Below are positions 1 to 64,000 of a stretch of 64,000 bases of DNA, piece by piece. The position numbers and the translations under genes were made by a program. The stretch is from a virus. The stretch lies in the IMG/VR virus record IMGVR_UViG_3300034095_000254. The stretch is one strand, 5' to 3'. The notes below the pieces were generated by a model. That model had not been told where the DNA came from, made no database searches, and saw only the letters and a program-made list of their open reading frames with translations. How positions within the stretch are numbered: the first letter of the stretch is position 1; every line of letters starts with the position of its first letter.

Positions 1-366
1 AAGAACGGATTCAAGAAAATATATCATTGTCTCAAGATAATCAATCTTGACTCTTAATGTATTTAGTTCGGTGTCACCTGAGAGGAATTCATCCATCTCA
101 TTCTTTAATGGCTTAACACCTTGCCATTGTTCCCATGCAAGATTAGTTAATTCATCACGAGATAGTTCACCACGATATAGGCGAAACTTATTCTTGCGTA
201 ATAGATTGTAATCTGATTGGAGTTTGGTGTGTTTTAGTTTGACATTGACAAGTAGTTTTAAATACTTGGCATGTAACTTGGGAGTAGCTGTGGTTGTTTC
301 ACCGAGATAGTTATCATCTATCTGGCAATCTAAATCCCACGCTTCTTGCAATTGTTCAATATTCAT
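1..366 (-). CDS. uvsY: UvsY recombination mediator (3' end runs off the window)
   Basis: Not in the ORF track. Translated by hand: MNIEQLQEAWDLDCQIDDNYLGETTTATPKLHAKYL...LRKNKFRLYRGEL...PLKNEMDEFLSGD..., which resembles UvsY. It follows gp3, as is common in T4-like phages, and has a GAGGA RBS. Confidence 0.85.
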   Translation of the reverse strand, partial: MNIEQLQEAWDLDCQIDDNYLGETTTATPKLHAKYLKLLVNVKLKHTKLQSDYNLLRKNKFRLYRGELSRDELTNLAWEQWQGVKPLKNEMDEFLSGDTELNTLRVKIDYLETMIYFLESVL

Positions 367-391
367 AATATCCTCACATTTATATACTGCC

Positions 392-420
392 ATTATACCG
401 CAGTATTACAAAAAAATCAA
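392..420 (-). promoter_or_regulatory. sigma70-like promoter upstream of uvsY
   Basis: Minus strand reads TTGATT-17 nt-TATAAT, 25 nt upstream of the uvsY ATG. Confidence 0.65.
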
Positions 421-427
421 GTTTGTC

Positions 428-961
428 TTACAAGAATTTGTAGTATCCGTAGCGGAATGTTGCATTCCCTACTAGGTATTGCACATCTGTATTTGTAGAT
501 GCAAACATCAACGAGTCAATAGTGATTGGAAACATATCTGTAAATTGCACAACTTGAGCAGTTTCATTATTACCATTCAAGATTTGCAGAGTACCATCAG
601 AGTAGTTTTTTGCCAACTCAGAATAATTAAATGCATCAGTAGCACTAAATGTGGTATACTGATCATAAGACTCTGGGAAACCTAAAGCGACAATCCAGTT
701 GTAGATTGCTTTGTAGTTTGCCATATCAGAATCAACAAGGAACTGAACAGTCAATTGATCATATGTTAACATTTCTCCAGGAACTGGCACTGTAGAAAAT
801 GGTGTTGCTTGTTCAGGAGCACCAAGAGTAATACCTGGAATATTTACCTGCTGACAAAAGAATGACAGGTTAGGTAATTTGGTAATGTTGAACATGAATC
901 CATTAGGTGATAATGGAGTGATGTTACTTGGGAAAGGACAGGTAATAGTTGTAGTAGCCAT
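428..961 (-). CDS. gp3: Tail completion / sheath stabilizer (T4 gp3-like)
   Basis: LSPNGFMFNITKLPNLSFFCQQVNIPGI...LTVQFLVDSDMANY...FTDMFP motifs; sits downstream of gp23. Confidence 0.85.
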   Translation of the reverse strand: MATTTITCPFPSNITPLSPNGFMFNITKLPNLSFFCQQVNIPGITLGAPEQATPFSTVPVPGEMLTYDQLTVQFLVDSDMANYKAIYNWIVALGFPESYDQYTTFSATDAFNYSELAKNYSDGTLQILNGNNETAQVVQFTDMFPITIDSLMFASTNTDVQYLVGNATFRYGYYKFL

Positions 962-979
962 AACATTATTTATCCAAAT

Positions 980-1009
980 AAAAAAGAGGGTTCCCGAAAG
1001 AACCCTCTT
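980..1009 (-). terminator. Rho-independent terminator after the major capsid gene
   Basis: Minus strand AAGAGGGTTCT-TTCG-GGAACCCTCTT followed by a T run; UUCG tetraloop as in T4 terminators. Confidence 0.85.
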
Positions 1010-1053
1010 AAAGTACCGCTTCTATGTCGGCTTCTTAAAAACCGACTAGTTGC

Positions 1054-2361
1054 TTACATCAAGTTAGCAACTTTAACACGACGATAGTAGTAGTTCACAT
1101 TCGCAGTTAAGTTGTCAGTGCCTTCAGTGCCGTCATCCAAGTTAACGAATGGGTTAGCAACTAGACCGTAACGAGTCTTGAAGCCAATTTTTGGCTGGAA
1201 GCTGTTAGGATCAACTGCACGAACCATTTGCAATGGAACATATGGGCAATAGAATAAGCCAGCATCAAAAGCAGAAGCACCTTTGTAGCCAACAACGAAG
1301 AACTGAGTATTTGACACATTGCTTGTGTATGGGTCAACATAAACTTTGTACTTACCGTTTAGAATACCAGCGAAAGTAGTAGAAGTATCATCGATAGTCA
1401 AATCATTCTTACCAGTTAAACCAGAAGAATAATCTAACACACCAGCCATTGCTAGGGCAGAAGCCACATCAGCTGAAGTGATGATAACATTACCACGACC
1501 ACGACGAGTTTGTTGACCAATAGCATTGGCTTCACGCTCGATTTGGAACATTAGACCTTTGAATTTCTCAACAGACCAACGACCATTTGAGTCAGTATCT
1601 AAGTCGAAAGTACCAGCAGTAGTTACACCAACTGCAGCACCAGCTTTAGCTGTCTTGTAGATTGTACGGATAACTTCACGGTTGATTTCAGCAAGGATCT
1701 CTGTAGAGAGAATGTTGCTTAATTCGCCTTCAGCGTCAAGACCATGAACAGACTTCATGTCTTGTGCTAATTCGATAGAGTATTCTGCCTTCAAAGCACG
1801 AGTCTTTGCAGTTACAGAAGTCTTTTCGATAGAGAAAGCCATAGCACCGAAAGAACCATCACCAACACCACCTTGACCTAAACGCTCGCCATCGGAAGTT
1901 GCTAGACCAGTACCAGTAGTTTCAGAACCACCGAAGTCATATGCACCAGAGTGAGTACCTGTACCAGCGAAGTCAGAATCAGCTTCGTTGAACAATGCTT
2001 CGTCACCACCTTGAGTGCTGTAACGAGACTTCATTGCGAAGATTAGACCAGTTGGCTGAGTCATTGGTTGTACACCGCAAACATCATAAGCGATCATTTG
2101 TGGCATTGCACGACGAACCAAGCTGATAATTACTGGATCAAACTTAGCGAAACCGCCAGTGTCACCATAAGAACCAACAGCGTTAGCTGGAGCAGCTTCG
2201 TTCAATTCGCCCATGGCTTCACGACCACGACGCATTTCGATTTCTTGGTTTTCTAGAAGAACCGCAGTTACTTCTTTACGATAGTTGTCACGAATCTTTG
2301 GGGCACTTTCGTGCTCAAGAATCGGAGCCCATTTTTTTACTAAATCTTGACGATTAATCAT
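1054..2361 (-). CDS. gp23: Major capsid protein
   Basis: KWAPILEH, GVQPMTQPTGLIFAM, TAKTRALKAEYSIELAQD and YCPYVPLQ...FQPKIGFKTRYG are gp23 hallmarks. Confidence 0.98.
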   Translation of the reverse strand: MINRQDLVKKWAPILEHESAPKIRDNYRKEVTAVLLENQEIEMRRGREAMGELNEAAPANAVGSYGDTGGFAKFDPVIISLVRRAMPQMIAYDVCGVQPMTQPTGLIFAMKSRYSTQGGDEALFNEADSDFAGTGTHSGAYDFGGSETTGTGLATSDGERLGQGGVGDGSFGAMAFSIEKTSVTAKTRALKAEYSIELAQDMKSVHGLDAEGELSNILSTEILAEINREVIRTIYKTAKAGAAVGVTTAGTFDLDTDSNGRWSVEKFKGLMFQIEREANAIGQQTRRGRGNVIITSADVASALAMAGVLDYSSGLTGKNDLTIDDTSTTFAGILNGKYKVYVDPYTSNVSNTQFFVVGYKGASAFDAGLFYCPYVPLQMVRAVDPNSFQPKIGFKTRYGLVANPFVNLDDGTEGTDNLTANVNYYYRRVKVANLM

Positions 2362-2376
2362 TTTGGATTTCCTTAT

Positions 2377-3399
2377 TTATTTTAATTTGTTGAGCTGAGC
2401 AGCATAAGCAGACATAGATGGATCTAATTTCTTAGAAACTCCTTCAGTCAACGCTTCTACTGGAGCATCAGTAACTACAGATTTAATTTCTGTAGAACCT
2501 TTAGTTGTGAAATAATTTTCACGGATAGTCTTTACTTTGGTTTCAAAACTAGCTTGGTCTTCGTAAGATAGTTCTTCAACAAGAGACATAAACTTTTCAG
2601 TTTCTGTATCTGTCAAACCTTCACTTACAGTCTTAACGATATCAGCACGATTGCTTTCAGCAAGAGTCTTGCTTAGTTCAATATTAGCTGCAACTTGTTC
2701 ATTAAGTTTTTCTTCCAATTCATCGATCTTAGATTCCATTTCGCCAAGCACATCGAATTTCTCTTCAGGAATATCAATATAGTGCTCTTCAAATAAATTC
2801 TTCAGACCGCCAATGAAACCTTCAAGAATATCTGATTTCATACCACGCTCTAGGGCAATTTCATTCTGTGTCATCCACTGCTCGGCAATATAACCGAGGT
2901 ATCCATCAACTTGCTCAACAATTCCCTCTGTATTCTTCGCAACAGCTTCCGCTAGTTTGCTTTCGAATTCTTCTTCAATACGAGCAACTTCGTTCTTAAC
3001 ACGATTAAGAACTGCTGCTTCAAAAATAGTTTCTGCTTTCTGACGGAATTCCTCAGAAAGTTCTTCGCCAGCCATCAATGCGTCAACATCTTCTTTAACG
3101 CTTGTACCTGTACGAATGACTGCTTGATCGCCAGCTTCAGCTTTAGCTGTAACTGGATTTGATTTCTTAGAAGTACCACCCTCAGCTTCTTTCTCGTCAT
3201 CAACATTGTTGCGAGAATTATCTGGGTTAGGTGTTTCACCACCATTTGGTACATTGTTAGATGCGTCACGGATTGGGGTTTGATTCCCAGCCTGTGCACC
3301 ATCTTTACCTGAGTCCATACCACCTTCTGTGCCGTGTACTTTGAATTCGTCTAACTTAGACTCACGCAAAATTTCAGCGATTTTTTGTTCGATTGACAT
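2377..3399 (-). CDS. gp22: Prohead core scaffolding protein
   Basis: ELSEEFRQKAETIFEAAV and VDGYLGYIAEQW motifs; acidic coiled coil; lies between gp21 and gp23. Confidence 0.93.
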   Translation of the reverse strand: MSIEQKIAEILRESKLDEFKVHGTEGGMDSGKDGAQAGNQTPIRDASNNVPNGGETPNPDNSRNNVDDEKEAEGGTSKKSNPVTAKAEAGDQAVIRTGTSVKEDVDALMAGEELSEEFRQKAETIFEAAVLNRVKNEVARIEEEFESKLAEAVAKNTEGIVEQVDGYLGYIAEQWMTQNEIALERGMKSDILEGFIGGLKNLFEEHYIDIPEEKFDVLGEMESKIDELEEKLNEQVAANIELSKTLAESNRADIVKTVSEGLTDTETEKFMSLVEELSYEDQASFETKVKTIRENYFTTKGSTEIKSVVTDAPVEALTEGVSKKLDPSMSAYAAQLNKLK

Positions 3400-3443
3400 C
3401 GTTTTCTCCTGTAACTGGATAGTTCTATTAGATTATTTATTAT

Positions 3444-4097
3444 TTATCTGATTTTACTCAGAAACTTTTGGAAAGCATAAATCTTTGCTTCCTGTAAATT
3501 GCGTGAAGAAGCCTTGCGAATAGAACGCTGTGCTTCCTCAATATGTTGTTCCACAAACTTTCCATCAACAAAGACCCACTCTTTTGACTCCATAATACCT
3601 CTTACGAACGCATCTGGAGCAGACGGATCGGCAACGATGTCAGCTGCAGTGGACAGCATAAAATCGTCTTGAACAATTTGAACACCTTCGTTATTTGTTT
3701 GAAGGGAACCCAGTGCTCTGCTAGATACTCCAAGGTTTGCACCACCATCTAAAAGACCTCGTGCAATCATACCCATTGGTGTTTCTAGAATCTTTGCTTT
3801 GCCGATGTAGTTAGTACCTTCTTTGCGTAAACTAACAATCATATGTGATACACGATCCAAATTAATGGAAGGAGTATCTGGATGACCAAGTTCGCCATAG
3901 GCACGATTCTTGTCGACAGATTCTTTAATGTAACGATTAACTTCATTATCCATAATTGATTCTGGATACATACGACCATTACGGTTTTTCAGTTCAGATT
4001 GAAGAAAGATTCCTTCAATAAAATATTCTTTACCTTTGCCGAGTTTTGACTCAACAATAAGGTTTGTGGTATCTAAAACTTCTCTAATTAGTCTCAT
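3444..4097 (-). CDS. gp21: Prohead core protease
   Basis: IEGIFLQSELKNRNGRMY, GELGHP, GVSSRALGS and DIVADPSAPDAFV. Confidence 0.96.
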   Translation of the reverse strand: MRLIREVLDTTNLIVESKLGKGKEYFIEGIFLQSELKNRNGRMYPESIMDNEVNRYIKESVDKNRAYGELGHPDTPSINLDRVSHMIVSLRKEGTNYIGKAKILETPMGMIARGLLDGGANLGVSSRALGSLQTNNEGVQIVQDDFMLSTAADIVADPSAPDAFVRGIMESKEWVFVDGKFVEQHIEEAQRSIRKASSRNLQEAKIYAFQKFLSKIR

Positions 4098-4099
4098 GA

Positions 4100-4528
4100 T
4101 TAACTTCCTACCACAGCTGGGTTATCGTAAGCACCATAAGTAGCTTCTTCAACTTTAGTAGACCAACCAGCAGTTTTACGAAGGACTAAAATACCAGTAA
4201 CATCTTTTGCAGCACCATTAGTAATAACGATGTCAAAAGTATTGTCATTAGTCAGTGGAATACCCCATGCATTTAATTCTGCATAAGGAGCATTCTCAGG
4301 TGCAGATGCAATAACAATTTTACTGTTACGCAAAATATTAACCTTTGAAGCCAACTCGCCTGTTACTTGCCATTTGACAATATTGACTGCAGGTGTATCA
4401 GCATTTCTTGCTTGAGTAGATGCAGTTAAGTTGGCAATAGTAATAGTGCCAGACTCTGCAGCGGAAGATGCGAAATGAATCACAGTTTCCTGATTTGTAT
4501 TCTTAAGGGTTGTGATAGTCATTGCCAT
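4100..4528 (-). CDS. Hypothetical protein in the head module (beta-rich, possibly virion-associated)
   Basis: 142-aa ORF tightly packed between neighbours; no family recognised. Confidence 0.6.
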   Translation of the reverse strand: MAMTITTLKNTNQETVIHFASSAAESGTITIANLTASTQARNADTPAVNIVKWQVTGELASKVNILRNSKIVIASAPENAPYAELNAWGIPLTNDNTFDIVITNGAAKDVTGILVLRKTAGWSTKVEEATYGAYDNPAVVGS

Positions 4529-4529
4529 C

Positions 4530-5078
4530 TTATTGTTCCTCTAATTTTGTAAGCACATGAAAGAAGTTCTCTTTCGACTCTCTCATGTACTCAATAATTT
4601 CTGTTTGCTTATGTAATAAGTTATTTAGGCGCAATTGAGTACGCTCGTCAATAGTTACAATTGCTTCATCATTAAGAACATAATGCAATTTACCCTCAAC
4701 CAATCTGTCCAGTTTATTAAGAGAACGAATACTGTGAACAACTGGGTCTACACTAAACATGTGAGAAGAAGCAAGTTTTATATAATTTTCGATTAATGTA
4801 TCGGTAACTTTAATATCGTGATATTCTTTAATAATATTTGCGACAGTATGTTCTGATAGTTCTTCGTATAAGTCTTTTGATACTTGTTCTTCTAATTGAT
4901 GCGAAATATAGTCTTGTTTAATGTATTGTCTTGCTTCTTCTAAACTCGTAAATTCTGTTTCAATACCATTTATCAAAACCTTACCTTCTTCAGTTCTTTC
5001 GATTAACTGAAGATAGGATCTGACACTTTCAACGATATCAGATCGCTTTAGAGATTTTGTAAATTCGTGGTAACGCAT
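4530..5078 (-). CDS. Hypothetical protein in the prohead-core position
   Basis: 182-aa ORF coupled (TAATG) to the upstream gene; located between gp20 and gp21, where T4 has gp67/gp68. Confidence 0.6.
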   Translation of the reverse strand: MRYHEFTKSLKRSDIVESVRSYLQLIERTEEGKVLINGIETEFTSLEEARQYIKQDYISHQLEEQVSKDLYEELSEHTVANIIKEYHDIKVTDTLIENYIKLASSHMFSVDPVVHSIRSLNKLDRLVEGKLHYVLNDEAIVTIDERTQLRLNNLLHKQTEIIEYMRESKENFFHVLTKLEEQ

Positions 5079-5260
5079 TATTCTTCTGCAGCAGATTCTT
5101 GCTCTGTGGCTTGCGCAAACATACTTTGTGCAACTGATTGGCGCATGCCATCTAATCTAGTAGATAACTTTTCTGCCATTGCATCTGTAAAAGCATTTTC
5201 TGTTTCAAGGGCATCGCCAGCTCTAATTGCTTGGACTAAATTTTGTACTGTTTCACTCAT
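5078..5260 (-). CDS. Small prohead core protein (gp67-like by position)
   Basis: 60-aa acidic helical ORF immediately after the portal gene, with a strong AGGAG RBS. Confidence 0.6.
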   Translation of the reverse strand: MSETVQNLVQAIRAGDALETENAFTDAMAEKLSTRLDGMRQSVAQSMFAQATEQESAAEE

Positions 5261-5272
5261 AATATTCTCCTA

Positions 5273-6964
5273 TTAATTTGGCCAAGTACCAGTTTTTAAT
5301 TTGGTAACTTTACCTTTGCTCTGTTGTGTATCTTCTTGTTCTGCTTCAGCATCAGCTTCTTGATCTTGAGCACTTTGATCTTGCTGAGGTTGTTGCTGTT
5401 GCGCTTGCGCAGCTTGTTGGGCTTGTTGTTGCTGTGCTTGTGCTTCCATTGTAGGTTGCTGCATTGCTAACTGAACCTGCCCTTGTAACTGTGCTTGCTG
5501 CACTAAAATTTCTTGTTCTTTATCCATTTGTTTCTGGATATCTTTAATTTCTTTATCATCCAAACGAAGAATGTTTTTCTTAACCCAGTCTTGTGAATAA
5601 TATTTACCAACATATGGATCTACAGTTTGTAGCAATCCCATTCTGGCTTGCATAATTTCACTGTCACGGAGTTCAGCGTAGTTATTATCTTCAATGTAAT
5701 CGTATTTAATATTAACACGAAGATCATCCCATTCATCTGGGCGGATAATACCTTTGCAGATTAACTGAACACGAAGTGCGTGGCTAAACAATGCATTAAA
5801 TTTCTTACGAAGTCTAACGATAAATTTGTTAAACTTAACTTCATCACGAGTAATCTCTTGTGAACGACCAATACTGAAACCAGAAGACTGTTGTAATCTG
5901 CTAATTGGTACATTCAATGAGTGAAACAGTTTACCTTGGAAGTATTCAATATCTTGAATCTCACCTAAGTTTTGTCCACCTGGAAGTGTAGTAATCTCAG
6001 TACCTTTACCACCTTCACGACGAGGCATCCAAAAATCTTCCATCATAGAAAGATGTTTACGATCGTCACGAGTTTCGCCAGTTGTTGCATCATAAACAAT
6101 CTTGTTACGGAACTTATTCATAATGTCCGTAACATACTGCTCTGCTTTCAACTTAGGTAAATTACCTACATCAACATAAAAAATTCTTCGTTCAGGCGCA
6201 CGGCTGATACGATAGATGACAAGGGAATCCTCGATCATCTTTAATTGATTTACTGGTTTAATTGCCTTATGAAGATAAGACATTGCCATACCAGTATTTG
6301 GATCTACATATCCTGATGGAACATAAACCACTGAATCAAGAGCCAGTTTAACACCATGTGTTGTTTGCTCTGTAATTCCTTTGTCATTGTAAAGATAGTA
6401 TTCTTCTACTTCCTTTACAACTTCAACACCTTGTGGTGTTCTTTCTTTTTTGATATTTTTAATACGACGAATCTTACGAGGATCGATGTATCTTAATTCT
6501 TGAATACCATCTTTAACTCTTGTTTCATCGATAAGGATTTGATAATATAACCTTCCGTCAATATACCACGCACGGAAAGTTTCATGTGCTCGTTCATCGA
6601 ACTTTAATATACGGAGTACATTATCAAACTCTTCACGAATTTTAGTTTTAATATTGTCTGAAACTTTAACTTCGTCAAGAACAATCTCAACGGATTTGTG
6701 TGTTTCATCAGCCACAATGGCTTCATTAACAATATCTTCGATCGCACCATCACAATCACTATACTGTGCCACCTCACGGTAGCGACGGATCAAATCATTT
6801 TCATTCTTGATAACACCTTCAAGATCCATGACCATACCGTAGTATCCACCAGCATTTACACCAGTGTTTACTACGGTTGCGCCTGTCTCATTAGGGCTAG
6901 GGGGAACTACACTCGGTAGTTGATCCCCTTCCTTACGCTTTATCTCAAATCCAAATAATTGCAT
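5273..6964 (-). CDS. gp20: Portal vertex protein
   Basis: YRISRAPERRIFYVDVGNLPKLKAEQY and MMEDFWMPRREGGKGTEITTLPGGQNLG; Gln-rich C-terminal tail. Confidence 0.98.
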   Translation of the reverse strand: MQLFGFEIKRKEGDQLPSVVPPSPNETGATVVNTGVNAGGYYGMVMDLEGVIKNENDLIRRYREVAQYSDCDGAIEDIVNEAIVADETHKSVEIVLDEVKVSDNIKTKIREEFDNVLRILKFDERAHETFRAWYIDGRLYYQILIDETRVKDGIQELRYIDPRKIRRIKNIKKERTPQGVEVVKEVEEYYLYNDKGITEQTTHGVKLALDSVVYVPSGYVDPNTGMAMSYLHKAIKPVNQLKMIEDSLVIYRISRAPERRIFYVDVGNLPKLKAEQYVTDIMNKFRNKIVYDATTGETRDDRKHLSMMEDFWMPRREGGKGTEITTLPGGQNLGEIQDIEYFQGKLFHSLNVPISRLQQSSGFSIGRSQEITRDEVKFNKFIVRLRKKFNALFSHALRVQLICKGIIRPDEWDDLRVNIKYDYIEDNNYAELRDSEIMQARMGLLQTVDPYVGKYYSQDWVKKNILRLDDKEIKDIQKQMDKEQEILVQQAQLQGQVQLAMQQPTMEAQAQQQQAQQAAQAQQQQPQQDQSAQDQEADAEAEQEDTQQSKGKVTKLKTGTWPN

Positions 6965-6987
6965 TATGTAATAACCTCAGTTAATTA

Positions 6988-7575
6988 TTAAAGTGGGAAA
7001 CTACCAACTGGAGTATCAATAGAAACATTGACACCGAAGCCAGCAGCTGCACCAGTAGCAGATGTAAAGAAGTTGTATTGGAACTCTACATCAAACTGTT
7101 CAATTGCATTTTGTTGCTCGTAATCTAAACCGATTGCAGAAATTGTTGTTGGGAATGCATCAACAAACTTGTAACTCTTGATAATTGCACCATTGCGATC
7201 TAATTGGTGAACAGATAAGTCAACTTGGTAGTCAGTAGGATTAGTACGACCATTAGTTGTATTATAATTCTGGATACCAGATTGCCATTGCTCTAGTGCA
7301 TTACGGATACCAAAAGTTGTATCGTTGTAAACTGTTACAGTCCATGGTTGGAATGTTCTCTCACCAGCAAAGTTAACTGGGCGACCACGATACAAGACTG
7401 GTAGAGTCTCGATAGTGGAAGCAGGTAATTGAGCAGCTTTACATAAAAACTGCGCTCTTTGTCCTGCAACTACACCCAATGTAACATATGAAGGGAAGGT
7501 TAATTCAACACGGAATTGATTCGGGCGAGCACCGCCACCAATCATCTGCGCTTTGAAATCAGCAATATTTGCCAT
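6988..7575 (-). CDS. gp19: Tail tube protein
   Basis: GGARPNQFRV, FLCKAAQLPAS, AGERTFQPWTVTVYND and IEQFDVEFQY. Confidence 0.95.
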   Translation of the reverse strand: MANIADFKAQMIGGGARPNQFRVELTFPSYVTLGVVAGQRAQFLCKAAQLPASTIETLPVLYRGRPVNFAGERTFQPWTVTVYNDTTFGIRNALEQWQSGIQNYNTTNGRTNPTDYQVDLSVHQLDRNGAIIKSYKFVDAFPTTISAIGLDYEQQNAIEQFDVEFQYNFFTSATGAAAGFGVNVSIDTPVGSFPL

Positions 7576-7611
7576 TTAATTCTCCTTATGTTCTTATCTA
7601 TTTATCTTGAA

Positions 7612-10059
7612 TTACGCACCGATTTCTGAGAAGTTAATCGCAGAACGAGCAGCAACGAAATTGAGAGTGATAAAGTTGATAGAACGATTTGGCTTAACGA
7701 AGATATCAGCAACGAATTCGTTACGATCGATAACTTCACCTGTGTTGTTAGATTCATCGCACTTAACAACGAAATCAGTAATACCACGACGACCTTGGAC
7801 ATCACGGAGGAATGGCTCGACTAAGTTCTTAAACTGTGCACGAGTAAATCCATCGTTGAATTCAAACAACTGGAATTTTGCAGCAGTGGCAATCGCTTTT
7901 TCCATAACAATGAATAGGCGACGAACATTAATACGATCAAACGCACTTGGTTTAGCCAAGAGAGTCTTATCACCAAACAAGACAGTACCTTCACCTGGGA
8001 ATGTAACAACAGGGTTGACACCAGACTTGTACAGCATATCTCTTTGTGTTTTGCTTGGATTGAATGCCAATTTAACAACATTCTTAATTTGACCACGATT
8101 TAGACCACCTGGAGAGAACCAAGGATCATTAGTGTAGTCAGTACGAGCGCAAAGACCACCAACATCACCATTCAATGGTACATAACGGTATTGGTCGTTG
8201 TAACGATCATATTGATACTTATAACCAGAGTCAAGAACTGCATAAGAAGTAGATGGCAATGCATCACGGTATGCAATAATTGCATTCTGTTCAGTAGAAG
8301 TAGAACCAATGATTGGATCGGCAGTAGAAGTACTCTGTGGAGATACAAACGCTACGCAATCTAAACGAGTTTCGCAGATGTTATTAATAATGTATGTTGC
8401 TGTTGCAGCAGTTGCTTTACCAGCTAGAATTAAACTAACATCATACTGTTCAGCATTAGCAAACAATGCAAACGCAGATTGTAACTCACCATCAGTTGGT
8501 ACGAAATCATCAGTACCACCAGCTAGAGAAATTGACAGTGGTGCAGTTAATAGTTTGAAACTTGCAGATGCTGCAGCAGCACCCCAAGAAGTAGTACCAG
8601 TAACAGCAGTAGGATGATCCATCCACCAGATGTACTCTGAACGAGCATTCAATACATTTTTGTAGTAGTTATTAGTGCCATCAGTTTTCTTAGCATCAGA
8701 TGCTTTAGAAACATAAGCAAATTTTTCTATGATAGTACCTTGAGTACCAGAGATTGCGCCATCTTCATCGATAATGATAATGTGCATTTCGTCTTGAGTT
8801 CCACCAACGCTAGTAGCGTATGTAGAAGTTCCTGGAGCAGAATCAAATTCAGCTTTGTATGTCCAAGTACTAAAACCAGCAGAGTCACACACAGCAACTT
8901 TTAAAGAGTTACCAAGAGTTCCTGGATATTTTGCTGCAAAAGAACCAACAATACCAGCACCATTCACATAACCACTATTGTATGTTTCACCATTGATAAT
9001 CTTTAAACCAGCAACAGTAATTGTTCTATTTAAAGTAGCAGTAGTTCCAGATGGAGGTGCAGCAACAGTAATAGTTGGTTCAACTGAGTAACCAGATCCT
9101 GGAGTAGTAATTGTTGCAGCAGTGATAGTAGAAGAAGCCACAGTTACTGCACCAGCAACAGCATTACCTGCTGAGAATGTAGCGGTTACAGTACCTTTGT
9201 ATCCAGAACCACCAGCAGTCACAGTAACAGAAGCCACTGATTGATTTGATGTTACTGAGTATGTTAGACCAGTTGGAGTACCAGAAGTAGTAACAATAGC
9301 CACATCAGCAGTAGTAGTTAAAGTAAATCCTGTTACAGAAGAACCAGAACCAGTAATAGCTGAGACTTTGTATGTAGTACCAGTTGCATAACTAGTAATA
9401 GTACCAGTACCACCAAGAGTACCAGTAATATTAATTGTGCTACCAACTACCAATGTAGCTGCAGTACAAGTAAATTGCCCACCAGTGCCAGAAATTGCAA
9501 CACCAGATAATGTTGCTGGTGATAATACTGCAGTGAATGTTGCGCTAGTTCCACCAGATGGAGCAGAAATTGTAACTGACGGAGCAGTAGCATAACCAGA
9601 TCCACCATCAGAAACTGCAACGGCAGAAATCGCACCACCAGAAAGAGTTACTGTAACAGCAGCTTGTGAGCCACCATCAATATCAGGAGCACCAACTGTA
9701 ACAGCAGGTGCTGCAGCAGTAGAAGAGTAACCAGAACCAGCAGCGTTTACAGTGACAGTACCAAGACCGCCAGTTGTAGTTGCAACCGCATTCAAAGATC
9801 CAGCGTCTGCACGAACTAGTAATAGATTATTTGTATAAGATAGGAAGTTCGCAGCTGTGAAGAAAGATTGAAAATTGCTATCGTTTGGCTTACCGAAGCG
9901 ACGAACTAAATCGTTCTCCGAGCTAACTGTCACAGGCTCCAATACTGGACCCCATGGAAATACTCCAGCAAAAGCACCAATTGATGATGATACTGCTGGA
10001 ACGATAGAAGTGAAATCTTTTTCTACGACTGCAACGCCTGGAGATAATTGGAACGGCAT
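7612..10059 (-). CDS. gp18: Tail sheath protein with a Thr/Gly-rich inserted region
   Basis: N-terminal LSPGVAVVEKD; C-terminal PWFSPGGLNRG and SAFDRINVRRLF; ~250-aa insertion of beta-rich repeats. Confidence 0.97.
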   Translation of the reverse strand: MPFQLSPGVAVVEKDFTSIVPAVSSSIGAFAGVFPWGPVLEPVTVSSENDLVRRFGKPNDSNFQSFFTAANFLSYTNNLLLVRADAGSLNAVATTTGGLGTVTVNAAGSGYSSTAAAPAVTVGAPDIDGGSQAAVTVTLSGGAISAVAVSDGGSGYATAPSVTISAPSGGTSATFTAVLSPATLSGVAISGTGGQFTCTAATLVVGSTINITGTLGGTGTITSYATGTTYKVSAITGSGSSVTGFTLTTTADVAIVTTSGTPTGLTYSVTSNQSVASVTVTAGGSGYKGTVTATFSAGNAVAGAVTVASSTITAATITTPGSGYSVEPTITVAAPPSGTTATLNRTITVAGLKIINGETYNSGYVNGAGIVGSFAAKYPGTLGNSLKVAVCDSAGFSTWTYKAEFDSAPGTSTYATSVGGTQDEMHIIIIDEDGAISGTQGTIIEKFAYVSKASDAKKTDGTNNYYKNVLNARSEYIWWMDHPTAVTGTTSWGAAAASASFKLLTAPLSISLAGGTDDFVPTDGELQSAFALFANAEQYDVSLILAGKATAATATYIINNICETRLDCVAFVSPQSTSTADPIIGSTSTEQNAIIAYRDALPSTSYAVLDSGYKYQYDRYNDQYRYVPLNGDVGGLCARTDYTNDPWFSPGGLNRGQIKNVVKLAFNPSKTQRDMLYKSGVNPVVTFPGEGTVLFGDKTLLAKPSAFDRINVRRLFIVMEKAIATAAKFQLFEFNDGFTRAQFKNLVEPFLRDVQGRRGITDFVVKCDESNNTGEVIDRNEFVADIFVKPNRSINFITLNFVAARSAINFSEIGA
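9259..9519 (-). repeat. 261-bp in-frame module, copy 1 (in gp18)
   Basis: Encodes PATLSGVAISGTGGQFTC...TTSGTPTGLTY, nearly identical to 38802-39062. Confidence 0.9.
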
Positions 10060-10131
10060 TGTGTTTCTCCTTGTTAATAAGTTTACCTAGACAATTTCAT
10101 GTCTACATTTTATTTAGTTTTTACACGATTT

Positions 10132-11709
10132 CTAGAAGTTTAATGGAGCCTTTTCAGGTTTCCCGTCTTCATAGAATCCGAATGGTGTTAATTCTTCTTC
10201 AATCGCCTGCATTTGCTTAGCGTACATTATGTTTCGTAGATTAACATTATTTAGGTCTTTAAAATAACTGTTAGTTGTAAGCCATCCGAACAGTACCAGA
10301 GGCATTACTAAGTCATCATGATAACCTTCGTCAGCTTCATATGAACCCTTCTTCTCAATAAAAGTCGAGATTTCAGAGATCGTATCAGCATCATTTATAA
10401 TAAGTTTGTTTTCCTCAACGAGTGCTTTAAAGTTATGACACCCAATTCGTTTGATCTTTTTATCGGTATTGACACCCAACTGTGTTTTACCTCCACCAAA
10501 ACCACCTGAGACAGTTTGCCCCAAAGCGTGTCTTGTAACCATCAATATATTTTCGTATTCCATCTCAGAGTATAGGATGTGAGCCACCTGTTCTGAAATG
10601 TTAATTTCCAATAATACCCATGCTTGGTTGTAGTCTGTACCGATCTTGTAAATTACATTTGGATACAACAACGGACTAATTTCATTATTACGATACTTCG
10701 CAACGATTCTGTAGGGAACCTCCGTAATATCAATAACTTGGAATGCTGAATAATCCCCACCAACACCTTTAGCCACATCGCAGACCATACAATAAGTATG
10801 ACCAGCCTGTGGGTTTACATACACATCTAACCCATCTTTCTGATAGACGATAACATCAGGACTCATTCTAGAAATAGCATCTGCTCTAACTAGAGTGAGA
10901 GAAGAACCCAAGAAGTTACAAAGAACCTCTTGAGTAAATTTAAGTTCACCAAGCTGTGCCTTTTGTTCTGCAGCCCATGCTTCATCACGACCTGGAATTT
11001 CCCAGTATGGTATGAATAGATTAACGAATCCATTTCTACCCTTTTCAGCGTCTGTCCAAAACTTCCAGAAGTGATTGTAACCCAGCGGAGTTGATGACAG
11101 TAGAATCTTTGTAGTCTGACCAGCAGAAATCGTAGGGTAAACTGAAGTAAAGAATTCTTCTGCCACATTGTTTGGAATAATCGCTGCTTCGTCAACATAC
11201 AACATGTTTACGGATTTACCACGAATACCAGATTTACCTGTTGCAGCAGTAAATACCTTTGAACCATTTTCTAGTTCAATGTCACCTTTGTTCCAAGTAG
11301 TGACACCTTGTTGCATCCACTTTGGTAGCAACTCATACATTGTTTGATAACGATCTAAAACCTCACGAGCAGCAGTTGCTTTGTTCGCAAGAATAGCCAC
11401 AGTTTTGTTGGCTTGGAAAATCGTGTACCAAAGAATGTAAGCTGCAGAGGTAGTTGTCTTACCTTGCTGACGACCTTCCATAAGAATCACACGACGATTA
11501 TTATGAATTACATTTACTTTGTTCTTTTGGCAATCATAGAGTTTAAACAGTTTTAAACCATGATCCAGTGTAACAATATAACAGTAGGTTTCGATAAAGT
11601 ATATCGGATCTGCTGCACACTTCATGTACTCCTTTACATCATCAGGTGTAAAGTCAACAGTAACACCAGCAGCTTTTAAGTTCGAATTCGAATTATATAC
11701 TTGAGCCAT
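10132..11709 (-). CDS. gp17: Terminase large subunit
   Basis: Walker A GRQQGKTT, Walker B LYVDEAA, SSTPLG and nuclease HDDLVM. Start moved to the ATG at 11709 (MAQVYN), just after the gp15 stop. Confidence 0.96.
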   Translation of the reverse strand: MAQVYNSNSNLKAAGVTVDFTPDDVKEYMKCAADPIYFIETYCYIVTLDHGLKLFKLYDCQKNKVNVIHNNRRVILMEGRQQGKTTTSAAYILWYTIFQANKTVAILANKATAAREVLDRYQTMYELLPKWMQQGVTTWNKGDIELENGSKVFTAATGKSGIRGKSVNMLYVDEAAIIPNNVAEEFFTSVYPTISAGQTTKILLSSTPLGYNHFWKFWTDAEKGRNGFVNLFIPYWEIPGRDEAWAAEQKAQLGELKFTQEVLCNFLGSSLTLVRADAISRMSPDVIVYQKDGLDVYVNPQAGHTYCMVCDVAKGVGGDYSAFQVIDITEVPYRIVAKYRNNEISPLLYPNVIYKIGTDYNQAWVLLEINISEQVAHILYSEMEYENILMVTRHALGQTVSGGFGGGKTQLGVNTDKKIKRIGCHNFKALVEENKLIINDADTISEISTFIEKKGSYEADEGYHDDLVMPLVLFGWLTTNSYFKDLNNVNLRNIMYAKQMQAIEEELTPFGFYEDGKPEKAPLNF

Positions 11710-11711
11710 AA

Positions 11712-12458
11712 TTAAAATCCGTCCAGCCAACTCTCCGTATTAATAGTTGCATCAGTGACATCACCTTCTGCAGTATAAACTCTATTTGGATTAGTAAAGT
11801 CTTCGTTGTCACCAACATTAGCATAGACAGTATCAATAACATTTCTACCAGAGATTGGTCCAAATAGATTCATCTTCATTTGAAAGTTAAGACTATGTGT
11901 CACAAATCTTCGCATTTGAAAATCACCATCGTAGTCGTCTTGAACTGATACGCTATTTAAAACAATAGGCACATCAATTTTAACACTCATGTCTGGCACG
12001 ACATTAATTGATAATGTATACTCAGGTGTAAATGTTGGAAGGATTTGCTCGATGATTTGTAGACCATCCTCTTGAGTTTTTGTGAGGATGTACAAAGAAA
12101 GATCTAAGTTGTATGGAACAGGAGTGTACATGGTTGATACTGCACCAGTACCATCACCGCACTTCAACTGTTGCATACGATTTACTTTTCTTTGTGGATC
12201 GTAGTTATATCCAATAATCTCAAATGACATTCTTGGAAGAGTAGTATAAACATGATTTTCTAAAGTTGGATCTTGTTCTAAACGAACAATCCATTTTTCT
12301 TTTGGAGCGTAAGCAAGAGGCACTTGCAATCTTTGGATAACAGTACCAGTTACAGAATCACCTTCACGACGATCGATATAGATGTCACTGAATAAAGAGC
12401 CGAATCCTACGATGCACTTGCGAATGATTCCGTGGTAGTATACATTACTGTTTAACAT
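11712..12458 (-). CDS. gp15: Tail sheath stabilizer / terminator
   Basis: VPLAYAPKEKW, TLPRMSFE and QIIEQILPTFTPEY. Confidence 0.93.
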   Translation of the reverse strand: MLNSNVYYHGIIRKCIVGFGSLFSDIYIDRREGDSVTGTVIQRLQVPLAYAPKEKWIVRLEQDPTLENHVYTTLPRMSFEIIGYNYDPQRKVNRMQQLKCGDGTGAVSTMYTPVPYNLDLSLYILTKTQEDGLQIIEQILPTFTPEYTLSINVVPDMSVKIDVPIVLNSVSVQDDYDGDFQMRRFVTHSLNFQMKMNLFGPISGRNVIDTVYANVGDNEDFTNPNRVYTAEGDVTDATINTESWLDGF

Positions 12459-13384
12459 TATGGGTTATTCTCTGTGTCAATTTCACCGAATGGATTTGTT
12501 ACACTAAACAATACATCCTGTGCTTCTGTTTTAAATTTATTATTATCACCAAACGAATTTGGCGAGTCAATATTGATATCAATAGAAGCAGTTGCTAAAG
12601 CACCAGCACCACCACCACCAGAAATAGTAATAGCTGGTGCTGTTTGATATCCAGATCCTGGATTCGTCACAGTAATACTAACAATTTTATTGGCATTAGC
12701 ACCAGTTCCACGAACAGCTGTTGCAGCAGCATTAATACCAGAGGCACTGGTAAACGATACTGTGGGCACAGAAGTATATCCAGAACCAGTTGCAGTCATT
12801 GTAATAGAAGTGACTTCACCTGCAGGAGATCTTGTGGTATTTGTAGTGAATGTTTTAAGAGTTTCAAACGCATCAATCTCTGAGATACCAGTATCAATCT
12901 TCTCAGAAGCATATTGGAACAATTCAACTTGTAACTTAAACACATATAGTTTACCAAGTTGATAGAATGGATCTTGATGTTTTACAAACTTAATTTCAAA
13001 CAAACCCTTAGTCAATGGAAAGTAAATTAAATCACCTTCACATGGACGAGTAGGAATAATTGTTTGACCATAACGACCAACTAACTGATCCCATCTACGA
13101 CGAGCAACTACTAGTGTAGCTGACTGTTCCATCATAAGACCAAACTTTTGAATAAACGCACCTTGACCATCAAGAGAGTCTACATTCTCAAAGTACATTT
13201 CAATTGGAAACGACGATGTAAATTTAGATAAACGATCTTCACCAAGAATCTCATCCTTAGAAACTAATGTTCTAGGAATGTACATGAACTCATTACCGTA
13301 AATCTTAAGAGATTCGATAATGAGATCTTCAATTAGGTACTGCTCATTCTTTGTACCATGAGTAAAATAAACATTAGTAGGCAT
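12458..13384 (-). CDS. gp14: Neck protein
   Basis: EQYLIEDLIIESLKIYG, RPCEGDLIYFPL and PFYQLGK; carries an inserted GSGY-type repeat; ends with NPFGE motif. Confidence 0.92.
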   Translation of the reverse strand: MPTNVYFTHGTKNEQYLIEDLIIESLKIYGNEFMYIPRTLVSKDEILGEDRLSKFTSSFPIEMYFENVDSLDGQGAFIQKFGLMMEQSATLVVARRRWDQLVGRYGQTIIPTRPCEGDLIYFPLTKGLFEIKFVKHQDPFYQLGKLYVFKLQVELFQYASEKIDTGISEIDAFETLKTFTTNTTRSPAGEVTSITMTATGSGYTSVPTVSFTSASGINAAATAVRGTGANANKIVSITVTNPGSGYQTAPAITISGGGGAGALATASIDINIDSPNSFGDNNKFKTEAQDVLFSVTNPFGEIDTENNP

Positions 13385-13387
13385 CTA

Positions 13388-14347
13388 TTATCCCATGAAG
13401 AAATCTAGGGGTGCTGACTTATTCTGTAGTTCGTCTTCTAGTTCTTTAATTTCTGAGGTAGATTCGTCATATAATTTATCACCATCCAGAGTTACACCAC
13501 CTGGAAGTTGAATTCCAGAGAATTTCTTAATGTTAGTTGCCCACTGCTTTTTAAACAATGCAGTGACATAATGTTTCAACCATGGCTCGTTATAGATCTT
13601 AGACCATGTTGTTGGATCCATTGGACGATATGCTTGAACGATAATATAATCGCCAAGAATAAAATCAGTCGCCCAATTTGCGTCTAGGTATAAACGACCA
13701 TTCAAACGATTAAATCTAAATCTTTGATGACCATTTAATTCAAAGTCCAGCAATGCCAAATGTGACATAACTGTTTTGTAGTAGATTAATGAAGTAGATG
13801 TTAAATCATACAAGTCATTTAATCTTAATTGATACTGCAAGTCGAAGATATTCTTTGAAGAAGATGCTTGTCCTGCAGATATAATTTGAGTGACACCCCA
13901 AACATAGTCTGGAATTTCAATGTAACGATTATCGTATTCACGAAGTGTTATAGAAGATAGCGTTGCATTATGTCCTGCTGAACCAGTAATAGATTCACCT
14001 GCAGTAAATGTACCAACAACATTTCTAACTAAAAGTAGAGTACCTGAAGACGATCTTTGGGATTCTCGGCAAACTTCAGCAGTAGCACCACTCGTTGCGC
14101 CAGTGATAAGTTCAGTAAGATCAAAATTAGTTGCAACAGAAGCAGAAAGAGTTATTTCAGAAGCACGAATCAATTGTTTAAGATAAATCTGCTCCACACC
14201 TTCATAGTGATATAGTTTCCAGTAGTCTAATGCTTCATCAATTCGATCTTCGATTTGATCATCGTCCACATTAATCTCGAGCACTGGTGCACCCAATGCT
14301 CTTAATGCATATTCTTTTAATCCAGTTCTTGTAGAGACAGCAGCCAT
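13388..14347 (-). CDS. gp13: Neck protein
   Basis: LRALGAPVLEINVDDDQIEDRIDEAL and KFSGIQLPGGVTLDG. Confidence 0.93.
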   Translation of the reverse strand: MAAVSTRTGLKEYALRALGAPVLEINVDDDQIEDRIDEALDYWKLYHYEGVEQIYLKQLIRASEITLSASVATNFDLTELITGATSGATAEVCRESQRSSSGTLLLVRNVVGTFTAGESITGSAGHNATLSSITLREYDNRYIEIPDYVWGVTQIISAGQASSSKNIFDLQYQLRLNDLYDLTSTSLIYYKTVMSHLALLDFELNGHQRFRFNRLNGRLYLDANWATDFILGDYIIVQAYRPMDPTTWSKIYNEPWLKHYVTALFKKQWATNIKKFSGIQLPGGVTLDGDKLYDESTSEIKELEDELQNKSAPLDFFMG

Positions 14348-14348
14348 T

Positions 14349-17249
14349 TTAGTTACCTAACTTTGCTTTAAGTTCTTCGATTTGTTTTTGTTGCTCTTTA
14401 ATCGCTTCAACTAACAATGGAACAATTCGCTCGTAGTGTAGAGTCATATACTGCGGATCGATTGGAGCAGGTACAACAACTTCTGGTAGAACTGCTTGAA
14501 CTTGCTGAGCAGATAAACCGACATGTTGTTCAGATGCATCGTAACCCAATGCTACTGCAGTTTCATTTGCATGGTAATGGAAACCATCAAGAGCAAGAAC
14601 TTTCTCAAGAGCATTCTGAATATTGCCAGTACGAGTTTTTAAACGATCGTCAGAGTAGAAAGAAGTGATTGCGTTTGTAGCACGAATCTCGCCAGTAGTA
14701 CCAGATGCAGCAGTTCCAACTCCAAGAGAAGCACTTTGCGCTCCAGCACTAAGAACTACAGAAGTACCAGTTGCTGCGCCAATTACTGGAGTGACTAGAG
14801 TTGGAGTATTTGCAAATACTAATGCACCAGTACCTGTCTCATCTGTAATAGCAGAAATAAGGTTAGCAGAAGATGGTGTAGCCAAGAAAGTAGCAACACC
14901 AGTACCTAATCCAGAAACACCAGTAGAAATTGGTAGATCAGTACAGCTGGTAAGAGTACCAGAACTAGGTGTTCCAAGAACTGGAGTAGTTAGCGTTGGG
15001 CTAGTTAATGTTTTATTAGTAAATGTTTCAGTACCAGCAAGAGTTGCTAGAGTGCCAGTTGTTGGTAGAGTTACAGCAGTTGTGGCAGTGGCAGTTAGTG
15101 TAGTACTAAATGCACCAGCAGTTGCTAGAGTAGAACCATTAACTAAGGTCAATGTTCCAGTTGTAGTAGATACTGTTAAACCATTAATACTAGTAGCAGT
15201 TGCAGCACCAAGAGTAGGAGTTACTAATGTTGGAGAAGTTGATAGAACCATACTTCCAGTACCAGTAACAGAGTTAGATAATGCTACACCACCATATGTA
15301 AGTGCTGATGAAAGAGTTGTCGCTCCAGTAACACCAAGAGTACCAGCAACAGTAGCATTATCGTCTACAGTTAAACCACCAATTTGTAAATCTGCGTGAT
15401 CGTACGATGCATGAGTGGTATCAATAGCAGATCCTGGCTCAATTGTAAGCCCTTTGAAGATTTTAAATTTTCCACCATCAGTAGCATCACGGAACATACC
15501 TGCATGGCGATATGTTCCATCATTATAATTACCAGCCCATCCTAAATCTGGATTAGTAACAGTTGAACCTTCATTAAGATAAATTAAGTTATCTTCAATA
15601 GCAAGGTTTGTTGCATTAATAGTAGTTGTTGTGCCATTAACAGTAAAATCACCATCAATAACAATATTACCATCAACTTCTATGTTTGTTCCAACATGAA
15701 GTTTCTTAGCAACAGAAAGACCACCACTTAATACAACTGCAGCAGTACCAAGAGCAGTTGCGTCTGTTGTATCTGTTAATGAAACTATACCAGAAACACC
15801 CAATGTTCCAGCAATAGCAGTATTACCAGTAGTATCAGCAACTGTAAATTTGTCGGTGTCCATTGTAAGACCACCATTAAGAGTAGTCGCACCTGTTACA
15901 GTTAATGTAGTACCAACAGTAGCTGCGTTAGAGATAGCAGTTGTAGCATTTCTAATTGTTGTAGTTCCAGATCCATTGGCACCAATTGTTATTGATGTAC
16001 CAGCACCAAAAGCATTAACAGTAGTGGCAGTTGCATTGAATACATTCTGAGTAGTTTGTGTTCCAACTAAAGTTCCAGTATAATCTTTAAGGTTTGTTCT
16101 ATTCCACTGACCAATTTGAGTGGCTGCAGTTCCTGCGCTATCTTCAGCGTAGAAATCTAAGTCGCCATTTGATGCGCCAGCAGATGTTTCTGCTTGAATG
16201 AAAGTAAACCCATCAACAGACTTAACACCACCAAGAGATGACCATGCACTAGATGAATAACCCTCAAATGTAGATTGAGTGGTATTGTAACGAATCATAC
16301 CATTTGCTGCTACATATGGTCGTTGAGCAGTAGTTCCAGTTGGTACTTGTAAGAAACCAAAAGTAGTAATAGAAGTAATAGTACCAGCAGTTGGTATTGT
16401 TCCACCAGTGACTGTTACAGTAATGCTTGTTCCAGAGACAATGCTTGCCACTAATACGCTAGTAGGAGAACCTCCAAAAAGAGATCCAGTACCAGCAGTT
16501 GCTGTAATATTTTGCCCAACCATAATACCAGTAGTTGATGATATACCAGTAATTGTTGCTGTCCATGGACCAGTACCAGTTATAGTAGAACCAACTGTTC
16601 CACCACCATGACTTCCATTACCCATTGTTATAGATCTAACCCCAGCAAACGAAGTTGATGTATCACCAACTTGCACAGCAGTTGAACCAATAGTTAAAGC
16701 AGAAGTAACCCAAGCAGGAGCAGTAGAAGCACCAGTAGAACGAAGAATAAATCCTGAATCTCCTGGAGCAATAAAGTCAGTGTCATTTGTATCTGCTTGA
16801 TAAACTAGATAACCAGCAGAACCACCTGCAATATTAGTGGCAGTAGTAGCAGTAGTGGCAGTACCAGTAGAAAGAGAAGAAGCACTAACCCAAGTTGGAC
16901 CACTTGTTCCACCAGAAGTTAAAACTTGACCAGAAGTACCAGCCAATGATAGAGCCATTGCTGAACCAGTAGAGTAAACAACAGCACCTGCAACACCAGT
17001 AAGAGCAGCACCAGTTCCACCATAACCTAAACCAATAGCAGTACCATTCCACACGGAACTGGTAGACATTGTTTTATTGGTAAATGTTTGAGTAGCTGTA
17101 AGAGTTGGAACTTGTTTACCACCTGCAGTTGTACCATCATGTATTCGAATAGTGTATACATCGGTATCAATTGTAAGTTCACCCTGTGCGCCAGTGAACG
17201 CATTATTTTGTGAGGTAGTTCCTCGTCTAAACTGTACTTGGGTTGCCAT
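14349..17249 (-). CDS. Tail fibre with Mtd-like N-terminus and C-terminal intramolecular chaperone (peptidase S74-like)
   Basis: N-terminal QVQFRRGTT...FTGAQGELTIDTD; C-terminal YSDDRLKT...GLSAQQV...YERIVPLLVEAIKE. Confidence 0.8.
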   Translation of the reverse strand: MATQVQFRRGTTSQNNAFTGAQGELTIDTDVYTIRIHDGTTAGGKQVPTLTATQTFTNKTMSTSSVWNGTAIGLGYGGTGAALTGVAGAVVYSTGSAMALSLAGTSGQVLTSGGTSGPTWVSASSLSTGTATTATTATNIAGGSAGYLVYQADTNDTDFIAPGDSGFILRSTGASTAPAWVTSALTIGSTAVQVGDTSTSFAGVRSITMGNGSHGGGTVGSTITGTGPWTATITGISSTTGIMVGQNITATAGTGSLFGGSPTSVLVASIVSGTSITVTVTGGTIPTAGTITSITTFGFLQVPTGTTAQRPYVAANGMIRYNTTQSTFEGYSSSAWSSLGGVKSVDGFTFIQAETSAGASNGDLDFYAEDSAGTAATQIGQWNRTNLKDYTGTLVGTQTTQNVFNATATTVNAFGAGTSITIGANGSGTTTIRNATTAISNAATVGTTLTVTGATTLNGGLTMDTDKFTVADTTGNTAIAGTLGVSGIVSLTDTTDATALGTAAVVLSGGLSVAKKLHVGTNIEVDGNIVIDGDFTVNGTTTTINATNLAIEDNLIYLNEGSTVTNPDLGWAGNYNDGTYRHAGMFRDATDGGKFKIFKGLTIEPGSAIDTTHASYDHADLQIGGLTVDDNATVAGTLGVTGATTLSSALTYGGVALSNSVTGTGSMVLSTSPTLVTPTLGAATATSINGLTVSTTTGTLTLVNGSTLATAGAFSTTLTATATTAVTLPTTGTLATLAGTETFTNKTLTSPTLTTPVLGTPSSGTLTSCTDLPISTGVSGLGTGVATFLATPSSANLISAITDETGTGALVFANTPTLVTPVIGAATGTSVVLSAGAQSASLGVGTAASGTTGEIRATNAITSFYSDDRLKTRTGNIQNALEKVLALDGFHYHANETAVALGYDASEQHVGLSAQQVQAVLPEVVVPAPIDPQYMTLHYERIVPLLVEAIKEQQKQIEELKAKLGN

Positions 17250-17275
17250 TTAAAAATTCCTCTATTTTTGTATAT

Positions 17276-20146
17276 TTATGCTTGTGCTTCTGACCAGAAT
17301 AAGTTCACATTGACAGTTGCTGTAGATGAAGATAGATTTTTAACTACGATTGCTAACACATCTGGACCATCTGGGAAGTTACCATATCCACCAATTGCTG
17401 AGTTTGATAGTTCTTTCAAACTAGACAAATCAATTTCAGCAAAACCATTCGGCTGACCCAGTGTTGAGAAAATCTGTTCACCTGGAGTTGCAGTAGTTGT
17501 AACAGTAGTTGATACCTGAGCAAAGGAAGGTTGAGATCCTAATGCTGTTGTATTAACAGACTGCCATGTTAAATCTGTGGAAGAATCAATATTTCCTGGA
17601 TTTAAAATGCCATAAACCTGTACTGCTTGGTCAGATTGAACTTGTAATTTTTGTAGTAATAACTGAGAACGATTTAATAAATCTCTATCTCCGAGAGTTC
17701 CAGAAATTGAATTTGATACCGATGGTGCCAATCTAATGAAGAAAACAGATTTAGACTGAGTAGAAGTTAATGAATTACTCAATGCTGGATACGAGAAGTA
17801 GTAACCACGATCTGTATCGAAACCACCATCCATAATATAAGATGAACCCCAGTGGTTTAGAGTAGGTGCAGCAGTACAACTAATAAGAATAACAGAAGTA
17901 TGTCCATTACCTGCTGCATGACTTGCTGCAGCACCACCAGTAAATGTTCTATTAACACCACCAAGGAATTGTATAAAAGACGCACTACGAGTGCAACCAG
18001 TTAAAGTGTTTGCGCCAGTATTAACTCCAGTAAATGTTATACATTCATTTTCAATCAGAACAGTACCACCATTAACTGGGAATCTAGAAACATTAGTTAC
18101 TGGAATAGTAGTGACAGAATCATTAATAGAAGAAGCCAGTTCTCCGATTACGGATTCATTAATAGTTTGATAACGAACTGCAGTATTACCTGAACGCATG
18201 TATGCTTCATCGTTAATGTTATTTTGTTTCATGCGATGTGCAAGAATCATATTACCATCTGAACCACGACACATAAAGTCAATAAAACCAGCACCATACC
18301 ATGAGAACGAAATTCCCATCATTTGCATTTTATTCAGATTAATATTGTAACCTGAAATACCAGTTCCATCTAAAGCGTCAATATTAAATTGAGATTGTGG
18401 AATACGATAGTCAATAACAGTGGCTAACTTAATACCAGTTGAACCATTAACACCACGATAGGCAGGATTAATTGTCATGTTGTTATCGTCTGCAATAGAA
18501 CCTACCATGTAAGTCATGCCACGAATAACGATTCGATCACCAGCCTTTAACTGTTGGGTGAAACGACCAGATGTAGCAACAACTGCTTGAGATCCTGGAG
18601 TAACAGTGCAGAAACCAGAAATTTGATATGTGGCAGATCGTTTAACAACTGCCAATTCTTTTCCATCGAATTCCCAGAACAATCCGTTTTGATCATCGAA
18701 TGCACCCATACGAACAGATGCTCCGTGCCAAGTTTTAAGAGTGACACGAGGTAAATTTGTAACAACTGCAGAAGCTGCACCAAGAGTAACTGCTGCAACT
18801 ACAGTAAATGTATTCTCGCTGGTAACAGTATTAATACCATATGTTCCATTATATCCTGATGTAACGACACCAGAAATTTCAACAGTGGCACCAACTTGAA
18901 GACCATGGTCTAATTCAGTTGTAACAGTAATAAGAGAACCTGCACCAGTTGCTGCAGCAGAAATTTGGTCAAGGTTCATAACAGGGTTAAACAAAACACC
19001 TGAAGTCCAAAGTACACCTTTACCTGATTGGTAACGCATGTATTTTTTAGTTTGACGAGAAATTGATGCTCCATGTGAAGGTAAAAAGTTACCTAACTGA
19101 ACACCACCATCGAATGGTCTGTGGATAACGAATGCGTCAGAACGAGTATACATTGTCGTGGTAATTGAGCTGTTTGCAACTGCTCCACCAACACGAGCAG
19201 TAAATGTAAATGTTGTTGCGGATGGAACTGACTCCGCAAAGAAGTTACCTGTTAGTAATCCATGATTAGATCCCGCAGAAGATGCAATACCAACTAATGG
19301 AGCACCTGGAACTAAACCATGATTGGCAGAACAAGTGACAGTAATTACTGAAGGATTGGCTGCATTTGAAGAAACAGAAGTAATTGGTAAATCAGAACCT
19401 TCATAGAAACCACCACGACGACCATATGTTGAACCACCATAAATTGATAGTGCGTTTGTTCCTACGATACCTTTAGCAAAATATGTAAATGTAGTGCTGG
19501 TAGGTACAGAAGCAATAACGAAAGCACCTTCTGCTCGAGCATAGTTAGCAGTACCAGTTAAACCAAACAGAATAACTGGATCTGCCACGGACAATCCGTG
19601 TGGTGCAGAAGTAGTTACAGTAATTGTTGAAGGTGATGCACCATTAGTAGTAACATCAGAAAGGAATAAGTCCAATCCTGGCTTTTCATAAATTCCTGGA
19701 ATGTTTCTAATCTCGGCATAGTTCTGCCATTTAGTAGGCTGCAATCCATATTCAAAGTCAGCATCAATTAGCGACTGAGGATTGGCAACACGCATTCTTT
19801 CAATAGCGTCAACACCCATAAAATATGGACGAACAATATTACCGATGTTTTTTGGTGCGTCAGTATAGATAGCAATCTTGTCATTGGCTGACATTGTTGA
19901 AGTATCATATGTAAATGTTACAGTAGTAACACCTTGTTGTTCTGTGTAGAAACCAGCATCTTCAGAAGCACTATAAACAACAGTACCCCCACGAGTTGGG
20001 TCACCAATAGCGTAAATATTATTTTGCGAAGTTTTATTTGCAACAATCAATAGTTGAGTTGCATCAACCTTTCCAGGAAATTTTACATATCCTGAATTAG
20101 CAACATTCGGAGAGAAAATATATTTTTCAACTAATTGGCGAGCCAT
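17276..20146 (-). CDS. Large virion structural protein with three 'VTT..xHGL' beta modules
   Basis: 956 aa; repeats TITVTTSAPHGL, VITVTCSANHGL and LITVTTELDHGL; lies in the fibre block. Confidence 0.65.
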   Translation of the reverse strand: MARQLVEKYIFSPNVANSGYVKFPGKVDATQLLIVANKTSQNNIYAIGDPTRGGTVVYSASEDAGFYTEQQGVTTVTFTYDTSTMSANDKIAIYTDAPKNIGNIVRPYFMGVDAIERMRVANPQSLIDADFEYGLQPTKWQNYAEIRNIPGIYEKPGLDLFLSDVTTNGASPSTITVTTSAPHGLSVADPVILFGLTGTANYARAEGAFVIASVPTSTTFTYFAKGIVGTNALSIYGGSTYGRRGGFYEGSDLPITSVSSNAANPSVITVTCSANHGLVPGAPLVGIASSAGSNHGLLTGNFFAESVPSATTFTFTARVGGAVANSSITTTMYTRSDAFVIHRPFDGGVQLGNFLPSHGASISRQTKKYMRYQSGKGVLWTSGVLFNPVMNLDQISAAATGAGSLITVTTELDHGLQVGATVEISGVVTSGYNGTYGINTVTSENTFTVVAAVTLGAASAVVTNLPRVTLKTWHGASVRMGAFDDQNGLFWEFDGKELAVVKRSATYQISGFCTVTPGSQAVVATSGRFTQQLKAGDRIVIRGMTYMVGSIADDNNMTINPAYRGVNGSTGIKLATVIDYRIPQSQFNIDALDGTGISGYNINLNKMQMMGISFSWYGAGFIDFMCRGSDGNMILAHRMKQNNINDEAYMRSGNTAVRYQTINESVIGELASSINDSVTTIPVTNVSRFPVNGGTVLIENECITFTGVNTGANTLTGCTRSASFIQFLGGVNRTFTGGAAASHAAGNGHTSVILISCTAAPTLNHWGSSYIMDGGFDTDRGYYFSYPALSNSLTSTQSKSVFFIRLAPSVSNSISGTLGDRDLLNRSQLLLQKLQVQSDQAVQVYGILNPGNIDSSTDLTWQSVNTTALGSQPSFAQVSTTVTTTATPGEQIFSTLGQPNGFAEIDLSSLKELSNSAIGGYGNFPDGPDVLAIVVKNLSSSTATVNVNLFWSEAQA

Positions 20147-20155
20147 TTTATTCCT

Positions 20156-20779
20156 TTAGAATCCAAAAATAATCGAGTAGCCGATATAGTCAGCTTTAAC
20201 CGATTGATCAATATTTGATAACGAAACGATACCATCAAGTTTTAATTGACCCATATCGTAGATAAGAGAAGCAACATCAGTGATTGACCCAAGATCTTCT
20301 GTTGCAGAAAGAATTAAATCTGTAACAGACCCTAGATCTGATTGTGCATTTGTTGCAAATACAGCAGAAGCAATAACTGCATCAGATGCAGCATTAATCC
20401 AAGCAGAGCCAGAAAATTTAAGAACTTGTCCTGTTGTGGCAGAACTAATAGTCACATCTGTTAAACTGTCTAGTGTGGAAACATCTTTAGTTATCCACTG
20501 AAGACCAGATCCTGTTGATGCCAGAACTTGTCCATTAGTACCTACACCACCACCAGCAGTTAGTGTGCCAGTAATTACAGGAGATGCTAGGGTTTTATTT
20601 GAGAGGGTTTGTGTGCCAGCTAATGTGGCAACAGTAACAATGGAAGCAGTTCCACTGTCTTTTTTGAAGAATAGGTTACCATCGTATGTGTTGAGTGCTA
20701 ACTCTCCAAGCGCAAGATCGCCTGTGGTTGGATTTCTGCCTGTAACGGCACTTCGTTTGAGAACGACTGTGTTAGCCAT
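20156..20779 (-). CDS. Small fibre-associated structural protein
   Basis: N-terminal LKRSAVTGRNPTTGDLALGELALNTYDG is paralogous to the N-terminus of 20859-23606; three D(L/M)G(S/Q) repeats near the C-terminus. Confidence 0.65.
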   Translation of the reverse strand: MANTVVLKRSAVTGRNPTTGDLALGELALNTYDGNLFFKKDSGTASIVTVATLAGTQTLSNKTLASPVITGTLTAGGGVGTNGQVLASTGSGLQWITKDVSTLDSLTDVTISSATTGQVLKFSGSAWINAASDAVIASAVFATNAQSDLGSVTDLILSATEDLGSITDVASLIYDMGQLKLDGIVSLSNIDQSVKADYIGYSIIFGF

Positions 20780-20858
20780 AATAACCTATTCTATGTAGAA
20801 TTAAAACAACCAGTATATACTGGGGTGGGAATTACACCCACCAAGTATTTAGTTCACT

Positions 20859-23606
20859 TTAATAAGTGCCACCATCAATCTGGAATCCATCCAGAGTTGA
20901 AGTTCCTGCACCAGCACCAGTAATATTAATACCAACAAACATTGACTTAGCAACAGATAAACCACCAGACAATACAGCTGCAGCAGTACCAAGAGCAGAA
21001 GCATCAGTAGTAGCAGTAAAGGTTACTGCACCAGAAGCTGCAAGAGTTGTAAACGCACCAGTATTTGCAGTAGAAGCACCGATTGGAGTATTGTTAATAC
21101 TACCAGTAGTAATTACTGCACCAGTGATTGTTTTATTAGTTAGTGTATCAGTAGTGGCACGACCAACTAAAGTATCAGTTGAAGATGGTAGTGTTAATGT
21201 ACCACTATTAACGATTGTTGCAATAACTGGAGCAGTTAGAGTCTTGTTAGTAAATGTTTCAGTACCAGCCAGTGTAGCAAGAGTGCCAGTTACTGGAAGT
21301 GTTAATGTAGTATTTGCAGTTGTAGTTAGTGTAGTAGTATGTGCACCAGAAGTAGTAAGATTACCACCAATAGTGATTGTCTTACCAGTGTTAGCAACAC
21401 CAGTACCACCATATGCGCCATCAATTACTGAACCTTGCCAAGTACCAGTACCGATAGTACCAAGAGTAGTGATGGTTGATTGACCAACATAAGTTGATGC
21501 AATATCTACCGCATCTGCACTAATAGTAATTCTGTTAGTAGTACCAACAACATTTAGTGTATTACCAGTCTTTGTTAAACCATCACCAGCGATAACAGAA
21601 CCAGCACCAGAGAATTGAACAAAGGTAATTGCAGTAGTACCAACAGTAATAGCACCAACATTGGTACATACATAACCATTGTTTCCACCAACAGTACCTT
21701 CTTCAACGAAAGTAAATGCACCTGGAGTAATTTCACTGTCTTCATCAGCATCAACTGTACGAGTTAATACCCAATTTGCAGAAGCAGTACCAACAGTGGT
21801 AACTTTATAGAAACCATTTTGCAGAGCAGTTGTTTGGTCTTTAACAAGAACACGCTCGCCAACAACTAGAACTCTACTATCAATAGTAATTGCAGCTTGA
21901 GTACCAGAGTTAGTAAGAGTCGCACCAACACCAGAAGTTCCATTATTATAAGTTGCAGTTAGGTTAGCAGTTGTAGTAACGATAACTGAATCTTTAACAT
22001 CAAGACCAGTTTTTACAGCATCAACATAGTTCTTAGTTGCTGCATCGCTAGACTGAGTAGGTTCAGCAACAGAAGTAATTCTCTTATTGGCAACATCAAC
22101 AGAACCTGTTCCAGTTGGAACTAGATTAACACTGTTATTACCAGATGCAGCACCAACAGTCATATTGCCAGAAGTGGCAGTAACGCTAGTTGCTAAAGCA
22201 GCACCAAGAGTTGGAGTTACTAGAGTTGGGCTACTAGCAAATACTAAAGCACCAGAACCAGTCTCATCAGAGATAACACCAGCAAGTTCTGAAGAAGAAG
22301 TTGCGGCAAATGCACTTAGTTTGTTTGCTACATAAGCAACAGTACCACCTGCACTGAATGCCACAGAAGAAGTATCTGTACCAGTGAATGTTAAAGTATT
22401 GCTTGCAGTAAGAGTTTTACCATCAGCGATAGTTAAAGTAGAACCAGTGGCTGGAGTAGTAAGAGTAACTTTGTTAATACTTGTGGCAGTGGCAACACCT
22501 AATACTGGAGTAACAAGAGTTGGAGTATTAGAGAATACAACAACACCAGTACCAGTTTCATCGGAGATGGCAGTTGCCAACTGAGCAGAAGTAGTAGTTA
22601 GTGTATTGTTTGCTAAGTTGATAGACTTGTTAGTAAGTGTATCAGTAGTGGCACGACCAACTAGCGTATCTGTTGCAGCAGGTAGAGTTAAAGAGTTTGA
22701 CCCAGCAATCGCAGTTGCAAGGACAGTGATTGTACCAGAAGTAGAACCATTAAATGTAGCACCTGTTGCGCCAATAGTTGGGCTGTTAATTGCTGGGCTA
22801 GTTAGAGTCTTATTTGTAAGAGTCTGAGTGCCATCAAGAGTAGCAACAGTGTTATCAATACTAAAGTCAACTGTATTAGTTGCTGAAGTTACTGTTGAAG
22901 TAATACCAGTTCCACCAGCAAAGGTGATAGTATCAGTCGCAAGAGCGATAGTATCTGTACCAGTGTCACCAGCGATGCCAAGAGAAGTAGTAATTGAAGC
23001 AGTAGAAGCTGCAGTCAAACGACCTTGTGCGTCAACAGTGAAAGTAGGAATTGCAGTGGCAGAACCGTAACTACCTGCAGTAACTGCAGTATTAATTAAA
23101 GCAATTGTAGAAGTATTACCACCATCTGAGTTAGTAACACTAATTTGACTTGCAGTACCAGTTACCGCACCACCAACTGTATCATAGATAAACTCTGCGA
23201 GACTGTCTGTAGTTCCGTTAATATAAACATTATTAAGAACTAATTTACCAGTGCCATTTGGTGTAAGAGTAATGTTACCGTTGGTATCAGTAGAAGAGAT
23301 TGTGTTACCATTTAAGTCGAGATTATCAACTTTAAGGTTATCTAATTTACTTGATGCATCAACAATAAGACCAGATGACGCAGTTAGCGTACCTGGAGTA
23401 TGATCTAACATATCGGTAAAATACTTACCACCGATAACAAAGTGATTTACAGCATTACCTGAGGTTTCTGCACCTACACCAATGTAAAGTCTGTCACCAC
23501 CATTTGAACCATTATCTGTTAAGGCTGAATACGCTAATTCACCAGTGCCCAGCGTTGCTGGATTACCTGTTACTGACGAACGCTTTATGCGAATAATAGA
23601 TGCCAT
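20859..23606 (-). CDS. Tail fibre-like protein
   Basis: N-terminal IRIKRSSVTGNP...GELAYS; TLTNKT repeats; DAATKNYVD; VLVKDQT...NGFY; ends in DGGTY. Confidence 0.75.
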   Translation of the reverse strand: MASIIRIKRSSVTGNPATLGTGELAYSALTDNGSNGGDRLYIGVGAETSGNAVNHFVIGGKYFTDMLDHTPGTLTASSGLIVDASSKLDNLKVDNLDLNGNTISSTDTNGNITLTPNGTGKLVLNNVYINGTTDSLAEFIYDTVGGAVTGTASQISVTNSDGGNTSTIALINTAVTAGSYGSATAIPTFTVDAQGRLTAASTASITTSLGIAGDTGTDTIALATDTITFAGGTGITSTVTSATNTVDFSIDNTVATLDGTQTLTNKTLTSPAINSPTIGATGATFNGSTSGTITVLATAIAGSNSLTLPAATDTLVGRATTDTLTNKSINLANNTLTTTSAQLATAISDETGTGVVVFSNTPTLVTPVLGVATATSINKVTLTTPATGSTLTIADGKTLTASNTLTFTGTDTSSVAFSAGGTVAYVANKLSAFAATSSSELAGVISDETGSGALVFASSPTLVTPTLGAALATSVTATSGNMTVGAASGNNSVNLVPTGTGSVDVANKRITSVAEPTQSSDAATKNYVDAVKTGLDVKDSVIVTTTANLTATYNNGTSGVGATLTNSGTQAAITIDSRVLVVGERVLVKDQTTALQNGFYKVTTVGTASANWVLTRTVDADEDSEITPGAFTFVEEGTVGGNNGYVCTNVGAITVGTTAITFVQFSGAGSVIAGDGLTKTGNTLNVVGTTNRITISADAVDIASTYVGQSTITTLGTIGTGTWQGSVIDGAYGGTGVANTGKTITIGGNLTTSGAHTTTLTTTANTTLTLPVTGTLATLAGTETFTNKTLTAPVIATIVNSGTLTLPSSTDTLVGRATTDTLTNKTITGAVITTGSINNTPIGASTANTGAFTTLAASGAVTFTATTDASALGTAAAVLSGGLSVAKSMFVGINITGAGAGTSTLDGFQIDGGTY

Positions 23607-23620
23607 CTTTTATTTCTCCG

Positions 23621-23869
23621 TTAAAATTCTCCACCTTCCATGTTTTGCGCATCGAGGGTGGTGGTGGATGTCCACTTGTTTGTTGTTGTTTTAAATACTA
23701 GGACTGATCCATTAATTTTAGTAGTTGTATCGACATCTGCGATATTAGAAACTGATTCTACTACGGCTGGATTAGCCAAATTGGTTGAAGTGTTGAGTAC
23801 ATATGTACCCTCCGACACCGCAACTGTTAATGCTTCATCAGGTGTTACGACTGCTGTAATTTCTGCCAT
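23621..23869 (-). CDS. Small structural protein
   Basis: Probable start MAEITAVV at 23869, directly after the upstream stop; NGSVLVF...KW motif; ends in EGGEF. Confidence 0.55.
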   Translation of the reverse strand: MAEITAVVTPDEALTVAVSEGTYVLNTSTNLANPAVVESVSNIADVDTTTKINGSVLVFKTTTNKWTSTTTLDAQNMEGGEF

Positions 23870-23871
23870 AA

Positions 23872-24207
23872 TTATATTTGAGTGATTTGTGCGTTTACTG
23901 TAACGATCCCTTCTACCACTCTGGTTTTTGTACCAGAAGGAGAAGTAATCTCGACATCGTACAACCATCTTCCCGCAGGAATGGCTTCGGATTGACCACT
24001 TGTTAATTGTAGTCGGATTTTTCCAGTTGCAGCGTCGTAAATACTAGCTGTAAATGCATATACTGTACTAGACGAATAAGACTTCCTCATCTGGGAAGCC
24101 ACAGTGTAGCTGGTCAAAGCAAGTGCCTGACCATTAGAAGCAGTTACAGTGATGATATTACTGTATGTCGCTCCAGCGTCCACATAAAGATTGCTAATAG
24201 TTGCCAT
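23872..24207 (-). CDS. Small Ig/BppU-like structural protein
   Basis: NLYVDAGATY...GRWLYDVEIT...TRVVEGIVTV; preceded by a perfect late promoter. Confidence 0.65.
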   Translation of the reverse strand: MATISNLYVDAGATYSNIITVTASNGQALALTSYTVASQMRKSYSSSTVYAFTASIYDAATGKIRLQLTSGQSEAIPAGRWLYDVEITSPSGTKTRVVEGIVTVNAQITQI

Positions 24208-24235
24208 TCTGGAATCCGATTAATTGTATACTTCT

Positions 24236-24243
24236 TATTTATA
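24236..24243 (-). promoter_or_regulatory. T4-type late promoter TATAAATA
   Basis: Exact T4 gp55 consensus on the minus strand, just after a terminator and 28 nt before the ATG at 24207. Confidence 0.8.
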
Positions 24244-24260
24244 ATACCAGAGACTGCAAC

Positions 24261-24284
24261 AAAAAACCCTCCAAATGGAGGGTT
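24261..24284 (-). terminator. Rho-independent terminator
   Basis: Minus strand AACCCTCCA-TT-TGGAGGGTT followed by TTTT. Confidence 0.8.
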
Positions 24285-24293
24285 GTTCTAAAC

Positions 24294-24635
24294 TTATTTT
24301 GGATACTTTTCTTTGATTTTCTTTCTAGTTTGAAACCAGTGAGAATTTTGATCAATTACCTTACCAGAATTAATCTCATGCCAAAGAGCATCAATTTGTT
24401 CTTCTGCAGAGCCATATTCTTCTTTACGGTCTCTTGCATATTGTGTTTTATTGTACTCTGCTTTATCCAATTCGATTTGGGTTTCTACCTCTTCCCATGC
24501 TGGTGGAGATGCTCCACTTTTATCATCCCATTCAATAAAATTTCTATTGTATAATGTAAATATAGAATTAGGTCTTAGCTTCTTAACAGCTTCTCCAACT
24601 CCATACATAAAATTAATCTCAGTTTGTGTTGCCAT
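24294..24635 (-). CDS. Tail fibre assembly / XkdW-like protein
   Basis: AVKKLRP...IEWDD...PP.WEEV...YARDRKEEY..EEQIDALW pattern, typical of small fibre-associated proteins. Confidence 0.55.
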   Translation of the reverse strand: MATQTEINFMYGVGEAVKKLRPNSIFTLYNRNFIEWDDKSGASPPAWEEVETQIELDKAEYNKTQYARDRKEEYGSAEEQIDALWHEINSGKVIDQNSHWFQTRKKIKEKYPK

Positions 24636-24663
24636 AGTCTTTCTCCATTATTTAAAATAATAA

Positions 24664-25023
24664 TTAAGGTTTTAAAACCCAGTTTACAGTTTCTTCGTTC
24701 CACAAATACACTTTAGTATCAGTCGCATCGCTTGGCATAGGAATTGGTGGTTCCCATAAACAAGTGTCTTCGTTTAATACCCAAGAAGAATATAATTTAG
24801 GTGGAATAAAAGCATCTCTTTCATCGTCGTAGCTATACCCCTTACCTGCATAATTTTTTCTTAATGCAGTTCCACCTAATTTGTGTACACCACCCTGTGT
24901 ATTAATACTTGTTTGAATCCAGCGACCTGGAGAATTATCAATATAACTATCAATCCATTCTTGGTCTGCTGAAACTACATTCGTTACTATATTATTTTCG
25001 TTTACTTTTGCGTAATGTCCCAT
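24664..25023 (-). CDS. Partner protein of Gly-rich adhesin (copy 2)
   Basis: MGHYAKV...WIQTS...LRKNYAG.G..YD..RDAFIPPK...W.LNEDTCLWEPP; paralog of 26011-26424. Start chosen after the GGAG RBS. Confidence 0.7.
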   Translation of the reverse strand: MGHYAKVNENNIVTNVVSADQEWIDSYIDNSPGRWIQTSINTQGGVHKLGGTALRKNYAGKGYSYDDERDAFIPPKLYSSWVLNEDTCLWEPPIPMPSDATDTKVYLWNEETVNWVLKP

Positions 25024-25034
25024 ATTATTCTCCA

Positions 25035-25973
25035 TTAAGCAGCAAGATATTTGATAATAACACAACCAGTGCTACCTGCAGCACTTGGATTACCTGCGCC
25101 ACCTCCACTACCTCTAAATGATGCCCCTGCTTGGCCAGCAACAGGGCTAGTGTATGGACCACCACCATTACCACCAACACCAGAGCCACCAGTTCCGTTT
25201 ACACCTGGAGATCCAGTAGCAGTACCACCTGCACCACCGCCAGCATAGAACAGTGGACTTCCAGAAATAGAGTATGCTAATCCTGCACCGCCATTACCAC
25301 CACCACTTGGTGTTCCAGCTTGCCCAGCAGCACCTGCTCCTCCGCCACCACCGCCAGATTCTGGTGAAAGATCAAATCCGTTACCACCTGCGTTACCTTG
25401 TCCTGGAGTTCCTGCGCCACCTGATTGTGTTTGGTCACCACCGCCACCGCCACCAGAGCCACCAGCGTTTCCATTCTGGACATAACCACCCCCACGACCA
25501 CCACCAACTGCAGTGTATCCATTAAAAGTTGTATTATTACCAGAGGCATTTGCAGCACCACCACCTCCAACCACAATTCCATATGATGCAGTTCCAAGTG
25601 TCATAGATGATGAATAAATTAATCCACCTGCTCCTCCACCACCACCCCAAGCATTATTTGGTCCACCTTGTGCACCGCCACCACCACCGCCAGCTACCAT
25701 TAATACTTCACATCCTTTTGTACCAGACAGAACTTGGAAAGTTCCATTATCAGTAAATGTATGAATATTATATGAACCAGAAGTTGTAATTGTACCACCA
25801 GTAGCAACGAACGCACCGATACCAATCCATGTAGAGACTGAGGTATCATAGTATTCAATATAACCAGTTGAACTGTTGGCACGAAGCATTCCAGCAGTTG
25901 GGGTTCCAGGTCGTTGTGCTGTGGTTCCAACTGGAAGTGTTAGTGCGTGTTCACCTAAAATTGTACTTGGCAT
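25035..25973 (-). CDS. Glycine-rich domain protein (putative fibre-tip adhesin), copy 2
   Basis: PVGTTAQRP...GMLR.N; HTF..GTF; EVLMVAGGGGG; polyglycine runs; ends G.VIIKY. Confidence 0.75.
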   Translation of the reverse strand: MPSTILGEHALTLPVGTTAQRPGTPTAGMLRANSSTGYIEYYDTSVSTWIGIGAFVATGGTITTSGSYNIHTFTDNGTFQVLSGTKGCEVLMVAGGGGGGAQGGPNNAWGGGGGAGGLIYSSSMTLGTASYGIVVGGGGAANASGNNTTFNGYTAVGGGRGGGYVQNGNAGGSGGGGGGDQTQSGGAGTPGQGNAGGNGFDLSPESGGGGGGAGAAGQAGTPSGGGNGGAGLAYSISGSPLFYAGGGAGGTATGSPGVNGTGGSGVGGNGGGPYTSPVAGQAGASFRGSGGGAGNPSAAGSTGCVIIKYLAA

Positions 25974-26010
25974 TTGTTATCCTCTAAAATCTTTATTATT
26001 TATTAATGTT

Positions 26011-26424
26011 CTATAATGCTTTATTTTTTTCATCCCAGCTGGTAGTTTCTTCATTCCAAACATAGAAATATCTATGAGTGGTATCAAACCATCCTTCTGG
26101 ACATGCAATTGGTGGTTCCCAGAGACATGTGTCTTCATTGAGAATCCAAGACGCATATGGTTTTGGTGGAATAAAAGCATCTCGCACAAAATCATATGTA
26201 AAACCAATACCTGCGTAATTCTTTCTTAGTGCTTTTGTTTGATCTTCAGATGGAATCTGTCCACCTTCAGGTAATTGAGTATAATGTATACCACCCCTTG
26301 TATTATAAGATGTTTGAATCATCCATCCTGGAGTATCATCAATAAATGTGTCAATAAATTCTTGGTCTGCCACAAGAACTTTGTCTACAATACCATGTTC
26401 GTTTACTTTTGCAAAGTGTGCCAT
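26011..26424 (-). CDS. Partner protein of Gly-rich adhesin (copy 1)
   Basis: MAHFAKV...LRKNYAGIGFTYD..RDAFIPPKPYASWILNEDTCLWEPP. Confidence 0.7.
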   Translation of the reverse strand: MAHFAKVNEHGIVDKVLVADQEFIDTFIDDTPGWMIQTSYNTRGGIHYTQLPEGGQIPSEDQTKALRKNYAGIGFTYDFVRDAFIPPKPYASWILNEDTCLWEPPIACPEGWFDTTHRYFYVWNEETTSWDEKNKAL

Positions 26425-26435
26425 ATTAGTTTCCG

Positions 26436-27419
26436 TTAAGTTGCAGCCACATATTTAATAATGACAATACCAGAACCACCACCAGAAGAATTACCTCCAC
26501 CACCGCCACCACCAGTATTTGCAATTCCAGAAACAGATGGTGCACTAGTATTGGTGTATCCAGCAGTACCCTTACCGCCACCGCCAGTACCGCCACCACC
26601 TCCAGATGTTGGAGATTGATTAGTACCGCCACCACCTCCACCGCCACCTCCGTAGTAAGTTGAAGTACCTGATATAGAATACGCTAGACCAACTCCACCA
26701 GCACCACCACCACTTGGTGTTCCACCTTGCCCAGCTGCACCTGCGCCACCGCCACCGCCAGCAGATTCTGGTGCTGGATTTAAACCATCACCTCCTGAAT
26801 TACCTTGTCCTGGAGTACCAGATCCACCAGCACCTTGTGGCATAGCATAGTCGCCACCACCGCCACCACCAGAACCGCCTGATCTACCTACTGATGCAGC
26901 AACACCTTGTCCACCACCGCCACCGCCAACTGCAGTGTATCCATTGAATGTAGTGGCAGTACCATCGCTACCACTACCACTACCCACACCAGTTGCGCCA
27001 CCACCAACACTCACTGTGTATGTGCCAGTTGAAATTGTCATGGATGATGAATAGAGCACTCCACCTGCACCACCACCGCCAGCCCAAGCACCAGTGTTTG
27101 GATATGGATTACTACCCCACATTCCGCCACCACCACCGCCAGCTACCATTAATACTTCACATCCTTTAGATCCAGAAAGAACTTGGAAACTGCCTGTGGT
27201 TAAAAATGTATGAGTAGTAAATCCTCCGCTTGTTACAACGGATCCGCCTATTGCCGTAAATGCTCCAATACCTAACCAGCTTGAAGATCCAGTATCATAA
27301 TATTCAATATAACCAGTAGTAGAATTTACTCTGATCATTCCAGCAGTGCCAGTTGGTCGCTGAGCAGTAGTTCCGACTGGGAAAGTTAATGCGTGTTCAC
27401 CTAAAATTGTACTTGCCAT
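26436..27419 (-). CDS. Glycine-rich domain protein (putative fibre-tip adhesin), copy 1
   Basis: Paralog of 25035-25973; translationally coupled to the upstream S74 fibre. Confidence 0.75.
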   Translation of the reverse strand: MASTILGEHALTFPVGTTAQRPTGTAGMIRVNSTTGYIEYYDTGSSSWLGIGAFTAIGGSVVTSGGFTTHTFLTTGSFQVLSGSKGCEVLMVAGGGGGGMWGSNPYPNTGAWAGGGGAGGVLYSSSMTISTGTYTVSVGGGATGVGSGSGSDGTATTFNGYTAVGGGGGGQGVAASVGRSGGSGGGGGGDYAMPQGAGGSGTPGQGNSGGDGLNPAPESAGGGGGAGAAGQGGTPSGGGAGGVGLAYSISGTSTYYGGGGGGGGGTNQSPTSGGGGGTGGGGKGTAGYTNTSAPSVSGIANTGGGGGGGNSSGGGSGIVIIKYVAAT

Positions 27420-28318
27420 TATTTACTCTCCAACATTTTTACTTTATCATTTAATTCTTTGATTGCTTCGATTAAAAGAGGAACCAATTTTTCATATTGC
27501 ACTGTTTGATAGTTCTCACCAGAACGAGAGATTTCTGTATTTTCAAACAGCATAATATCAAATGGAGCAGGTTTAACTGCTTCTGGGAGAACTACCTTCA
27601 CATCACCTGCAAGAACACCTACTTGTTTTTCTTTACTAGAATATCCAAATGACTCTGCTAATTGATTTGCATTAAAAGTGACTCCACGAAGAGTCATAAT
27701 TTTATCTAGCGCATTTGGAATAATTTCGATATTCTCTTTTAATCTTTCATCTGAATACCACGAAACAATATCATTAGTGGCACGAATAGATCCAGCAGTT
27801 CCAGAAGCTGCAGTTCCAATACCCAGTGAACCAAATTGTGGATTTGAGGAAGTTGCTAAGTCTTGTGGACCATTAAGAGTAATAACCCCAGAGGTATTAG
27901 TTACTGTAATTCTGTTTGCAGTGCCAGTCAGTGTAGTACTAGTATAAGCACCAGCTGAAGTACCAACCAGTAAACTACCACTAGTAGGTGCAGTAGTAAT
28001 ACCAGTTCCACCAGAAGCGACAGGTAAAGTTCCAGTGGTTAAAGCAGAAGTGCTCGTAGCATAAACTGCTCCACCATTAGTAAAACTCGTTAGCCCAGTA
28101 CCACCTTTAGTCGTGGCAATAGTTGTGGCACTCCAAGTACCAGTCGTAACTGTTCCTAAAGTAACAAGATTAGAGTTACCTGTAAAAGATGCTTCTAATT
28201 TATCAGTGTTTAGATTGATAAAGTTAGTATCAATTTCAGCATTTGTTAGAGGGAGATCTTTCCTAGTGACACCACCTGTGCCAGTAGTTCCCGTTTCTCT
28301 AGTTGTAATCGAAGCCAT
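27419..28318 (-). CDS. Short tail fibre with peptidase S74-like chaperone
   Basis: N-terminal PLTNAEIDTNFINLN; C-terminal YSDERLKENI...YEKLVPLLIEAIKEL. Confidence 0.8.
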   Translation of the reverse strand: MASITTRETGTTGTGGVTRKDLPLTNAEIDTNFINLNTDKLEASFTGNSNLVTLGTVTTGTWSATTIATTKGGTGLTSFTNGGAVYATSTSALTTGTLPVASGGTGITTAPTSGSLLVGTSAGAYTSTTLTGTANRITVTNTSGVITLNGPQDLATSSNPQFGSLGIGTAASGTAGSIRATNDIVSWYSDERLKENIEIIPNALDKIMTLRGVTFNANQLAESFGYSSKEKQVGVLAGDVKVVLPEAVKPAPFDIMLFENTEISRSGENYQTVQYEKLVPLLIEAIKELNDKVKMLESK

Positions 28319-28353
28319 TTATTGTTGTTCCTATGGGTTTTACAATTTATTTA

Positions 28354-29070
28354 TTATTTAGGAGTATTACAATACTGTTCGTAAGTTTGCATATATTCTC
28401 CACTATACTTATTTATAGATGCCTCTAAAATACCTCTAGTTTGAGATTTCCTAGAATCGACATAAAAACGAACCATAATCATGGGTTCATCGCTATAATT
28501 AAAAGCATTATGATAATGATAGCTGTTTAAACAGTATACTTTTCCAGACTCATACGACTCTTCAAATACCTTAATCGGTTTGGTATAGTCTGACCCCCTA
28601 TAATCCATGTAGGTTATAAGACTAAATTTAGATCCTTTAGGCATTACGATTGGAAGATTCCAAACGGATATCCACTCAGGTTGTCCTGCTTCTTTAGCAT
28701 GGCTATGCCACCCTGCAGATCCACCCTTAGAAAACACTTCAATCCTAGCCAATAACTCTCCACCACCAACAGACTGCAAAACGCTATCCAAATACGGACA
28801 TAATTTTATGGCATCTGTTTTAACAAAATTACCATCCCAAGATTCAGCTGGATTAGACTTAACATTACCATCGATACTATACAATGCTATGGAATCCCAT
28901 TTATTCAATTCATCAAGTTCCATAGTTTTATCAAAGGATAATGAACTTCGATATCCTTCTAACTTGTAGGGTAGGTTTTCTATTTCCTGCAGAATTAGAT
29001 TATGGTCAAATTCAATACCTAAAGGTAGGTGTGCGATTTCATTTAACTTATCCAATGTACTCTCCATCAT
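28354..29070 (-). CDS. Asp/Asn beta-hydroxylase-like Fe(II)/2OG-type (cupin-fold) oxygenase
   Basis: W..IALYS, T...KLCPY, ARI....GG..GWHSH and LNSYHYHNAFN...R pattern. Start uncertain (ATG 29070 or 29067, or TTG near 29055). Confidence 0.7.
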   Translation of the reverse strand: MMESTLDKLNEIAHLPLGIEFDHNLILQEIENLPYKLEGYRSSLSFDKTMELDELNKWDSIALYSIDGNVKSNPAESWDGNFVKTDAIKLCPYLDSVLQSVGGGELLARIEVFSKGGSAGWHSHAKEAGQPEWISVWNLPIVMPKGSKFSLITYMDYRGSDYTKPIKVFEESYESGKVYCLNSYHYHNAFNYSDEPMIMVRFYVDSRKSQTRGILEASINKYSGEYMQTYEQYCNTPK

Positions 29071-29761
29071 AAGCATTGACCGCATCTTGAACCAAATCAT
29101 AAACTAACTCATCTCTAAGATCTGCAAAGAAACGAATAGTCAATCGAACCCCATCCTCATCAAAATTAAACACATTGTGATAATGGTAAGCATTAAAGAC
29201 AACTGGAGTTCCAGGGATATAGGTAGACTCATATACCTTTGGGTTATTAATCCCAAAATCCATACCTCTATACTCTTCATTTGCAATCACAGAATATTTA
29301 AACTTATTCGGCATAGTTATAGGTAACTGAATAATCATCATCGTGTCAGGATGTGATAACTCAAATACATGGTTATGCCACCCCATCACAGTTCCTGGAT
29401 GAATCTCTTCAATCCTTGCCAATGCTTTACCACCACCCAGTTTTTCAACTATGTCATAGGTGTATGGGAGATATTCAGACAAACCAGTTTTTTGGAAGTG
29501 TCCCCAGATTCTTTCTAACTCACCTGGACCAGCACCCTCTAAACGATCGCAGAAAATCTCACCATTGTAACTAAACAAAGATAGATTGTTCCACTTACTT
29601 TTCTCGTGGCCATGATTCTCCTGCATTGTTGCAGCATAAGGCATCAATGGAAATGGACACTCACCGATTTCTTGTTCAATCCGTGCAGCATCATAAGTAA
29701 AATTCAACGGTAGATGAGGAATTCTATTTACTTGTTCAACTAACTTTTCTATATTTCTCAT
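29048..29761 (-). CDS. Asp/Asn beta-hydroxylase-like Fe(II)/2OG-type oxygenase
   Basis: WNNLSLFS, ARIEEIHPGTVMGWHNH, QLPITMP and FNAYHYHNVFN...RL; paralog of the downstream ORF. Confidence 0.7.
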   Translation of the reverse strand: MRNIEKLVEQVNRIPHLPLNFTYDAARIEQEIGECPFPLMPYAATMQENHGHEKSKWNNLSLFSYNGEIFCDRLEGAGPGELERIWGHFQKTGLSEYLPYTYDIVEKLGGGKALARIEEIHPGTVMGWHNHVFELSHPDTMMIIQLPITMPNKFKYSVIANEEYRGMDFGINNPKVYESTYIPGTPVVFNAYHYHNVFNFDEDGVRLTIRFFADLRDELVYDLVQDAVNAYDGEYIG

Positions 29762-31640
29762 TAATAAAGTTTTCGTAATATGTTCTTATCTGGTAGGTTT
29801 TATCGTACTTTGGAGAGATCGAATCTCTATATTTATCCAGTGAATCTTTAAACTGTTTAATAATATCATCTGGAACATCAAGTCCCAAGTCTTCACTAAC
29901 AGAACATAAAAACTCAATGTATTCTTGTTCAAATACATAAACGCAAGATTTGTATATGTAGGAAAAATCCACAGATATACCAGTGAAGGGTAAGTTAAAT
30001 TGTTTGTAATCTACAACTTCATTTCTATTGCCATCCATTAGATACTGCATCTGGTCGTTTAAGTTTTTCATTGCCAAAACATAATCGTTGGTAGATGGAG
30101 AAACTATCTTCTCATAAATCTTTCTAAAGATTAGCGAAGGTGTTTTTAACTTACCATTTTCCATATTATGTTTTACAATTAAGTCTGTAAATCCTATCAT
30201 GGAAACATTTTCAAGAATCCAATAATTCATGAAGAAAAATTCAGTAAAGTCTTTTCTTGTAAACCCATTTGCTTCTACCACAAACTCTACATCAGAAATA
30301 AAATTTGGATCAGCAGATATATGGTAATCACCAAAGGTATTGACATCATCGAATGCATAACTATTCATTCTTGATTTACCAATACAGATTTTTTCTGTTT
30401 TGATATTATGTTGTTTAATATAGCTGGGAGAGTAAGCAGGAGAGTCTGGTAAAAATAACCAAAGATATCTCTCTAAATTGTAACCATACTCATACTGAAT
30501 ATCAACCTCAGCATAAAAGTCGTCTCTGGTATATCCAGGTAATCCCATCATAAACTCAAAGTCAGAACGAATACCATATGTATCAAAAAGATACTGAGCA
30601 AACTCAAAATCTTTCTCACGAGGAATATCGGTTCGTTTGATATTCTTGAGGACTTCGTTATTTAAAGTTTGCAAACTAAGTTTGTATCGTTCAACTACTT
30701 TGGCTCTAGCAAGTGGCTCGATAGTTGCCCATCGTCTTTCTTGTTTAGACTTAGTCATACCATATATTTCTACATGGTTTGGTAAACCTGAGTATCCTTT
30801 AATTGTTTCAATATATTTGGAAACATCCTCATCTTCCAGATATATTCCGTAGTTTGCATCAAGGATTTGAATCTGCTCAATACCAATCTGTGGTATCCAA
30901 TCTAAATCTTCTTTGATCATATCCAAAGGTTTACGGATAACCTTACCACCGATCCCACCACCCCACTCGCAGAACACACATTGGTATGGGCAACCACGAG
31001 TCAACTCAATTGGCATAACCAGTGGGACATTTCTTTCCATGGCAATATTTTTACATTCAAACAGAATGTCTTCATTACCAGAAATTAAACTTGAGGGGAA
31101 GTCGAAGTCAATTTTATTTCTAGTTTTACCACGACCAGTTTTATAAACTGCAAAAGAAACTTCTTTCCAATTAATATCACCTTCTACAGATTGGTCAAGA
31201 ATGTCAGTAATAAACCACTCTCCATAACTTGTTGGTTCGCAGATAGCGTCTACAAATTTATGTTTAATAAACCAATCAAGATTATTGTAGGTGATATTAA
31301 GATGTGGTCCACCAAGTAGAATAATACGATTTGGATTTCGTTTCTTCAATTCTTTAGCCACAGCCATAATAGCCATATGACTCCAAAGATAACTGGAGAA
31401 TGCATAAATCTCTGAGTCTTGTTTATCGTAGTAATCTACAATTTGTTCAAATGACCACCCTTCTAAATTAAGGATTGGTTTTTCCCAAATAACTCTATCT
31501 GGATATTTACCATGTTTCGTGTAGTAGTTCTTAAAGTTCAACCAATTGATTGGCAACCTTTGAATTGGAACACGAAGGTCAATATTAAGAAACGAGATTC
31601 TTATGGATTTTTTGAGTTGCTTCAACATAATCTGTTTCAC
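29736..31640 (-). CDS. Cobalamin-binding-type radical SAM enzyme
   Basis: N-terminal AFSSYLWS...IILLGGPH (B12-binding-domain-like), ELTRGCPYQCVFCEWG (CxxxCxxC), DANYG and MMGLPG. Start uncertain. Confidence 0.85.
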   Translation of the reverse strand: MKQIMLKQLKKSIRISFLNIDLRVPIQRLPINWLNFKNYYTKHGKYPDRVIWEKPILNLEGWSFEQIVDYYDKQDSEIYAFSSYLWSHMAIMAVAKELKKRNPNRIILLGGPHLNITYNNLDWFIKHKFVDAICEPTSYGEWFITDILDQSVEGDINWKEVSFAVYKTGRGKTRNKIDFDFPSSLISGNEDILFECKNIAMERNVPLVMPIELTRGCPYQCVFCEWGGGIGGKVIRKPLDMIKEDLDWIPQIGIEQIQILDANYGIYLEDEDVSKYIETIKGYSGLPNHVEIYGMTKSKQERRWATIEPLARAKVVERYKLSLQTLNNEVLKNIKRTDIPREKDFEFAQYLFDTYGIRSDFEFMMGLPGYTRDDFYAEVDIQYEYGYNLERYLWLFLPDSPAYSPSYIKQHNIKTEKICIGKSRMNSYAFDDVNTFGDYHISADPNFISDVEFVVEANGFTRKDFTEFFFMNYWILENVSMIGFTDLIVKHNMENGKLKTPSLIFRKIYEKIVSPSTNDYVLAMKNLNDQMQYLMDGNRNEVVDYKQFNLPFTGISVDFSYIYKSCVYVFEQEYIEFLCSVSEDLGLDVPDDIIKQFKDSLDKYRDSISPKYDKTYQIRTYYENFINEKYRKVS

Positions 31641-32631
31641 TGTTTATTTTAATAATTCTTGGAGCCAACTGTTTCATATGAACACAGTGCTCTTCAACCA
31701 TATCATGGTGTTTTAAATCTTTAATTGTTTTCTTACACCCATTACAAATTGCAAACATTGGGCAACCAATACATTCATCCTTTAACGAATACAACTCTGG
31801 AGCATTTTGTAGTGGTGTAATAAAGCCACCTTCTTTAACTTCCTTTACAAAGTTAATAGGGTATTCTTTATCATCACCCATCGCTCCACAAGAATAGTAA
31901 TCACCCTCTGGATTTAACGCTCTGATATGATCATCGCAGTTTCTTGCCTGAGGACAAACATTGGCAATATTGTTCAGACGAGTCATCATCTGTTTAGTAT
32001 TAAATTCCCAATGCCAAAGATCTTTCTCGTATACTTCAATATACATCTCATATATTTTACTTAGGCGATATGGTTTGTCCTGTTCACCTGAAGCCATAGC
32101 ATAATTCAATTTACATTGAACATCCATTTTCTTGGCTAACTCTACATGTTTAATTGCATGCTTCTCATTCTCTTCAGAGATAACTGCAATAAAACCTGGA
32201 CGATAACCAATTTCTTTTAGGAATAAATCACTGACATTCCAAAAGTCTTTTTCAGTATAGACTCGGTTCTCGTTAATCTTACGACCAAATCCATATTGAA
32301 AACTTGTGGTGACTCCGACTCTTGGATGTTTGAACAAAGGTGTCCACATCTCTGGTTTCTTATAGAATGCCCAGAGATTAGTAGTTAACCCTATTGTTGT
32401 TTGGAGATTGTGTTCCTCAATATACTCCAGAATTGCAAAATAGTATTCTGGTTTTACCATCAATGGATCGCCACCATTGACGATAATTGTGTTTGTATTT
32501 GGGAATCTTTTTAGAAAGTCAAAAACATGCTGAAGGTTAAGTGTACTTGCTTTGTCTTCTACGAGTTTAGTCGATGAACAAAACGAACACTTAAAGTTAC
32601 ACAGTTCCGTGGGTTTGATTATAAGTTCCAT
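31585..32631 (-). CDS. Radical SAM / SPASM domain enzyme
   Basis: IKPTELCNFKCSFC and NGGDPL; C-terminal C...C...NPEGDYYSC...CIGCPMFAICNGC...C cysteine array. Confidence 0.9.
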   Translation of the reverse strand: MELIIKPTELCNFKCSFCSSTKLVEDKASTLNLQHVFDFLKRFPNTNTIIVNGGDPLMVKPEYYFAILEYIEEHNLQTTIGLTTNLWAFYKKPEMWTPLFKHPRVGVTTSFQYGFGRKINENRVYTEKDFWNVSDLFLKEIGYRPGFIAVISEENEKHAIKHVELAKKMDVQCKLNYAMASGEQDKPYRLSKIYEMYIEVYEKDLWHWEFNTKQMMTRLNNIANVCPQARNCDDHIRALNPEGDYYSCGAMGDDKEYPINFVKEVKEGGFITPLQNAPELYSLKDECIGCPMFAICNGCKKTIKDLKHHDMVEEHCVHMKQLAPRIIKINSETDYVEATQKIHKNLVS

Positions 32632-33583
32632 TTTTCACTTTATACTTATTAAGCCATGCTGTATTATTTTGGTTCTTTAGAATCGTGTTCCAGAAAATGG
32701 GATTAACGGAATCAAAGTTAGAGTAGTTCGGGAATAATAATTGAAATTGTATAGCAATCTCAGGATTTAGTAAACGAGTTCTAATAAACTCAGTCTTAGT
32801 CATGGTTAAAACAGGATCTAGAATATCTTGATATTCTTCACTATTATTAACTATTGTAAAAAAGTGTTTATGATAATCAAATCCAAATTTATCTTTAACT
32901 ATTGGTACAACAGTATTTGGTAGAAACTCATCAACTTTAAACTGATTAAGATATTGCTCTAGATAAGCATCACTAGTCAAATGTTCTATGGTAAACTCTG
33001 AATCAGACATAATAGCTGGAAGAGATTGTTCAGCATACTTTACCCAAAAGCCTGGAGAGCCATCGTACATTTCGTTTACACGATCCGTACAAAAATCTAA
33101 TGCTTCTTCGTCACCTCTAACTGAGTTTGCAAAAGCAATTTCAACTCTGGTATATGTTAGCGTAGATGAAAATGTAGATGCAGTATCAGTAGTCTTTAAA
33201 GTTTTTGGTAATTCAACAAACTCAACATCTCTATTTGTGAATGTTCCAATTCTGTAATTTTCTTTTATTCTATCAAATGAATATAACTCTTTAACTGCAG
33301 TAGTTTCTAAAACACCATTAAAGAAGTATGAGTAAACATACATAAAATTATTGGTATCACAATAAATTACAGTTTTTGTATTCGAGTGATCTTGATGAAT
33401 CTCATTAAATAGTTCGTCAAGTTTAGTATCATCGATCGTTTCATATGAATGTAAAATATCATATGTAAGATGAACCATGGAATCGCTGGATAGTTTTGGG
33501 TGTGAACCTATCCAAACTTGTTTGCTCTTTTCAAGAATACTATTTGTAGTTGATAGGTAACAGTTGTCGAATAGGTATATCAT
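32597..33583 (-). CDS. Hypothetical protein of the rSAM cluster (paralog A)
   Basis: 328-aa ORF overlapping both neighbours; MIYLFDNCYL and KTVIYCD. Confidence 0.7.
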   Translation of the reverse strand: MIYLFDNCYLSTTNSILEKSKQVWIGSHPKLSSDSMVHLTYDILHSYETIDDTKLDELFNEIHQDHSNTKTVIYCDTNNFMYVYSYFFNGVLETTAVKELYSFDRIKENYRIGTFTNRDVEFVELPKTLKTTDTASTFSSTLTYTRVEIAFANSVRGDEEALDFCTDRVNEMYDGSPGFWVKYAEQSLPAIMSDSEFTIEHLTSDAYLEQYLNQFKVDEFLPNTVVPIVKDKFGFDYHKHFFTIVNNSEEYQDILDPVLTMTKTEFIRTRLLNPEIAIQFQLLFPNYSNFDSVNPIFWNTILKNQNNTAWLNKYKVKNGTYNQTHGTV

Positions 33584-34461
33584 GCTATTAAACCCAAATT
33601 TGTAATTTTTGATTGTGGTAATTTAAGTAGCCATCTAAGCAACCAAGTGTCTACTTTATCACTGGATAGTAGTAATAAAAATTTTGGATCATTTATTAAT
33701 TCTTCAGTAACACCATTTTCAAAGAACTGCACAATTAAAGAATCTGTAAATATTGATCTATCTTTTCTCATTTCCATGTATAAATCTTTCATGGAAATAA
33801 CTGTTCTAAATTCTTGGTTAAATGGATCTGTTGCCCAACCATCTTCTTTTCTAGATAGGTAACATTGTCTTGCATCACCAAAAAATGAATATACATAACG
33901 ATTAATAAGTGATGTTAAAATACCATCATAGTTATTCGGAACACCACATTTTCTGTTGGCTATCTTCCATTCAATTCCTGCATTTTCCCAACTCCAATAC
34001 TCAGACATTGGAAATTTACCAACAGAAGCTGATGAGGTTAAAGCAATAAACTTATCGCCAAGATCGCTAATAATTTGTTTGTTAGTAGAATCAATTAGTT
34101 TTGATTTTATCTTTAAACGAACACCAAACAGTTTTGCAAATTCAAGAAACAAAGATTCGTCAAAATTAAAAATATGAGATTTAATTTTTGCAGTAAAAAA
34201 CTTGACTAGTGTTTCATCGTCACAGTAGATTATAAACTTCTCTTTATTACTGCAGACTGGTTCGACTAGATTACTTTTAATGAAATCTTCATAGGTAGCG
34301 AATCTCCCGAAGCACTGCTTAACTGATACATTATTATAGTAAAAACTATTTTCGACTTGAGTACCTAGAATAGCATGTTTCTGCCCAACCACGATATAAT
34401 CAATAGAAGGATCAAACATTGCGTCTGGGTAGACATAACAGGAATTATAGAGATGTAACAT
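33580..34461 (-). CDS. Hypothetical protein of the rSAM cluster (paralog B)
   Basis: 293-aa ORF; MLHLYNSCYV and KFIIYCD. Confidence 0.7.
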   Translation of the reverse strand: MLHLYNSCYVYPDAMFDPSIDYIVVGQKHAILGTQVENSFYYNNVSVKQCFGRFATYEDFIKSNLVEPVCSNKEKFIIYCDDETLVKFFTAKIKSHIFNFDESLFLEFAKLFGVRLKIKSKLIDSTNKQIISDLGDKFIALTSSASVGKFPMSEYWSWENAGIEWKIANRKCGVPNNYDGILTSLINRYVYSFFGDARQCYLSRKEDGWATDPFNQEFRTVISMKDLYMEMRKDRSIFTDSLIVQFFENGVTEELINDPKFLLLLSSDKVDTWLLRWLLKLPQSKITNLGLIA

Positions 34462-35206
34462 TTGTCTCTTCGTAGATAGATTGAAATTGTTCAGTAGTCA
34501 ATGGTGTTTCTAACATAATTCTTAACAGCGGAAAAATAAAACAATTCGGGGATGTTATAAAGTTAATTAGAGTTTTACCTGAGTAAATCGGTCTATCAAA
34601 ATAGTGATCGAAATACTTTATGTTATCAAAAGATGGAACAGAACTGTAATAGTGGCAGTTGAATGTTATATTATCAAATAAATTTACAAATGTTTTTCCG
34701 ATGTCTTGTTTTTCAGTAACAACATTATTTGTAACAAAGTCACCGAGTTCTTCTTTGTATGCAGTTAGGTTTTTAATTGCATATAATAAAACACCATCTA
34801 ATATTTCAGACAACTGTTTAATTAAATCTGTGTTCTGTTCTACGAATTGTTTCACTTCATCGTTAGATAAAATACATTGTTCTAAAACTGCTTTATCATC
34901 TTCTGATTTATCAACTAAGGATAAATCATAATCTCGAAAATAAAACAAACATTTAATTACAGTTGCTTCTAATTGATTAATATGACAAGATGAGTTATGT
35001 TTAATAAACTCAGAAAGCAGTTCAGATTTTTCTTCAAAAGAAACCATAGACATATTAATATTTAAAGACTCATACTTTAAATTACTCAAATATGTAATAA
35101 AGTTTTTACCTTTAATTTTTGAATTATTATAGTCAATCTCAGGAGATTTAATATCTCCTGTTATAATACTTCTTAAAGTTTCAGAATCAAATGGTATAGT
35201 GTACAT
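34445..35206 (-). CDS. Hypothetical protein of the rSAM cluster
   Basis: Probable start MYTIPFD at 35206, overlapping the stop of the 171-aa gene (TAATG). Confidence 0.65.
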   Translation of the reverse strand: MYTIPFDSETLRSIITGDIKSPEIDYNNSKIKGKNFITYLSNLKYESLNINMSMVSFEEKSELLSEFIKHNSSCHINQLEATVIKCLFYFRDYDLSLVDKSEDDKAVLEQCILSNDEVKQFVEQNTDLIKQLSEILDGVLLYAIKNLTAYKEELGDFVTNNVVTEKQDIGKTFVNLFDNITFNCHYYSSVPSFDNIKYFDHYFDRPIYSGKTLINFITSPNCFIFPLLRIMLETPLTTEQFQSIYEETNVTSL

Positions 35207-35721
35207 TAAATACTTCCGTGGCAAGACCCATGACAATTACTATGGCAGTAAAATTCTTCAATTGTAACAGTATCTGTTCTATTATTATTAATTGCAGTTG
35301 ATAGAGCACTAACAAAATCATCTAAATCAGAAGCATCAATAATATTATCAGAAGCTGGTCCACCAGTCATATCTTTTTTATAACTATCTTGTAAATTAGT
35401 AATGTTTGTTTCGTTGTAATCTGTTCTTGCTCTAACATTACCTTGAATCTGATAATATTTTAATAATTTAACACTTCTAATTCTAGATAATAATACAGCA
35501 TATGCTCTAAAGTTTGTTGTAATGGTAGAAGCAGTAATATTGGTATCTGATATATCCGCTTCTAATGTTTGAGAATAACCACTAGCATTACCACCAGTAA
35601 TATCTGTTTGAAATGGTTGACTGTGAGTTCCCCACACAATACCAGTATTATATGTGCTCGACAACGCTGCCATTGAAGCAACGATGTTTGCTTTTGTTAT
35701 ACTATCGCCAGCTGTTGTCAT
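35206..35721 (-). CDS. 171-aa protein with C-terminal (CHxx)3 tail; candidate substrate of the rSAM/SPASM enzymes
   Basis: Thr/Ser/Asn-rich body like the virion proteins; ends EEFYCHSNCHGSCHGSI; all three Cys residues are in this tail. Confidence 0.75.
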   Translation of the reverse strand: MTTAGDSITKANIVASMAALSSTYNTGIVWGTHSQPFQTDITGGNASGYSQTLEADISDTNITASTITTNFRAYAVLLSRIRSVKLLKYYQIQGNVRARTDYNETNITNLQDSYKKDMTGGPASDNIIDASDLDDFVSALSTAINNNRTDTVTIEEFYCHSNCHGSCHGSI

Positions 35722-36781
35722 TCTTTAACCTTTGCATTAGTGTTTTCGGTGCTGCACAGATATCTCCTTGCCACTTTAATTGGTGACAATCGCTATTACA
35801 GATATCAAATACATCGCATGTATAGCAACGAGGGTCTCTTTCTATCTCGCATGTAATGTTATTTATTCTTCCTCTGGCGGAGAGTAGAGTTCTAATGGGC
35901 TGAGATATATCTCCAAAGCCATTACCAACTGCAGCATTTGGACATCCAGCCACAGTTCCATCGGCATTGATTGTGAAAATTTTCTGCTCACAATCTCTGC
36001 ATCTAACTCCACCATGTATCCCTTTAGTTATAGAGGAATACACACCCTCTAAGAGGACATCTTTATATTTAGGTTTTATTGTCTGATAGGTTTCATGCAT
36101 TCTAACGAACCAGTCATCTTGATCTTTATTTCTAGGAAAAATATGAGTGTTTTCCAGAGCCGAACCATCATGGGTTAGTCGTTCAAACTGTACCCAATTA
36201 ACACCCAGAGTATTGAGCCAGAGAACTAACTCTGTGGTATCCATTTCTAAGAGTTGTTTGTTTAGACTAATATTCAGTGTGATATTAAATCCAGCATCTA
36301 CTACAGTTTGTAGATTCTTTCGCCAGAGTTTTTCTTGTTTATCATTCTCAAAACGAATACCCTTATCCCATGAAGTGCAGAATCCATTCTTTAGAACAGT
36401 TCTGAAAAACTCCATGTGGTCTTCTGTTAGATTGAAGCAGAGATTAGTAGAACACGACCAGTTAAGATTTGGGAATAACTTAGATACTTTATCCCAAACA
36501 TAGTACATGTCATCTAGAGGAGCAAGGAATGGTTCTCCTCCATGAAATGTAATGTTCCCACCATTAAAAGTTGGGCATTCCTCGTGGAGTCGTTCAAACC
36601 ACTCTACAGTATTCTGGGGATTAAAGTATATCTTCTTGCCGTTGACACCATTAGTAAAACAGTGTTGGCAATTTAATTGGCAAGTCTCAGTGGTCTTAAG
36701 ATAGACCACTAAGTCTTTTGGGATTAGTATATCTGAAAGAGATACATTTGTCTTATGAAAGACGATTGGTTGAGATGTCAT
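35702..36781 (-). CDS. Radical SAM / SPASM domain enzyme
   Basis: YLKTTETCQLNCQHC and FHGGEPFL; C-terminal CRDC...INADGTVAGCP...CYTCDVFDICNSDC...C. Confidence 0.9.
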   Translation of the reverse strand: MTSQPIVFHKTNVSLSDILIPKDLVVYLKTTETCQLNCQHCFTNGVNGKKIYFNPQNTVEWFERLHEECPTFNGGNITFHGGEPFLAPLDDMYYVWDKVSKLFPNLNWSCSTNLCFNLTEDHMEFFRTVLKNGFCTSWDKGIRFENDKQEKLWRKNLQTVVDAGFNITLNISLNKQLLEMDTTELVLWLNTLGVNWVQFERLTHDGSALENTHIFPRNKDQDDWFVRMHETYQTIKPKYKDVLLEGVYSSITKGIHGGVRCRDCEQKIFTINADGTVAGCPNAAVGNGFGDISQPIRTLLSARGRINNITCEIERDPRCYTCDVFDICNSDCHQLKWQGDICAAPKTLMQRLKNDNSWR

Positions 36782-36787
36782 AAAGCA

Positions 36788-38002
36788 TTATAAAATCACA
36801 CATTCAACAAGTTTTACATTAGGATCTAAATTAGTTTCAAGAGCAATGGCAAAACTATTTGGATGATCTCCAGCAATGGCACGACCATCTTGATTTGCAA
36901 CAAGAGGTTGTCCTTTGTTGATCGGACCAGCAACTTTAACTGGAACACGACCACGAAGTGCCAATGCCTGTCCTTCTGCTTCATCATTCATAATAAATGC
37001 AGGTTTGGCAGAAACAACACCAAGAACTCTTTGAGCATATTTAAAAGAAGCAGTACCTTCTGCAGAAGAGTCTAACGATACTGTAATAACAGTTCCTGTT
37101 TCATATTCTTGATCAGTTGTATATTTTTCTGCCAAGTCAGCGTAGCGAGCAGAAGTGCTCGTACCGTAAATAACAGCGAATCTATTCGCAGATTGTCCAA
37201 TGTCACCAGATCCGTTAGCACCTTGTTTAACAATGTAATCTACAGTTGGAGTTGAAGACATGTTAATAGTTGGGTTTCCAGAAACTCCATCTCCATTACT
37301 AATAGACATATTAAATCCAGCTGCAATACTTCTTGTTAGTGCTGTACCTGCAGAATCTTTAACAAAGAAGCCATGAGTAGTTACTGCAGCGAGTGCTGTT
37401 AGATTATTAGAGAATGGTTGAATGTCAGAACCAATAACTAAACCTAAGTTTGTTCTTGCTTGTGTTGTCGATGTAGCTGCAGTACCACCAGAGGCAATTG
37501 CCAATGCAGTCGTTAGAGTTACAGATCCGCCAGTAATAGTAACATTATTTGCAGCTTGCGTAGCCATAGTTCCTAAACCGAGCGCAGTTCTAGCTGCAGA
37601 CTCAGTTGTAGCACCAGTACCACCATTATTAATTGCCACAACACCACTAACATTGGTTGCATTACCAGTAACAGTTCCAGTTAGGTTACCAGTAACATTA
37701 CCAGTAACAGCACCAACTAAATTGGCAGTAATAATATTTGCCGAAAAATTACCAGAAGATCTAATGACAACAGAATTTCCACTAGTATCATTGACACTAG
37801 TATTCAAACCATCCAGTAAGTCTGCATCTAAACCAGAACCTGTCCCATCAACTGTTTTAATTTTTGTAAGAACATCTGAAGCAGTATATGTAGCTGTTGC
37901 TAGTTTTGTTCCAACCTCAGTGTTCAAGTTATCAAAGTTAGCGTCTGCCTCTGCAATCGTTAGCGGACTGCCTTTTACACTGCGAAGTACGATTGTTGCC
38001 AT
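36788..38002 (-). CDS. Tail fibre with C-terminal autocleaving chaperone (peptidase G2/IMC-like)
   Basis: N-terminal KGSPLTIAEADANFDNLN; GNVTGNLTG repeats; C-terminal ARYADLAEKY...GVVS.KPAF.MN...ALRGRVPVKV. Confidence 0.78.
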   Translation of the reverse strand: MATIVLRSVKGSPLTIAEADANFDNLNTEVGTKLATATYTASDVLTKIKTVDGTGSGLDADLLDGLNTSVNDTSGNSVVIRSSGNFSANIITANLVGAVTGNVTGNLTGTVTGNATNVSGVVAINNGGTGATTESAARTALGLGTMATQAANNVTITGGSVTLTTALAIASGGTAATSTTQARTNLGLVIGSDIQPFSNNLTALAAVTTHGFFVKDSAGTALTRSIAAGFNMSISNGDGVSGNPTINMSSTPTVDYIVKQGANGSGDIGQSANRFAVIYGTSTSARYADLAEKYTTDQEYETGTVITVSLDSSAEGTASFKYAQRVLGVVSAKPAFIMNDEAEGQALALRGRVPVKVAGPINKGQPLVANQDGRAIAGDHPNSFAIALETNLDPNVKLVECVIL

Positions 38003-38232
38003 TATTGTTTACCCTTAATAAGCATTGCGAGCATCTCTTTTATCTCTGTTACATCTGACTCAATCTTTTCAATTTTATCAGCGTTTTGTTTAATTTGTTG
38101 ATTCAATTCTTTAGCTGCATTTCTTTTTTGCAAATAGTTTTCACGATCTGTTCTATTTGTATTTATCACTGCACCACTGGATAGATCTCTTATAAGACCA
38201 TCCTTGTTTTGTATTTTAACGAAACCTTCCAT
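38002..38232 (-). CDS. Small coiled-coil hypothetical protein
   Basis: LIRDLSSGAVINTN followed by a coiled coil; coupled to both neighbours. Confidence 0.7.
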   Translation of the reverse strand: MEGFVKIQNKDGLIRDLSSGAVINTNRTDRENYLQKRNAAKELNQQIKQNADKIEKIESDVTEIKEMLAMLIKGKQ

Positions 38233-41200
38233 TATACGCAGGCAAGCACACGAAGATCTTTAATTCTTGGCACTTGAGAACTATTAGAAGATTTCATAAC
38301 AATCTTAATTTGCACAGCATCAAACGCAATCAAATCATCCAGTGAATAAGAAGCATCATAGAATTGATCTTCTTGATTAGATGAAGTTATAATAGGAGAA
38401 TCTATTGTCATTTGTGAATATGAAGCATTTCCGAATGGTACATTGGAACCAACAATATTAGTTTTGTACCAAACTTCAATAGAAGCATCAGCTGGAAGAT
38501 TAGCTGCAAATTTAACTCTTAGATAATTAGAGTGCGCTGCTAGATTAACTCTCTTAGTCACATATTTACTATATGTAGAACTTTCTGAAGGAGCATTTTC
38601 AGATGCAAATCTTTCTCTTTGAGTTATTGTTACATTACCAGTAACTGCTGTTGGTGCAGAGTCCAATGTGATAGAAGTACCATCTGCAGCAACCGCTGTA
38701 ATTAACTTAGTGCTTGTTCCAGAACTTGCGCCAGCGATAGTAAGATACTTACCAACAGTGGCAGTTTTAAATGCATCTTGCGCAGGAGCAATGTATGCGG
38801 TATATGTCAAGCCAGTAGGTGTACCAGAAGTAGTAACAATAGCAACATCAGCAGTAGTTTTTAAAGTAAACCCAGTCACAGAAGAACCGCTACCAGTAAT
38901 GGCAGAAACTTGATATTGTGTACCAGTTGCATAACCAGTAATAGTACCAGTACCACCTAGTGTACCAGTGATGGTAATTCTACTACCAACCACTAATGTA
39001 GTTGCAGTACAAGTAAATTGACCAGCAGTGCCAGAGATAGCAACACCAGATAAAGTCGCTGGCGAAGCAACTGCACTAGCTGCAGTTACAATAGTACTAC
39101 CACTAATGCTTATTGTAGGACTGTTACTTATTAATACATTGTAATCTAAAGAAGCCACATTGAGATTAGTCTCTGATGGATTATTAACTTTATTTCCAAT
39201 AGCAATCAAACTTGTTCTATGAGTATCAATAATTGGTGATAATGCGTCATTTGAACTGCTCATAACAATGTTAAATTTAACTGATTTATCACCACTTAAT
39301 CCAAATACAGCATCAGCTTCATTTTGTTCAGAAGCAATCATCTTCGGTATACCGAAATAGTTAGTCTCATTTGCTAACACACCACTATAAACAGTATCTT
39401 GAACATAAGCTACTTGTGAAGTTGAATCAACGGATTTACCAGTAACACCTTGAATTCCAAAACTAATTGGAGTTTCAGAGAAAGATTGTAGTTGAACTAA
39501 TGGTTGAACTGCATCATACTGAATGTGTCTTGTTGCCTTAACTACAGAACCACCACCATATCCAGATGCCGTTGCATTTGAAGCAAGTGTAATACAATAG
39601 CTGTCCAAATCAACATCACTAATTGTATGAGTTGTATTAAATCCTGCAAAAGCAATACCATTGACATCGGCAGAAACACCACTAATAGTTACATAAGAAC
39701 CAGATGGGATACCATGATTGTCTTGCCAGACACGAACTTTAGCAACTCCTGCTCGAGTTTCGAATGGATTAACACCTAATGTAACTTTTGATAAAGCATC
39801 ATTTGTGTACTCAATATTAGAATTAACACCAGTTTCGAACTGACAACGATAAATTGTAAACTTCAAATCTTGAGTTTGATCTGCTGTCCAAGTAGAAGCA
39901 TTTTGAGATTTAAACAATGATCCAAGATATGGTTGTTCAGAAATAGTACGAGCAGTTCCAGGCATTTGATCACCCACTTGAGAAATCCAAACTTTATAGT
40001 TGTTTGAATCTGACGCTAACACGATAGCGTACTCAGTATTTTCCTGAACATAAACTGGGCTAGGGAATGTGAATGTAGTTGGTGTATTATAAGAAGGTAT
40101 ATCTACACCATCTAATAATACTGTTGTCTCAGAAAGATTTATAGATTCTGGTTTTAATGTAACACGGGAGAACGGTAAAACTCGTTTTCCTGGATATCCA
40201 TTAACTACCTCACGAATTTCTAATGTAGCTGGGATTGCAGTATCTTTAGATGCAAAGAATACATCAACTTTAGATAAGAAGCAACCACCCTTTTGTTCGA
40301 TTAAGAATGTTTGTGCAAGAGGATCCCACCAACCAGTATCAGCAACAACTCGGTCAGAAGTTTGAGTAATAACTTGGTTATCCTCAAGTGGTTCTTGCGC
40401 TAGTTCTGCATTACGAACAGCATGCACTGTTCTTTGTTTAGTTTCAAGAATACCCTCTGCACGATAATTTGCTCTTGCACGAGAAGTAAACGCTCCAGTT
40501 GCAGTGGTTACATCTACCAGTTTTAATTCACGACTACCACAACGGAATCTTAATTGTTCATTATTTGGAATATTGAATAGTAAATTTAACTCGCCATTGA
40601 AGTTAGAGATTAAAGTGCTACCAAGTGCCTTAGTTGTAATTGTTCCAACTGTTCCAGATGCAGCAGTAGGATAACCTAATGGATTTGATGCAGTAATTGT
40701 TTCGCTAGCAGAGAATGTACCCTGAATATTAACTACGAATAATGCATATGTGCCAGCGTCTGGGTTGTATTCTTTACCAACAACAACAGCAGTTGCAGCA
40801 GAAGTTCCACCAGTAATAATATCACCACGATTTAAACAAACCTGTGAGTCGCCATCAACTCTTCGTGCAGCTGCAGTAGCATTGGAACCAACATTAGTAT
40901 CAGTATCAAATTTATTATGTGTTATTAATTTTGCTGCAGCAGTTGCTCCAGTAGGAGTATATGCAATCTTAGAAGCTGGTGTGCAATAAGCAGAAATATC
41001 AATACCATCAAAGAATGGATAGAAACGAGTGCTTGGTTTTAATTTTTGAATTTGAACAAGAATGTTTCTTGAACGAATATAAGGAATAGCTGCAGTTGAT
41101 AGAACACGATCGCCAACAACTTGTCTGTCAATTTTCTCAACTAGAGTAGTTTTGATACCTGTTCTGTTTTGTCCAACTTGAGTAGCAGTTTGTTCTACTG

Positions 41201-44200
41201 TAACTTGACGAGCATTATCATGACGCCCAACACCACCAAAACGAGCATTTATTTCAGCAACAGAAATTCTAACTTGTCCGTGTCCAGATGCCCAGTTAGT
41301 ACCTGCTGTATATACTACACGACCAGTGCTAACTGGTGCACCAGTCCACTGTGTTTGCCATGCATTCCATACAGTTCCAAGAACACCAGCTTTCTCAGCA
41401 ATGTTTTTGATTGTGTTAAAGTTTCCTTCAACATCAATCACTAAATCTGGACGACGATCTGTTTCAAACCAATCGTCAGAAGATGGATTAATTTTAACAT
41501 CACCAAGGAATGTAAATACAGCGAATGGATTAATGTTTTCTAAACGAGAAGCATACGCTTGTGTAATAATTGGTAGATGATTAACAACAGGTAATGTAAT
41601 AACATCACCATATAATTTGTAATTTGCATCACCACGATCACTATCAGAAGAGACAGCTTCAATTAAATTTACATTTTGCATTGTGTAGAATGGACGCAGT
41701 TCTGCTCGCTCCATGTCAATTGAATTTAAATAATCAGGCGATGTTGTGTCACCTGTATTATGTCCAGAAAAATTATCTACAATAAAGCCATTTTTAAATC
41801 TGTCTAAACCATTACTGTCTATAACATTTAAAGATTCTGTCTGTTGTTCTAGCAATGATAGTGATGTGTAGTATTCTAGGTTATCAATTCGTTTTTCTAG
41901 TTTACCGATATCACGCATAGTGTATCGTTTATTATCAATTCTATTTACTTGCACATTATTGTTTAATGTACCAAAAGTGTATGGCTCTAATGTTAGATTA
42001 TAGAGAACAAGACCAAGAGTTGGGTCTAATGGCTCTCCTGGATTTAAAGATGACACACCATTAATAGCAAAGAAGGTTCCACCAAAGTCTACAGCAATCT
42101 TAGTTTTTCTTGCTAGGTAGTATTCAAAATCAGTTGTAATATCAATACCACGCTTTGGTAGTAATGTCACAGAAGGATTTGTGCCAGTATATCCTGTCCC
42201 CTCGTCGTCAATCTTTGGTCTAAAGTCAATAACATCTCGTAAAGCAGTACCTTGGAAATAAGGTAGAGCACCATACTGAATAGATGCTGGGTATGAATCT
42301 TTAGTAAAATAATCACCAGTACCGTGAGTGAAATAATCAAATGTCACTTCAACAGGTGCTTCTGGTGGGGCATATGAATTCTTAAGAATTAATCTTGATT
42401 GATCATAGTGAGTAGATCGTTGTCCATCATCCCAGATAAAACGATCTGAAATATCGATAGAGTAAGTAGCACCTGGAGATGCAAATGTACCAGATTTCAT
42501 TTTAACAGAAATCAAACGATATCCATCACCCTTACCGAGTTTTAATTCAGTAACTTGTGCAGTCGCTGCATTGGTAAATGTTTTAGTAGCACTCGCAACT
42601 AATGTTTTTGTTTTTTGAGTTAGTGAAGCACCACTCTTATTAACTGCTGCAATAACAAAAACTGTTTTTGTGTTATATGCGGTATCAACAGGAATTGCTG
42701 CATTTGCAGTGCCAGAAGTAAATGTACCAGTAATTGGAATAATTGCGCCACCTGTGGTAGCATCGGTATCAATAACAGTATAATTGTCGTTATCTGCAGC
42801 AGAAGCAAATGTTCCTGAAGCGGTAGAAATAGAAATAGATCCAGCAGACACGCTACTAGTAAATGTTTCATATACAGTGTAAACTGTATCGCTTATGTCT
42901 TTAATTGCGTAATATGGGAATGGGAATAGTAAAGAAGTGTGCTCTGGCTCATATAATTGAGTTTCAACTCTATCGATAGTAACACCAGTTACTGAAATTG
43001 AAGCATCTACTGTTAAAGAAATCTGGGAGGCAATTGCAGTAACTCTTCGTAGAGCAGTTCCTAAGAAAACATAGTCACCAACTCTAAGATCTGTTTGGAA
43101 AGAAGTTCCAGCACCAGTAATTGTAGTCGATGCCGATGCTGTAGCAGAACCGATTAAACGAACTAATGTTCCAGGACCACCACCAACTGTAAGGATAGTT
43201 CTAGCAGTACTTTCAATATCAGCAGTAAAGTTTAAGTTAGCGTCTGCACTAGATCCAACATGATAAACTGATTTAACATCCCTATTAAAGTCATAGCCAG
43301 ATGCCATCTGGACATCAAACAAACCTAATTTATAGACAGCAGTTTGTGCACCAATAGTTCCATTATGATATTCCATAAAACGAACACGAGCAGTTCCAAC
43401 TGCAGTTCCACTAGTTGGAATTACTCCAACTGAAGATGTCACTCTATTGTACAGAGTGACTTGTTTTAATGTATTGATTCCTGGAACACCATTAACATTA
43501 GTGACTAAAAGATAGTTACCAACTGTGGTAGGAATAACTGCATTATCAACTGCGACAAAATCTCTGGCTTTTTGAACTGTTACATATTCAGTGGCAGGTT
43601 TTTCAATTTCATAACCTTGCACATACGCTTTTCCTGGTTCTAAACCAATTGCCAATTGTGCTTCATTACCCTGTTGTGTTCCAAGATTTTCTGAAGTACC
43701 TGGAGTATAAACACCACGATTGTAGTATGGAGTTTCGTTATATTCCCATTGAATACCTGAAGTACCAACACCTGCAACAGATCCGTCATAAACAAGACCA
43801 GCAGTATGAGTTGGTGGAGTGCTACTAGAAGAAGTACCATTATTCTTTGCGACATATATGTAACCACCATTGGTTACCACATCGCCATTTAAGTACACAC
43901 GACCTGTCGTCCAAGCACCACGATTATTATTTCTATACTCACGAACATCGATTTCAAAATTCTTAACTGTGTAGTTACCTGACTCATCATATGTTCTATG
44001 AGCAAATTCTTTTTCAAGATATGAATATTCTGATTTATCAACTACCTTTTGAGTTTGTCCAGCACTGACACGGAGTAATTCAATGAAATCTGTATCGCTT
44101 GTACTATCTGATGCAAGTTTAGTTAATACGGCATCGATGTAGTAACGATGAGCACCTGGAGCAGCATAGTTAAATGAGTTTTGTGCATTATCAAAAAGAG

Positions 44201-44882
44201 TTCCGTCTTCTTCTGCAGTAACGATATCTTCAGAAGTAACTAAACCAATTCTATAAGATGGAGTATTTGTAAATTTGTCAAGGATAATTGTTTGCTCTGG
44301 GACTAGAACAAAATGTCCTTTAATGTAGTAAACACCTTGTTGAATAGTAGCTAAAGAACCAGTTCCAGTAGCAGAAGATGTTGCAGCTTGAACTGTAAAT
44401 TGTCCTGCTGTAATTTCAGTACCAGCAGAGTTTGTGCCAGCAAGGTTTGTTAAAATGTCTGAATTTGAGAATGTTTTAGTGGTGTTATTATCACCAGAAT
44501 TTAAATAACGAACGAATAATGCTGCAGAATCAGCACCACCAGAAACAGTATAATAAAGTACCTGAGCCTGAACACCTGCTGCATTTTCAATGATTAAACC
44601 ATTAAATTTAGCCACAACAGTATCGGCAAGAACAGCACTATATGTTGCTTCTAATTTAACATACGCAATTTTAGTGTCAATACCGATAGCACCTGGAATA
44701 ACCATGGAGCCTTCTTTAAATACATGATCACCAAAACGAGAAATCTGATTTTGCAGAATGGTCTGCATTTGAGTTAACTCTCGTGCTTGGACAGCATATC
44801 CTGGGCGATAAAGAATCTTCAAGAATCTTTTTGATTCGTTGAAATCGTCGTAATACGGTTCGGTGTTAAAATCAATAGCCAT
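38232..44882 (-). CDS. Very large virion structural protein (DUF4815 / VrlC-like)
   Basis: PYYDDF...RPGYAVQARELTQMQTILQNQ, RTYDESGNY, YTMRDIGKLEKRI, DPLAQTF and GSLFKSQNASTW; ends PRIKDLRVLA. Confidence 0.85.
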   Translation of the reverse strand: MAIDFNTEPYYDDFNESKRFLKILYRPGYAVQARELTQMQTILQNQISRFGDHVFKEGSMVIPGAIGIDTKIAYVKLEATYSAVLADTVVAKFNGLIIENAAGVQAQVLYYTVSGGADSAALFVRYLNSGDNNTTKTFSNSDILTNLAGTNSAGTEITAGQFTVQAATSSATGTGSLATIQQGVYYIKGHFVLVPEQTIILDKFTNTPSYRIGLVTSEDIVTAEEDGTLFDNAQNSFNYAAPGAHRYYIDAVLTKLASDSTSDTDFIELLRVSAGQTQKVVDKSEYSYLEKEFAHRTYDESGNYTVKNFEIDVREYRNNNRGAWTTGRVYLNGDVVTNGGYIYVAKNNGTSSSSTPPTHTAGLVYDGSVAGVGTSGIQWEYNETPYYNRGVYTPGTSENLGTQQGNEAQLAIGLEPGKAYVQGYEIEKPATEYVTVQKARDFVAVDNAVIPTTVGNYLLVTNVNGVPGINTLKQVTLYNRVTSSVGVIPTSGTAVGTARVRFMEYHNGTIGAQTAVYKLGLFDVQMASGYDFNRDVKSVYHVGSSADANLNFTADIESTARTILTVGGGPGTLVRLIGSATASASTTITGAGTSFQTDLRVGDYVFLGTALRRVTAIASQISLTVDASISVTGVTIDRVETQLYEPEHTSLLFPFPYYAIKDISDTVYTVYETFTSSVSAGSISISTASGTFASAADNDNYTVIDTDATTGGAIIPITGTFTSGTANAAIPVDTAYNTKTVFVIAAVNKSGASLTQKTKTLVASATKTFTNAATAQVTELKLGKGDGYRLISVKMKSGTFASPGATYSIDISDRFIWDDGQRSTHYDQSRLILKNSYAPPEAPVEVTFDYFTHGTGDYFTKDSYPASIQYGALPYFQGTALRDVIDFRPKIDDEGTGYTGTNPSVTLLPKRGIDITTDFEYYLARKTKIAVDFGGTFFAINGVSSLNPGEPLDPTLGLVLYNLTLEPYTFGTLNNNVQVNRIDNKRYTMRDIGKLEKRIDNLEYYTSLSLLEQQTESLNVIDSNGLDRFKNGFIVDNFSGHNTGDTTSPDYLNSIDMERAELRPFYTMQNVNLIEAVSSDSDRGDANYKLYGDVITLPVVNHLPIITQAYASRLENINPFAVFTFLGDVKINPSSDDWFETDRRPDLVIDVEGNFNTIKNIAEKAGVLGTVWNAWQTQWTGAPVSTGRVVYTAGTNWASGHGQVRISVAEINARFGGVGRHDNARQVTVEQTATQVGQNRTGIKTTLVEKIDRQVVGDRVLSTAAIPYIRSRNILVQIQKLKPSTRFYPFFDGIDISAYCTPASKIAYTPTGATAAAKLITHNKFDTDTNVGSNATAAARRVDGDSQVCLNRGDIITGGTSAATAVVVGKEYNPDAGTYALFVVNIQGTFSASETITASNPLGYPTAASGTVGTITTKALGSTLISNFNGELNLLFNIPNNEQLRFRCGSRELKLVDVTTATGAFTSRARANYRAEGILETKQRTVHAVRNAELAQEPLEDNQVITQTSDRVVADTGWWDPLAQTFLIEQKGGCFLSKVDVFFASKDTAIPATLEIREVVNGYPGKRVLPFSRVTLKPESINLSETTVLLDGVDIPSYNTPTTFTFPSPVYVQENTEYAIVLASDSNNYKVWISQVGDQMPGTARTISEQPYLGSLFKSQNASTWTADQTQDLKFTIYRCQFETGVNSNIEYTNDALSKVTLGVNPFETRAGVAKVRVWQDNHGIPSGSYVTISGVSADVNGIAFAGFNTTHTISDVDLDSYCITLASNATASGYGGGSVVKATRHIQYDAVQPLVQLQSFSETPISFGIQGVTGKSVDSTSQVAYVQDTVYSGVLANETNYFGIPKMIASEQNEADAVFGLSGDKSVKFNIVMSSSNDALSPIIDTHRTSLIAIGNKVNNPSETNLNVASLDYNVLISNSPTISISGSTIVTAASAVASPATLSGVAISGTAGQFTCTATTLVVGSRITITGTLGGTGTITGYATGTQYQVSAITGSGSSVTGFTLKTTADVAIVTTSGTPTGLTYTAYIAPAQDAFKTATVGKYLTIAGASSGTSTKLITAVAADGTSITLDSAPTAVTGNVTITQRERFASENAPSESSTYSKYVTKRVNLAAHSNYLRVKFAANLPADASIEVWYKTNIVGSNVPFGNASYSQMTIDSPIITSSNQEDQFYDASYSLDDLIAFDAVQIKIVMKSSNSSQVPRIKDLRVLACV
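38802..39062 (-). repeat. 261-bp in-frame module, copy 2 (in the 2216-aa protein)
   Basis: Encodes PATLSGVAISGTAGQFTC...TTSGTPTGLTY. Confidence 0.9.
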
Positions 44883-44920
44883 TCGTAGTTTTCTCTTTAG
44901 TTGTTTCTAATCTATTTATG

Positions 44921-47900
44921 TTAGAATCTGATAACTGTTCTTAAAGTAACTGTTTCATCCGCTGAAGGTGTAAACCCAGCCTTGTTGTCAATAAACATTA
45001 ACTGACCAGAATATTTATCTATTGTTGGAGCACCCACTGATGTTATGATAAAAGTAGATCCAGCAGCATTTGAAAAAGTATCATTGACTAATGGTATATC
45101 GTTATCTAATGACTGCAGTAATGCACTAGTTGCAGAAGAAGCCACTACACGATATCTTCTATCAAAGGGATCTCCACCAACAGTTCTTGTAACTGTCACA
45201 TCAGTATCTCTTGGAAACTGAGTAGTATTAACTGTTGCTTGAACAATAAAACATCCTGAACCGATAGTTCCTTGGAATCTTTGGTCAGAGTTATATTGGT
45301 TTGGATTTTTAATAATACCTAACTGACGATAGTCGTTGTTTACAGAAACACCCTGATTTAAGTCAGTTGATACATTGCTGTAAAACATTAAAGTTTCAGC
45401 AAATAATTCATTTGGAGCATTTTTACCATGTCCACCAAAAGGAGGCATAATTGCTCTAAGGTTGGCACCATATCCGTTACCTGTTACAACAACATTGGCA
45501 AAGGAATAATTTTGTCCTGGATTTGTGATATTAATTTTAGTAATTTTTCCAGAGGCAGAATCAAGTGTACTCGTAGCTGTAGCACCTGTTCCGTCACCTT
45601 GTATTTCAATATCTGCCACACCGTAACCATATCCACCAGAAATAATTTTAATGGCATTGATAGTTCCAGGTGAAGTTAAAATTTCATTATTTGCCTGAAG
45701 AGATTGGATTGTTCCAATGTTAAGATCTGCCTTTAGTGCAGCATTAGTTCCGTCACCAGTAACTGCAATAGTTGCAGTTGAATATCCAATACCTGAATTC
45801 TCAACAATAACTGCGACTATTTGACCACCCTCAATTACTGGTAGCAATTTTGCTTCAGATTTTGCTGTTAGAAAAGATAATTCTGCTGCAGCAGTTCCTG
45901 CTCGACCAGCATCAGTGATAGCAATAGCAGGTGCTGCGGAATAGCCAGATCCAAATTTACGAGAAACTTCACCAGTCGCTGGGACACCTGCATATGTTAA
46001 TGCAGCTGGGACACCAAGATATAATAAATCAGCAGTTCCATTAGTTACAGTTCCAGTAGTATGTGACGGAACTGTGGAAGCATGCGTTGTACCTGCAGTT
46101 GTAACTTTATACAATCTACCAGAAACATGGACAGTGCTATTTAAAGCCAACGCAGTTGATGCTGCAAAAGCTGGAGAGTTTGTTGCTGTTCCAGATGTAT
46201 GAGATGGTGCTACTGAGCCAAAAAATCCAGCAGTAGATACAGTGTATAACCTACCAGACTGAAAATATTGTTCGCCAATTAATACTGCTGATAACGCACT
46301 CCACGCAGTACCAAAGGTTACTGTTGGATCAGTAGTATAATTATCACCCGCATTTGATACAGTACAATATAATATTGAACCAGAACTCATTTTTGCAGTG
46401 GCTACTGCCCCTGATCCACCACCACCAGAAAATGTTATTGCTGGAGCAGAGGTATATCCAGATCCAGCATTAATAATATTAACTTCTTTAACACCACCAA
46501 GTAATGTTATACCACTAATAGATTTAAAAGAAGCTGTACCAGATCCAGATCCAGCACCAGTAGCAGTGAAAGTTGCACCCACCACTGGCTGACCAGTTAT
46601 TGTAGTTGAGGATACTGTTTGTGACGCACTAACTGTATAGGTTCCAACTCCGCCAGTGCCAGTACCAAGAACAGTAATATTAGTTCCTGCAGTAACACCA
46701 GTTCCAGTGATATAAGTACCAACAGCTAATGTTCCAGAAGCCACTGCAGAAACAGTTAAAGTAGTTCCAGAAATTGCTCCAGTCACTACTGCACTTGCAG
46801 TTCCACCAATTGTGACAAAGTTAGTAGTTCCGAGAGAAACAATTGTATATTTTATACCAGTGGTAAATGAGCCAGCATTAACTTCGGTGCTAGATGTATT
46901 AACAGTTCCTTTAACTCTAGTTCCAAGATATTTTAGAGCAGCTGTATTATTCTGAACTGTACCTAATCTGTGTGTAGGTTCAGATGATGACATAGTTCCA
47001 GGAGTTACTACCTCATAGAAATCAAAAGCACTATTGTATAGTTTTTGTCCTAAAAATACTGCAGCAGATGAAATAAACGCAGTGGCATTTAGAGTAGGAT
47101 CACCGAATGTTACTGTTGGATTATCATAACCATTACCACCAGAAGCAACTGAAATGCTAGTTAAAAATGTTGGATCTTCTTCTCTGTATCCGTCACCAAC
47201 GACACTTATGGTCGCTGATGTATATCCAGTTCCTTTGTTATTGATAATAATGCTATCCATGGCACCATTAGAATAAAACTGATTAGATAAAGCAGAAACT
47301 ACTGGCATCTGATCTTCTGACAAAAACTTACTTCTTAAATTAATAGGAACATTATACATAAACTTCCAAACATAACCATCAGCTGCGGTTATTGGAGAAG
47401 TAGATGTACCCAATGGTTTATCAGTTGATCTAGCATTATTGTTATTATCTAAACATTTATAGACATTATAATCTTCTGTAAGAACATAATAATTACACTC
47501 TTCAAGTTTTTGTTCACCAGAAGGTGCAATGTTAAGAATTGCCTGTAGAATTGCACCTGTACCACCACCACCTGTAACAGTCACAGTTGGGGTAGAAGTA
47601 TATCCAGTTCCTCTTGAAGTATCAGATACTCCTACTACTTCAATATTAATAATCGAACCATCATAAACAATAGGGTAAAACTTAGCACCTGTTCCACCAC
47701 CACCTGTAACAGTGATAGTTGGTAGTGAAGTATAACCAGTTCCACCATTGACAATATTAATACCAAGAATCTCAGTAGAATATTCATCATCGTACATATC
47801 GTAAACTGTATTAGTAGTCCAATTTACACGAGGAATAACAAATGATACATCAGATGGTGTAATCGCTTTCATAGTGATAATATCACCACGAACTGCTCGT

Positions 47901-48070
47901 TCGTATGCATAACTATCCACTGGATATGGTGGTGCAGCCTCATCGCTCCATTGCAATGTTTTACCGAGGAAGTAGTAGTAATTACTACTTCTGGTTGTTA
48001 CATCCTTGTAAACACCCTCTGCAAGAGTTTTATGCAGGATTGTTTTAATTAGAGAAGATGATGTCGCCAT
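44921..48070 (-). CDS. gp8: Baseplate wedge subunit (gp8-like) with many inserted beta modules
   Basis: [38 protein letters not shown] and [11 protein letters not shown]. Confidence 0.85.
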
Positions 48071-48092
48071 TTAGCAGAACCTTAAACTTAAA

Positions 48093-48548
48093 TTAACTTA
48101 CTGTCACTACCCATGTCACAGCGATTGTGTCGCCAGATCCCTTTGTCACAACTGGGAATGTAGTACGGCAAAGCATAGTACCACCTGAAGAAGCGTTAAA
48201 AACAGCTGCCTCAGTAATAGCACCATCACCAGTACCAGCTGGGAATGAAGCAGTATATGTGATTGTGTTTGTAGAAACTGTATTACCTGATAGTGATACA
48301 CGACCAGTTTGAGTACCCAATGTAGTATCACTGGCACCTGGAGTAGAAGAACCAGTGCCAATACCCATGTGAGTCATTGCAGCTGGGCTGTTAGTTGTTG
48401 TTTTAATCATTGACGAAGCAATGAAGTTTTTACCTGATGTTACAACTAAGTTAGGCACTTCAAAATCTTGTGTTGTTACACCTTGTGCATTAGTTTTAAC
48501 GATGCGAACTTTACCTGTCGCTTTTAGGTTTTCATTTTGTTGAATCAT
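48093..48548 (-). CDS. Small baseplate/tail structural protein
   Basis: Probable start MIQQNE after an AGGAG RBS; NLVVTSG...MGIGTG...ITEAAVFNA..GTMLCRT.F. Confidence 0.65.
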   Translation of the reverse strand: MIQQNENLKATGKVRIVKTNAQGVTTQDFEVPNLVVTSGKNFIASSMIKTTTNSPAAMTHMGIGTGSSTPGASDTTLGTQTGRVSLSGNTVSTNTITYTASFPAGTGDGAITEAAVFNASSGGTMLCRTTFPVVTKGSGDTIAVTWVVTVS

Positions 48549-48567
48549 AGGGATCTCCTTGTTAATT

Positions 48568-50400
48568 TTATAGAGTGCTAAAAGTGGATTCTCTTGAACC
48601 CACTGAATATTCTTCATCGAATATGATGTAATCTTGCCCATAGTAAGAATTTAACTGCACATAACCTTCATGGTCTTGTGGAGGTAATAAATCAGGATCG
48701 GCTTCTGTATATAGATATTTATCTGTGCTTAAACCAAGAGTTTCAGTAATTACTGGAATATCTGCTAATACTTTGTCAGTATCAATGGAAGAAATAGAAT
48801 CAGACCAAGTTCCTACACTGGTGGTAGCCAATGCTTTACCAAGTGAAACAACAGGTGCATCATCTGACATTCCACTATATTCAGTGCTTAATGCTTTACC
48901 GAATAATTGTACAAAACTATCTGTTGGTGTATCTATTGAGTCATCTAGTGCTTTAGAAAAGACTTGTACAAAAAGACCATCATTTGGTGTACTGATAGAA
49001 TCTGATAAAACTTTTGTAAAACTTAATGTTATTGCTCCAGTATCTACTATAGCAAAAGTATCTTCAATACCAATACCAAGAGATTTAACTAACGATTCTA
49101 AAGCGACACTTAAATTGATATTATTGGTAATATTGTACTCACCAAACAGTGCCATACCAGCTGGATGAAGCATAGTTTTTACAGCTGATTTATATGAGTC
49201 TAATCTTTCATCAATTCTTACAACATACGAGAATGCTTGATAATATTTACTGTCTTGAATAAAAATAGAATCATCTAAGAAACCTGCATTAGAAGTGAAG
49301 TATCCAGGATACCGTACAAGAGCACCGAGATTAACTTCAATAATAGCTGGATCATCAGAAGCAACTTGAGCATTTCTAAAGTTTAATGAGAACTCACGAA
49401 TAATAGAACCTGCATATGTACCATCAACGAAATCAGTAGTAACATAGTCTCCAAGGTTCACATAACCTTGTTCGTCAAATCCTACAGTTCTATCACCGAT
49501 CGCTAAATTATCTCCAGATCTACTGGATGATGCACTAGACAATAATAATTGAGCAGCATTAACAGTGTTAGATGCTAATAAACTTACAGCGAAATCTGCA
49601 TTATATCCAATACCAAATTTAATAAATTCTGCATACTTAATACCATTGTTATCATCGGTTGCAGTTACTTTTAATAAAGCACCAGTTCCAGTTCCAGATT
49701 TAACTTCAAACACCTGACCAACACGGAAGTTTTTTCCTGCCTGTGTAATTTTTGGTGTTTGAGTTGCAGGTAAAATAGTAGCTTGAAATGTATCTTTATA
49801 TTTAATTTTATCTGTTGGTTTTAAAATACCAAAGAATTTTTTATCTAAAAAGAATTCATAGATGTTACCACCAAGAGCAACAATTCGATCTACTTCACCA
49901 ACTAGGTCTTCTTTTCTATCAACAAGAACTCTAATTAGTCTTGTTGCTGTTTGAATGTCTACTAGTTTACCAACAATATCTTGAGGTTGACCAAAATCAA
50001 CTTTAGCAAAAACAGAAATTTCTTGATTCCATCTACCATCAGAAGCACGAAGCATCTGAGTACCTGGATATGTTAATTCTACTTTTTTACCAAATAATAA
50101 TCTAAACAAAAGTTTATATGACGACTCAGAACCTTTTGCAAGATATTGATCTTTAATTTTAGTTAATATAAATCTTTCATCACCTTGAATCTGCGGAAGA
50201 TTGTGTGCTAGTTCTTTTTTAAATTCAACAATAAACTGTTCAAGGGTTTGATCGATATCTCTAACTGCTGTAAGATCTACTCCTTGATCTTGTAAATACT
50301 TATAGTATGCTTCTACAAAAGCAACAAATGTTGGGTAGTCTTCCCTGATGAACTCAGGGATCTGTCTAGATACAACAGATGATAATTTGGTTCTTGACAT
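48568..50400 (-). CDS. Baseplate wedge protein (gp7-like)
   Basis: QIPEFIREDYPTFVAFVEAYY, KGSESSYKLLFRLLF, IQDSKYYQAFSY and HPAGMALFG; lies between gp6 and gp8. Confidence 0.75.
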   Translation of the reverse strand: MSRTKLSSVVSRQIPEFIREDYPTFVAFVEAYYKYLQDQGVDLTAVRDIDQTLEQFIVEFKKELAHNLPQIQGDERFILTKIKDQYLAKGSESSYKLLFRLLFGKKVELTYPGTQMLRASDGRWNQEISVFAKVDFGQPQDIVGKLVDIQTATRLIRVLVDRKEDLVGEVDRIVALGGNIYEFFLDKKFFGILKPTDKIKYKDTFQATILPATQTPKITQAGKNFRVGQVFEVKSGTGTGALLKVTATDDNNGIKYAEFIKFGIGYNADFAVSLLASNTVNAAQLLLSSASSSRSGDNLAIGDRTVGFDEQGYVNLGDYVTTDFVDGTYAGSIIREFSLNFRNAQVASDDPAIIEVNLGALVRYPGYFTSNAGFLDDSIFIQDSKYYQAFSYVVRIDERLDSYKSAVKTMLHPAGMALFGEYNITNNINLSVALESLVKSLGIGIEDTFAIVDTGAITLSFTKVLSDSISTPNDGLFVQVFSKALDDSIDTPTDSFVQLFGKALSTEYSGMSDDAPVVSLGKALATTSVGTWSDSISSIDTDKVLADIPVITETLGLSTDKYLYTEADPDLLPPQDHEGYVQLNSYYGQDYIIFDEEYSVGSRESTFSTL

Positions 50401-52244
50401 TATGATCTAATTGAGTTGAACTGATAATTGTAGCCAGCACCGAGATCGCCATTTGCAGTATTATCTGCGATGGCAGTAACATCCAATAGGGTTGGATCGA
50501 TTTGTACAATTTGGTTTAGAGCAGAAACAATGTCATATGATTCTGGTTTAACTTGCCATTCAAAAAATGCACCTTCTAAAGATACAATATTTAAAGCACG
50601 AACTAATATTAAACCTAGTTCGTAGTTAATAGTTCCTTGTGTTCTATTCACAAATACTTTATCTAAATTTGAATTTAAATAGTATAAACGAATGTTACCC
50701 ACAGAATCATCATCAAGATAGTGAACTTGAGTGCTACCTGGAATATAGAATCCAGTGGAAGCAAAAACCTCACCTTGTTTACCACCATCTTGAGAAATAG
50801 GGTTAATTAAGTTAAGCACATATTGCGCATTAACACCATACTGTGGGGTATGTGGGTGACGAACCATTAAACGAGTAATGTTATTAACAATAGAAGGATC
50901 TGATTGATCAATAATGCCTGTTAGTTTAGTGTAACGAAGAACACCATCAAACTTTTGTAGTTCATTTGTGTCATAAGCAAGGATAGCATTCTTAACAATA
51001 GTTTCAATCTGTGATGCAGTTTTGCCAGTTTCTTTAGGATTATAGTGGACGAATGATGTTACCTTAATATTAAAATATTCTGGATCAACAATTTCTGGAG
51101 TTATAGAAACAACACTTCTTGGAGTAAGAATCTCATTCGCTATTGTTTCTTTTTGTTGATTAGTTAATTTGGTGGCATCTTTTGGTTTAATACAAATGTA
51201 TGTCTTACCATAAACTGGAGGATTATTATCTTCGCCACCCCAAACTGACACTGTTTGTGCAGCAGGGAATTTACTATAAATTAATGCTTTGTAGTCGTCA
51301 GGTGTAACAGCACGATTTTGTGCAGCGAATAATCTTGGTGCATTAAATTTAATTGAAGCAAGATCTTCTGAAGCAGAACCATTTATCGCAGGGCTAACAG
51401 TGGTAACTGAAAGATTACTACCCAATACAGATGATCCATTGTATGTAAAAATGTTTGCAGAATTCGGTTCTTCTAAACTAGAAACGAAATAATTGATTGT
51501 TACTACATTACCATTACTCAATGCAGTTCCAAGAACTCCATTACCAAAAGTTATCTCATAAAGACCATCATCAATTTCTTTTAAGAAATATACTTTTGTG
51601 GTTTCAGTGACTGCTGTTAAATCTTCTGATCTTGTGTATGTTTCATATATGTCTGAAGTTGAAGATGATTGAACTTGAATAGACAAAGTAGAAATATCAA
51701 TATTTGCATTTGGTATAATATAACGAACACCAGTTGCCACAGTATATTTAAATGATAGCGGAGTGCCTTCAACCAGTGTTAAGTTAGAAAAAGTGTAATT
51801 ACCAGCAGTGCTTCTTGCAGTGGTCACATCTTCTAAATTATAGAAAACATAAGACACACCATCAATAGAAGTTAAGAATGGTTGTTGCGCATTTAATGTT
51901 GCAACAGCTGGGCTAGAAGTTGGAGCAGTGATGCTTGCATTAACAATGGCTCTTGCACATACTGCAGATCTTGGAGTATAACCAAGCATTTTTGAAAGAG
52001 AAACTACAGACGCTCTCTTACTCGCTGAGTCAAGGAACATTTCATTTACAGCAAGGTTAGTATAAACACCATTATAGTGAGTGTTGTATGCCAGTAAATC
52101 TATAAGAACAGAAAGACCAGATCCCTCAAAGTCATAATCTGAAAATTCAGCTTGTGCCTTTAGGAATGTTTTAAGATTAGTTTTAATGGTATCAAAGTCT
52201 AACTCTGATACCTTCATTCTTTTACTGTTTGTTGTGATTGCCAT
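50400..52244 (-). CDS. gp6: Baseplate wedge subunit
   Basis: LDFDTIK, DYDFEGSGLSVLIDLLAYNTHY and AQNRAVTPDDY. Confidence 0.95.
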   Translation of the reverse strand: MAITTNSKRMKVSELDFDTIKTNLKTFLKAQAEFSDYDFEGSGLSVLIDLLAYNTHYNGVYTNLAVNEMFLDSASKRASVVSLSKMLGYTPRSAVCARAIVNASITAPTSSPAVATLNAQQPFLTSIDGVSYVFYNLEDVTTARSTAGNYTFSNLTLVEGTPLSFKYTVATGVRYIIPNANIDISTLSIQVQSSSTSDIYETYTRSEDLTAVTETTKVYFLKEIDDGLYEITFGNGVLGTALSNGNVVTINYFVSSLEEPNSANIFTYNGSSVLGSNLSVTTVSPAINGSASEDLASIKFNAPRLFAAQNRAVTPDDYKALIYSKFPAAQTVSVWGGEDNNPPVYGKTYICIKPKDATKLTNQQKETIANEILTPRSVVSITPEIVDPEYFNIKVTSFVHYNPKETGKTASQIETIVKNAILAYDTNELQKFDGVLRYTKLTGIIDQSDPSIVNNITRLMVRHPHTPQYGVNAQYVLNLINPISQDGGKQGEVFASTGFYIPGSTQVHYLDDDSVGNIRLYYLNSNLDKVFVNRTQGTINYELGLILVRALNIVSLEGAFFEWQVKPESYDIVSALNQIVQIDPTLLDVTAIADNTANGDLGAGYNYQFNSIRS

Positions 52245-52637
52245 TTATCGTGTTCTCTCTAACGCTAATTCGAGAGTTATTGGTCTCTCGGTGTTTACTA
52301 TTGTAAATTCTAAAGTTACATAAACTTCATTTGCATCGGAATAATCGTCCACTCTAACATCAATAATATTAACTCGTGGTTCAAAGTTATTAATCACATC
52401 GATGACTGCTCGCTGAAGCATAACATTAAACATTGGTCCAGGTAGATCGAACAGCAACTGTCTAATCGGAGAACCAATTTCACTATGGAATGGTCTCTCA
52501 AAATTTCGGGTCAATAACAAATTCTTGACGGACTGCTTAATAGCATCATCGTCATATCGGCGAGTTATATCCTTCGTCACTGGATGCTTAGTGAAGGTAA
52601 GGTCTAAATCCGAGAATATTCTTGTGTTTCGTGCCAT
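52245..52637 (-). CDS. gp25: Baseplate wedge subunit
   Basis: FSDLDL.F..HP, AIKQSVKNLLLT..ERPF and INNFEPRV. Confidence 0.93.
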   Translation of the reverse strand: MARNTRIFSDLDLTFTKHPVTKDITRRYDDDAIKQSVKNLLLTRNFERPFHSEIGSPIRQLLFDLPGPMFNVMLQRAVIDVINNFEPRVNIIDVRVDDYSDANEVYVTLEFTIVNTERPITLELALERTR

Positions 52638-52651
52638 ATCGTTTATTTAGG

Positions 52652-52954
52652 TTATTCTATGAAAGAGTTATTAGAACCTTGCGCTATTGCATCGCCACAT
52701 TGGATACTATCTCCAATTCTAGCTGCTTTTTTACCTTCAATATAAGTCTTACTCGCTCCACTGCTGGGAATACGGATATCAGAATTATGTGTAGTTATTC
52801 CACAAGAGTGTGCTGCAAATTTACAATTAGAATCTACAACCCCAGCCAATTTCCCATTGAAATAGGTTTTAGCCACTGGGGTAGTTATCAGTGCAGTAGG
52901 TGCAAAACACCCATGTCCTGTGCTTTTATCTCCGATTGTTGCTACAGCAGGCAT
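52652..52954 (-). CDS. PAAR-like spike tip protein (T4 gp5.4-like)
   Basis: GD.STGHGCF.P, H.C...H and AARIGD.I.CG. Confidence 0.85.
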   Translation of the reverse strand: MPAVATIGDKSTGHGCFAPTALITTPVAKTYFNGKLAGVVDSNCKFAAHSCGITTHNSDIRIPSSGASKTYIEGKKAARIGDSIQCGDAIAQGSNNSFIE

Positions 52955-53421
52955 TATCTTCCTATCCTAGTTTGGGCGATAGCATTTATTAAAGCAGTCT
53001 TACCTGTGTCCCAGTTAAAAGTAGAAACAACAGTATAAGTCTGCTGAACATCTGGACCAATATTATTTTGATCTTCAGCAGTTACGGTATAACTATAAGT
53101 TACAGTTTGTACAGTCGGTGCAGTAAAAGAACAAATTTCATATGAGTTTGTAATGTCATTAAAATTAGTAACAGTATTGTATGTTTTATCTTTAGTCAAA
53201 TAGGTGATAATGCTTCCGCCATGGAATTCTGCGTCATACTGTCCAGAAATACTATTAGTACCTACAGTCATTAAAGCATTAGGTTTATCCGTAACGATTC
53301 CAGTAACTGCGTAATCAGTTAATGGATCTGGATCAACATAAGAAAATGACTGCGAATAGCTAGTATAAACAGGCAACTGATCTAAAGTCGTTAAAGCAGT
53401 AGTGGAAGGAGTCCAAGGCAT
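52954..53421 (-). CDS. Hypothetical baseplate-region protein
   Basis: 155-aa ORF coupled between gp5 and the PAAR gene. Confidence 0.6.
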   Translation of the reverse strand: MPWTPSTTALTTLDQLPVYTSYSQSFSYVDPDPLTDYAVTGIVTDKPNALMTVGTNSISGQYDAEFHGGSIITYLTKDKTYNTVTNFNDITNSYEICSFTAPTVQTVTYSYTVTAEDQNNIGPDVQQTYTVVSTFNWDTGKTALINAIAQTRIGR

Positions 53422-56400
53422 TACGCTGCTTTCGGAGGAATAGTGTCTAACAATACGAATCCAGAAGGAATACCCTTAGAATCTCGTTTATAAACTTTAT
53501 CATTTACCATAGTGAATGCTTGTTTTCTTCCACCCTTTGATTTAAAGGACACATGGATCCAACATGATTCTGGGAAACGATACTCTAAAATTAACTGGTC
53601 GTATGGAAGGATCTTTTCGAGTTGTTGAATAAACTCGTATGTTTTGCCATATTTGTCTGGAAGCATAATACCGATATCTAATGCTTGTCCTTTACAATGG
53701 TCTGATGTTGGCGACTCATTGGCAACAACACCCTTTAGACGATAACCTGAGTTAATCTTCCACTGTTTCTTATATCCACCAATACCACCTGGAAGAACAT
53801 TTACTGCTGGCTCAAGAAGATTCTGGCAGGTCAGGGCAAGATTACATACAATTTCCTGAGCAGTGTATAATCTTTCTGGTGCATCTTTACTATCTTTAAG
53901 CATTTGGTCAACAAGTTTATGTTTACCACCAACACCACCATCCATTAACATTCCAAGAGTAAAGTTCTGTGACATTCTAAAGTCATTTGTAAACTCTTTA
54001 GATGCGTAGATAATATCGCAACTAACTGGAACTGTCGTGGTAGAACCACCTGATGGTTTTGGTGCTTCTTCTGTGGCAATTGGTATTGGTGCACCAATAA
54101 CACCTTCTTTTCTACTAGTCTCTGCAGATGCTGCACGACCTTCTGGTGTATCAAAGTCATCTGGAGTTTCAGCAACAGTTTTTTCTTCGAACTGTCTTTC
54201 TGGTGGAATAGCAAAAGGAACAACTGGAGATATTGGATTACCCACTGGTGGTGGAGTTAAGTCTACCTCAGGTGTAACAATAGTTTCGCTACCAGCTGCA
54301 CCATTACCAAATTGACCTTCAGCATAATCTGCGGATAATGTTCCACCTGCAAGGATATCCATACTACCACTTGATTGAAGATTAACTGTGGCACCAAATA
54401 GATTAAATCCTTCATCTGCAGCAACTGAAACTGCAGAACCATTTATAGCATAATTAGTGTCTGCTCTTTGGTTAATATTTGCAGCTTGAATATCAATATC
54501 ACCAACTGCTTTAATGAGGATGTCGCCACCTGCAGACATGTAGATGTCATTGGCAACACCGATGTCTAGATTTTGTCCAACAGTAAGGGTAGCATTTTGT
54601 TCAACTTGAATATTGGCATCTGTTCGAGCATAGATGTTTGCATTGCCACTTACGGTAATGTTTAATTCACCAGCTACTGATAAACAACCATTTCTTTCCA
54701 TGACAACAAAGTTATCTCCAACAATGAAATTTACCTGTGTTCCGTTTGGATCAATTTCACTGAATGTTCCAGATCTATGGTAAGTGTTTATTCTTTCATA
54801 TCCTGGAGTATCATCAAATTCTTGTAGATGACCAGATTCTGTTTCAAGCACTTTGTTAAATGGATACTTTGCTCCATATGGTGCTTCTGGCTGATCCCAT
54901 GTTCCATTGTCAAGTGCTTTTGGTACACCCAACTTACGGATGGCATCTTTCTTCTTAATAACTGTGCCTTCAATAATACCACGAGCAAGACGATTTGTAT
55001 CTGGCTCTCCAATGTATTCTTTTAGAGGATACTTGTTATTTGGATCTCTAAATCCAGTTGTACCAGAACCACTGCTGATAGATTCAGGCGATGGTTGTGG
55101 TGTTGTAACAATACCTACTGGTGGTTTATCTGGAATCGGTGGATTTGCATCTTTCTCTGGAGCACCAACATCTGGTGACTGTCCGTAGAAGTATTCGTAG
55201 TATGATTTCTTTCTTGCTGAAATGTCAGGTGAGTTTACACCAACTGCTTGTTTCGCTGCAAGGAAATATCCAGGATGGTCATTAGTATTAACACCCTTTG
55301 GCACTCTGTCTTTAATATACAATGCAGCAACCAATGCTGATACATTAATGTCAGCATCAAGTGAGTCTGGATTATTGACAATGTCAAGATTCAATCCCAT
55401 GGCATTGGCGAGTTTTTGATATCTTGTGTAGTTTGATTTACCAGTTAGCTGAATAAATCCACGACCAAAATACTTACCACCATCTGCATCTGTTTGATTA
55501 CCAAGGAATCCTTTTCCTCGTTTTGTTGGACCATATGCCCATGAGAAAAATTCTGCTCTTGTTAATCCTCGTTTTTGAGCATTGGCATACTTAGCAATAT
55601 CTTCTGGAGTGGCAAATGAATAAATTGTTTTAAGACGAGCCTCAGAATAATTGTATGCTTCTAACTGAGGAATCCAAGTGCTCTCACCACCAGCAATACC
55701 AAGCAATGCACACTTCTGTTCTTTAGTGGTTAATCCAACTTTATCACAAGCTGCAATTAATGCTTTAATACCTTCTGATGATTTGTTTGGATTACTTGAG
55801 GACTTCGCTGGAGGTATAGTAGGGATTGATACATTACTAGCTGTAGCTTTTACAGGATTTGCACTAGTGCCTGTAACTACTGGAGTCCCATCGCTGGTAA
55901 CTAGATTAGTGACTCTACTTTCAGCAACAGCAGCAAGGTTTGTTGGTGCAGCTTGAAACTTTACAATATTCTCTTGATAGTTTACAACTGGATTACTTAC
56001 TGTAATTCTAGTTCCACTATCAACAGAAACAATAAAGGTATCAGATGGAAGACCAAATGCCAATACTTTCATATTGGCTCTTAAATCTTTGGTTAAAGTA
56101 GTTGATCCCGTATCTTTATCGTAGAAAGTTAATTGTGTTCCATTTGTTGGACCAGGAATAGTTCTTAGTTCTAGGTTTTCAATTTTACCACCAGAACCGA
56201 TAGGTGCGTCATCTTCTTGATCAATCGGTGCTGGCGCAGAAGGAATACCACCAACAGTACCAATCATAATTGGTTGTTGGTTATCGTCATCAGCAAATAT
56301 GATAATTACGGAAGTGCCTTCAACTGGACCAATCGGAGATGATCCAATACCATTCATTGCAGCAGAAGTAACTGACTGCATTGGGTGTGCCCATGGCAAA

Positions 56401-56516
56401 TCTGCAGTAGGAAGCTGTGATTTATCGTGAGTGTGTAATCCAACTACTCGGACTTGACAACGACCAAGTTTTAATGGATCACTTCTATTTTCTACGACAC
56501 CATAGTGAAAATTCAT
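53421..56516 (-). CDS. gp5: Baseplate hub / tail spike with GH19-like lysozyme and M15-like peptidase domains
   Basis: OB-fold GVVENRSDPLKLGRCQVRVVGLH; GH19 motif DGGKYFGRGFIQLTGKSNY; ESGHLQEFDDTPG beta-helix; C-terminal INSGYR...SDH..GQA.D...WIHVS. Confidence 0.92.
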   Translation of the reverse strand: MNFHYGVVENRSDPLKLGRCQVRVVGLHTHDKSQLPTADLPWAHPMQSVTSAAMNGIGSSPIGPVEGTSVIIIFADDDNQQPIMIGTVGGIPSAPAPIDQEDDAPIGSGGKIENLELRTIPGPTNGTQLTFYDKDTGSTTLTKDLRANMKVLAFGLPSDTFIVSVDSGTRITVSNPVVNYQENIVKFQAAPTNLAAVAESRVTNLVTSDGTPVVTGTSANPVKATASNVSIPTIPPAKSSSNPNKSSEGIKALIAACDKVGLTTKEQKCALLGIAGGESTWIPQLEAYNYSEARLKTIYSFATPEDIAKYANAQKRGLTRAEFFSWAYGPTKRGKGFLGNQTDADGGKYFGRGFIQLTGKSNYTRYQKLANAMGLNLDIVNNPDSLDADINVSALVAALYIKDRVPKGVNTNDHPGYFLAAKQAVGVNSPDISARKKSYYEYFYGQSPDVGAPEKDANPPIPDKPPVGIVTTPQPSPESISSGSGTTGFRDPNNKYPLKEYIGEPDTNRLARGIIEGTVIKKKDAIRKLGVPKALDNGTWDQPEAPYGAKYPFNKVLETESGHLQEFDDTPGYERINTYHRSGTFSEIDPNGTQVNFIVGDNFVVMERNGCLSVAGELNITVSGNANIYARTDANIQVEQNATLTVGQNLDIGVANDIYMSAGGDILIKAVGDIDIQAANINQRADTNYAINGSAVSVAADEGFNLFGATVNLQSSGSMDILAGGTLSADYAEGQFGNGAAGSETIVTPEVDLTPPPVGNPISPVVPFAIPPERQFEEKTVAETPDDFDTPEGRAASAETSRKEGVIGAPIPIATEEAPKPSGGSTTTVPVSCDIIYASKEFTNDFRMSQNFTLGMLMDGGVGGKHKLVDQMLKDSKDAPERLYTAQEIVCNLALTCQNLLEPAVNVLPGGIGGYKKQWKINSGYRLKGVVANESPTSDHCKGQALDIGIMLPDKYGKTYEFIQQLEKILPYDQLILEYRFPESCWIHVSFKSKGGRKQAFTMVNDKVYKRDSKGIPSGFVLLDTIPPKAA

Positions 56517-57793
56517 TATTTGTTCCTATTCATATCCATTTGCGATGATTCTTTAATTAGCTCCATATAACACTCATGCTTTTCTCTGTCTACATAATGA
56601 TTAATGGCAGCAATAATATAATACCCTGAAAACATTTTGTCAGTGATATCTTTATCTTTTGGAGATAGTGGTTCTATTCTATTTAATACCACACCAACTT
56701 TTTGTCCAACAGTGTAATCAGTTCTTCCTGGAACTGTAATACTAATTTTATTGGCTTCTGCCAATTTCATTAAAGATGCTCGTTCTTGAAAAGTCTTTGA
56801 GTTAGTGACATCTCCAAACCCATTAAAATTACCGTAGTCTTTAGGGTAATTAATAAGAGTGGAGTTTGATCTAAAGATTGCTTTATTGGAGTTGACTGGA
56901 TACTTGTTTAAATGTTTTTGTTGTTCAAATCTTTGGAACATGTTATAGTTTTTAACTGAATATGTTTTCTTTGTAACATCATACATAATCTGTCTTGATG
57001 ATAACATACCATTGCGGATTCTATCCATGTAATCGTATGCTACTGGAATACTGATATCTGTAATTCTTTTATAATCTTCATTCACATTTCTAACATCACC
57101 ACCATTGGGTAATTTATCACGACTATATTTGTCATATGTGAATTCTTGGAATGGTTTGGTCTGATATAGTGTCTCTAAACTTATAAAATAAAACCCATCT
57201 CTGTTCTCAAAGAAAACATAGTTCGGTGTCTTATTCATATTCACTGCTTGCTCACAAAGATACATAATGTTCTTAATGGGAGACCAGTAATTTGAAATGT
57301 ATTTTACATTGGAAAGAGTTGGTTCTATATGAACTTTCTTCTCACTCTCTAGACCAATAATTTTATCTTTAATAAATGGTGTGACTAATTCAGAAACTTT
57401 ATTACCGAACACACGACTAATCTTTTTATTAAGATCTGCAACTGCTTCAGTAGATACAAAATGTATCTGGTAAATAACAGAACGATCACCAAGCAGTTCT
57501 CTATCAGTTAATTTGTAAATATAATATTTACCTTTGATAGAACTACCCTTTAATGCAGGTGTGGTGATATCTATCTCAACATACTCTTCACCAATAAACG
57601 GAAACAGATTAATAAGATCCAATGATTCTTTTATAATGATACTACCAGTTATAAATGGTGAGAAAATATCTTCATAAAATTGAACAGTTAAAACTTGTCC
57701 AGTGATGTCTTGATAAAATCCCTTCGGGGTAATTATCTGAACTTTATTAATGCTGACATCGCCAGCAAACCTCAATTGTTGACTAGATTTCAT
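56516..57793 (-). CDS. Baseplate hub / tail protein (gp27-like by position)
   Basis: YEDIFSPFITG, FFENRDGFYF.S and FSGYYII.AINH; lies between gp53 and gp5. Confidence 0.65.
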   Translation of the reverse strand: MKSSQQLRFAGDVSINKVQIITPKGFYQDITGQVLTVQFYEDIFSPFITGSIIIKESLDLINLFPFIGEEYVEIDITTPALKGSSIKGKYYIYKLTDRELLGDRSVIYQIHFVSTEAVADLNKKISRVFGNKVSELVTPFIKDKIIGLESEKKVHIEPTLSNVKYISNYWSPIKNIMYLCEQAVNMNKTPNYVFFENRDGFYFISLETLYQTKPFQEFTYDKYSRDKLPNGGDVRNVNEDYKRITDISIPVAYDYMDRIRNGMLSSRQIMYDVTKKTYSVKNYNMFQRFEQQKHLNKYPVNSNKAIFRSNSTLINYPKDYGNFNGFGDVTNSKTFQERASLMKLAEANKISITVPGRTDYTVGQKVGVVLNRIEPLSPKDKDITDKMFSGYYIIAAINHYVDREKHECYMELIKESSQMDMNRNK

Positions 57794-58284
57794 TACAATA
57801 ATTCTTTATATTGTGTCAGTATAGTTGATATAACCTGTGGAGAAATTACTTTAATTCTTCTTTTTGATTCATTGAGTGCTCTCTCGAAATCATCATTTGA
57901 TACTGATACAGCACCAGTAGCAGTAGAGTTTACAACAAACCCTGCAGCGTTTACATAGTGGCGAATTGCATATCTCTGAGCACCATAAGTTGCTACGATA
58001 TGTTTTACCAGTGCTTGTTCTGATAAAGGAAAGTCAGAAATGTAATCGTGTTTCTGATTTGCCAACATAATAATCCAGTGATATTCTGGATCACCATATA
58101 TCTTTTCAGCAACAATTTCTGGAGTCTCTCCATCGACAATATCATACTCATCGAATAGAGTTACATTTTCTAATACTTCTTTACGGAAACGAACATTCCT
58201 AGTGATGTCAGTTACAACTGTAGTTTTAGTTGTGTTTCCGTATTTGAAGTCGTATAAAAACTGTGGGAATTCTTTAAAATACAT
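57793..58284 (-). CDS. gp53: Baseplate wedge subunit
   Basis: MYFKEFP and YDIVDGETPEIVAEKIYGDPEYHWIIMLAN. Confidence 0.92.
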   Translation of the reverse strand: MYFKEFPQFLYDFKYGNTTKTTVVTDITRNVRFRKEVLENVTLFDEYDIVDGETPEIVAEKIYGDPEYHWIIMLANQKHDYISDFPLSEQALVKHIVATYGAQRYAIRHYVNAAGFVVNSTATGAVSVSNDDFERALNESKRRIKVISPQVISTILTQYKELL

Positions 58285-59405
58285 TATAGACCATCCGCAA
58301 TTTTGTCTTTGGTTAGTAGAGCCAATTCTCTAAAGTTCATGGTAACATTAATCTGTGTTGGCATACCATTATCAAATGTAGTAAATGCACCATTCGGTGT
58401 ATAGTTTACATTCATCTCAGTTAATACGCATGAGGTATGGCGATGTAGATTTTGGTTTTCTTGACCATTTTGATAGTAGAAAATATCAAACTCAGATGGG
58501 TAGATATAAACAAAATTGTTATTATCTTTAAACTCTGGGTGCATATGGTATTTAAATGTTTTAATAATATTCAAAACATTGGCAGCTTCAGTGGAACTTC
58601 TTGGGAAGAATTGATAATCAAAAGCAAATGTTCTGAAATCTACACCCTTAAAGATTTGTTCCTTTTTAGGATTTGCAGCAAGACCAGTAGCTGCAGATAG
58701 TCCTGGACCTTTTGATAAAGCCAAATTAGTAATAATTGCTTTTCCTGGTTCTGATAAGTTTTTAGCATCTCCTTTACTAACAGCATTTATTAACTCTTGA
58801 GATGCAGATGTAGCCATTTGTAAAGCACCAGTATCTTCGTCACCCCACTGCATTCCATATCGAATGGATAATTGATTTGGCACATGCATGGCAATAGCAG
58901 TTTTTAATCTTTTTTGCGCACGAGTCGCAGATGCAGCCAGTGAAGCAGTAGCTGCTGCACCGATAGTTGCCAATGCTGCAGCTGAAGTGCTAAGTTCACC
59001 AACACCAAGTGCCTTACCTAAAACTGCACCACCAGCATTTAAAGCAGCAGAGCCAGCAAACAACTTTCCAGTTGTTAAGTTTTGTGCGATTAAATCTCCA
59101 CGATCTCTTGGAGTGATGTTAGCTACAAAATTATCTGAAGTTAAAGAATTTGCTAGTTTAGAATCTATTGCAATATTGATATAAAATATAACATAGTTAC
59201 CACCATACTTTCCACCAGCAGCAAGCAAATCCTCAGGATACATGTGTTGTTTAACCTCATAAGGAGACGCTTCGGCACTCCCTTTATGTAGTTCTGCTCC
59301 TCTAGTACTACCCATATTTGGTGGGCGACTAAGCGAAGTTGCTTTATTTTGAAGAGCCGAAGCAGCAGAAACTGCCTTATCTCTAATGTCTGAAAGGAGT
59401 GCCAT
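58284..59405 (-). CDS. gp48: Baseplate tail-tube cap
   Basis: NPKKEQIFKGVDFRTFAFDYQFFPRS..EA and CVLTEMNVNYTPNG...MNFREL. Confidence 0.88.
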   Translation of the reverse strand: MALLSDIRDKAVSAASALQNKATSLSRPPNMGSTRGAELHKGSAEASPYEVKQHMYPEDLLAAGGKYGGNYVIFYINIAIDSKLANSLTSDNFVANITPRDRGDLIAQNLTTGKLFAGSAALNAGGAVLGKALGVGELSTSAAALATIGAAATASLAASATRAQKRLKTAIAMHVPNQLSIRYGMQWGDEDTGALQMATSASQELINAVSKGDAKNLSEPGKAIITNLALSKGPGLSAATGLAANPKKEQIFKGVDFRTFAFDYQFFPRSSTEAANVLNIIKTFKYHMHPEFKDNNNFVYIYPSEFDIFYYQNGQENQNLHRHTSCVLTEMNVNYTPNGAFTTFDNGMPTQINVTMNFRELALLTKDKIADGL

Positions 59406-59419
59406 TTGTTGTCTTTACC

Positions 59420-59456
59420 CTAAATATGGTTATTATTATCCTAATTAGTTATTTAT
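59420..59456. promoter_or_regulatory. Face-to-face pair of late-promoter motifs at the strand switch
   Basis: CTAAATA on + at 59420-59426 (for gp4) and ATAAATA on - at 59450-59456 (for gp48), the latter overlapping the gp4 ATG. Confidence 0.6.
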
Positions 59457-59886
59457 GTTCCACAAGAGAAAGTATATTCCTATATTCCCAGAAAAATATA
59501 CAGGGGATCCTTCAAACATTATTATGAGATCCAGCTGGGAAACCAGATTCGCTTCTTGGTGCGATAAGAATCCTAGTGTATTGAAGTGGAATTCAGAAGA
59601 AACGATTATACCCTACAAGTGTCCAACGGATAATCGTATTCATCGTTATTTCGTGGATTTTAAGATTACCGTAACTACAGGTAAAACCTATCTGGTCGAA
59701 GTTAAACCAAAAACACAAACCCAACCACCTATTTATCCTGGAAAGAGAACCCAACGATACTTGCAAGAGTCTTTAGCGTTTATGAAGAACCAAGCAAAGT
59801 GGGAAGCAGCAAGCGAATTTGCCAAAGATAGAGGATGGGAGTTCAAAATTATAACTGAACACGAGTTGGGTCTAGCACCTAAATAA
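59455..59886 (+). CDS. gp4: Head completion nuclease
   Basis: PEKYTGD, RSSWE, HRYFVDF, LVEVKP and NQAKWEAA. Confidence 0.92.
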   Translation: MFHKRKYIPIFPEKYTGDPSNIIMRSSWETRFASWCDKNPSVLKWNSEETIIPYKCPTDNRIHRYFVDFKITVTTGKTYLVEVKPKTQTQPPIYPGKRTQRYLQESLAFMKNQAKWEAASEFAKDRGWEFKIITEHELGLAPK

Positions 59887-59890
59887 GAGT

Positions 59891-60493
59891 ATGGCTAAAA
59901 ATTCAACAATGCTCGATGTATTCGAACGAAACAAATATGACTTGGCAACCACTGTCAGAAAGTCTAAGGGATGGTTCGACCAACAAGTCACTCTGTTGAC
60001 TAAGCAACAACTTACCCCAGCAAGAGTGTTAAGTGGAAATACTGATGATTTGGTGACTAGAATCATGCCTGGAAGATTATACATGTATGGCTATGATCCT
60101 AAAGGTAAGAAAGATCTACCATACTATGACAGATTCCCTTTGGTGTTTCCATTCAGTAGGACTCCAGATGGGTTTATGGGATTAAATATGCATTACCTTC
60201 CATATCATTTAAGGATTAGACTCCTTGATGCTTTGTTGGTGTTTAAATCTAACAATCGTATGGACGAAACAACTAGGTTAAAATATTCATGGCAAGTTAT
60301 AGATGGTATTTCTAGGTTTGCAGCTGCACAACCTTGTGTTAAGCAATACTTAACTGGTCATGTAAGAACACAATTTAGACAAATCAATGCTGATGATTGG
60401 GCAACTGCTATGTTGCTTCCAGTTGAACGATTTGTCGGAGCATCTAAACAAGAAATATGGTCGGATTCGATCAAGAAAATGAGAAGGGTTTAA
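59891..60493 (+). CDS. gp2: DNA end protector protein
   Basis: GRLYMYGYDPKGK..LPYYDRFPLV, GLNMHYLP and CVKQYL..HVR. Confidence 0.92.
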   Translation: MAKNSTMLDVFERNKYDLATTVRKSKGWFDQQVTLLTKQQLTPARVLSGNTDDLVTRIMPGRLYMYGYDPKGKKDLPYYDRFPLVFPFSRTPDGFMGLNMHYLPYHLRIRLLDALLVFKSNNRMDETTRLKYSWQVIDGISRFAAAQPCVKQYLTGHVRTQFRQINADDWATAMLLPVERFVGASKQEIWSDSIKKMRRV

Positions 60494-60494
60494 A

Positions 60495-61244
60495 ATGCCA
60501 CTTAATTTGCCATTCCTTACTAAAGACACTGCAAGGAAAGACGCTAAACAAAATAAAATCAACCAGTTTATTTCTGAAGTTAAAACTGGAGCACTAGCTC
60601 GATCTAATAGATTTGGAGTAGAGTTTAGTCCACCTGCTGGAATAAATCCAGGTAATCTTAGAAAAATTCTATTGTTTTGCGACACTGTTCAACTTCCAGG
60701 TATTAACTATTCAACTGTACAAAATAGAACCTTCGGTGAATTCCGTGAAGTGCCGTATGAAAAACTATATGAGCCAATCAATCTAACTTTCTATGTTGAT
60801 AATGACATGCAAGTTAAAAAGTTATTTGATGACTGGATGAGTTTAATCTCTGATCCCAACACAAGAACTTATAGTTACTATAACACTTATATTGCAACTA
60901 AATTTGTTATCGAGGTTCAAGACATTAATGATAAAACAAGATATCAAGTTGAATTGTTCGAAGCCTATCCTAAAAATGTGAATGCAGTTTCGTTGGATAA
61001 TGCTTCTAAAGATGTCATGAAACTAACTGTGAATATGCAGTACAAATATTGGACGGCAACTCCAGTAACACAACTGGCAGATGATCAAAAGATTCCTACT
61101 AGTTTCATTGATAAACTAACTAGAAATTTTACAGGATTCCAAGAAACATTGAATAGAACACTAGGTTCAACAGCTGGTAACTTTGTCACTGGTTCTGTTC
61201 TATCGTACGGAGTTACAAGACTTCCAGGATTATTGAAGTTCTAA
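60495..61244 (+). CDS. gp54: Baseplate tail-tube initiator (gp54 / gp19 family)
   Basis: ARSNRF.V, CDTVQLPG, LTFYVD, FDDW, L.EAYP and LTVNMQYKYW. Confidence 0.78.
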   Translation: MPLNLPFLTKDTARKDAKQNKINQFISEVKTGALARSNRFGVEFSPPAGINPGNLRKILLFCDTVQLPGINYSTVQNRTFGEFREVPYEKLYEPINLTFYVDNDMQVKKLFDDWMSLISDPNTRTYSYYNTYIATKFVIEVQDINDKTRYQVELFEAYPKNVNAVSLDNASKDVMKLTVNMQYKYWTATPVTQLADDQKIPTSFIDKLTRNFTGFQETLNRTLGSTAGNFVTGSVLSYGVTRLPGLLKF

Positions 61245-61268
61245 TAAATACATCATTAAGGATTGCGA

Positions 61269-61682
61269 ATGAAGATTGATGACACATTATCTGCCGAGTT
61301 TGGTATACAACCAATGGGCAACACTGAAGTGATAACAAAGACTGGAGAAGTTATTAACGACTCTACAAATAGAATACAAGATGACTTCGATATCACTCGA
61401 AACAATCTTCGTATATTATTGCAACAGGGACAGGAAGCACTACAGAAGTCACTCGATGTGGCTATGCAGTCTGAGCATCCAAGAGCATTTGAAGTTGTTG
61501 GAAATCTAATGAAGCAGTTGGCTGATATAAACCAACAGTTATTGGATCTACATCAACAGAAGCAAAAGCTGGATACACCTAAAGAGGGATCCAGAAAAGA
61601 AGTGACGAATAACAATGTTATCTTTACAGGTAGCACTGCTGAATTGAATAAGTTAATTAAGAATATGTCTAAAGGAGAATAA
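61269..61682 (+). CDS. gp16: Terminase small subunit
   Basis: DDFDITRNNL, A.QSEHPRAFEV and NNVIFTGSTAEL; ATG at 61269 follows an AAGGA RBS. Confidence 0.88.
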   Translation: MKIDDTLSAEFGIQPMGNTEVITKTGEVINDSTNRIQDDFDITRNNLRILLQQGQEALQKSLDVAMQSEHPRAFEVVGNLMKQLADINQQLLDLHQQKQKLDTPKEGSRKEVTNNNVIFTGSTAELNKLIKNMSKGE

Positions 61683-61684
61683 TT

Positions 61685-62404
61685 ATGGCTTTGCCTATGA
61701 ATAGTACACCAATTTATAATTTGGTGGTTCCATCAACTAAGAAGTCTGTGACATACAGACCATTTTTAGTTAAGGATCAAAAAGCACTTTTGGTTGCACA
61801 ACAAAGTGCTGATCAAAGGGTAATGATTGATACATTGAAGGAAGTTATTAAATCATGTATTACAGAATCTATTGATGTTAGTAAACTAGCGATCTTTGAC
61901 ATTGAGTATATCTTTACTCAGTTAAGATCCAAGTCAGTCGGTGAGACTGTTGATATTATTTTATCGTGTGATGAAGATCACGGATCAGATAATGAAAAGG
62001 CTAAGATTAAACATACAGTGGATCTTTCTGAAATCAAAGTTCAGGAAAAAGAAGGACACACTGATAAAATCGCACTGTTTGGTGATGTTGGTGTAGTTAT
62101 GAAGTATCCTAATATCGATGATATTAAAAAGCTACAAGGTGGAGCAGTAACGAATGAAGACACCTTTAAATTAGTGGCTGCGTCAATTGATTACATCTAT
62201 GATAACGATGCTGTTTATCATTCAAAGGATCAGACTGAACAAGAGCTAATGGATTTTATTAATAATCTAACATCTGAACAATTTGGCAAGATACAATCCT
62301 TCTTTGATACTATGCCAAAGATGACTCATACGATTAATTACAATTGTCCAGTTTGTGACAAGGCACATAAGATTGTCTTGGAGGGCATGGAAAGTTTTTT
62401 TTAA
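61685..62404 (+). CDS. gp26: Baseplate hub assembly chaperone
   Basis: MALP..P.Y, YRPFLVK, FDIEYIF.QLRSKSVGE, FFDTMPK, CPVC and LEGMESFF. Confidence 0.9.
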   Translation: MALPMNSTPIYNLVVPSTKKSVTYRPFLVKDQKALLVAQQSADQRVMIDTLKEVIKSCITESIDVSKLAIFDIEYIFTQLRSKSVGETVDIILSCDEDHGSDNEKAKIKHTVDLSEIKVQEKEGHTDKIALFGDVGVVMKYPNIDDIKKLQGGAVTNEDTFKLVAASIDYIYDNDAVYHSKDQTEQELMDFINNLTSEQFGKIQSFFDTMPKMTHTINYNCPVCDKAHKIVLEGMESFF

Positions 62405-62442
62405 TAAACCTTTGTCATGACACTTTGGTGAATCATTATAAA

Positions 62443-62580
62443 ATGAATTTTGCCTTATTGCAGTACCACAAATATGCTTTATCAGATATTGATAACATGT
62501 TACCGTTCGAGCGAGAGGTCTATGTCTTTATGTTAAAAGAATACTTAGAAGAAGAAAAGAAACGACTAGAGAGCAAATAA
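62443..62580 (+). CDS. gp51: Baseplate hub assembly catalyst (gp51-like), possibly expressed by frameshift from gp26
   Basis: Not in the ORF track. MNFALLQYHKYALSDIDNMLPFEREVYVFMLKEYLEEEKKRLESK; the frame is open back through the gp26 T8 run. Confidence 0.75.
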   Translation: MNFALLQYHKYALSDIDNMLPFEREVYVFMLKEYLEEEKKRLESK

Positions 62581-64000
62581 ATGGAACTCGTACTTCAAAA
62601 ACAATCTAACCAGCTAGCCCAATCAGGCAGTAAACCAATGTCATCTTATGGTGGTGGAGGTGGTGGCTCAGGTGCAGCTGGTGGAATGGGTAACTTGGCA
62701 CAAGAACTAATAACTTCTTTACAAGACTTAACATCTGGTATAAGAAAATTAGTTACTACTGTGCAGTTCAATACCAGAGCACTTAGCAATGTACCAGCTG
62801 CTAGTGGTGGCGATGGCAAAGGTTTAGAAACGGAAATTGAAGGTAATAGATCTAGAGATGCACAAACTGGATTGTTACTTAAGATCGAAGAAAACACTCG
62901 TGGTATGGGTGGTAAAAAAGACGATAAGAAAAAAGATAGTAAAGACGACAGTAGCTGGTTAGGAAGTATTGCTAAATTTGGTCTTGTTATTGCAGGAGCA
63001 CTTGGTGCTATTGCTGGGCTGTTTATGGCTCAGTTTAAAACAATGAAGTTCTTTGCATCTCTTCTTGCTGATGGTGCAGCCCAAGTAGGAAAAGCATTAA
63101 AGGGTCTGGCTAAGTTTCTAGGATTAGATGGATTTGGTGCTAGTATTGCAGAGAAGTTTAAGCAAGTCGTCACTTTCGTTGACGGTATCGTTGATACTAT
63201 TAAAAGTAAAATAACAAGAGTTGGTGGTGCGATAGCTTCATTCTTTGAAGAATCAGTGACTAAGTTTAAGAAGTATTTCTCTTTCTTCGAAGATTCTAAA
63301 ATCGGACAAACACTAAAAAGTATCGGCACATTCATTAGTGATGTTGTTGGTAAATTTGTTGCACCATTCAAAGATGCGTTCTCTGCATTAAGTGGTGATG
63401 GTGTTGTGATGAAAATTATTAAAAGTATTAAAGACTTCTTCGGTGGAATCGGTGAATACTTTGGTAAATTTGCAAAGGTATTTGGTGCTGTTTCTAAGAT
63501 TGTTTCAAAAATATTTGTGCCCATACAAATCATTATGGGTATATTTGATACTGTTAGTGGTGCAATAGATGGGTTTAAAAAGGAAGGTGTTCTTGGAGCA
63601 ATTCAAGGTGGTATCACTGGACTAATCAATGGTGTGTTCATGTCCTTCTTCGACTTAGTCAAAGATGGTATCTCTTGGATCTTAAGTGCAATCGGCTTCG
63701 ATGATGCAGCCAAGTTCTTAGACTCATTCTCATTCTCTGACTTGTTTGCTTCATTGATGGATAAGATCTTCCATCCAATCAGAACACTTCAAGAAGCATT
63801 TGATGGTTTAGATTTAAAAGCAATGATATTTGAACCAATGGCTAAAGCATGGGCATTTTTAAATGAATCTCTTGGTGGTATCCCACAGAAGATTGTTGAT
63901 AACATTGATTTGTATATCATACAACCACTAGCCAACATATTCGCTCCAGTCACTAATATGTTTAAGGAGATGGCTGCAAAAGTAATTGGATTCTTTAAGG
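62581..64000 (+). CDS. Tape-measure-like protein (gp29-like), partial
   Basis: ORF from the ATG at 62581 runs off the window (MELVLQKQSNQ...); amphipathic helical F/I/G/K-rich repeats; follows gp26/gp51. Confidence 0.7.
   Translation, partial: MELVLQKQSNQLAQSGSKPMSSYGGGGGGSGAAGGMGNLAQELITSLQDLTSGIRKLVTTVQFNTRALSNVPAASGGDGKGLETEIEGNRSRDAQTGLLLKIEENTRGMGGKKDDKKKDSKDDSSWLGSIAKFGLVIAGALGAIAGLFMAQFKTMKFFASLLADGAAQVGKALKGLAKFLGLDGFGASIAEKFKQVVTFVDGIVDTIKSKITRVGGAIASFFEESVTKFKKYFSFFEDSKIGQTLKSIGTFISDVVGKFVAPFKDAFSALSGDGVVMKIIKSIKDFFGGIGEYFGKFAKVFGAVSKIVSKIFVPIQIIMGIFDTVSGAIDGFKKEGVLGAIQGGITGLINGVFMSFFDLVKDGISWILSAIGFDDAAKFLDSFSFSDLFASLMDKIFHPIRTLQEAFDGLDLKAMIFEPMAKAWAFLNESLGGIPQKIVDNIDLYIIQPLANIFAPVTNMFKEMAAKVIGFFK

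Follow-up and report, generated by a model that had tools for sequence, protein, structure and literature searches.

The window analysed here, a 64,000-nt stretch of viral DNA, carries on its minus strand, between positions 28354 and 36781, nine open reading frames of which every neighbouring pair overlaps; all nine were confirmed, as were the gene order and overlaps described in an earlier, sequence-only reading. The host of this cassette is a T4-like lake phage, and the site lies in the late structural region, with the DNA-metabolism genes located elsewhere. A recent insertion of cargo between the fibre genes is ruled out by the position of the block, which is the same in every close relative examined. 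The probable late transcript starts with a large phrog_358 / DUF4815 protein gene (38232..44882, minus strand), which also precedes the cassette in T4-like relatives and is itself preceded by a late-promoter motif (44913-44919). It is followed by a conserved small protein of 76 aa (38002..38232, minus strand) and by the 404-aa fibre protein fibUp (36788..38002, minus strand), which has PHROG tail-fibre matches and ends in an intramolecular chaperone domain of the phi29 gp12 / Dpo31 type (PDB profiles, E 2e-4 to 1e-3). Downstream lies fibDn (27419..28318, minus strand), a fibre protein with a Peptidase_S74 chaperone, so that fibre genes do flank the cassette on both sides in this phage; among 105 phage loci, 23 have no recognisable fibre-type gene immediately upstream.

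The genes rSAM1 (35702..36781, minus strand) and rSAM2 (31585..32631, minus strand) encode radical SAM/SPASM enzymes, and together with the CHX and U1 genes they form the core of the cassette as judged from gene content. Both proteins contain CxxxCxxC and a SPASM-type Cys set at the C-terminus, which are intact in 176/176 rSAM1 homologues, and both match phrog_1802 (E about 1e-55). The original assignment of two rSAM/SPASM enzymes is upheld by motifs and family, but not by the SPASM models themselves: TIGR04085 scores 23 and 25 bits, just below its cut-off of 27, and Pfam SPASM matches neither protein. In NCBIfam and PDB the closest matches are for the most part enzymes that mature peptides or proteins (DarE, DynA, ChlB, anSME), and all named maturase models score far under their cut-offs, AmcB, YhhB, DynA and DarE included; the best NCBIfam match of rSAM2, DynA, reaches 54 bits against a cut-off of 450. 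Models of the PapB/RumMC type match only weakly, HxsC (TIGR03977) scores 33.6 bits on rSAM2 against 267.9, and HxsB (TIGR03978) lies outside the best 25 matches listed for rSAM1 and rSAM2. Since the cluster motif begins at residue 34 in rSAM1 and residue 11 in rSAM2, neither has a fused N-terminal RRE, and no RRE was recognised elsewhere, with U1 the one of the three partner proteins examined as a structural model.

U1 (34445..35236, minus strand; phrog_20767), the core partner, is present in 48/48 long-tail and 8/8 short-tail loci, and rSAM2 in 47/48 and 8/8. Gene calls in relatives indicate that U1 probably starts 11 codons in, giving about 252 aa. Its model (pLDDT 87) has no clear structural match, and a resemblance to a partial rSAM barrel (Z 3.2, TM 0.32) was discarded because profile comparison gave no support. 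U2 (33580..34461, minus strand) is a conserved partner (39/48 long-tail and 8/8 short-tail loci) that matches no family, only unnamed Atlas clusters. Its distant paralogue U3 (32597..33583, minus strand), which the U2 profile matches at E 1e-8, is specific to this lineage among the long loci counted. HxsD (TIGR03976) matched none of U1, U2 and U3 at E 0.1.

Between rSAM1 and U1 lies CHX (35206..35721, minus strand), a putative virion protein and substrate of 171 aa, whose last 13 residues (35209-35247, minus strand) are three C-H-x-S/N repeats followed by Ile. The family comprises 295 clusters at 50% identity, and in 40 homologues the motif columns are invariant save one Gly. We counted 745 repeat triplets in 245 proteins that had been found via rSAM1, GenBank loci or the CHX profile, not by motif scan. 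Position 1 is His in 742 and Tyr in 3; position 2 is Gly in 189; and position 3 is never Gly (0/745), being Ser in 582, Asn in 123 and Ala in 27. Cys precedes His in 723 of the 745 triplets and is missing in 22, and about 20 variants have lost the third Cys with all three His-x-Ser units retained. The tail had been described as (CHxx)3, but the alignments identify His-x-Ser/Asn as the conserved unit and the third Cys as dispensable. Upstream of the tail, Cys is absent in 377 of 470 proteins. The tail is terminal, and most lineages end in a basic R-x-R-R, which the lineage of this phage lacks. The loss of this end coincides with that of rSAM3, rSAM4, R81 and a cupin, which are absent from this lineage in the window and about 10 kb around the loci; the link comes from one clade only. 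The first 40-70 residues of CHX also occur fused to a Gly_rich_2 fibre-type domain. No Pfam domain was found in the window protein, no HxsA match in 95 CHX members, no apparent signal peptide at the N-terminus, as judged by eye, and no Foldseek match in PDB for the CHX model (pLDDT 66); the top VIA-align rows (TssK, Z 5.4; IglD, 5.3; a Milano baseplate chain, 4.3) are within noise. A heme-binding CxxCH was rejected, the spacing being CxxxCH and an export signal not apparent.

The sequence-only reading saw no promoter separating the cassette from the upstream late genes. This holds for the 250 nt before rSAM1, where the late-promoter motif occurs in 0/21 loci of this clade, but not for the cassette as a whole. 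A T4-type late-promoter motif lies inside rSAM1 (35860..35867, minus strand), 144 nt before the CHX start, and tandem motifs lie at the cassette end (28348..28361, minus strand), ahead of the downstream fibre gene, with at least one at the same place in all seven relatives shown. Among T4-like loci the motif precedes CHX in 63/65, compared with 14/76 for rSAM1, and in 58/63 it falls within the final 270 nt of rSAM1, where synonymous shuffles averaged 20.9 and never exceeded 30; it stands at two non-homologous sites in different clades. The motif within rSAM1 is a predicted late promoter of CHX itself. A sigma-70 promoter scan of the window gave results at chance level. The codon adaptation of CHX (0.66) resembles that of structural genes, but U1 does likewise, which makes this weak evidence.

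Enzyme clusters without the tail gene, which had been named as an observation that would count against the proposal, are not common. Selection by rSAM1 alone, with at least 1.5 kb of downstream sequence required, gave 106 loci; 105 of them retain an intact CHX gene with its tail (strict in 98, a His-x-Ser variant in 7), and the remaining one is cut by the contig end. Some contigs appear in both of the collections used, and because the loci are related by descent they cannot be counted as independent events. The core is shared by Atu_ph07, Phosso, RSL2-like jumbo and DT01 phages and by some Bdellovibrionota chromosomes, overall by hundreds of phages and some predatory bacteria, and enzymes and tail gene stay linked through many rearrangements across phage and bacterial genomes. 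The number of rSAM paralogues per cassette ranges from 2 to 5 or more, with four SPASM-type enzymes in long-tail cassettes; the window version, with two rSAM enzymes and a short tail, is a reduced form and the simplest among the cassettes seen, and two 41%-complete contigs of this lineage contain no extra phrog_1802 members. As the sequence-only reading stated, neither a transporter nor a leader peptidase is found among the nine window genes, and none is conserved in the gene maps of relatives, some of whose unlabelled ORFs carry no annotation.

The remaining three enzymes, which had been regarded as part of the core, are lineage accessories according to their distribution. The B12-type radical SAM enzyme (29736..31640, minus strand; 634 aa) is found in 17/48 long-tail and 8/8 short-tail loci, whereas the AspH-like oxygenases occur in 0/48 long-tail loci. 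The former is a probable methyltransferase by domain content: its radical SAM domain scores above cut-off, B12-binding PF02310 matches weakly (E 3e-5, 24 bits against a cut-off of 32), and its best NCBIfam match, KedN5 (E 4e-35), is far under cut-off. The two cupin oxygenases (29048..29761 and 28354..29100, both minus strand), 35% identical paralogues, of which the first has an H-x-H...H pattern, appear only weakly AspH-like. PF05118 matches 5/10 members of the family (best E 1e-4) with the window proteins under cut-off, and the ESM Atlas feature score is 0.96. Several relatives have a single AspH-like oxygenase, and the oxygenase slots are taken by unrelated families in different lineages.

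Published virion proteomics of Atu_ph07 bears on the place of CHX in the particle. There, gp170 is the CHX homologue (E 3e-22) and gp176 the fibUp homologue. Virions contained gp170 (8 peptides, 35% coverage) and its neighbour gp176 (14 peptides), while gp165-169, gp171 and gp172 were absent (PMC6102473 Table S5); with proteins assigned to genes by matching masses, the cassette enzymes are missing from the virion proteome and gp170 is present. The preparation was PEG-purified only and included some non-structural proteins (PMC6102473). Given the near-inseparability of its gene from rSAM1 and the occurrence of gp170 in virions without the enzymes, CHX is very probably both substrate and virion component, as had been suggested for the 171-aa protein, and fibUp is its likely structural partner.

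Based on these observations, we propose, with a probability of roughly two in three, that the cassette is devoted to maturing a single structural protein, acting in the following hypothetical steps: (i) CHX would be made late in infection, its own late promoter boosting output; (ii) rSAM1 and/or rSAM2, with help from U1, U2 and U3, would oxidatively modify the C-terminal repeats, most likely by joining each His ring to C-beta of the Ser or Asn that follows two positions later (-2 Da per cross-link), and the Cys might engage in additional thioethers or in metal binding; (iii) the B12 enzyme and the oxygenases would decorate CHX or neighbouring fibres with methyl and hydroxyl groups that differ by lineage; (iv) mature CHX would be built into the particle alongside the chaperone-folded trimeric fibre, as a rigid, protease-resistant binding or docking element. 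We consider it likely that some modification occurs, whereas the location of CHX on a fibre is an even call and the His-to-C-beta chemistry has somewhat less than even odds. A place at the fibre tip, which the sequence-only reading favoured, is speculative. Triceptide enzymes join an aromatic residue i to C-beta of residue i+2, His-Ala and His-Arg pairs among them, and tolerate Tyr in place of His (PMC11002830). The absence of Gly at position 3, the replacement of His by Tyr alone and the dispensable third Cys fit such cyclophane chemistry, although the Gly ban could instead reflect folding or metal geometry.

A different chemistry on the same substrate, namely Cys-to-carbon thioethers of the ranthi- or sactipeptide type, or inter-chain covalent links locking a CHX oligomer, is possible but distinctly less probable. 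It would account for the Cys before nearly every His, at every fourth residue, for the scarcity of Cys upstream of the tail, and for the four SPASM-type enzymes of long-tail cassettes, which imply several reactions; the loss of the third Cys from variants keeping three His-x-Ser units and the weak matches to PapB/RumMC-type models argue against it. The 32-kDa gp170 peaked in the uppermost slice of the gel, a behaviour shared by just one other multi-peptide protein below 45 kDa (PMC6102473), which agrees with inter-chain links; however, the listed gel buffer contained no reducing agent (PMC6102473), and disulfides or an SDS-resistant oligomer could explain the slow band.

Cys/His arrays bind metals, and phage rSAM and oxygenase enzymes are reportedly known from DNA hypermodification. 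The tail might accordingly be an unmodified metal site or docking tag, with the enzymes acting on neighbouring fibres, the host surface, nucleotides or a cofactor, to which the exchange of oxygenase families between lineages lends some weight. We regard this as improbable, since His-to-Tyr changes and Cys loss poorly fit a ligand set, enzymes and tail gene remain together across rearrangements and genomes, and the cassette lies away from the DNA-metabolism genes. Slightly more doubtful still is the view that the CHX body is a large leader or carrier from which the tail is cut as a small RiPP, or that the product is non-structural and HxsA-like (DNA binding, superinfection exclusion). HxsA is cleaved, modified on its His-x-Ser repeat and binds DNA (PMC13128918), the CHX tail is terminal with a basic end in most lineages, and the cassette is also found in non-phage chromosomal regions. 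Such a role is hard to reconcile with the 35% coverage of gp170 in virions, the lack of a recognised conserved protease or transporter in the gene maps and of an apparent signal peptide, the fusion to a fibre-type domain, and the missing basic end in this phage's lineage.

Among known systems, the antiphage system HXS (HxsA-D) similarly combines two rSAM enzymes and a dedicated partner with a folded His-x-Ser protein of about 200 aa, its product being a whole protein rather than a small peptide (PMC13128918). However, HXS is a periplasmic bacterial defence, whereas the cassette is phage-encoded and a CHX homologue is virion-bound; the CHX repeats have period 4 (HXS, period 3), contain Cys and lie at the very C-terminus; models for HxsA, HxsB and HxsD find no match and a CHX signal peptide is not apparent; and the B12 enzyme and oxygenases are extra. 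We therefore rejected membership of HXS: a His-x-Ser repeat is present, but the HxsB/HxsC pair, the HxsD partner and an HxsA-like effector with signal peptide and peptidoglycan-binding domain are not recognised. Triceptide synthases (HaaB, YhhB, ScaB, ChlB) and dynobactin/darobactin maturases are likewise SPASM enzymes without a fused RRE, acting on aromatic-x-x motifs with a beta-carbon at position 3 and His/Tyr interchange (PMC11002830), and accessory Fe/2OG hydroxylases such as YhhC occur in their clusters (PMC12186529). The cassette differs in its substrate, a structural protein of 120-310 aa, in the lack of a protease or exporter, in its multiple rSAM paralogues and in family models all far under cut-off; its cross-link is a prediction. 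The ranthipeptide and sactipeptide maturases PapB, RumMC and CteB share the SPASM type and Cys at each fourth residue, but CHX lacks a Cys-x3-Asp acceptor pattern, its Cys are partly dispensable and no RRE is recognised in the cassette.

No published description of the cassette was found in the literature searched, whose coverage excludes subscription journals. Peptides cross-linked by radical SAM enzymes include bacterial antibiotics and, as known since 2026, one antiphage effector; we found no report of this chemistry for virion assembly. Some large phages devote to a tail of 13-16 residues as much as about 10 kb and up to six iron-sulfur enzymes, which points to a strongly selected function. 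Enzymes of the type used to make peptide antibiotics, beside a particle protein whose terminal His-x-Ser repeat is strictly conserved, suggest that viruses introduce chemical cross-links into a part of the virion. If true, this would make natural-product chemistry a step of virion and fibre assembly, and a new one in phage morphogenesis, account for rSAM genes to which the genome papers on FLC6 and S13 assign no function, and provide enzymes able to act on folded proteins; the cassette is present in cultured phages.

More broadly, and with somewhat less than even confidence, we suggest that in diverse large phages a particle protein associated with a fibre carries a His/Cys peptide cross-linked by radical SAM enzymes and further tailored, and that predatory Bdellovibrionota use the module on phage-like adhesive fibres, for host or prey attachment, metal capture or covalent locking. 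Bdellovibrio MAT fibres are S74-chaperoned, phage-like adhesive fibres of predatory bacteria, and such genes flank the bacterial cassettes; in the passages of the MAT account covered, no modifying cassette appears (PMC10769870). The S74 proteins flanking the cassette differ in being short (320-430 aa) with a pilin-like N-terminus. In a quick rSAM1 tree, Bdellovibrionota form one or two groups amid phage sequences, which gives no transfer direction. An exception to the linkage is a contig from a Bdellovibrionota bin, G147, which encodes the enzymes and U1 but lacks CHX within 20 kb. Of 14 Bdellovibrionota loci, 13 have next to the cassette a gene whose product contains a fibre-chaperone-like domain, weakly related, and 11 have neighbouring S74 fibre genes, of which the five genomes counted have 1-4 each.

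Genes for the major head protein, scaffold, portal, sheath, terminase and baseplate mark the window as a T4-like phage's late structural region. Within it, nine overlapping minus-strand ORFs occupy 28354-36781 in the order given by the sequence-only reading: rSAM1, the 171-aa Cys/His-tailed protein CHX, partners U1, U2 and U3, rSAM2, a B12-type enzyme and two AspH-like oxygenases. DNA near-identical to the window occurs in lake-water metagenomes from four further studies. rSAM1 and rSAM2 belong to phrog_1802 and have the complete set of SPASM-type Cys residues. The B12-type enzyme, of 634 aa, is a radical SAM protein whose B12-binding match is weak, and the last two genes encode cupins, paralogous to each other, with a weak AspH-like signal. 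Both minus-strand neighbours are fibre-type genes: the C-terminal domain is a phi29 gp12-type chaperone in upstream fibUp and Peptidase_S74 in downstream fibDn. Further along, at 24664-27419, a pair comprising a Gly-rich fibre-type gene and a small phrog_7759 gene is duplicated in tandem.

From these comparisons we consider it probable (roughly two in three) that the cassette enzymes modify the tail of a particle protein. CHX itself is very probably a virion protein. Its homologue gp170 of Atu_ph07 (E 3e-22; computed mass 31.89 kDa, as in the published entry) was found with 8 peptides, and the fibUp homologue gp176 with 14, in the proteome of virions purified by PEG only, and none of that phage's cassette enzymes and partners is among the virion proteins listed (PMC6102473 Table S5). 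The N-terminal 40-70 residues of CHX occur elsewhere joined to a Gly_rich_2 domain. Of 105 phage loci, 82 have as their upstream neighbour either fibUp or an RSL2 ORF065-type protein, the latter carrying a virion structural annotation. Many structural genes in the window have a T4-type late-promoter motif in front of them. In 58 of 63 T4-like loci the motif also falls within the final 270 nt of rSAM1, compared with a mean of 20.9 and a maximum of 30 after synonymous shuffling; it uses two different sites in different clades, and a control stretch showed no excess. This arrangement suggests that CHX may be produced late in infection and more abundantly than the cassette enzymes.

The cassette has a long history and a wide distribution. 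rSAM1 matched 15 GenBank records (Atu_ph07, Phosso, RSL2/RSF1/FLC/S13, DT01), and in 4/4 records examined it is directly followed by a protein with three C-H-x-S repeats and a terminal R-x-R-R. The tail DNA pattern matched at least 120 viral and 27 GTDB stretches, closing an ORF in all save a few GC-rich chance frames, and a CHX profile search returned 295 clusters at 50% identity. In the reverse direction, among 106 loci chosen via rSAM1 alone, with at least 1.5 kb required downstream, 98 carry the strict tail motif and 7 a variant without the third Cys, CHX being cut by the contig end in the remaining one. Long loci with the R-x-R-R tail (n=48) contain U1 (48), rSAM1-3 (47), rSAM4 (44), U2 (39), a JmjC-like cupin (38), the gene R81 (37) and the B12 enzyme (17), whereas in the window's clade (n=8) CHX ends in G-S-I/L, U3 and the AspH-like genes are present, and rSAM3, rSAM4, R81 and the JmjC-like cupin are not found nearby. 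Judged by these gene counts, the window's cassette is a reduced variant, with the B12 enzyme and oxygenases as accessories; the G-S-I/L loci form one clade, so the pattern of loss or replacement counts as a single event. The earlier proposal that a virion protein is decorated is partly supported: it keeps its particle link, through gp170 and gp176, and loses the B12 enzyme and AspH-like oxygenases as core parts.

In a census of 745 tail triplets from 245 proteins, none chosen by motif scan, position 1 is His (742) or Tyr (3), position 2 is variable and often Gly (189), and Gly never occupies position 3, where Ser, Asn, Ala and other residues carrying a beta-carbon are found. HaaB, YhhB and ScaB link a ring carbon to the C-beta two residues on, and ScaB also takes Tyr (PMC11002830). 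By analogy, the CHX pattern would be that expected for a ring-carbon-to-C-beta link at i+2, and the best family-model and structure matches of the cassette enzymes are mostly peptide or protein maturases, though far under cut-off; we propose His-C-beta rings tentatively, at somewhat less than even odds. Thioethers are possible; the Cys ahead of His is absent in 22 of the 745 triplets. Links between CHX chains are likewise possible: gp170 peaked in the top gel slice, unusual at its size, although the listed buffer contains no reductant (PMC6102473). The many enzyme paralogues suggest more than one reaction, and the B12 enzyme and oxygenases could act on the neighbouring fibres.

The cassette shares with the antiphage system HXS an rSAM pair, a partner and a folded His-x-Ser protein (PMC13128918), and an HXS-like +8 Da change on CHX is possible; its proteins fail to match the HxsB, HxsC, HxsD and HxsA models, and we therefore reject HXS membership. 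It resembles triceptides, three-residue cyclophane RiPPs, in enzyme type and motif but not in family-model matches, and differs in that neither a protease nor an exporter was recognised. Our literature search found no paper on the cassette, which would represent a new form of rSAM maturation of His-x-Ser proteins, set within virion assembly, the modification being predicted.

rSAM1 is also present in 17 of 401 sampled Bdellovibrionota genomes, which are metagenome bins and, where related, not independent. A gene-by-gene reading of five loci placed the cassette amid housekeeping genes, and no phage head or tail genes were noticed around it. CHX and an adjoining 200-aa protein occur in 13 of 14 loci; hhalign relates the latter weakly to the chaperone domain of fibUp (E 0.003, probability only 11%), and its best PDB match is phi29 gp12 (E 0.3). 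Fibre genes with Peptidase_S74 (S74) occur in 11 of 14, one assigned by motif only and several with a pilin-like N-terminus, although a count in five genomes gave just 1-4 S74 genes apiece. The bacterial copies thus appear to keep the fibre link. Across L334-L361 (G003-G007, G090, G152, G224, G242, G281, G317, G374, G402), short fibre genes combining a pilin N-terminus with S74 flank the chromosomal cassette, alongside the conserved 200-aa chaperone-like protein. A protein of 110-135 aa whose start is twin-arginine-like is often present too, and two loci have a GT8-like gene. The exception is G147 contig C4 (L344-L345), with no CHX gene within 20 kb, an array of about ten rSAM genes with U1, U2 and four oxygenases, and an unusually long rSAM1 ORF (~640 aa).

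Several phage loci depart from the common layout. CHX is divided between two genes at L029:4201-5569 and L290:2555-3935: one joins the N-terminal part to a Gly_rich_2 domain, and the other, of 140 aa, carries the tail. In one phage group (L025, L042, L068, L117 and others) two tandem CHX genes (125-140 aa) directly follow fibUp, and after them come as many as five paralogues of a different rSAM family, R71. In L198, L199, L272, L273 and L292 two 520-aa proteins, halogenase-like by eye with a flavin-binding-type motif at the start, and several 2OG oxygenases precede the cassette; these are possible further tailoring enzymes. Five ~290-aa tandem paralogues with a common N-terminus lie upstream of rSAM1 in L043, and in RSL2 (L022:18033-19182) two dihydrofolate reductase-like genes sit between rSAM3 and rSAM2. 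A few homologues among P0121-P0269 have expanded tails of four to seven repeats, which in one case are separated by spacer residues.

Follow-up and report, generated by a model that had tools for sequence, protein, structure and literature searches.

Cross-linking of polypeptides by rSAM/SPASM enzymes is known from small secreted peptides and from a few bacterial proteins (HxsA, QhpC, and sulfatases), and QhpC, of the QhpD system, is a protein-sized substrate. The enzyme DynA links a His nitrogen to the C-beta two residues on. In the HXS antiphage system (Li et al., Nat Commun 2026, PMC13128918), maturation of the protein HxsA involves HxsD and two rSAM enzymes, HxsB and HxsC. HxsA is a folded protein with HxS repeats; a site-specific mass shift was located on S-H-R-S-S, in which the His and the last Ser are essential (PMC13128918). 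Three-residue rings that join His C2 to C-beta have been established among the triceptides for HaaB, HtkB, and YhhB (PMC11499958). A literature search returned no paper on rSAM/SPASM cross-linking of a virus particle protein. For the gene cassette described here, the search returned only gene lists in jumbo-phage genome papers, which for phages RSL2 and Atu_ph07 list only rSAM, cupin, and 2OG-oxygenase genes.

The window analyzed here (64,000 nucleotides of IMG/VR virus record IMGVR_UViG_3300034095_000254) is a long series of late structural genes of a marine T4-like myovirus, whose sheath protein shares 55% identity with its counterpart in Pelagibacter phage HTVC008M. It encodes a small protein with a repeated Cys-His tail which, in our reading, is probably a fiber-associated virion protein whose tail is cross-linked by co-encoded enzymes; this reading draws on the conservation and portability of the tail, gene linkage, enzyme class, one virion proteome, and published precedent. 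The genes lie on the minus strand in the following order: a 2216-aa structural protein, a 404-aa short tail fiber (positions 36788-38002; PHROG tail-fiber matches) directly upstream of enzyme 1, rSAM/SPASM enzyme 1 (359 aa; 35702-36781; Pfam and NCBIfam matches), the Cys-His-tailed protein (171 aa; 35206-35721), proteins of 253 aa (34445-35206), 293 aa (33580-34461), and 328 aa (32597-33583), rSAM/SPASM enzyme 2 (348 aa; 31585-32631; Pfam and NCBIfam matches), a B12-binding rSAM enzyme (634 aa; 29736-31640), and two overlapping ORFs of 237 and 248 aa that are possibly oxygenases (28354-29761). Beyond the cassette follow a second short fiber, which has an S74 chaperone, and proteins that are rich in glycine and resemble adhesins.

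The 171-aa ORF (start at 35721, stop codon at 35208-35206) ends YCHSNCHGSCHGSI; the longer C-terminal stretch of its translation is TVTIEEFYCHSNCHGSCHGSI. Its only cysteines (C159, C163, and C167) all lie within the tail at a period of 4, each is followed directly by a His, and each four-residue unit closes with Asn or Ser. The tail core, CHSN-CHGS-CHGS-I (residues 159-171; 35209-35247, minus strand), is the presumed modification site and is marked by a unique pattern match and by conservation among homologues; the underlying codon pattern, TGY-CAY at a period of 12, occurs once in the 64-kb window and in 0 of 100 shuffles. The start of the gene overlaps the 3' end of the enzyme 1 ORF by 20 nucleotides. 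ORF and translation thus confirm two observations of the initial annotation, that all cysteines of the protein sit in a period-4 C-terminal repeat and that the gene overlaps that of the first SPASM enzyme. AF2 predicts an alpha/beta domain at residues 10-158 (mean pLDDT of 76.5) and a low-confidence tail behind it. The protein matched no Pfam or NCBIfam family at an E value of ≤0.01, and no peptidoglycan-binding domain was detected. Against PDB folds, the carrier domain gave no significant match (Foldseek best E value of 0.49; VIA best Z of 4.2), and in a viral structure library its matches were family members exclusively, gp170 of Agrobacterium phage Atu_ph07 among them. The initial annotation had described a folded "leader" of about 155 aa that carries a short modified core. 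The predicted folded domain and flexible tail agree with that architecture; the term leader fits less well, and the N-terminal part, as judged from its homologues, is better called a conserved functional domain because its homology extends from end to end in about 300 clusters.

A word-indexed search returned 282 homologues of the 171-aa protein, of which 120 are listed, with identities of 67 to 99%. The initial annotation had named a tail that is not conserved in homologues as the result that would speak against its proposal, and the opposite was found: all 120 listed homologues (of 282) end EEFYCHSNCHGSCHGS[I/L], apart from infrequent conservative substitutions. In a set of 19 distinct DNA versions, synonymous variation is present at every Cys, His, and Ser codon of the tail, and the residues are fixed. 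A profile search of 1.84 billion representatives (threshold, E value of ≤0.001) yielded 302 clusters at 50% identity, the majority aligned over their full length, and 127 of 149 representatives (≤50% identity) terminate in three C-H-x-[S/N] units. In the units of these 127 representatives, His is invariant, position 3 is free, and position 4 holds Ser in about 78% and Asn in about 20%. Cys is near-invariant across the family representatives, and the majority of members have no other Cys. In an alignment of 35 proteins with a mean column identity of 16%, the tail is the sole invariant part. The commonest terminus after the tail is R-G-R-R or R-x-R-R, for which the subfamily of the window has Ile or Leu instead. 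About 20 representative clusters end in C-H-x-x-C-H-x-x-H-S-S-R-x-R-R, in which the third Cys is gone and the third His-Ser-Ser is retained, and the number of units per tail ranges from 2 to about 13, with some members carrying four or five.

A second class of loci has a giant fiber gene followed directly by genes for two small (125 to 145 aa) tailed proteins. An HMM of the large family's carrier domain missed 50 of 57 of these small proteins, so that the same tail is borne by two unrelated carrier domains, both accompanied by the same enzymes. Since the tail is portable and its unit number variable, it suits an enzyme recognition motif and suits a fixed metal site poorly. This bears on a competing explanation, namely, that the unmodified tail is a metal-binding (Zn, Fe, Cu, or Ni) or disulfide-forming end, possibly shared across the subunits of an oligomer, and that the rSAM enzymes act on the fiber, on another cassette protein, or on a small molecule. 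Three Cys and three His within 12 residues make a plausible chelator that can be likened to the His-metal sites of phage fiber needles, and the lack of other Cys in the majority of members points the same way; a range of 2 to about 13 units and variants short of one Cys, however, are unlike a defined metal site, and Ser/Asn is conserved at position 4 although it is a poor ligand. We consider this explanation improbable. Separately, an Fe-S or electron-carrier role for the tailed protein was rejected, as the repeat number varies and the motif is unlike any ferredoxin or Rieske site.

We scored the linkage between tail and enzymes in two degenerate-codon scans of IMG/VR, which gave at least 232 loci. 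Among the loci listed, 143 contained an ORF of ≥90 aa ending in the tail (tail loci), and 89 loci found with the same DNA pattern, consisting of low-complexity or out-of-frame matches, served as controls. An rSAM/SPASM homologue (phmmer E value of ≤1e-5 to the SPASM enzymes of the window) was present at 113 of the 143 tail loci and at 5 of the 89 control loci listed, in the former mostly directly adjacent and on the same strand. The adjacency of C-H-x-x repeat proteins to rSAM genes, which the initial annotation had proposed to score, is strong and statistically clear among the loci listed. The usual order is fiber, enzyme 1, tailed protein, and 253-aa partner, with enzyme 2 located 2.5 to 6 kb further on. 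Among the 143 tail loci listed, homologues of the partner occur in 87, mostly directly downstream of the tailed-protein gene, those of enzyme 2 in at least 55 (2.5 to 6 kb downstream), and those of the B12-binding rSAM enzyme in at least 16. Where phage records with small tailed proteins have no enzyme nearby, four of five carry an enzyme 1 homologue (E value of about 1e-140) elsewhere on the contig. The window adds to this collection a marine subfamily that has no R-x-R-R end and a small enzyme set of two SPASM enzymes and one B12 enzyme.

The neighboring genes recur to different extents. Residues 261-400 of the 404-aa fiber are matched in about 85 of the loci listed, and other phages carry counterparts of its C-terminal 140 aa upstream of the cassette; an Atlas lead connects this fiber with Peptidase_G2. 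The 253-aa partner (phrog_20767, PHROG match) is coupled to the tailed-protein gene by a TAATG stop/start overlap, and its start is most likely the ATG at 35206 rather than the TTG at 35236. AF2 models it with a pLDDT of 87.7; no fold match was found (best Z of 3.4), some weak partial matches to rSAM barrels are distrusted, and an Atlas look-up gave nothing usable. The 293-aa protein, found mainly in this subfamily, has homologues in at least 16 tail loci, and the 328-aa protein has them in at least 11; neither has a match in Pfam, NCBIfam, or PHROG. We rejected a paralogous origin of the two (BLASTP E value of 0.68). The B12-binding enzyme, likely of the C-methyltransferase type, has Pfam B12-binding and Radical_SAM matches and an NCBIfam match to the KedN5 family (3.9e-35) below the cut-off of that family. 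The assignment of the 237- and 248-aa ORFs to the cassette is weak, with homologues in at least three tail loci and, for the 237-aa ORF, a sub-threshold match to 2OG-FeII_Oxy_5 (E value of 0.045).

DNA and tblastn searches of cultured phages that used the cassette and the tailed protein as queries found nothing. A search with the enzyme found the pairing in cultured jumbo phages, among them Ralstonia phage RSL2, in which the gene that follows the rSAM gene has the C terminus VCHSSCHTSCHGSRGRR, and Agrobacterium phage Atu_ph07, in which the corresponding gene ends FCHSSCHASCHNSRSRR. A bacterial scan, run with a stricter pattern on one genome per prokaryotic species, gave 27 matches, about 16 of them in Bdellovibrionota, and the enzymes and the partner protein lie nearby at nearly all of the 26 loci of the bacterial collection. 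In at least three bacterial genomes, the contig with the cassette also bears several ABC-transporter genes, and the cassette there is therefore chromosomal. At one bacterial locus, a gene for an S74-chaperone fiber adjoins the cassette. Gene neighborhood by itself is no proof of an enzyme-substrate pair. The coupling of the enzyme gene in most loci and the movement of the pair between unrelated phage lineages and into bacteria count against an unmodified, metal-binding or disulfide-forming tail. Taken together, a conserved tail on a gene that travels beside fiber genes with peptide-cross-linking rSAM enzymes suggests that the tail is probably modified before virion assembly.

A precursor gene beside a maturase gene is also the classic layout of a RiPP, and the protein might be a RiPP precursor with an outsized leader, from which the modified tail of 13 to 16 residues is cleaved off to act on its own as a metallophore, toxin, or signal peptide. 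The R-G-R-R end of most members could then be a processing or export signal. The cassette, however, has no protease or exporter recognizable in Pfam, NCBIfam, or PHROG, conservation of the carrier domain spans its whole length in about 300 clusters, and the genes lie within late structural operons adjoining fibers. With the virion data below also speaking against release, we hold this explanation to be very improbable.

The virion data come from Atu_ph07, for which mass spectrometry of purified particles has been published (Supplementary Table S5, PMC6102473). There, gp170 (31.89 kDa) was identified by eight unique peptides with 35% coverage (PMC6102473). Its listed mass equals that of the translated tailed protein, and it shares 24% identity with the 171-aa protein of the window. 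The fiber gp176 was detected as well; the virion list contains no rSAM enzyme and neither the partner gp169 nor the cupin gp172 (PMC6102473). These data show that a homologue of the tailed protein is a virion component, for one distant homologue and in one semiquantitative data set, and they agree with the folded or virion-anchoring part postulated in the initial annotation. gp170 was found in gel bands 1 to 9 and was most abundant in band 1, the top slice, while other proteins of 29 to 32 kDa peak in bands 7 and 8 and proteins of >115 kDa in bands 1 and 2 (PMC6102473). By comparison with these other proteins, gp170 thus runs mainly as a high-mass species. The gel loading buffer, as described, contained no reductant, and therefore disulfides through the tail cysteines could alone explain the high-mass form; an unmodified, disulfide-forming tail would give the same picture of linked oligomers at the gel top.

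The rSAM motif and the full SPASM Cys set are found in each of the two SPASM enzymes of the window. Enzyme 1 has CxxxCxxC at residues 34-41, Pfam matches to Radical_SAM and Fer4_12, a SPASM-domain match, and eight conserved C-terminal Cys that are invariant in an alignment of relatives. Enzymes 1 and 2 share only 23% identity over 88 aa and are two different enzymes, not a duplication; neither has a close solved relative by sequence. The best NCBIfam matches of the SPASM enzymes in the window are DarE, DarW, and DynA, in near full-length alignments (for enzyme 2, the best is DynA with 1.7e-14 over the full length), and the DynA/DarE matches have E values of 1e-8 to 1e-14 and 26 to 54 bits, against cut-offs of 450 to 650. 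Among 35 relatives of enzyme 1, matches were found to DynA and YhhB (35 each), anSME and PapB (34 each), FxsB (30), HxsB (29), and the CXXX-repeat maturase (24), all of them at tens of bits against cut-offs of hundreds. The DynA and YhhB models, matched by every relative, stand for enzymes that cross-link His or another aromatic residue to a C-beta. The enzyme models therefore indicate a peptide- or protein-modifying SPASM enzyme and nothing narrower. As the similarities fall far below the cut-offs and are about equally good to thioether formers (PapB and the CXXX-repeat family), anSME, and cyclophane formers, the chemistry cannot be read from homology. When enzyme 1, residues 136-171 of the tailed protein, three 4Fe-4S clusters, and SAM were modeled as a complex without controls, the ipSAE was 0.02, a value that carries no weight in either direction with regard to binding.

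The individual families can be compared in the same way. The HxsC model (TIGR03977; cut-off, 267.9 bits) reaches 33.6 bits with enzyme 2, of which it covers only 84 residues at the N terminus, the HxsB model (TIGR03978) matches the 29 enzyme 1 relatives weakly and below its curated cut-off (best E value of 2.9e-11), and HxsD (TIGR03976) has no NCBIfam match at an E value of ≤0.01 in the 263-, 293-, and 328-aa neighbors. The window enzyme scores below the curated cut-offs of the cyclophane synthase families YhhB, FxsB, and AmcB (for YhhB, 18.7 bits against 445, with a best E value of 2.6e-13 among the 35 relatives). It likewise does not reach those of sacti- and ranthipeptide maturases of the PapB, RumMC, or CteB type, with scores of 17.1 bits against 340 for PapB (best E value in relatives, 2.8e-15) and 19.5 against 720 for RumMC. 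The CXXX-repeat maturase TIGR04115 is matched weakly by the relatives, below its cut-off (best E value of 4.8e-9), and is absent from the listed matches of the window enzyme. For anSME (TIGR03942), the window enzyme reaches 21.4 bits against 349 (best E value in relatives, 4.6e-18), and the target motif C/S-x-P/A-x-R does not occur in the window tail, which lacks Pro/Ala at +2 as well as Arg at +4. Going by these defining enzyme models, the cassette lies outside the HXS, triceptide, sacti/ranthipeptide, CXXX-repeat, and anSME families.

We propose that the 171-aa protein is made late, is carried by the virion, and belongs with the tail-fiber module, and that its folded domain presents a flexible tail of three (Cys-His-x-Ser/Asn) units. 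The tail repeat would be the substrate of the immediately upstream, translationally coupled enzyme 1, and probably also of the second SPASM enzyme and the B12-rSAM enzyme. Modification would take place inside the infected cell prior to assembly, with the enzymes abstracting hydrogen atoms and forming intramolecular cross-links within each four-residue unit. The preferred bond runs from the His ring to the C-beta of the Ser/Asn two residues on, which would give a three-residue cyclophane like those of triceptides, dynobactin, and the HXS effector. The result would be a knob, rigid and resistant to proteases, on a protein beside the short fiber with a role in host contact. A His-to-Ser/Asn link as one reaction is favored by the invariance of the His, by the Ser/Asn that stands two residues further on, and by the variants without one Cys. 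The H-x-S/N reading of the tail, one of two offered by the initial annotation, gains in particular from the variants that retain the third His and lose the third Cys.

The other reading places the main chemistry on Cys, as a thioether to C-alpha or C-beta (sacti-, ranthi-, or NxxC-like) or as a formylglycine (anSME-like), with His and Ser serving recognition; the tail would still be an rSAM substrate. Cys at every fourth residue recalls the CXXX-repeat cores and is also typical of thuricin-type cores. Cys is near-invariant, and the enzyme 1 relatives match the anSME, PapB, and CXXX-repeat maturase models as given above. The about 20 clusters that retain His-Ser-Ser without the third Cys, however, and a His at least as invariant as the Cys are at odds with this, as is the absence of the sulfatase motif C-x-P/A-x-R from the window tail. 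Furthermore, with the rSAM motif beginning at residue 34, enzyme 1 has no room for the 80-aa N-terminal recognition domain usual in sactisynthases. We regard a mainly Cys-based chemistry as unlikely. Cys is almost as strictly conserved as His in the sequences compared, so that a pure His-Ser reading would leave it unexplained; both the His-to-Ser/Asn cyclophane and a Cys thioether are compatible with the tail. Given the near-invariant Cys and the presence of a second SPASM enzyme unrelated to the first, a thioether or some other reaction at Cys could also occur, and the tail cysteines may accordingly be thioether-linked by the second enzyme or be free for disulfides or metal binding.

The cassette is widespread, with at least 302 clusters at 50% identity in marine T4-like phages, in jumbo phages of soil bacteria and plant pathogens, and on Bdellovibrionota chromosomes, and it takes up 5 to 14 kb in each phage genome. 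Should the tail be modified, these phages would rely for virion maturation on the host supply of Fe-S, SAM, and, here, cobalamin, and the host-contact proteins of phages and predators would have a common, unrecognized chemical feature. More tentatively, and with somewhat less than even confidence, we suggest that unrelated phage lineages and predatory Bdellovibrio-like bacteria staple a Cys-His repeat on a host-contact protein via dedicated rSAM enzymes, which would be the first rSAM-installed cross-link in a virus particle protein and a new class of protein-sized RiPP-like products; the stapled tip, possibly metal-binding or covalently reactive, would act in attachment to the prey cell envelope. 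Cultured carriers with existing virion preparations and mass spectrometry protocols are Atu_ph07, RSL2, RSF1, and FLC6.

Compared with the systems described to date, the phage cassette shares with HXS, its closest precedent, a folded protein with tandem His-x-Ser units, two rSAM enzymes, and a small partner, and the window tail contains the tandem His-Xaa-Ser feature of HXS effectors (as H-S-N, H-G-S, and H-G-S). It differs from HXS in that a Cys opens each unit, the repeat is at the extreme C terminus, no peptidoglycan-binding domain was detected, the genes belong to a fiber module and not to a bacterial defense island, and the HxsB and HxsC matches fall below their cut-offs, with no match to HxsD. 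As in the triceptide systems, a repeated aromatic-X-X motif is encoded next to an rSAM/SPASM enzyme; triceptide precursors, however, are short peptides with leaders that have no counterpart of the conserved Cys, unlike the 171-aa protein. DynA and DarE have the same architecture as the SPASM enzymes of the window, without an N-terminal recognition domain, and act on a Trp-rich heptapeptide or a decapeptide, whereas the candidate substrate here is a 171-aa protein with Cys-His repeats. The PapB, CteB/SCIFF, and TIGR04115 systems resemble the phage tail in having regularly spaced Cys that are modified by SPASM enzymes, and the Cys donors at period 4 (C159, C163, and C167) are a sacti/ranthipeptide feature of the window tail; sacti-, ranthi-, and CXXX-repeat cores, however, are without the conserved His and Ser/Asn, both of which the phage tail has. 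By analogy, the cassette would functionally be most like HXS and the triceptides.

The gene directly downstream of that of the Cys-His-tailed protein encodes a conserved 253-amino-acid partner protein (34445-35206, minus strand; phrog_20767), the start of which overlaps the stop of the tailed-protein gene in the sequence TAATG. Its structure was predicted with high confidence (pLDDT of 87.7), and fold searches with the modelled partner protein returned no match to a known fold.

The number and position of the Cys-His units vary among the tailed proteins. Five units are found in the protein of locus L228 (1675-2229, minus strand) and about 13 C-H-x-S units, with NVPV spacers between them, in that of L183 (7959-8660, minus strand), and the L065 member carries six units internally, followed by ∼190 more residues. 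One subfamily (including the representative homologues P0150, P0151, P0161, and P0163 to P0167, among others) terminates in W-C-H-x-x-C-H-x-x-H-S-S-R-x-R-R, with two cysteines and three histidines; this natural variant could reveal which tail residues carry the proposed modification. A second class consists of tandem pairs of Cys-His-tailed proteins of 125 to 145 amino acids with an unrelated carrier domain (IMG/VR loci L086, L094, L097, L099, L100, L192, L193, and others). Giant fibre genes (encoding up to ∼2,000 amino acids) lie immediately 5′ of these pairs, and radical SAM (rSAM) enzymes are encoded on the same contigs, kilobases away from them.

The same combination of tail, rSAM enzymes, and partner protein was also found on chromosomes of Bdellovibrionota, which are predatory bacteria (genome contigs L234, L238, L241, L247, and L251). 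Many ABC transporter genes are present on the same contigs, and in L238 a fibre gene with an S74 chaperone adjoins the cassette. In the paper that describes the fibre adhesins of Bdellovibrio (PMC10769870), the term "radical SAM" does not occur.

In the virion proteome of phage Atu_ph07, the 31.9-kDa tailed protein gp170 (locus L001) peaked in abundance in the top gel slice, unlike other virion proteins of ∼30 kDa (PMC6102473, Table S5); the loading buffer described for this gel contained no reductant (PMC6102473).

A second short fibre of 299 amino acids with an S74 chaperone is encoded within 24664-28318 (minus strand) of the window. After it come the genes for two adhesin-like, glycine-rich proteins (PF21722), both of which are accompanied by a small partner ORF. 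The rSAM cassette is therefore flanked by two alternative fibre modules. In the jumbo phages, a gene for a small cupin/JmjC-like protein immediately precedes that of enzyme 1, the first rSAM/SPASM enzyme (L001:7418-8002 in Atu_ph07 and L002:7502-7990), whereas a fibre gene occupies this place in the window, where the cassette contains only two ORFs with weak resemblance to oxygenases (28354-29761), located at its opposite end.
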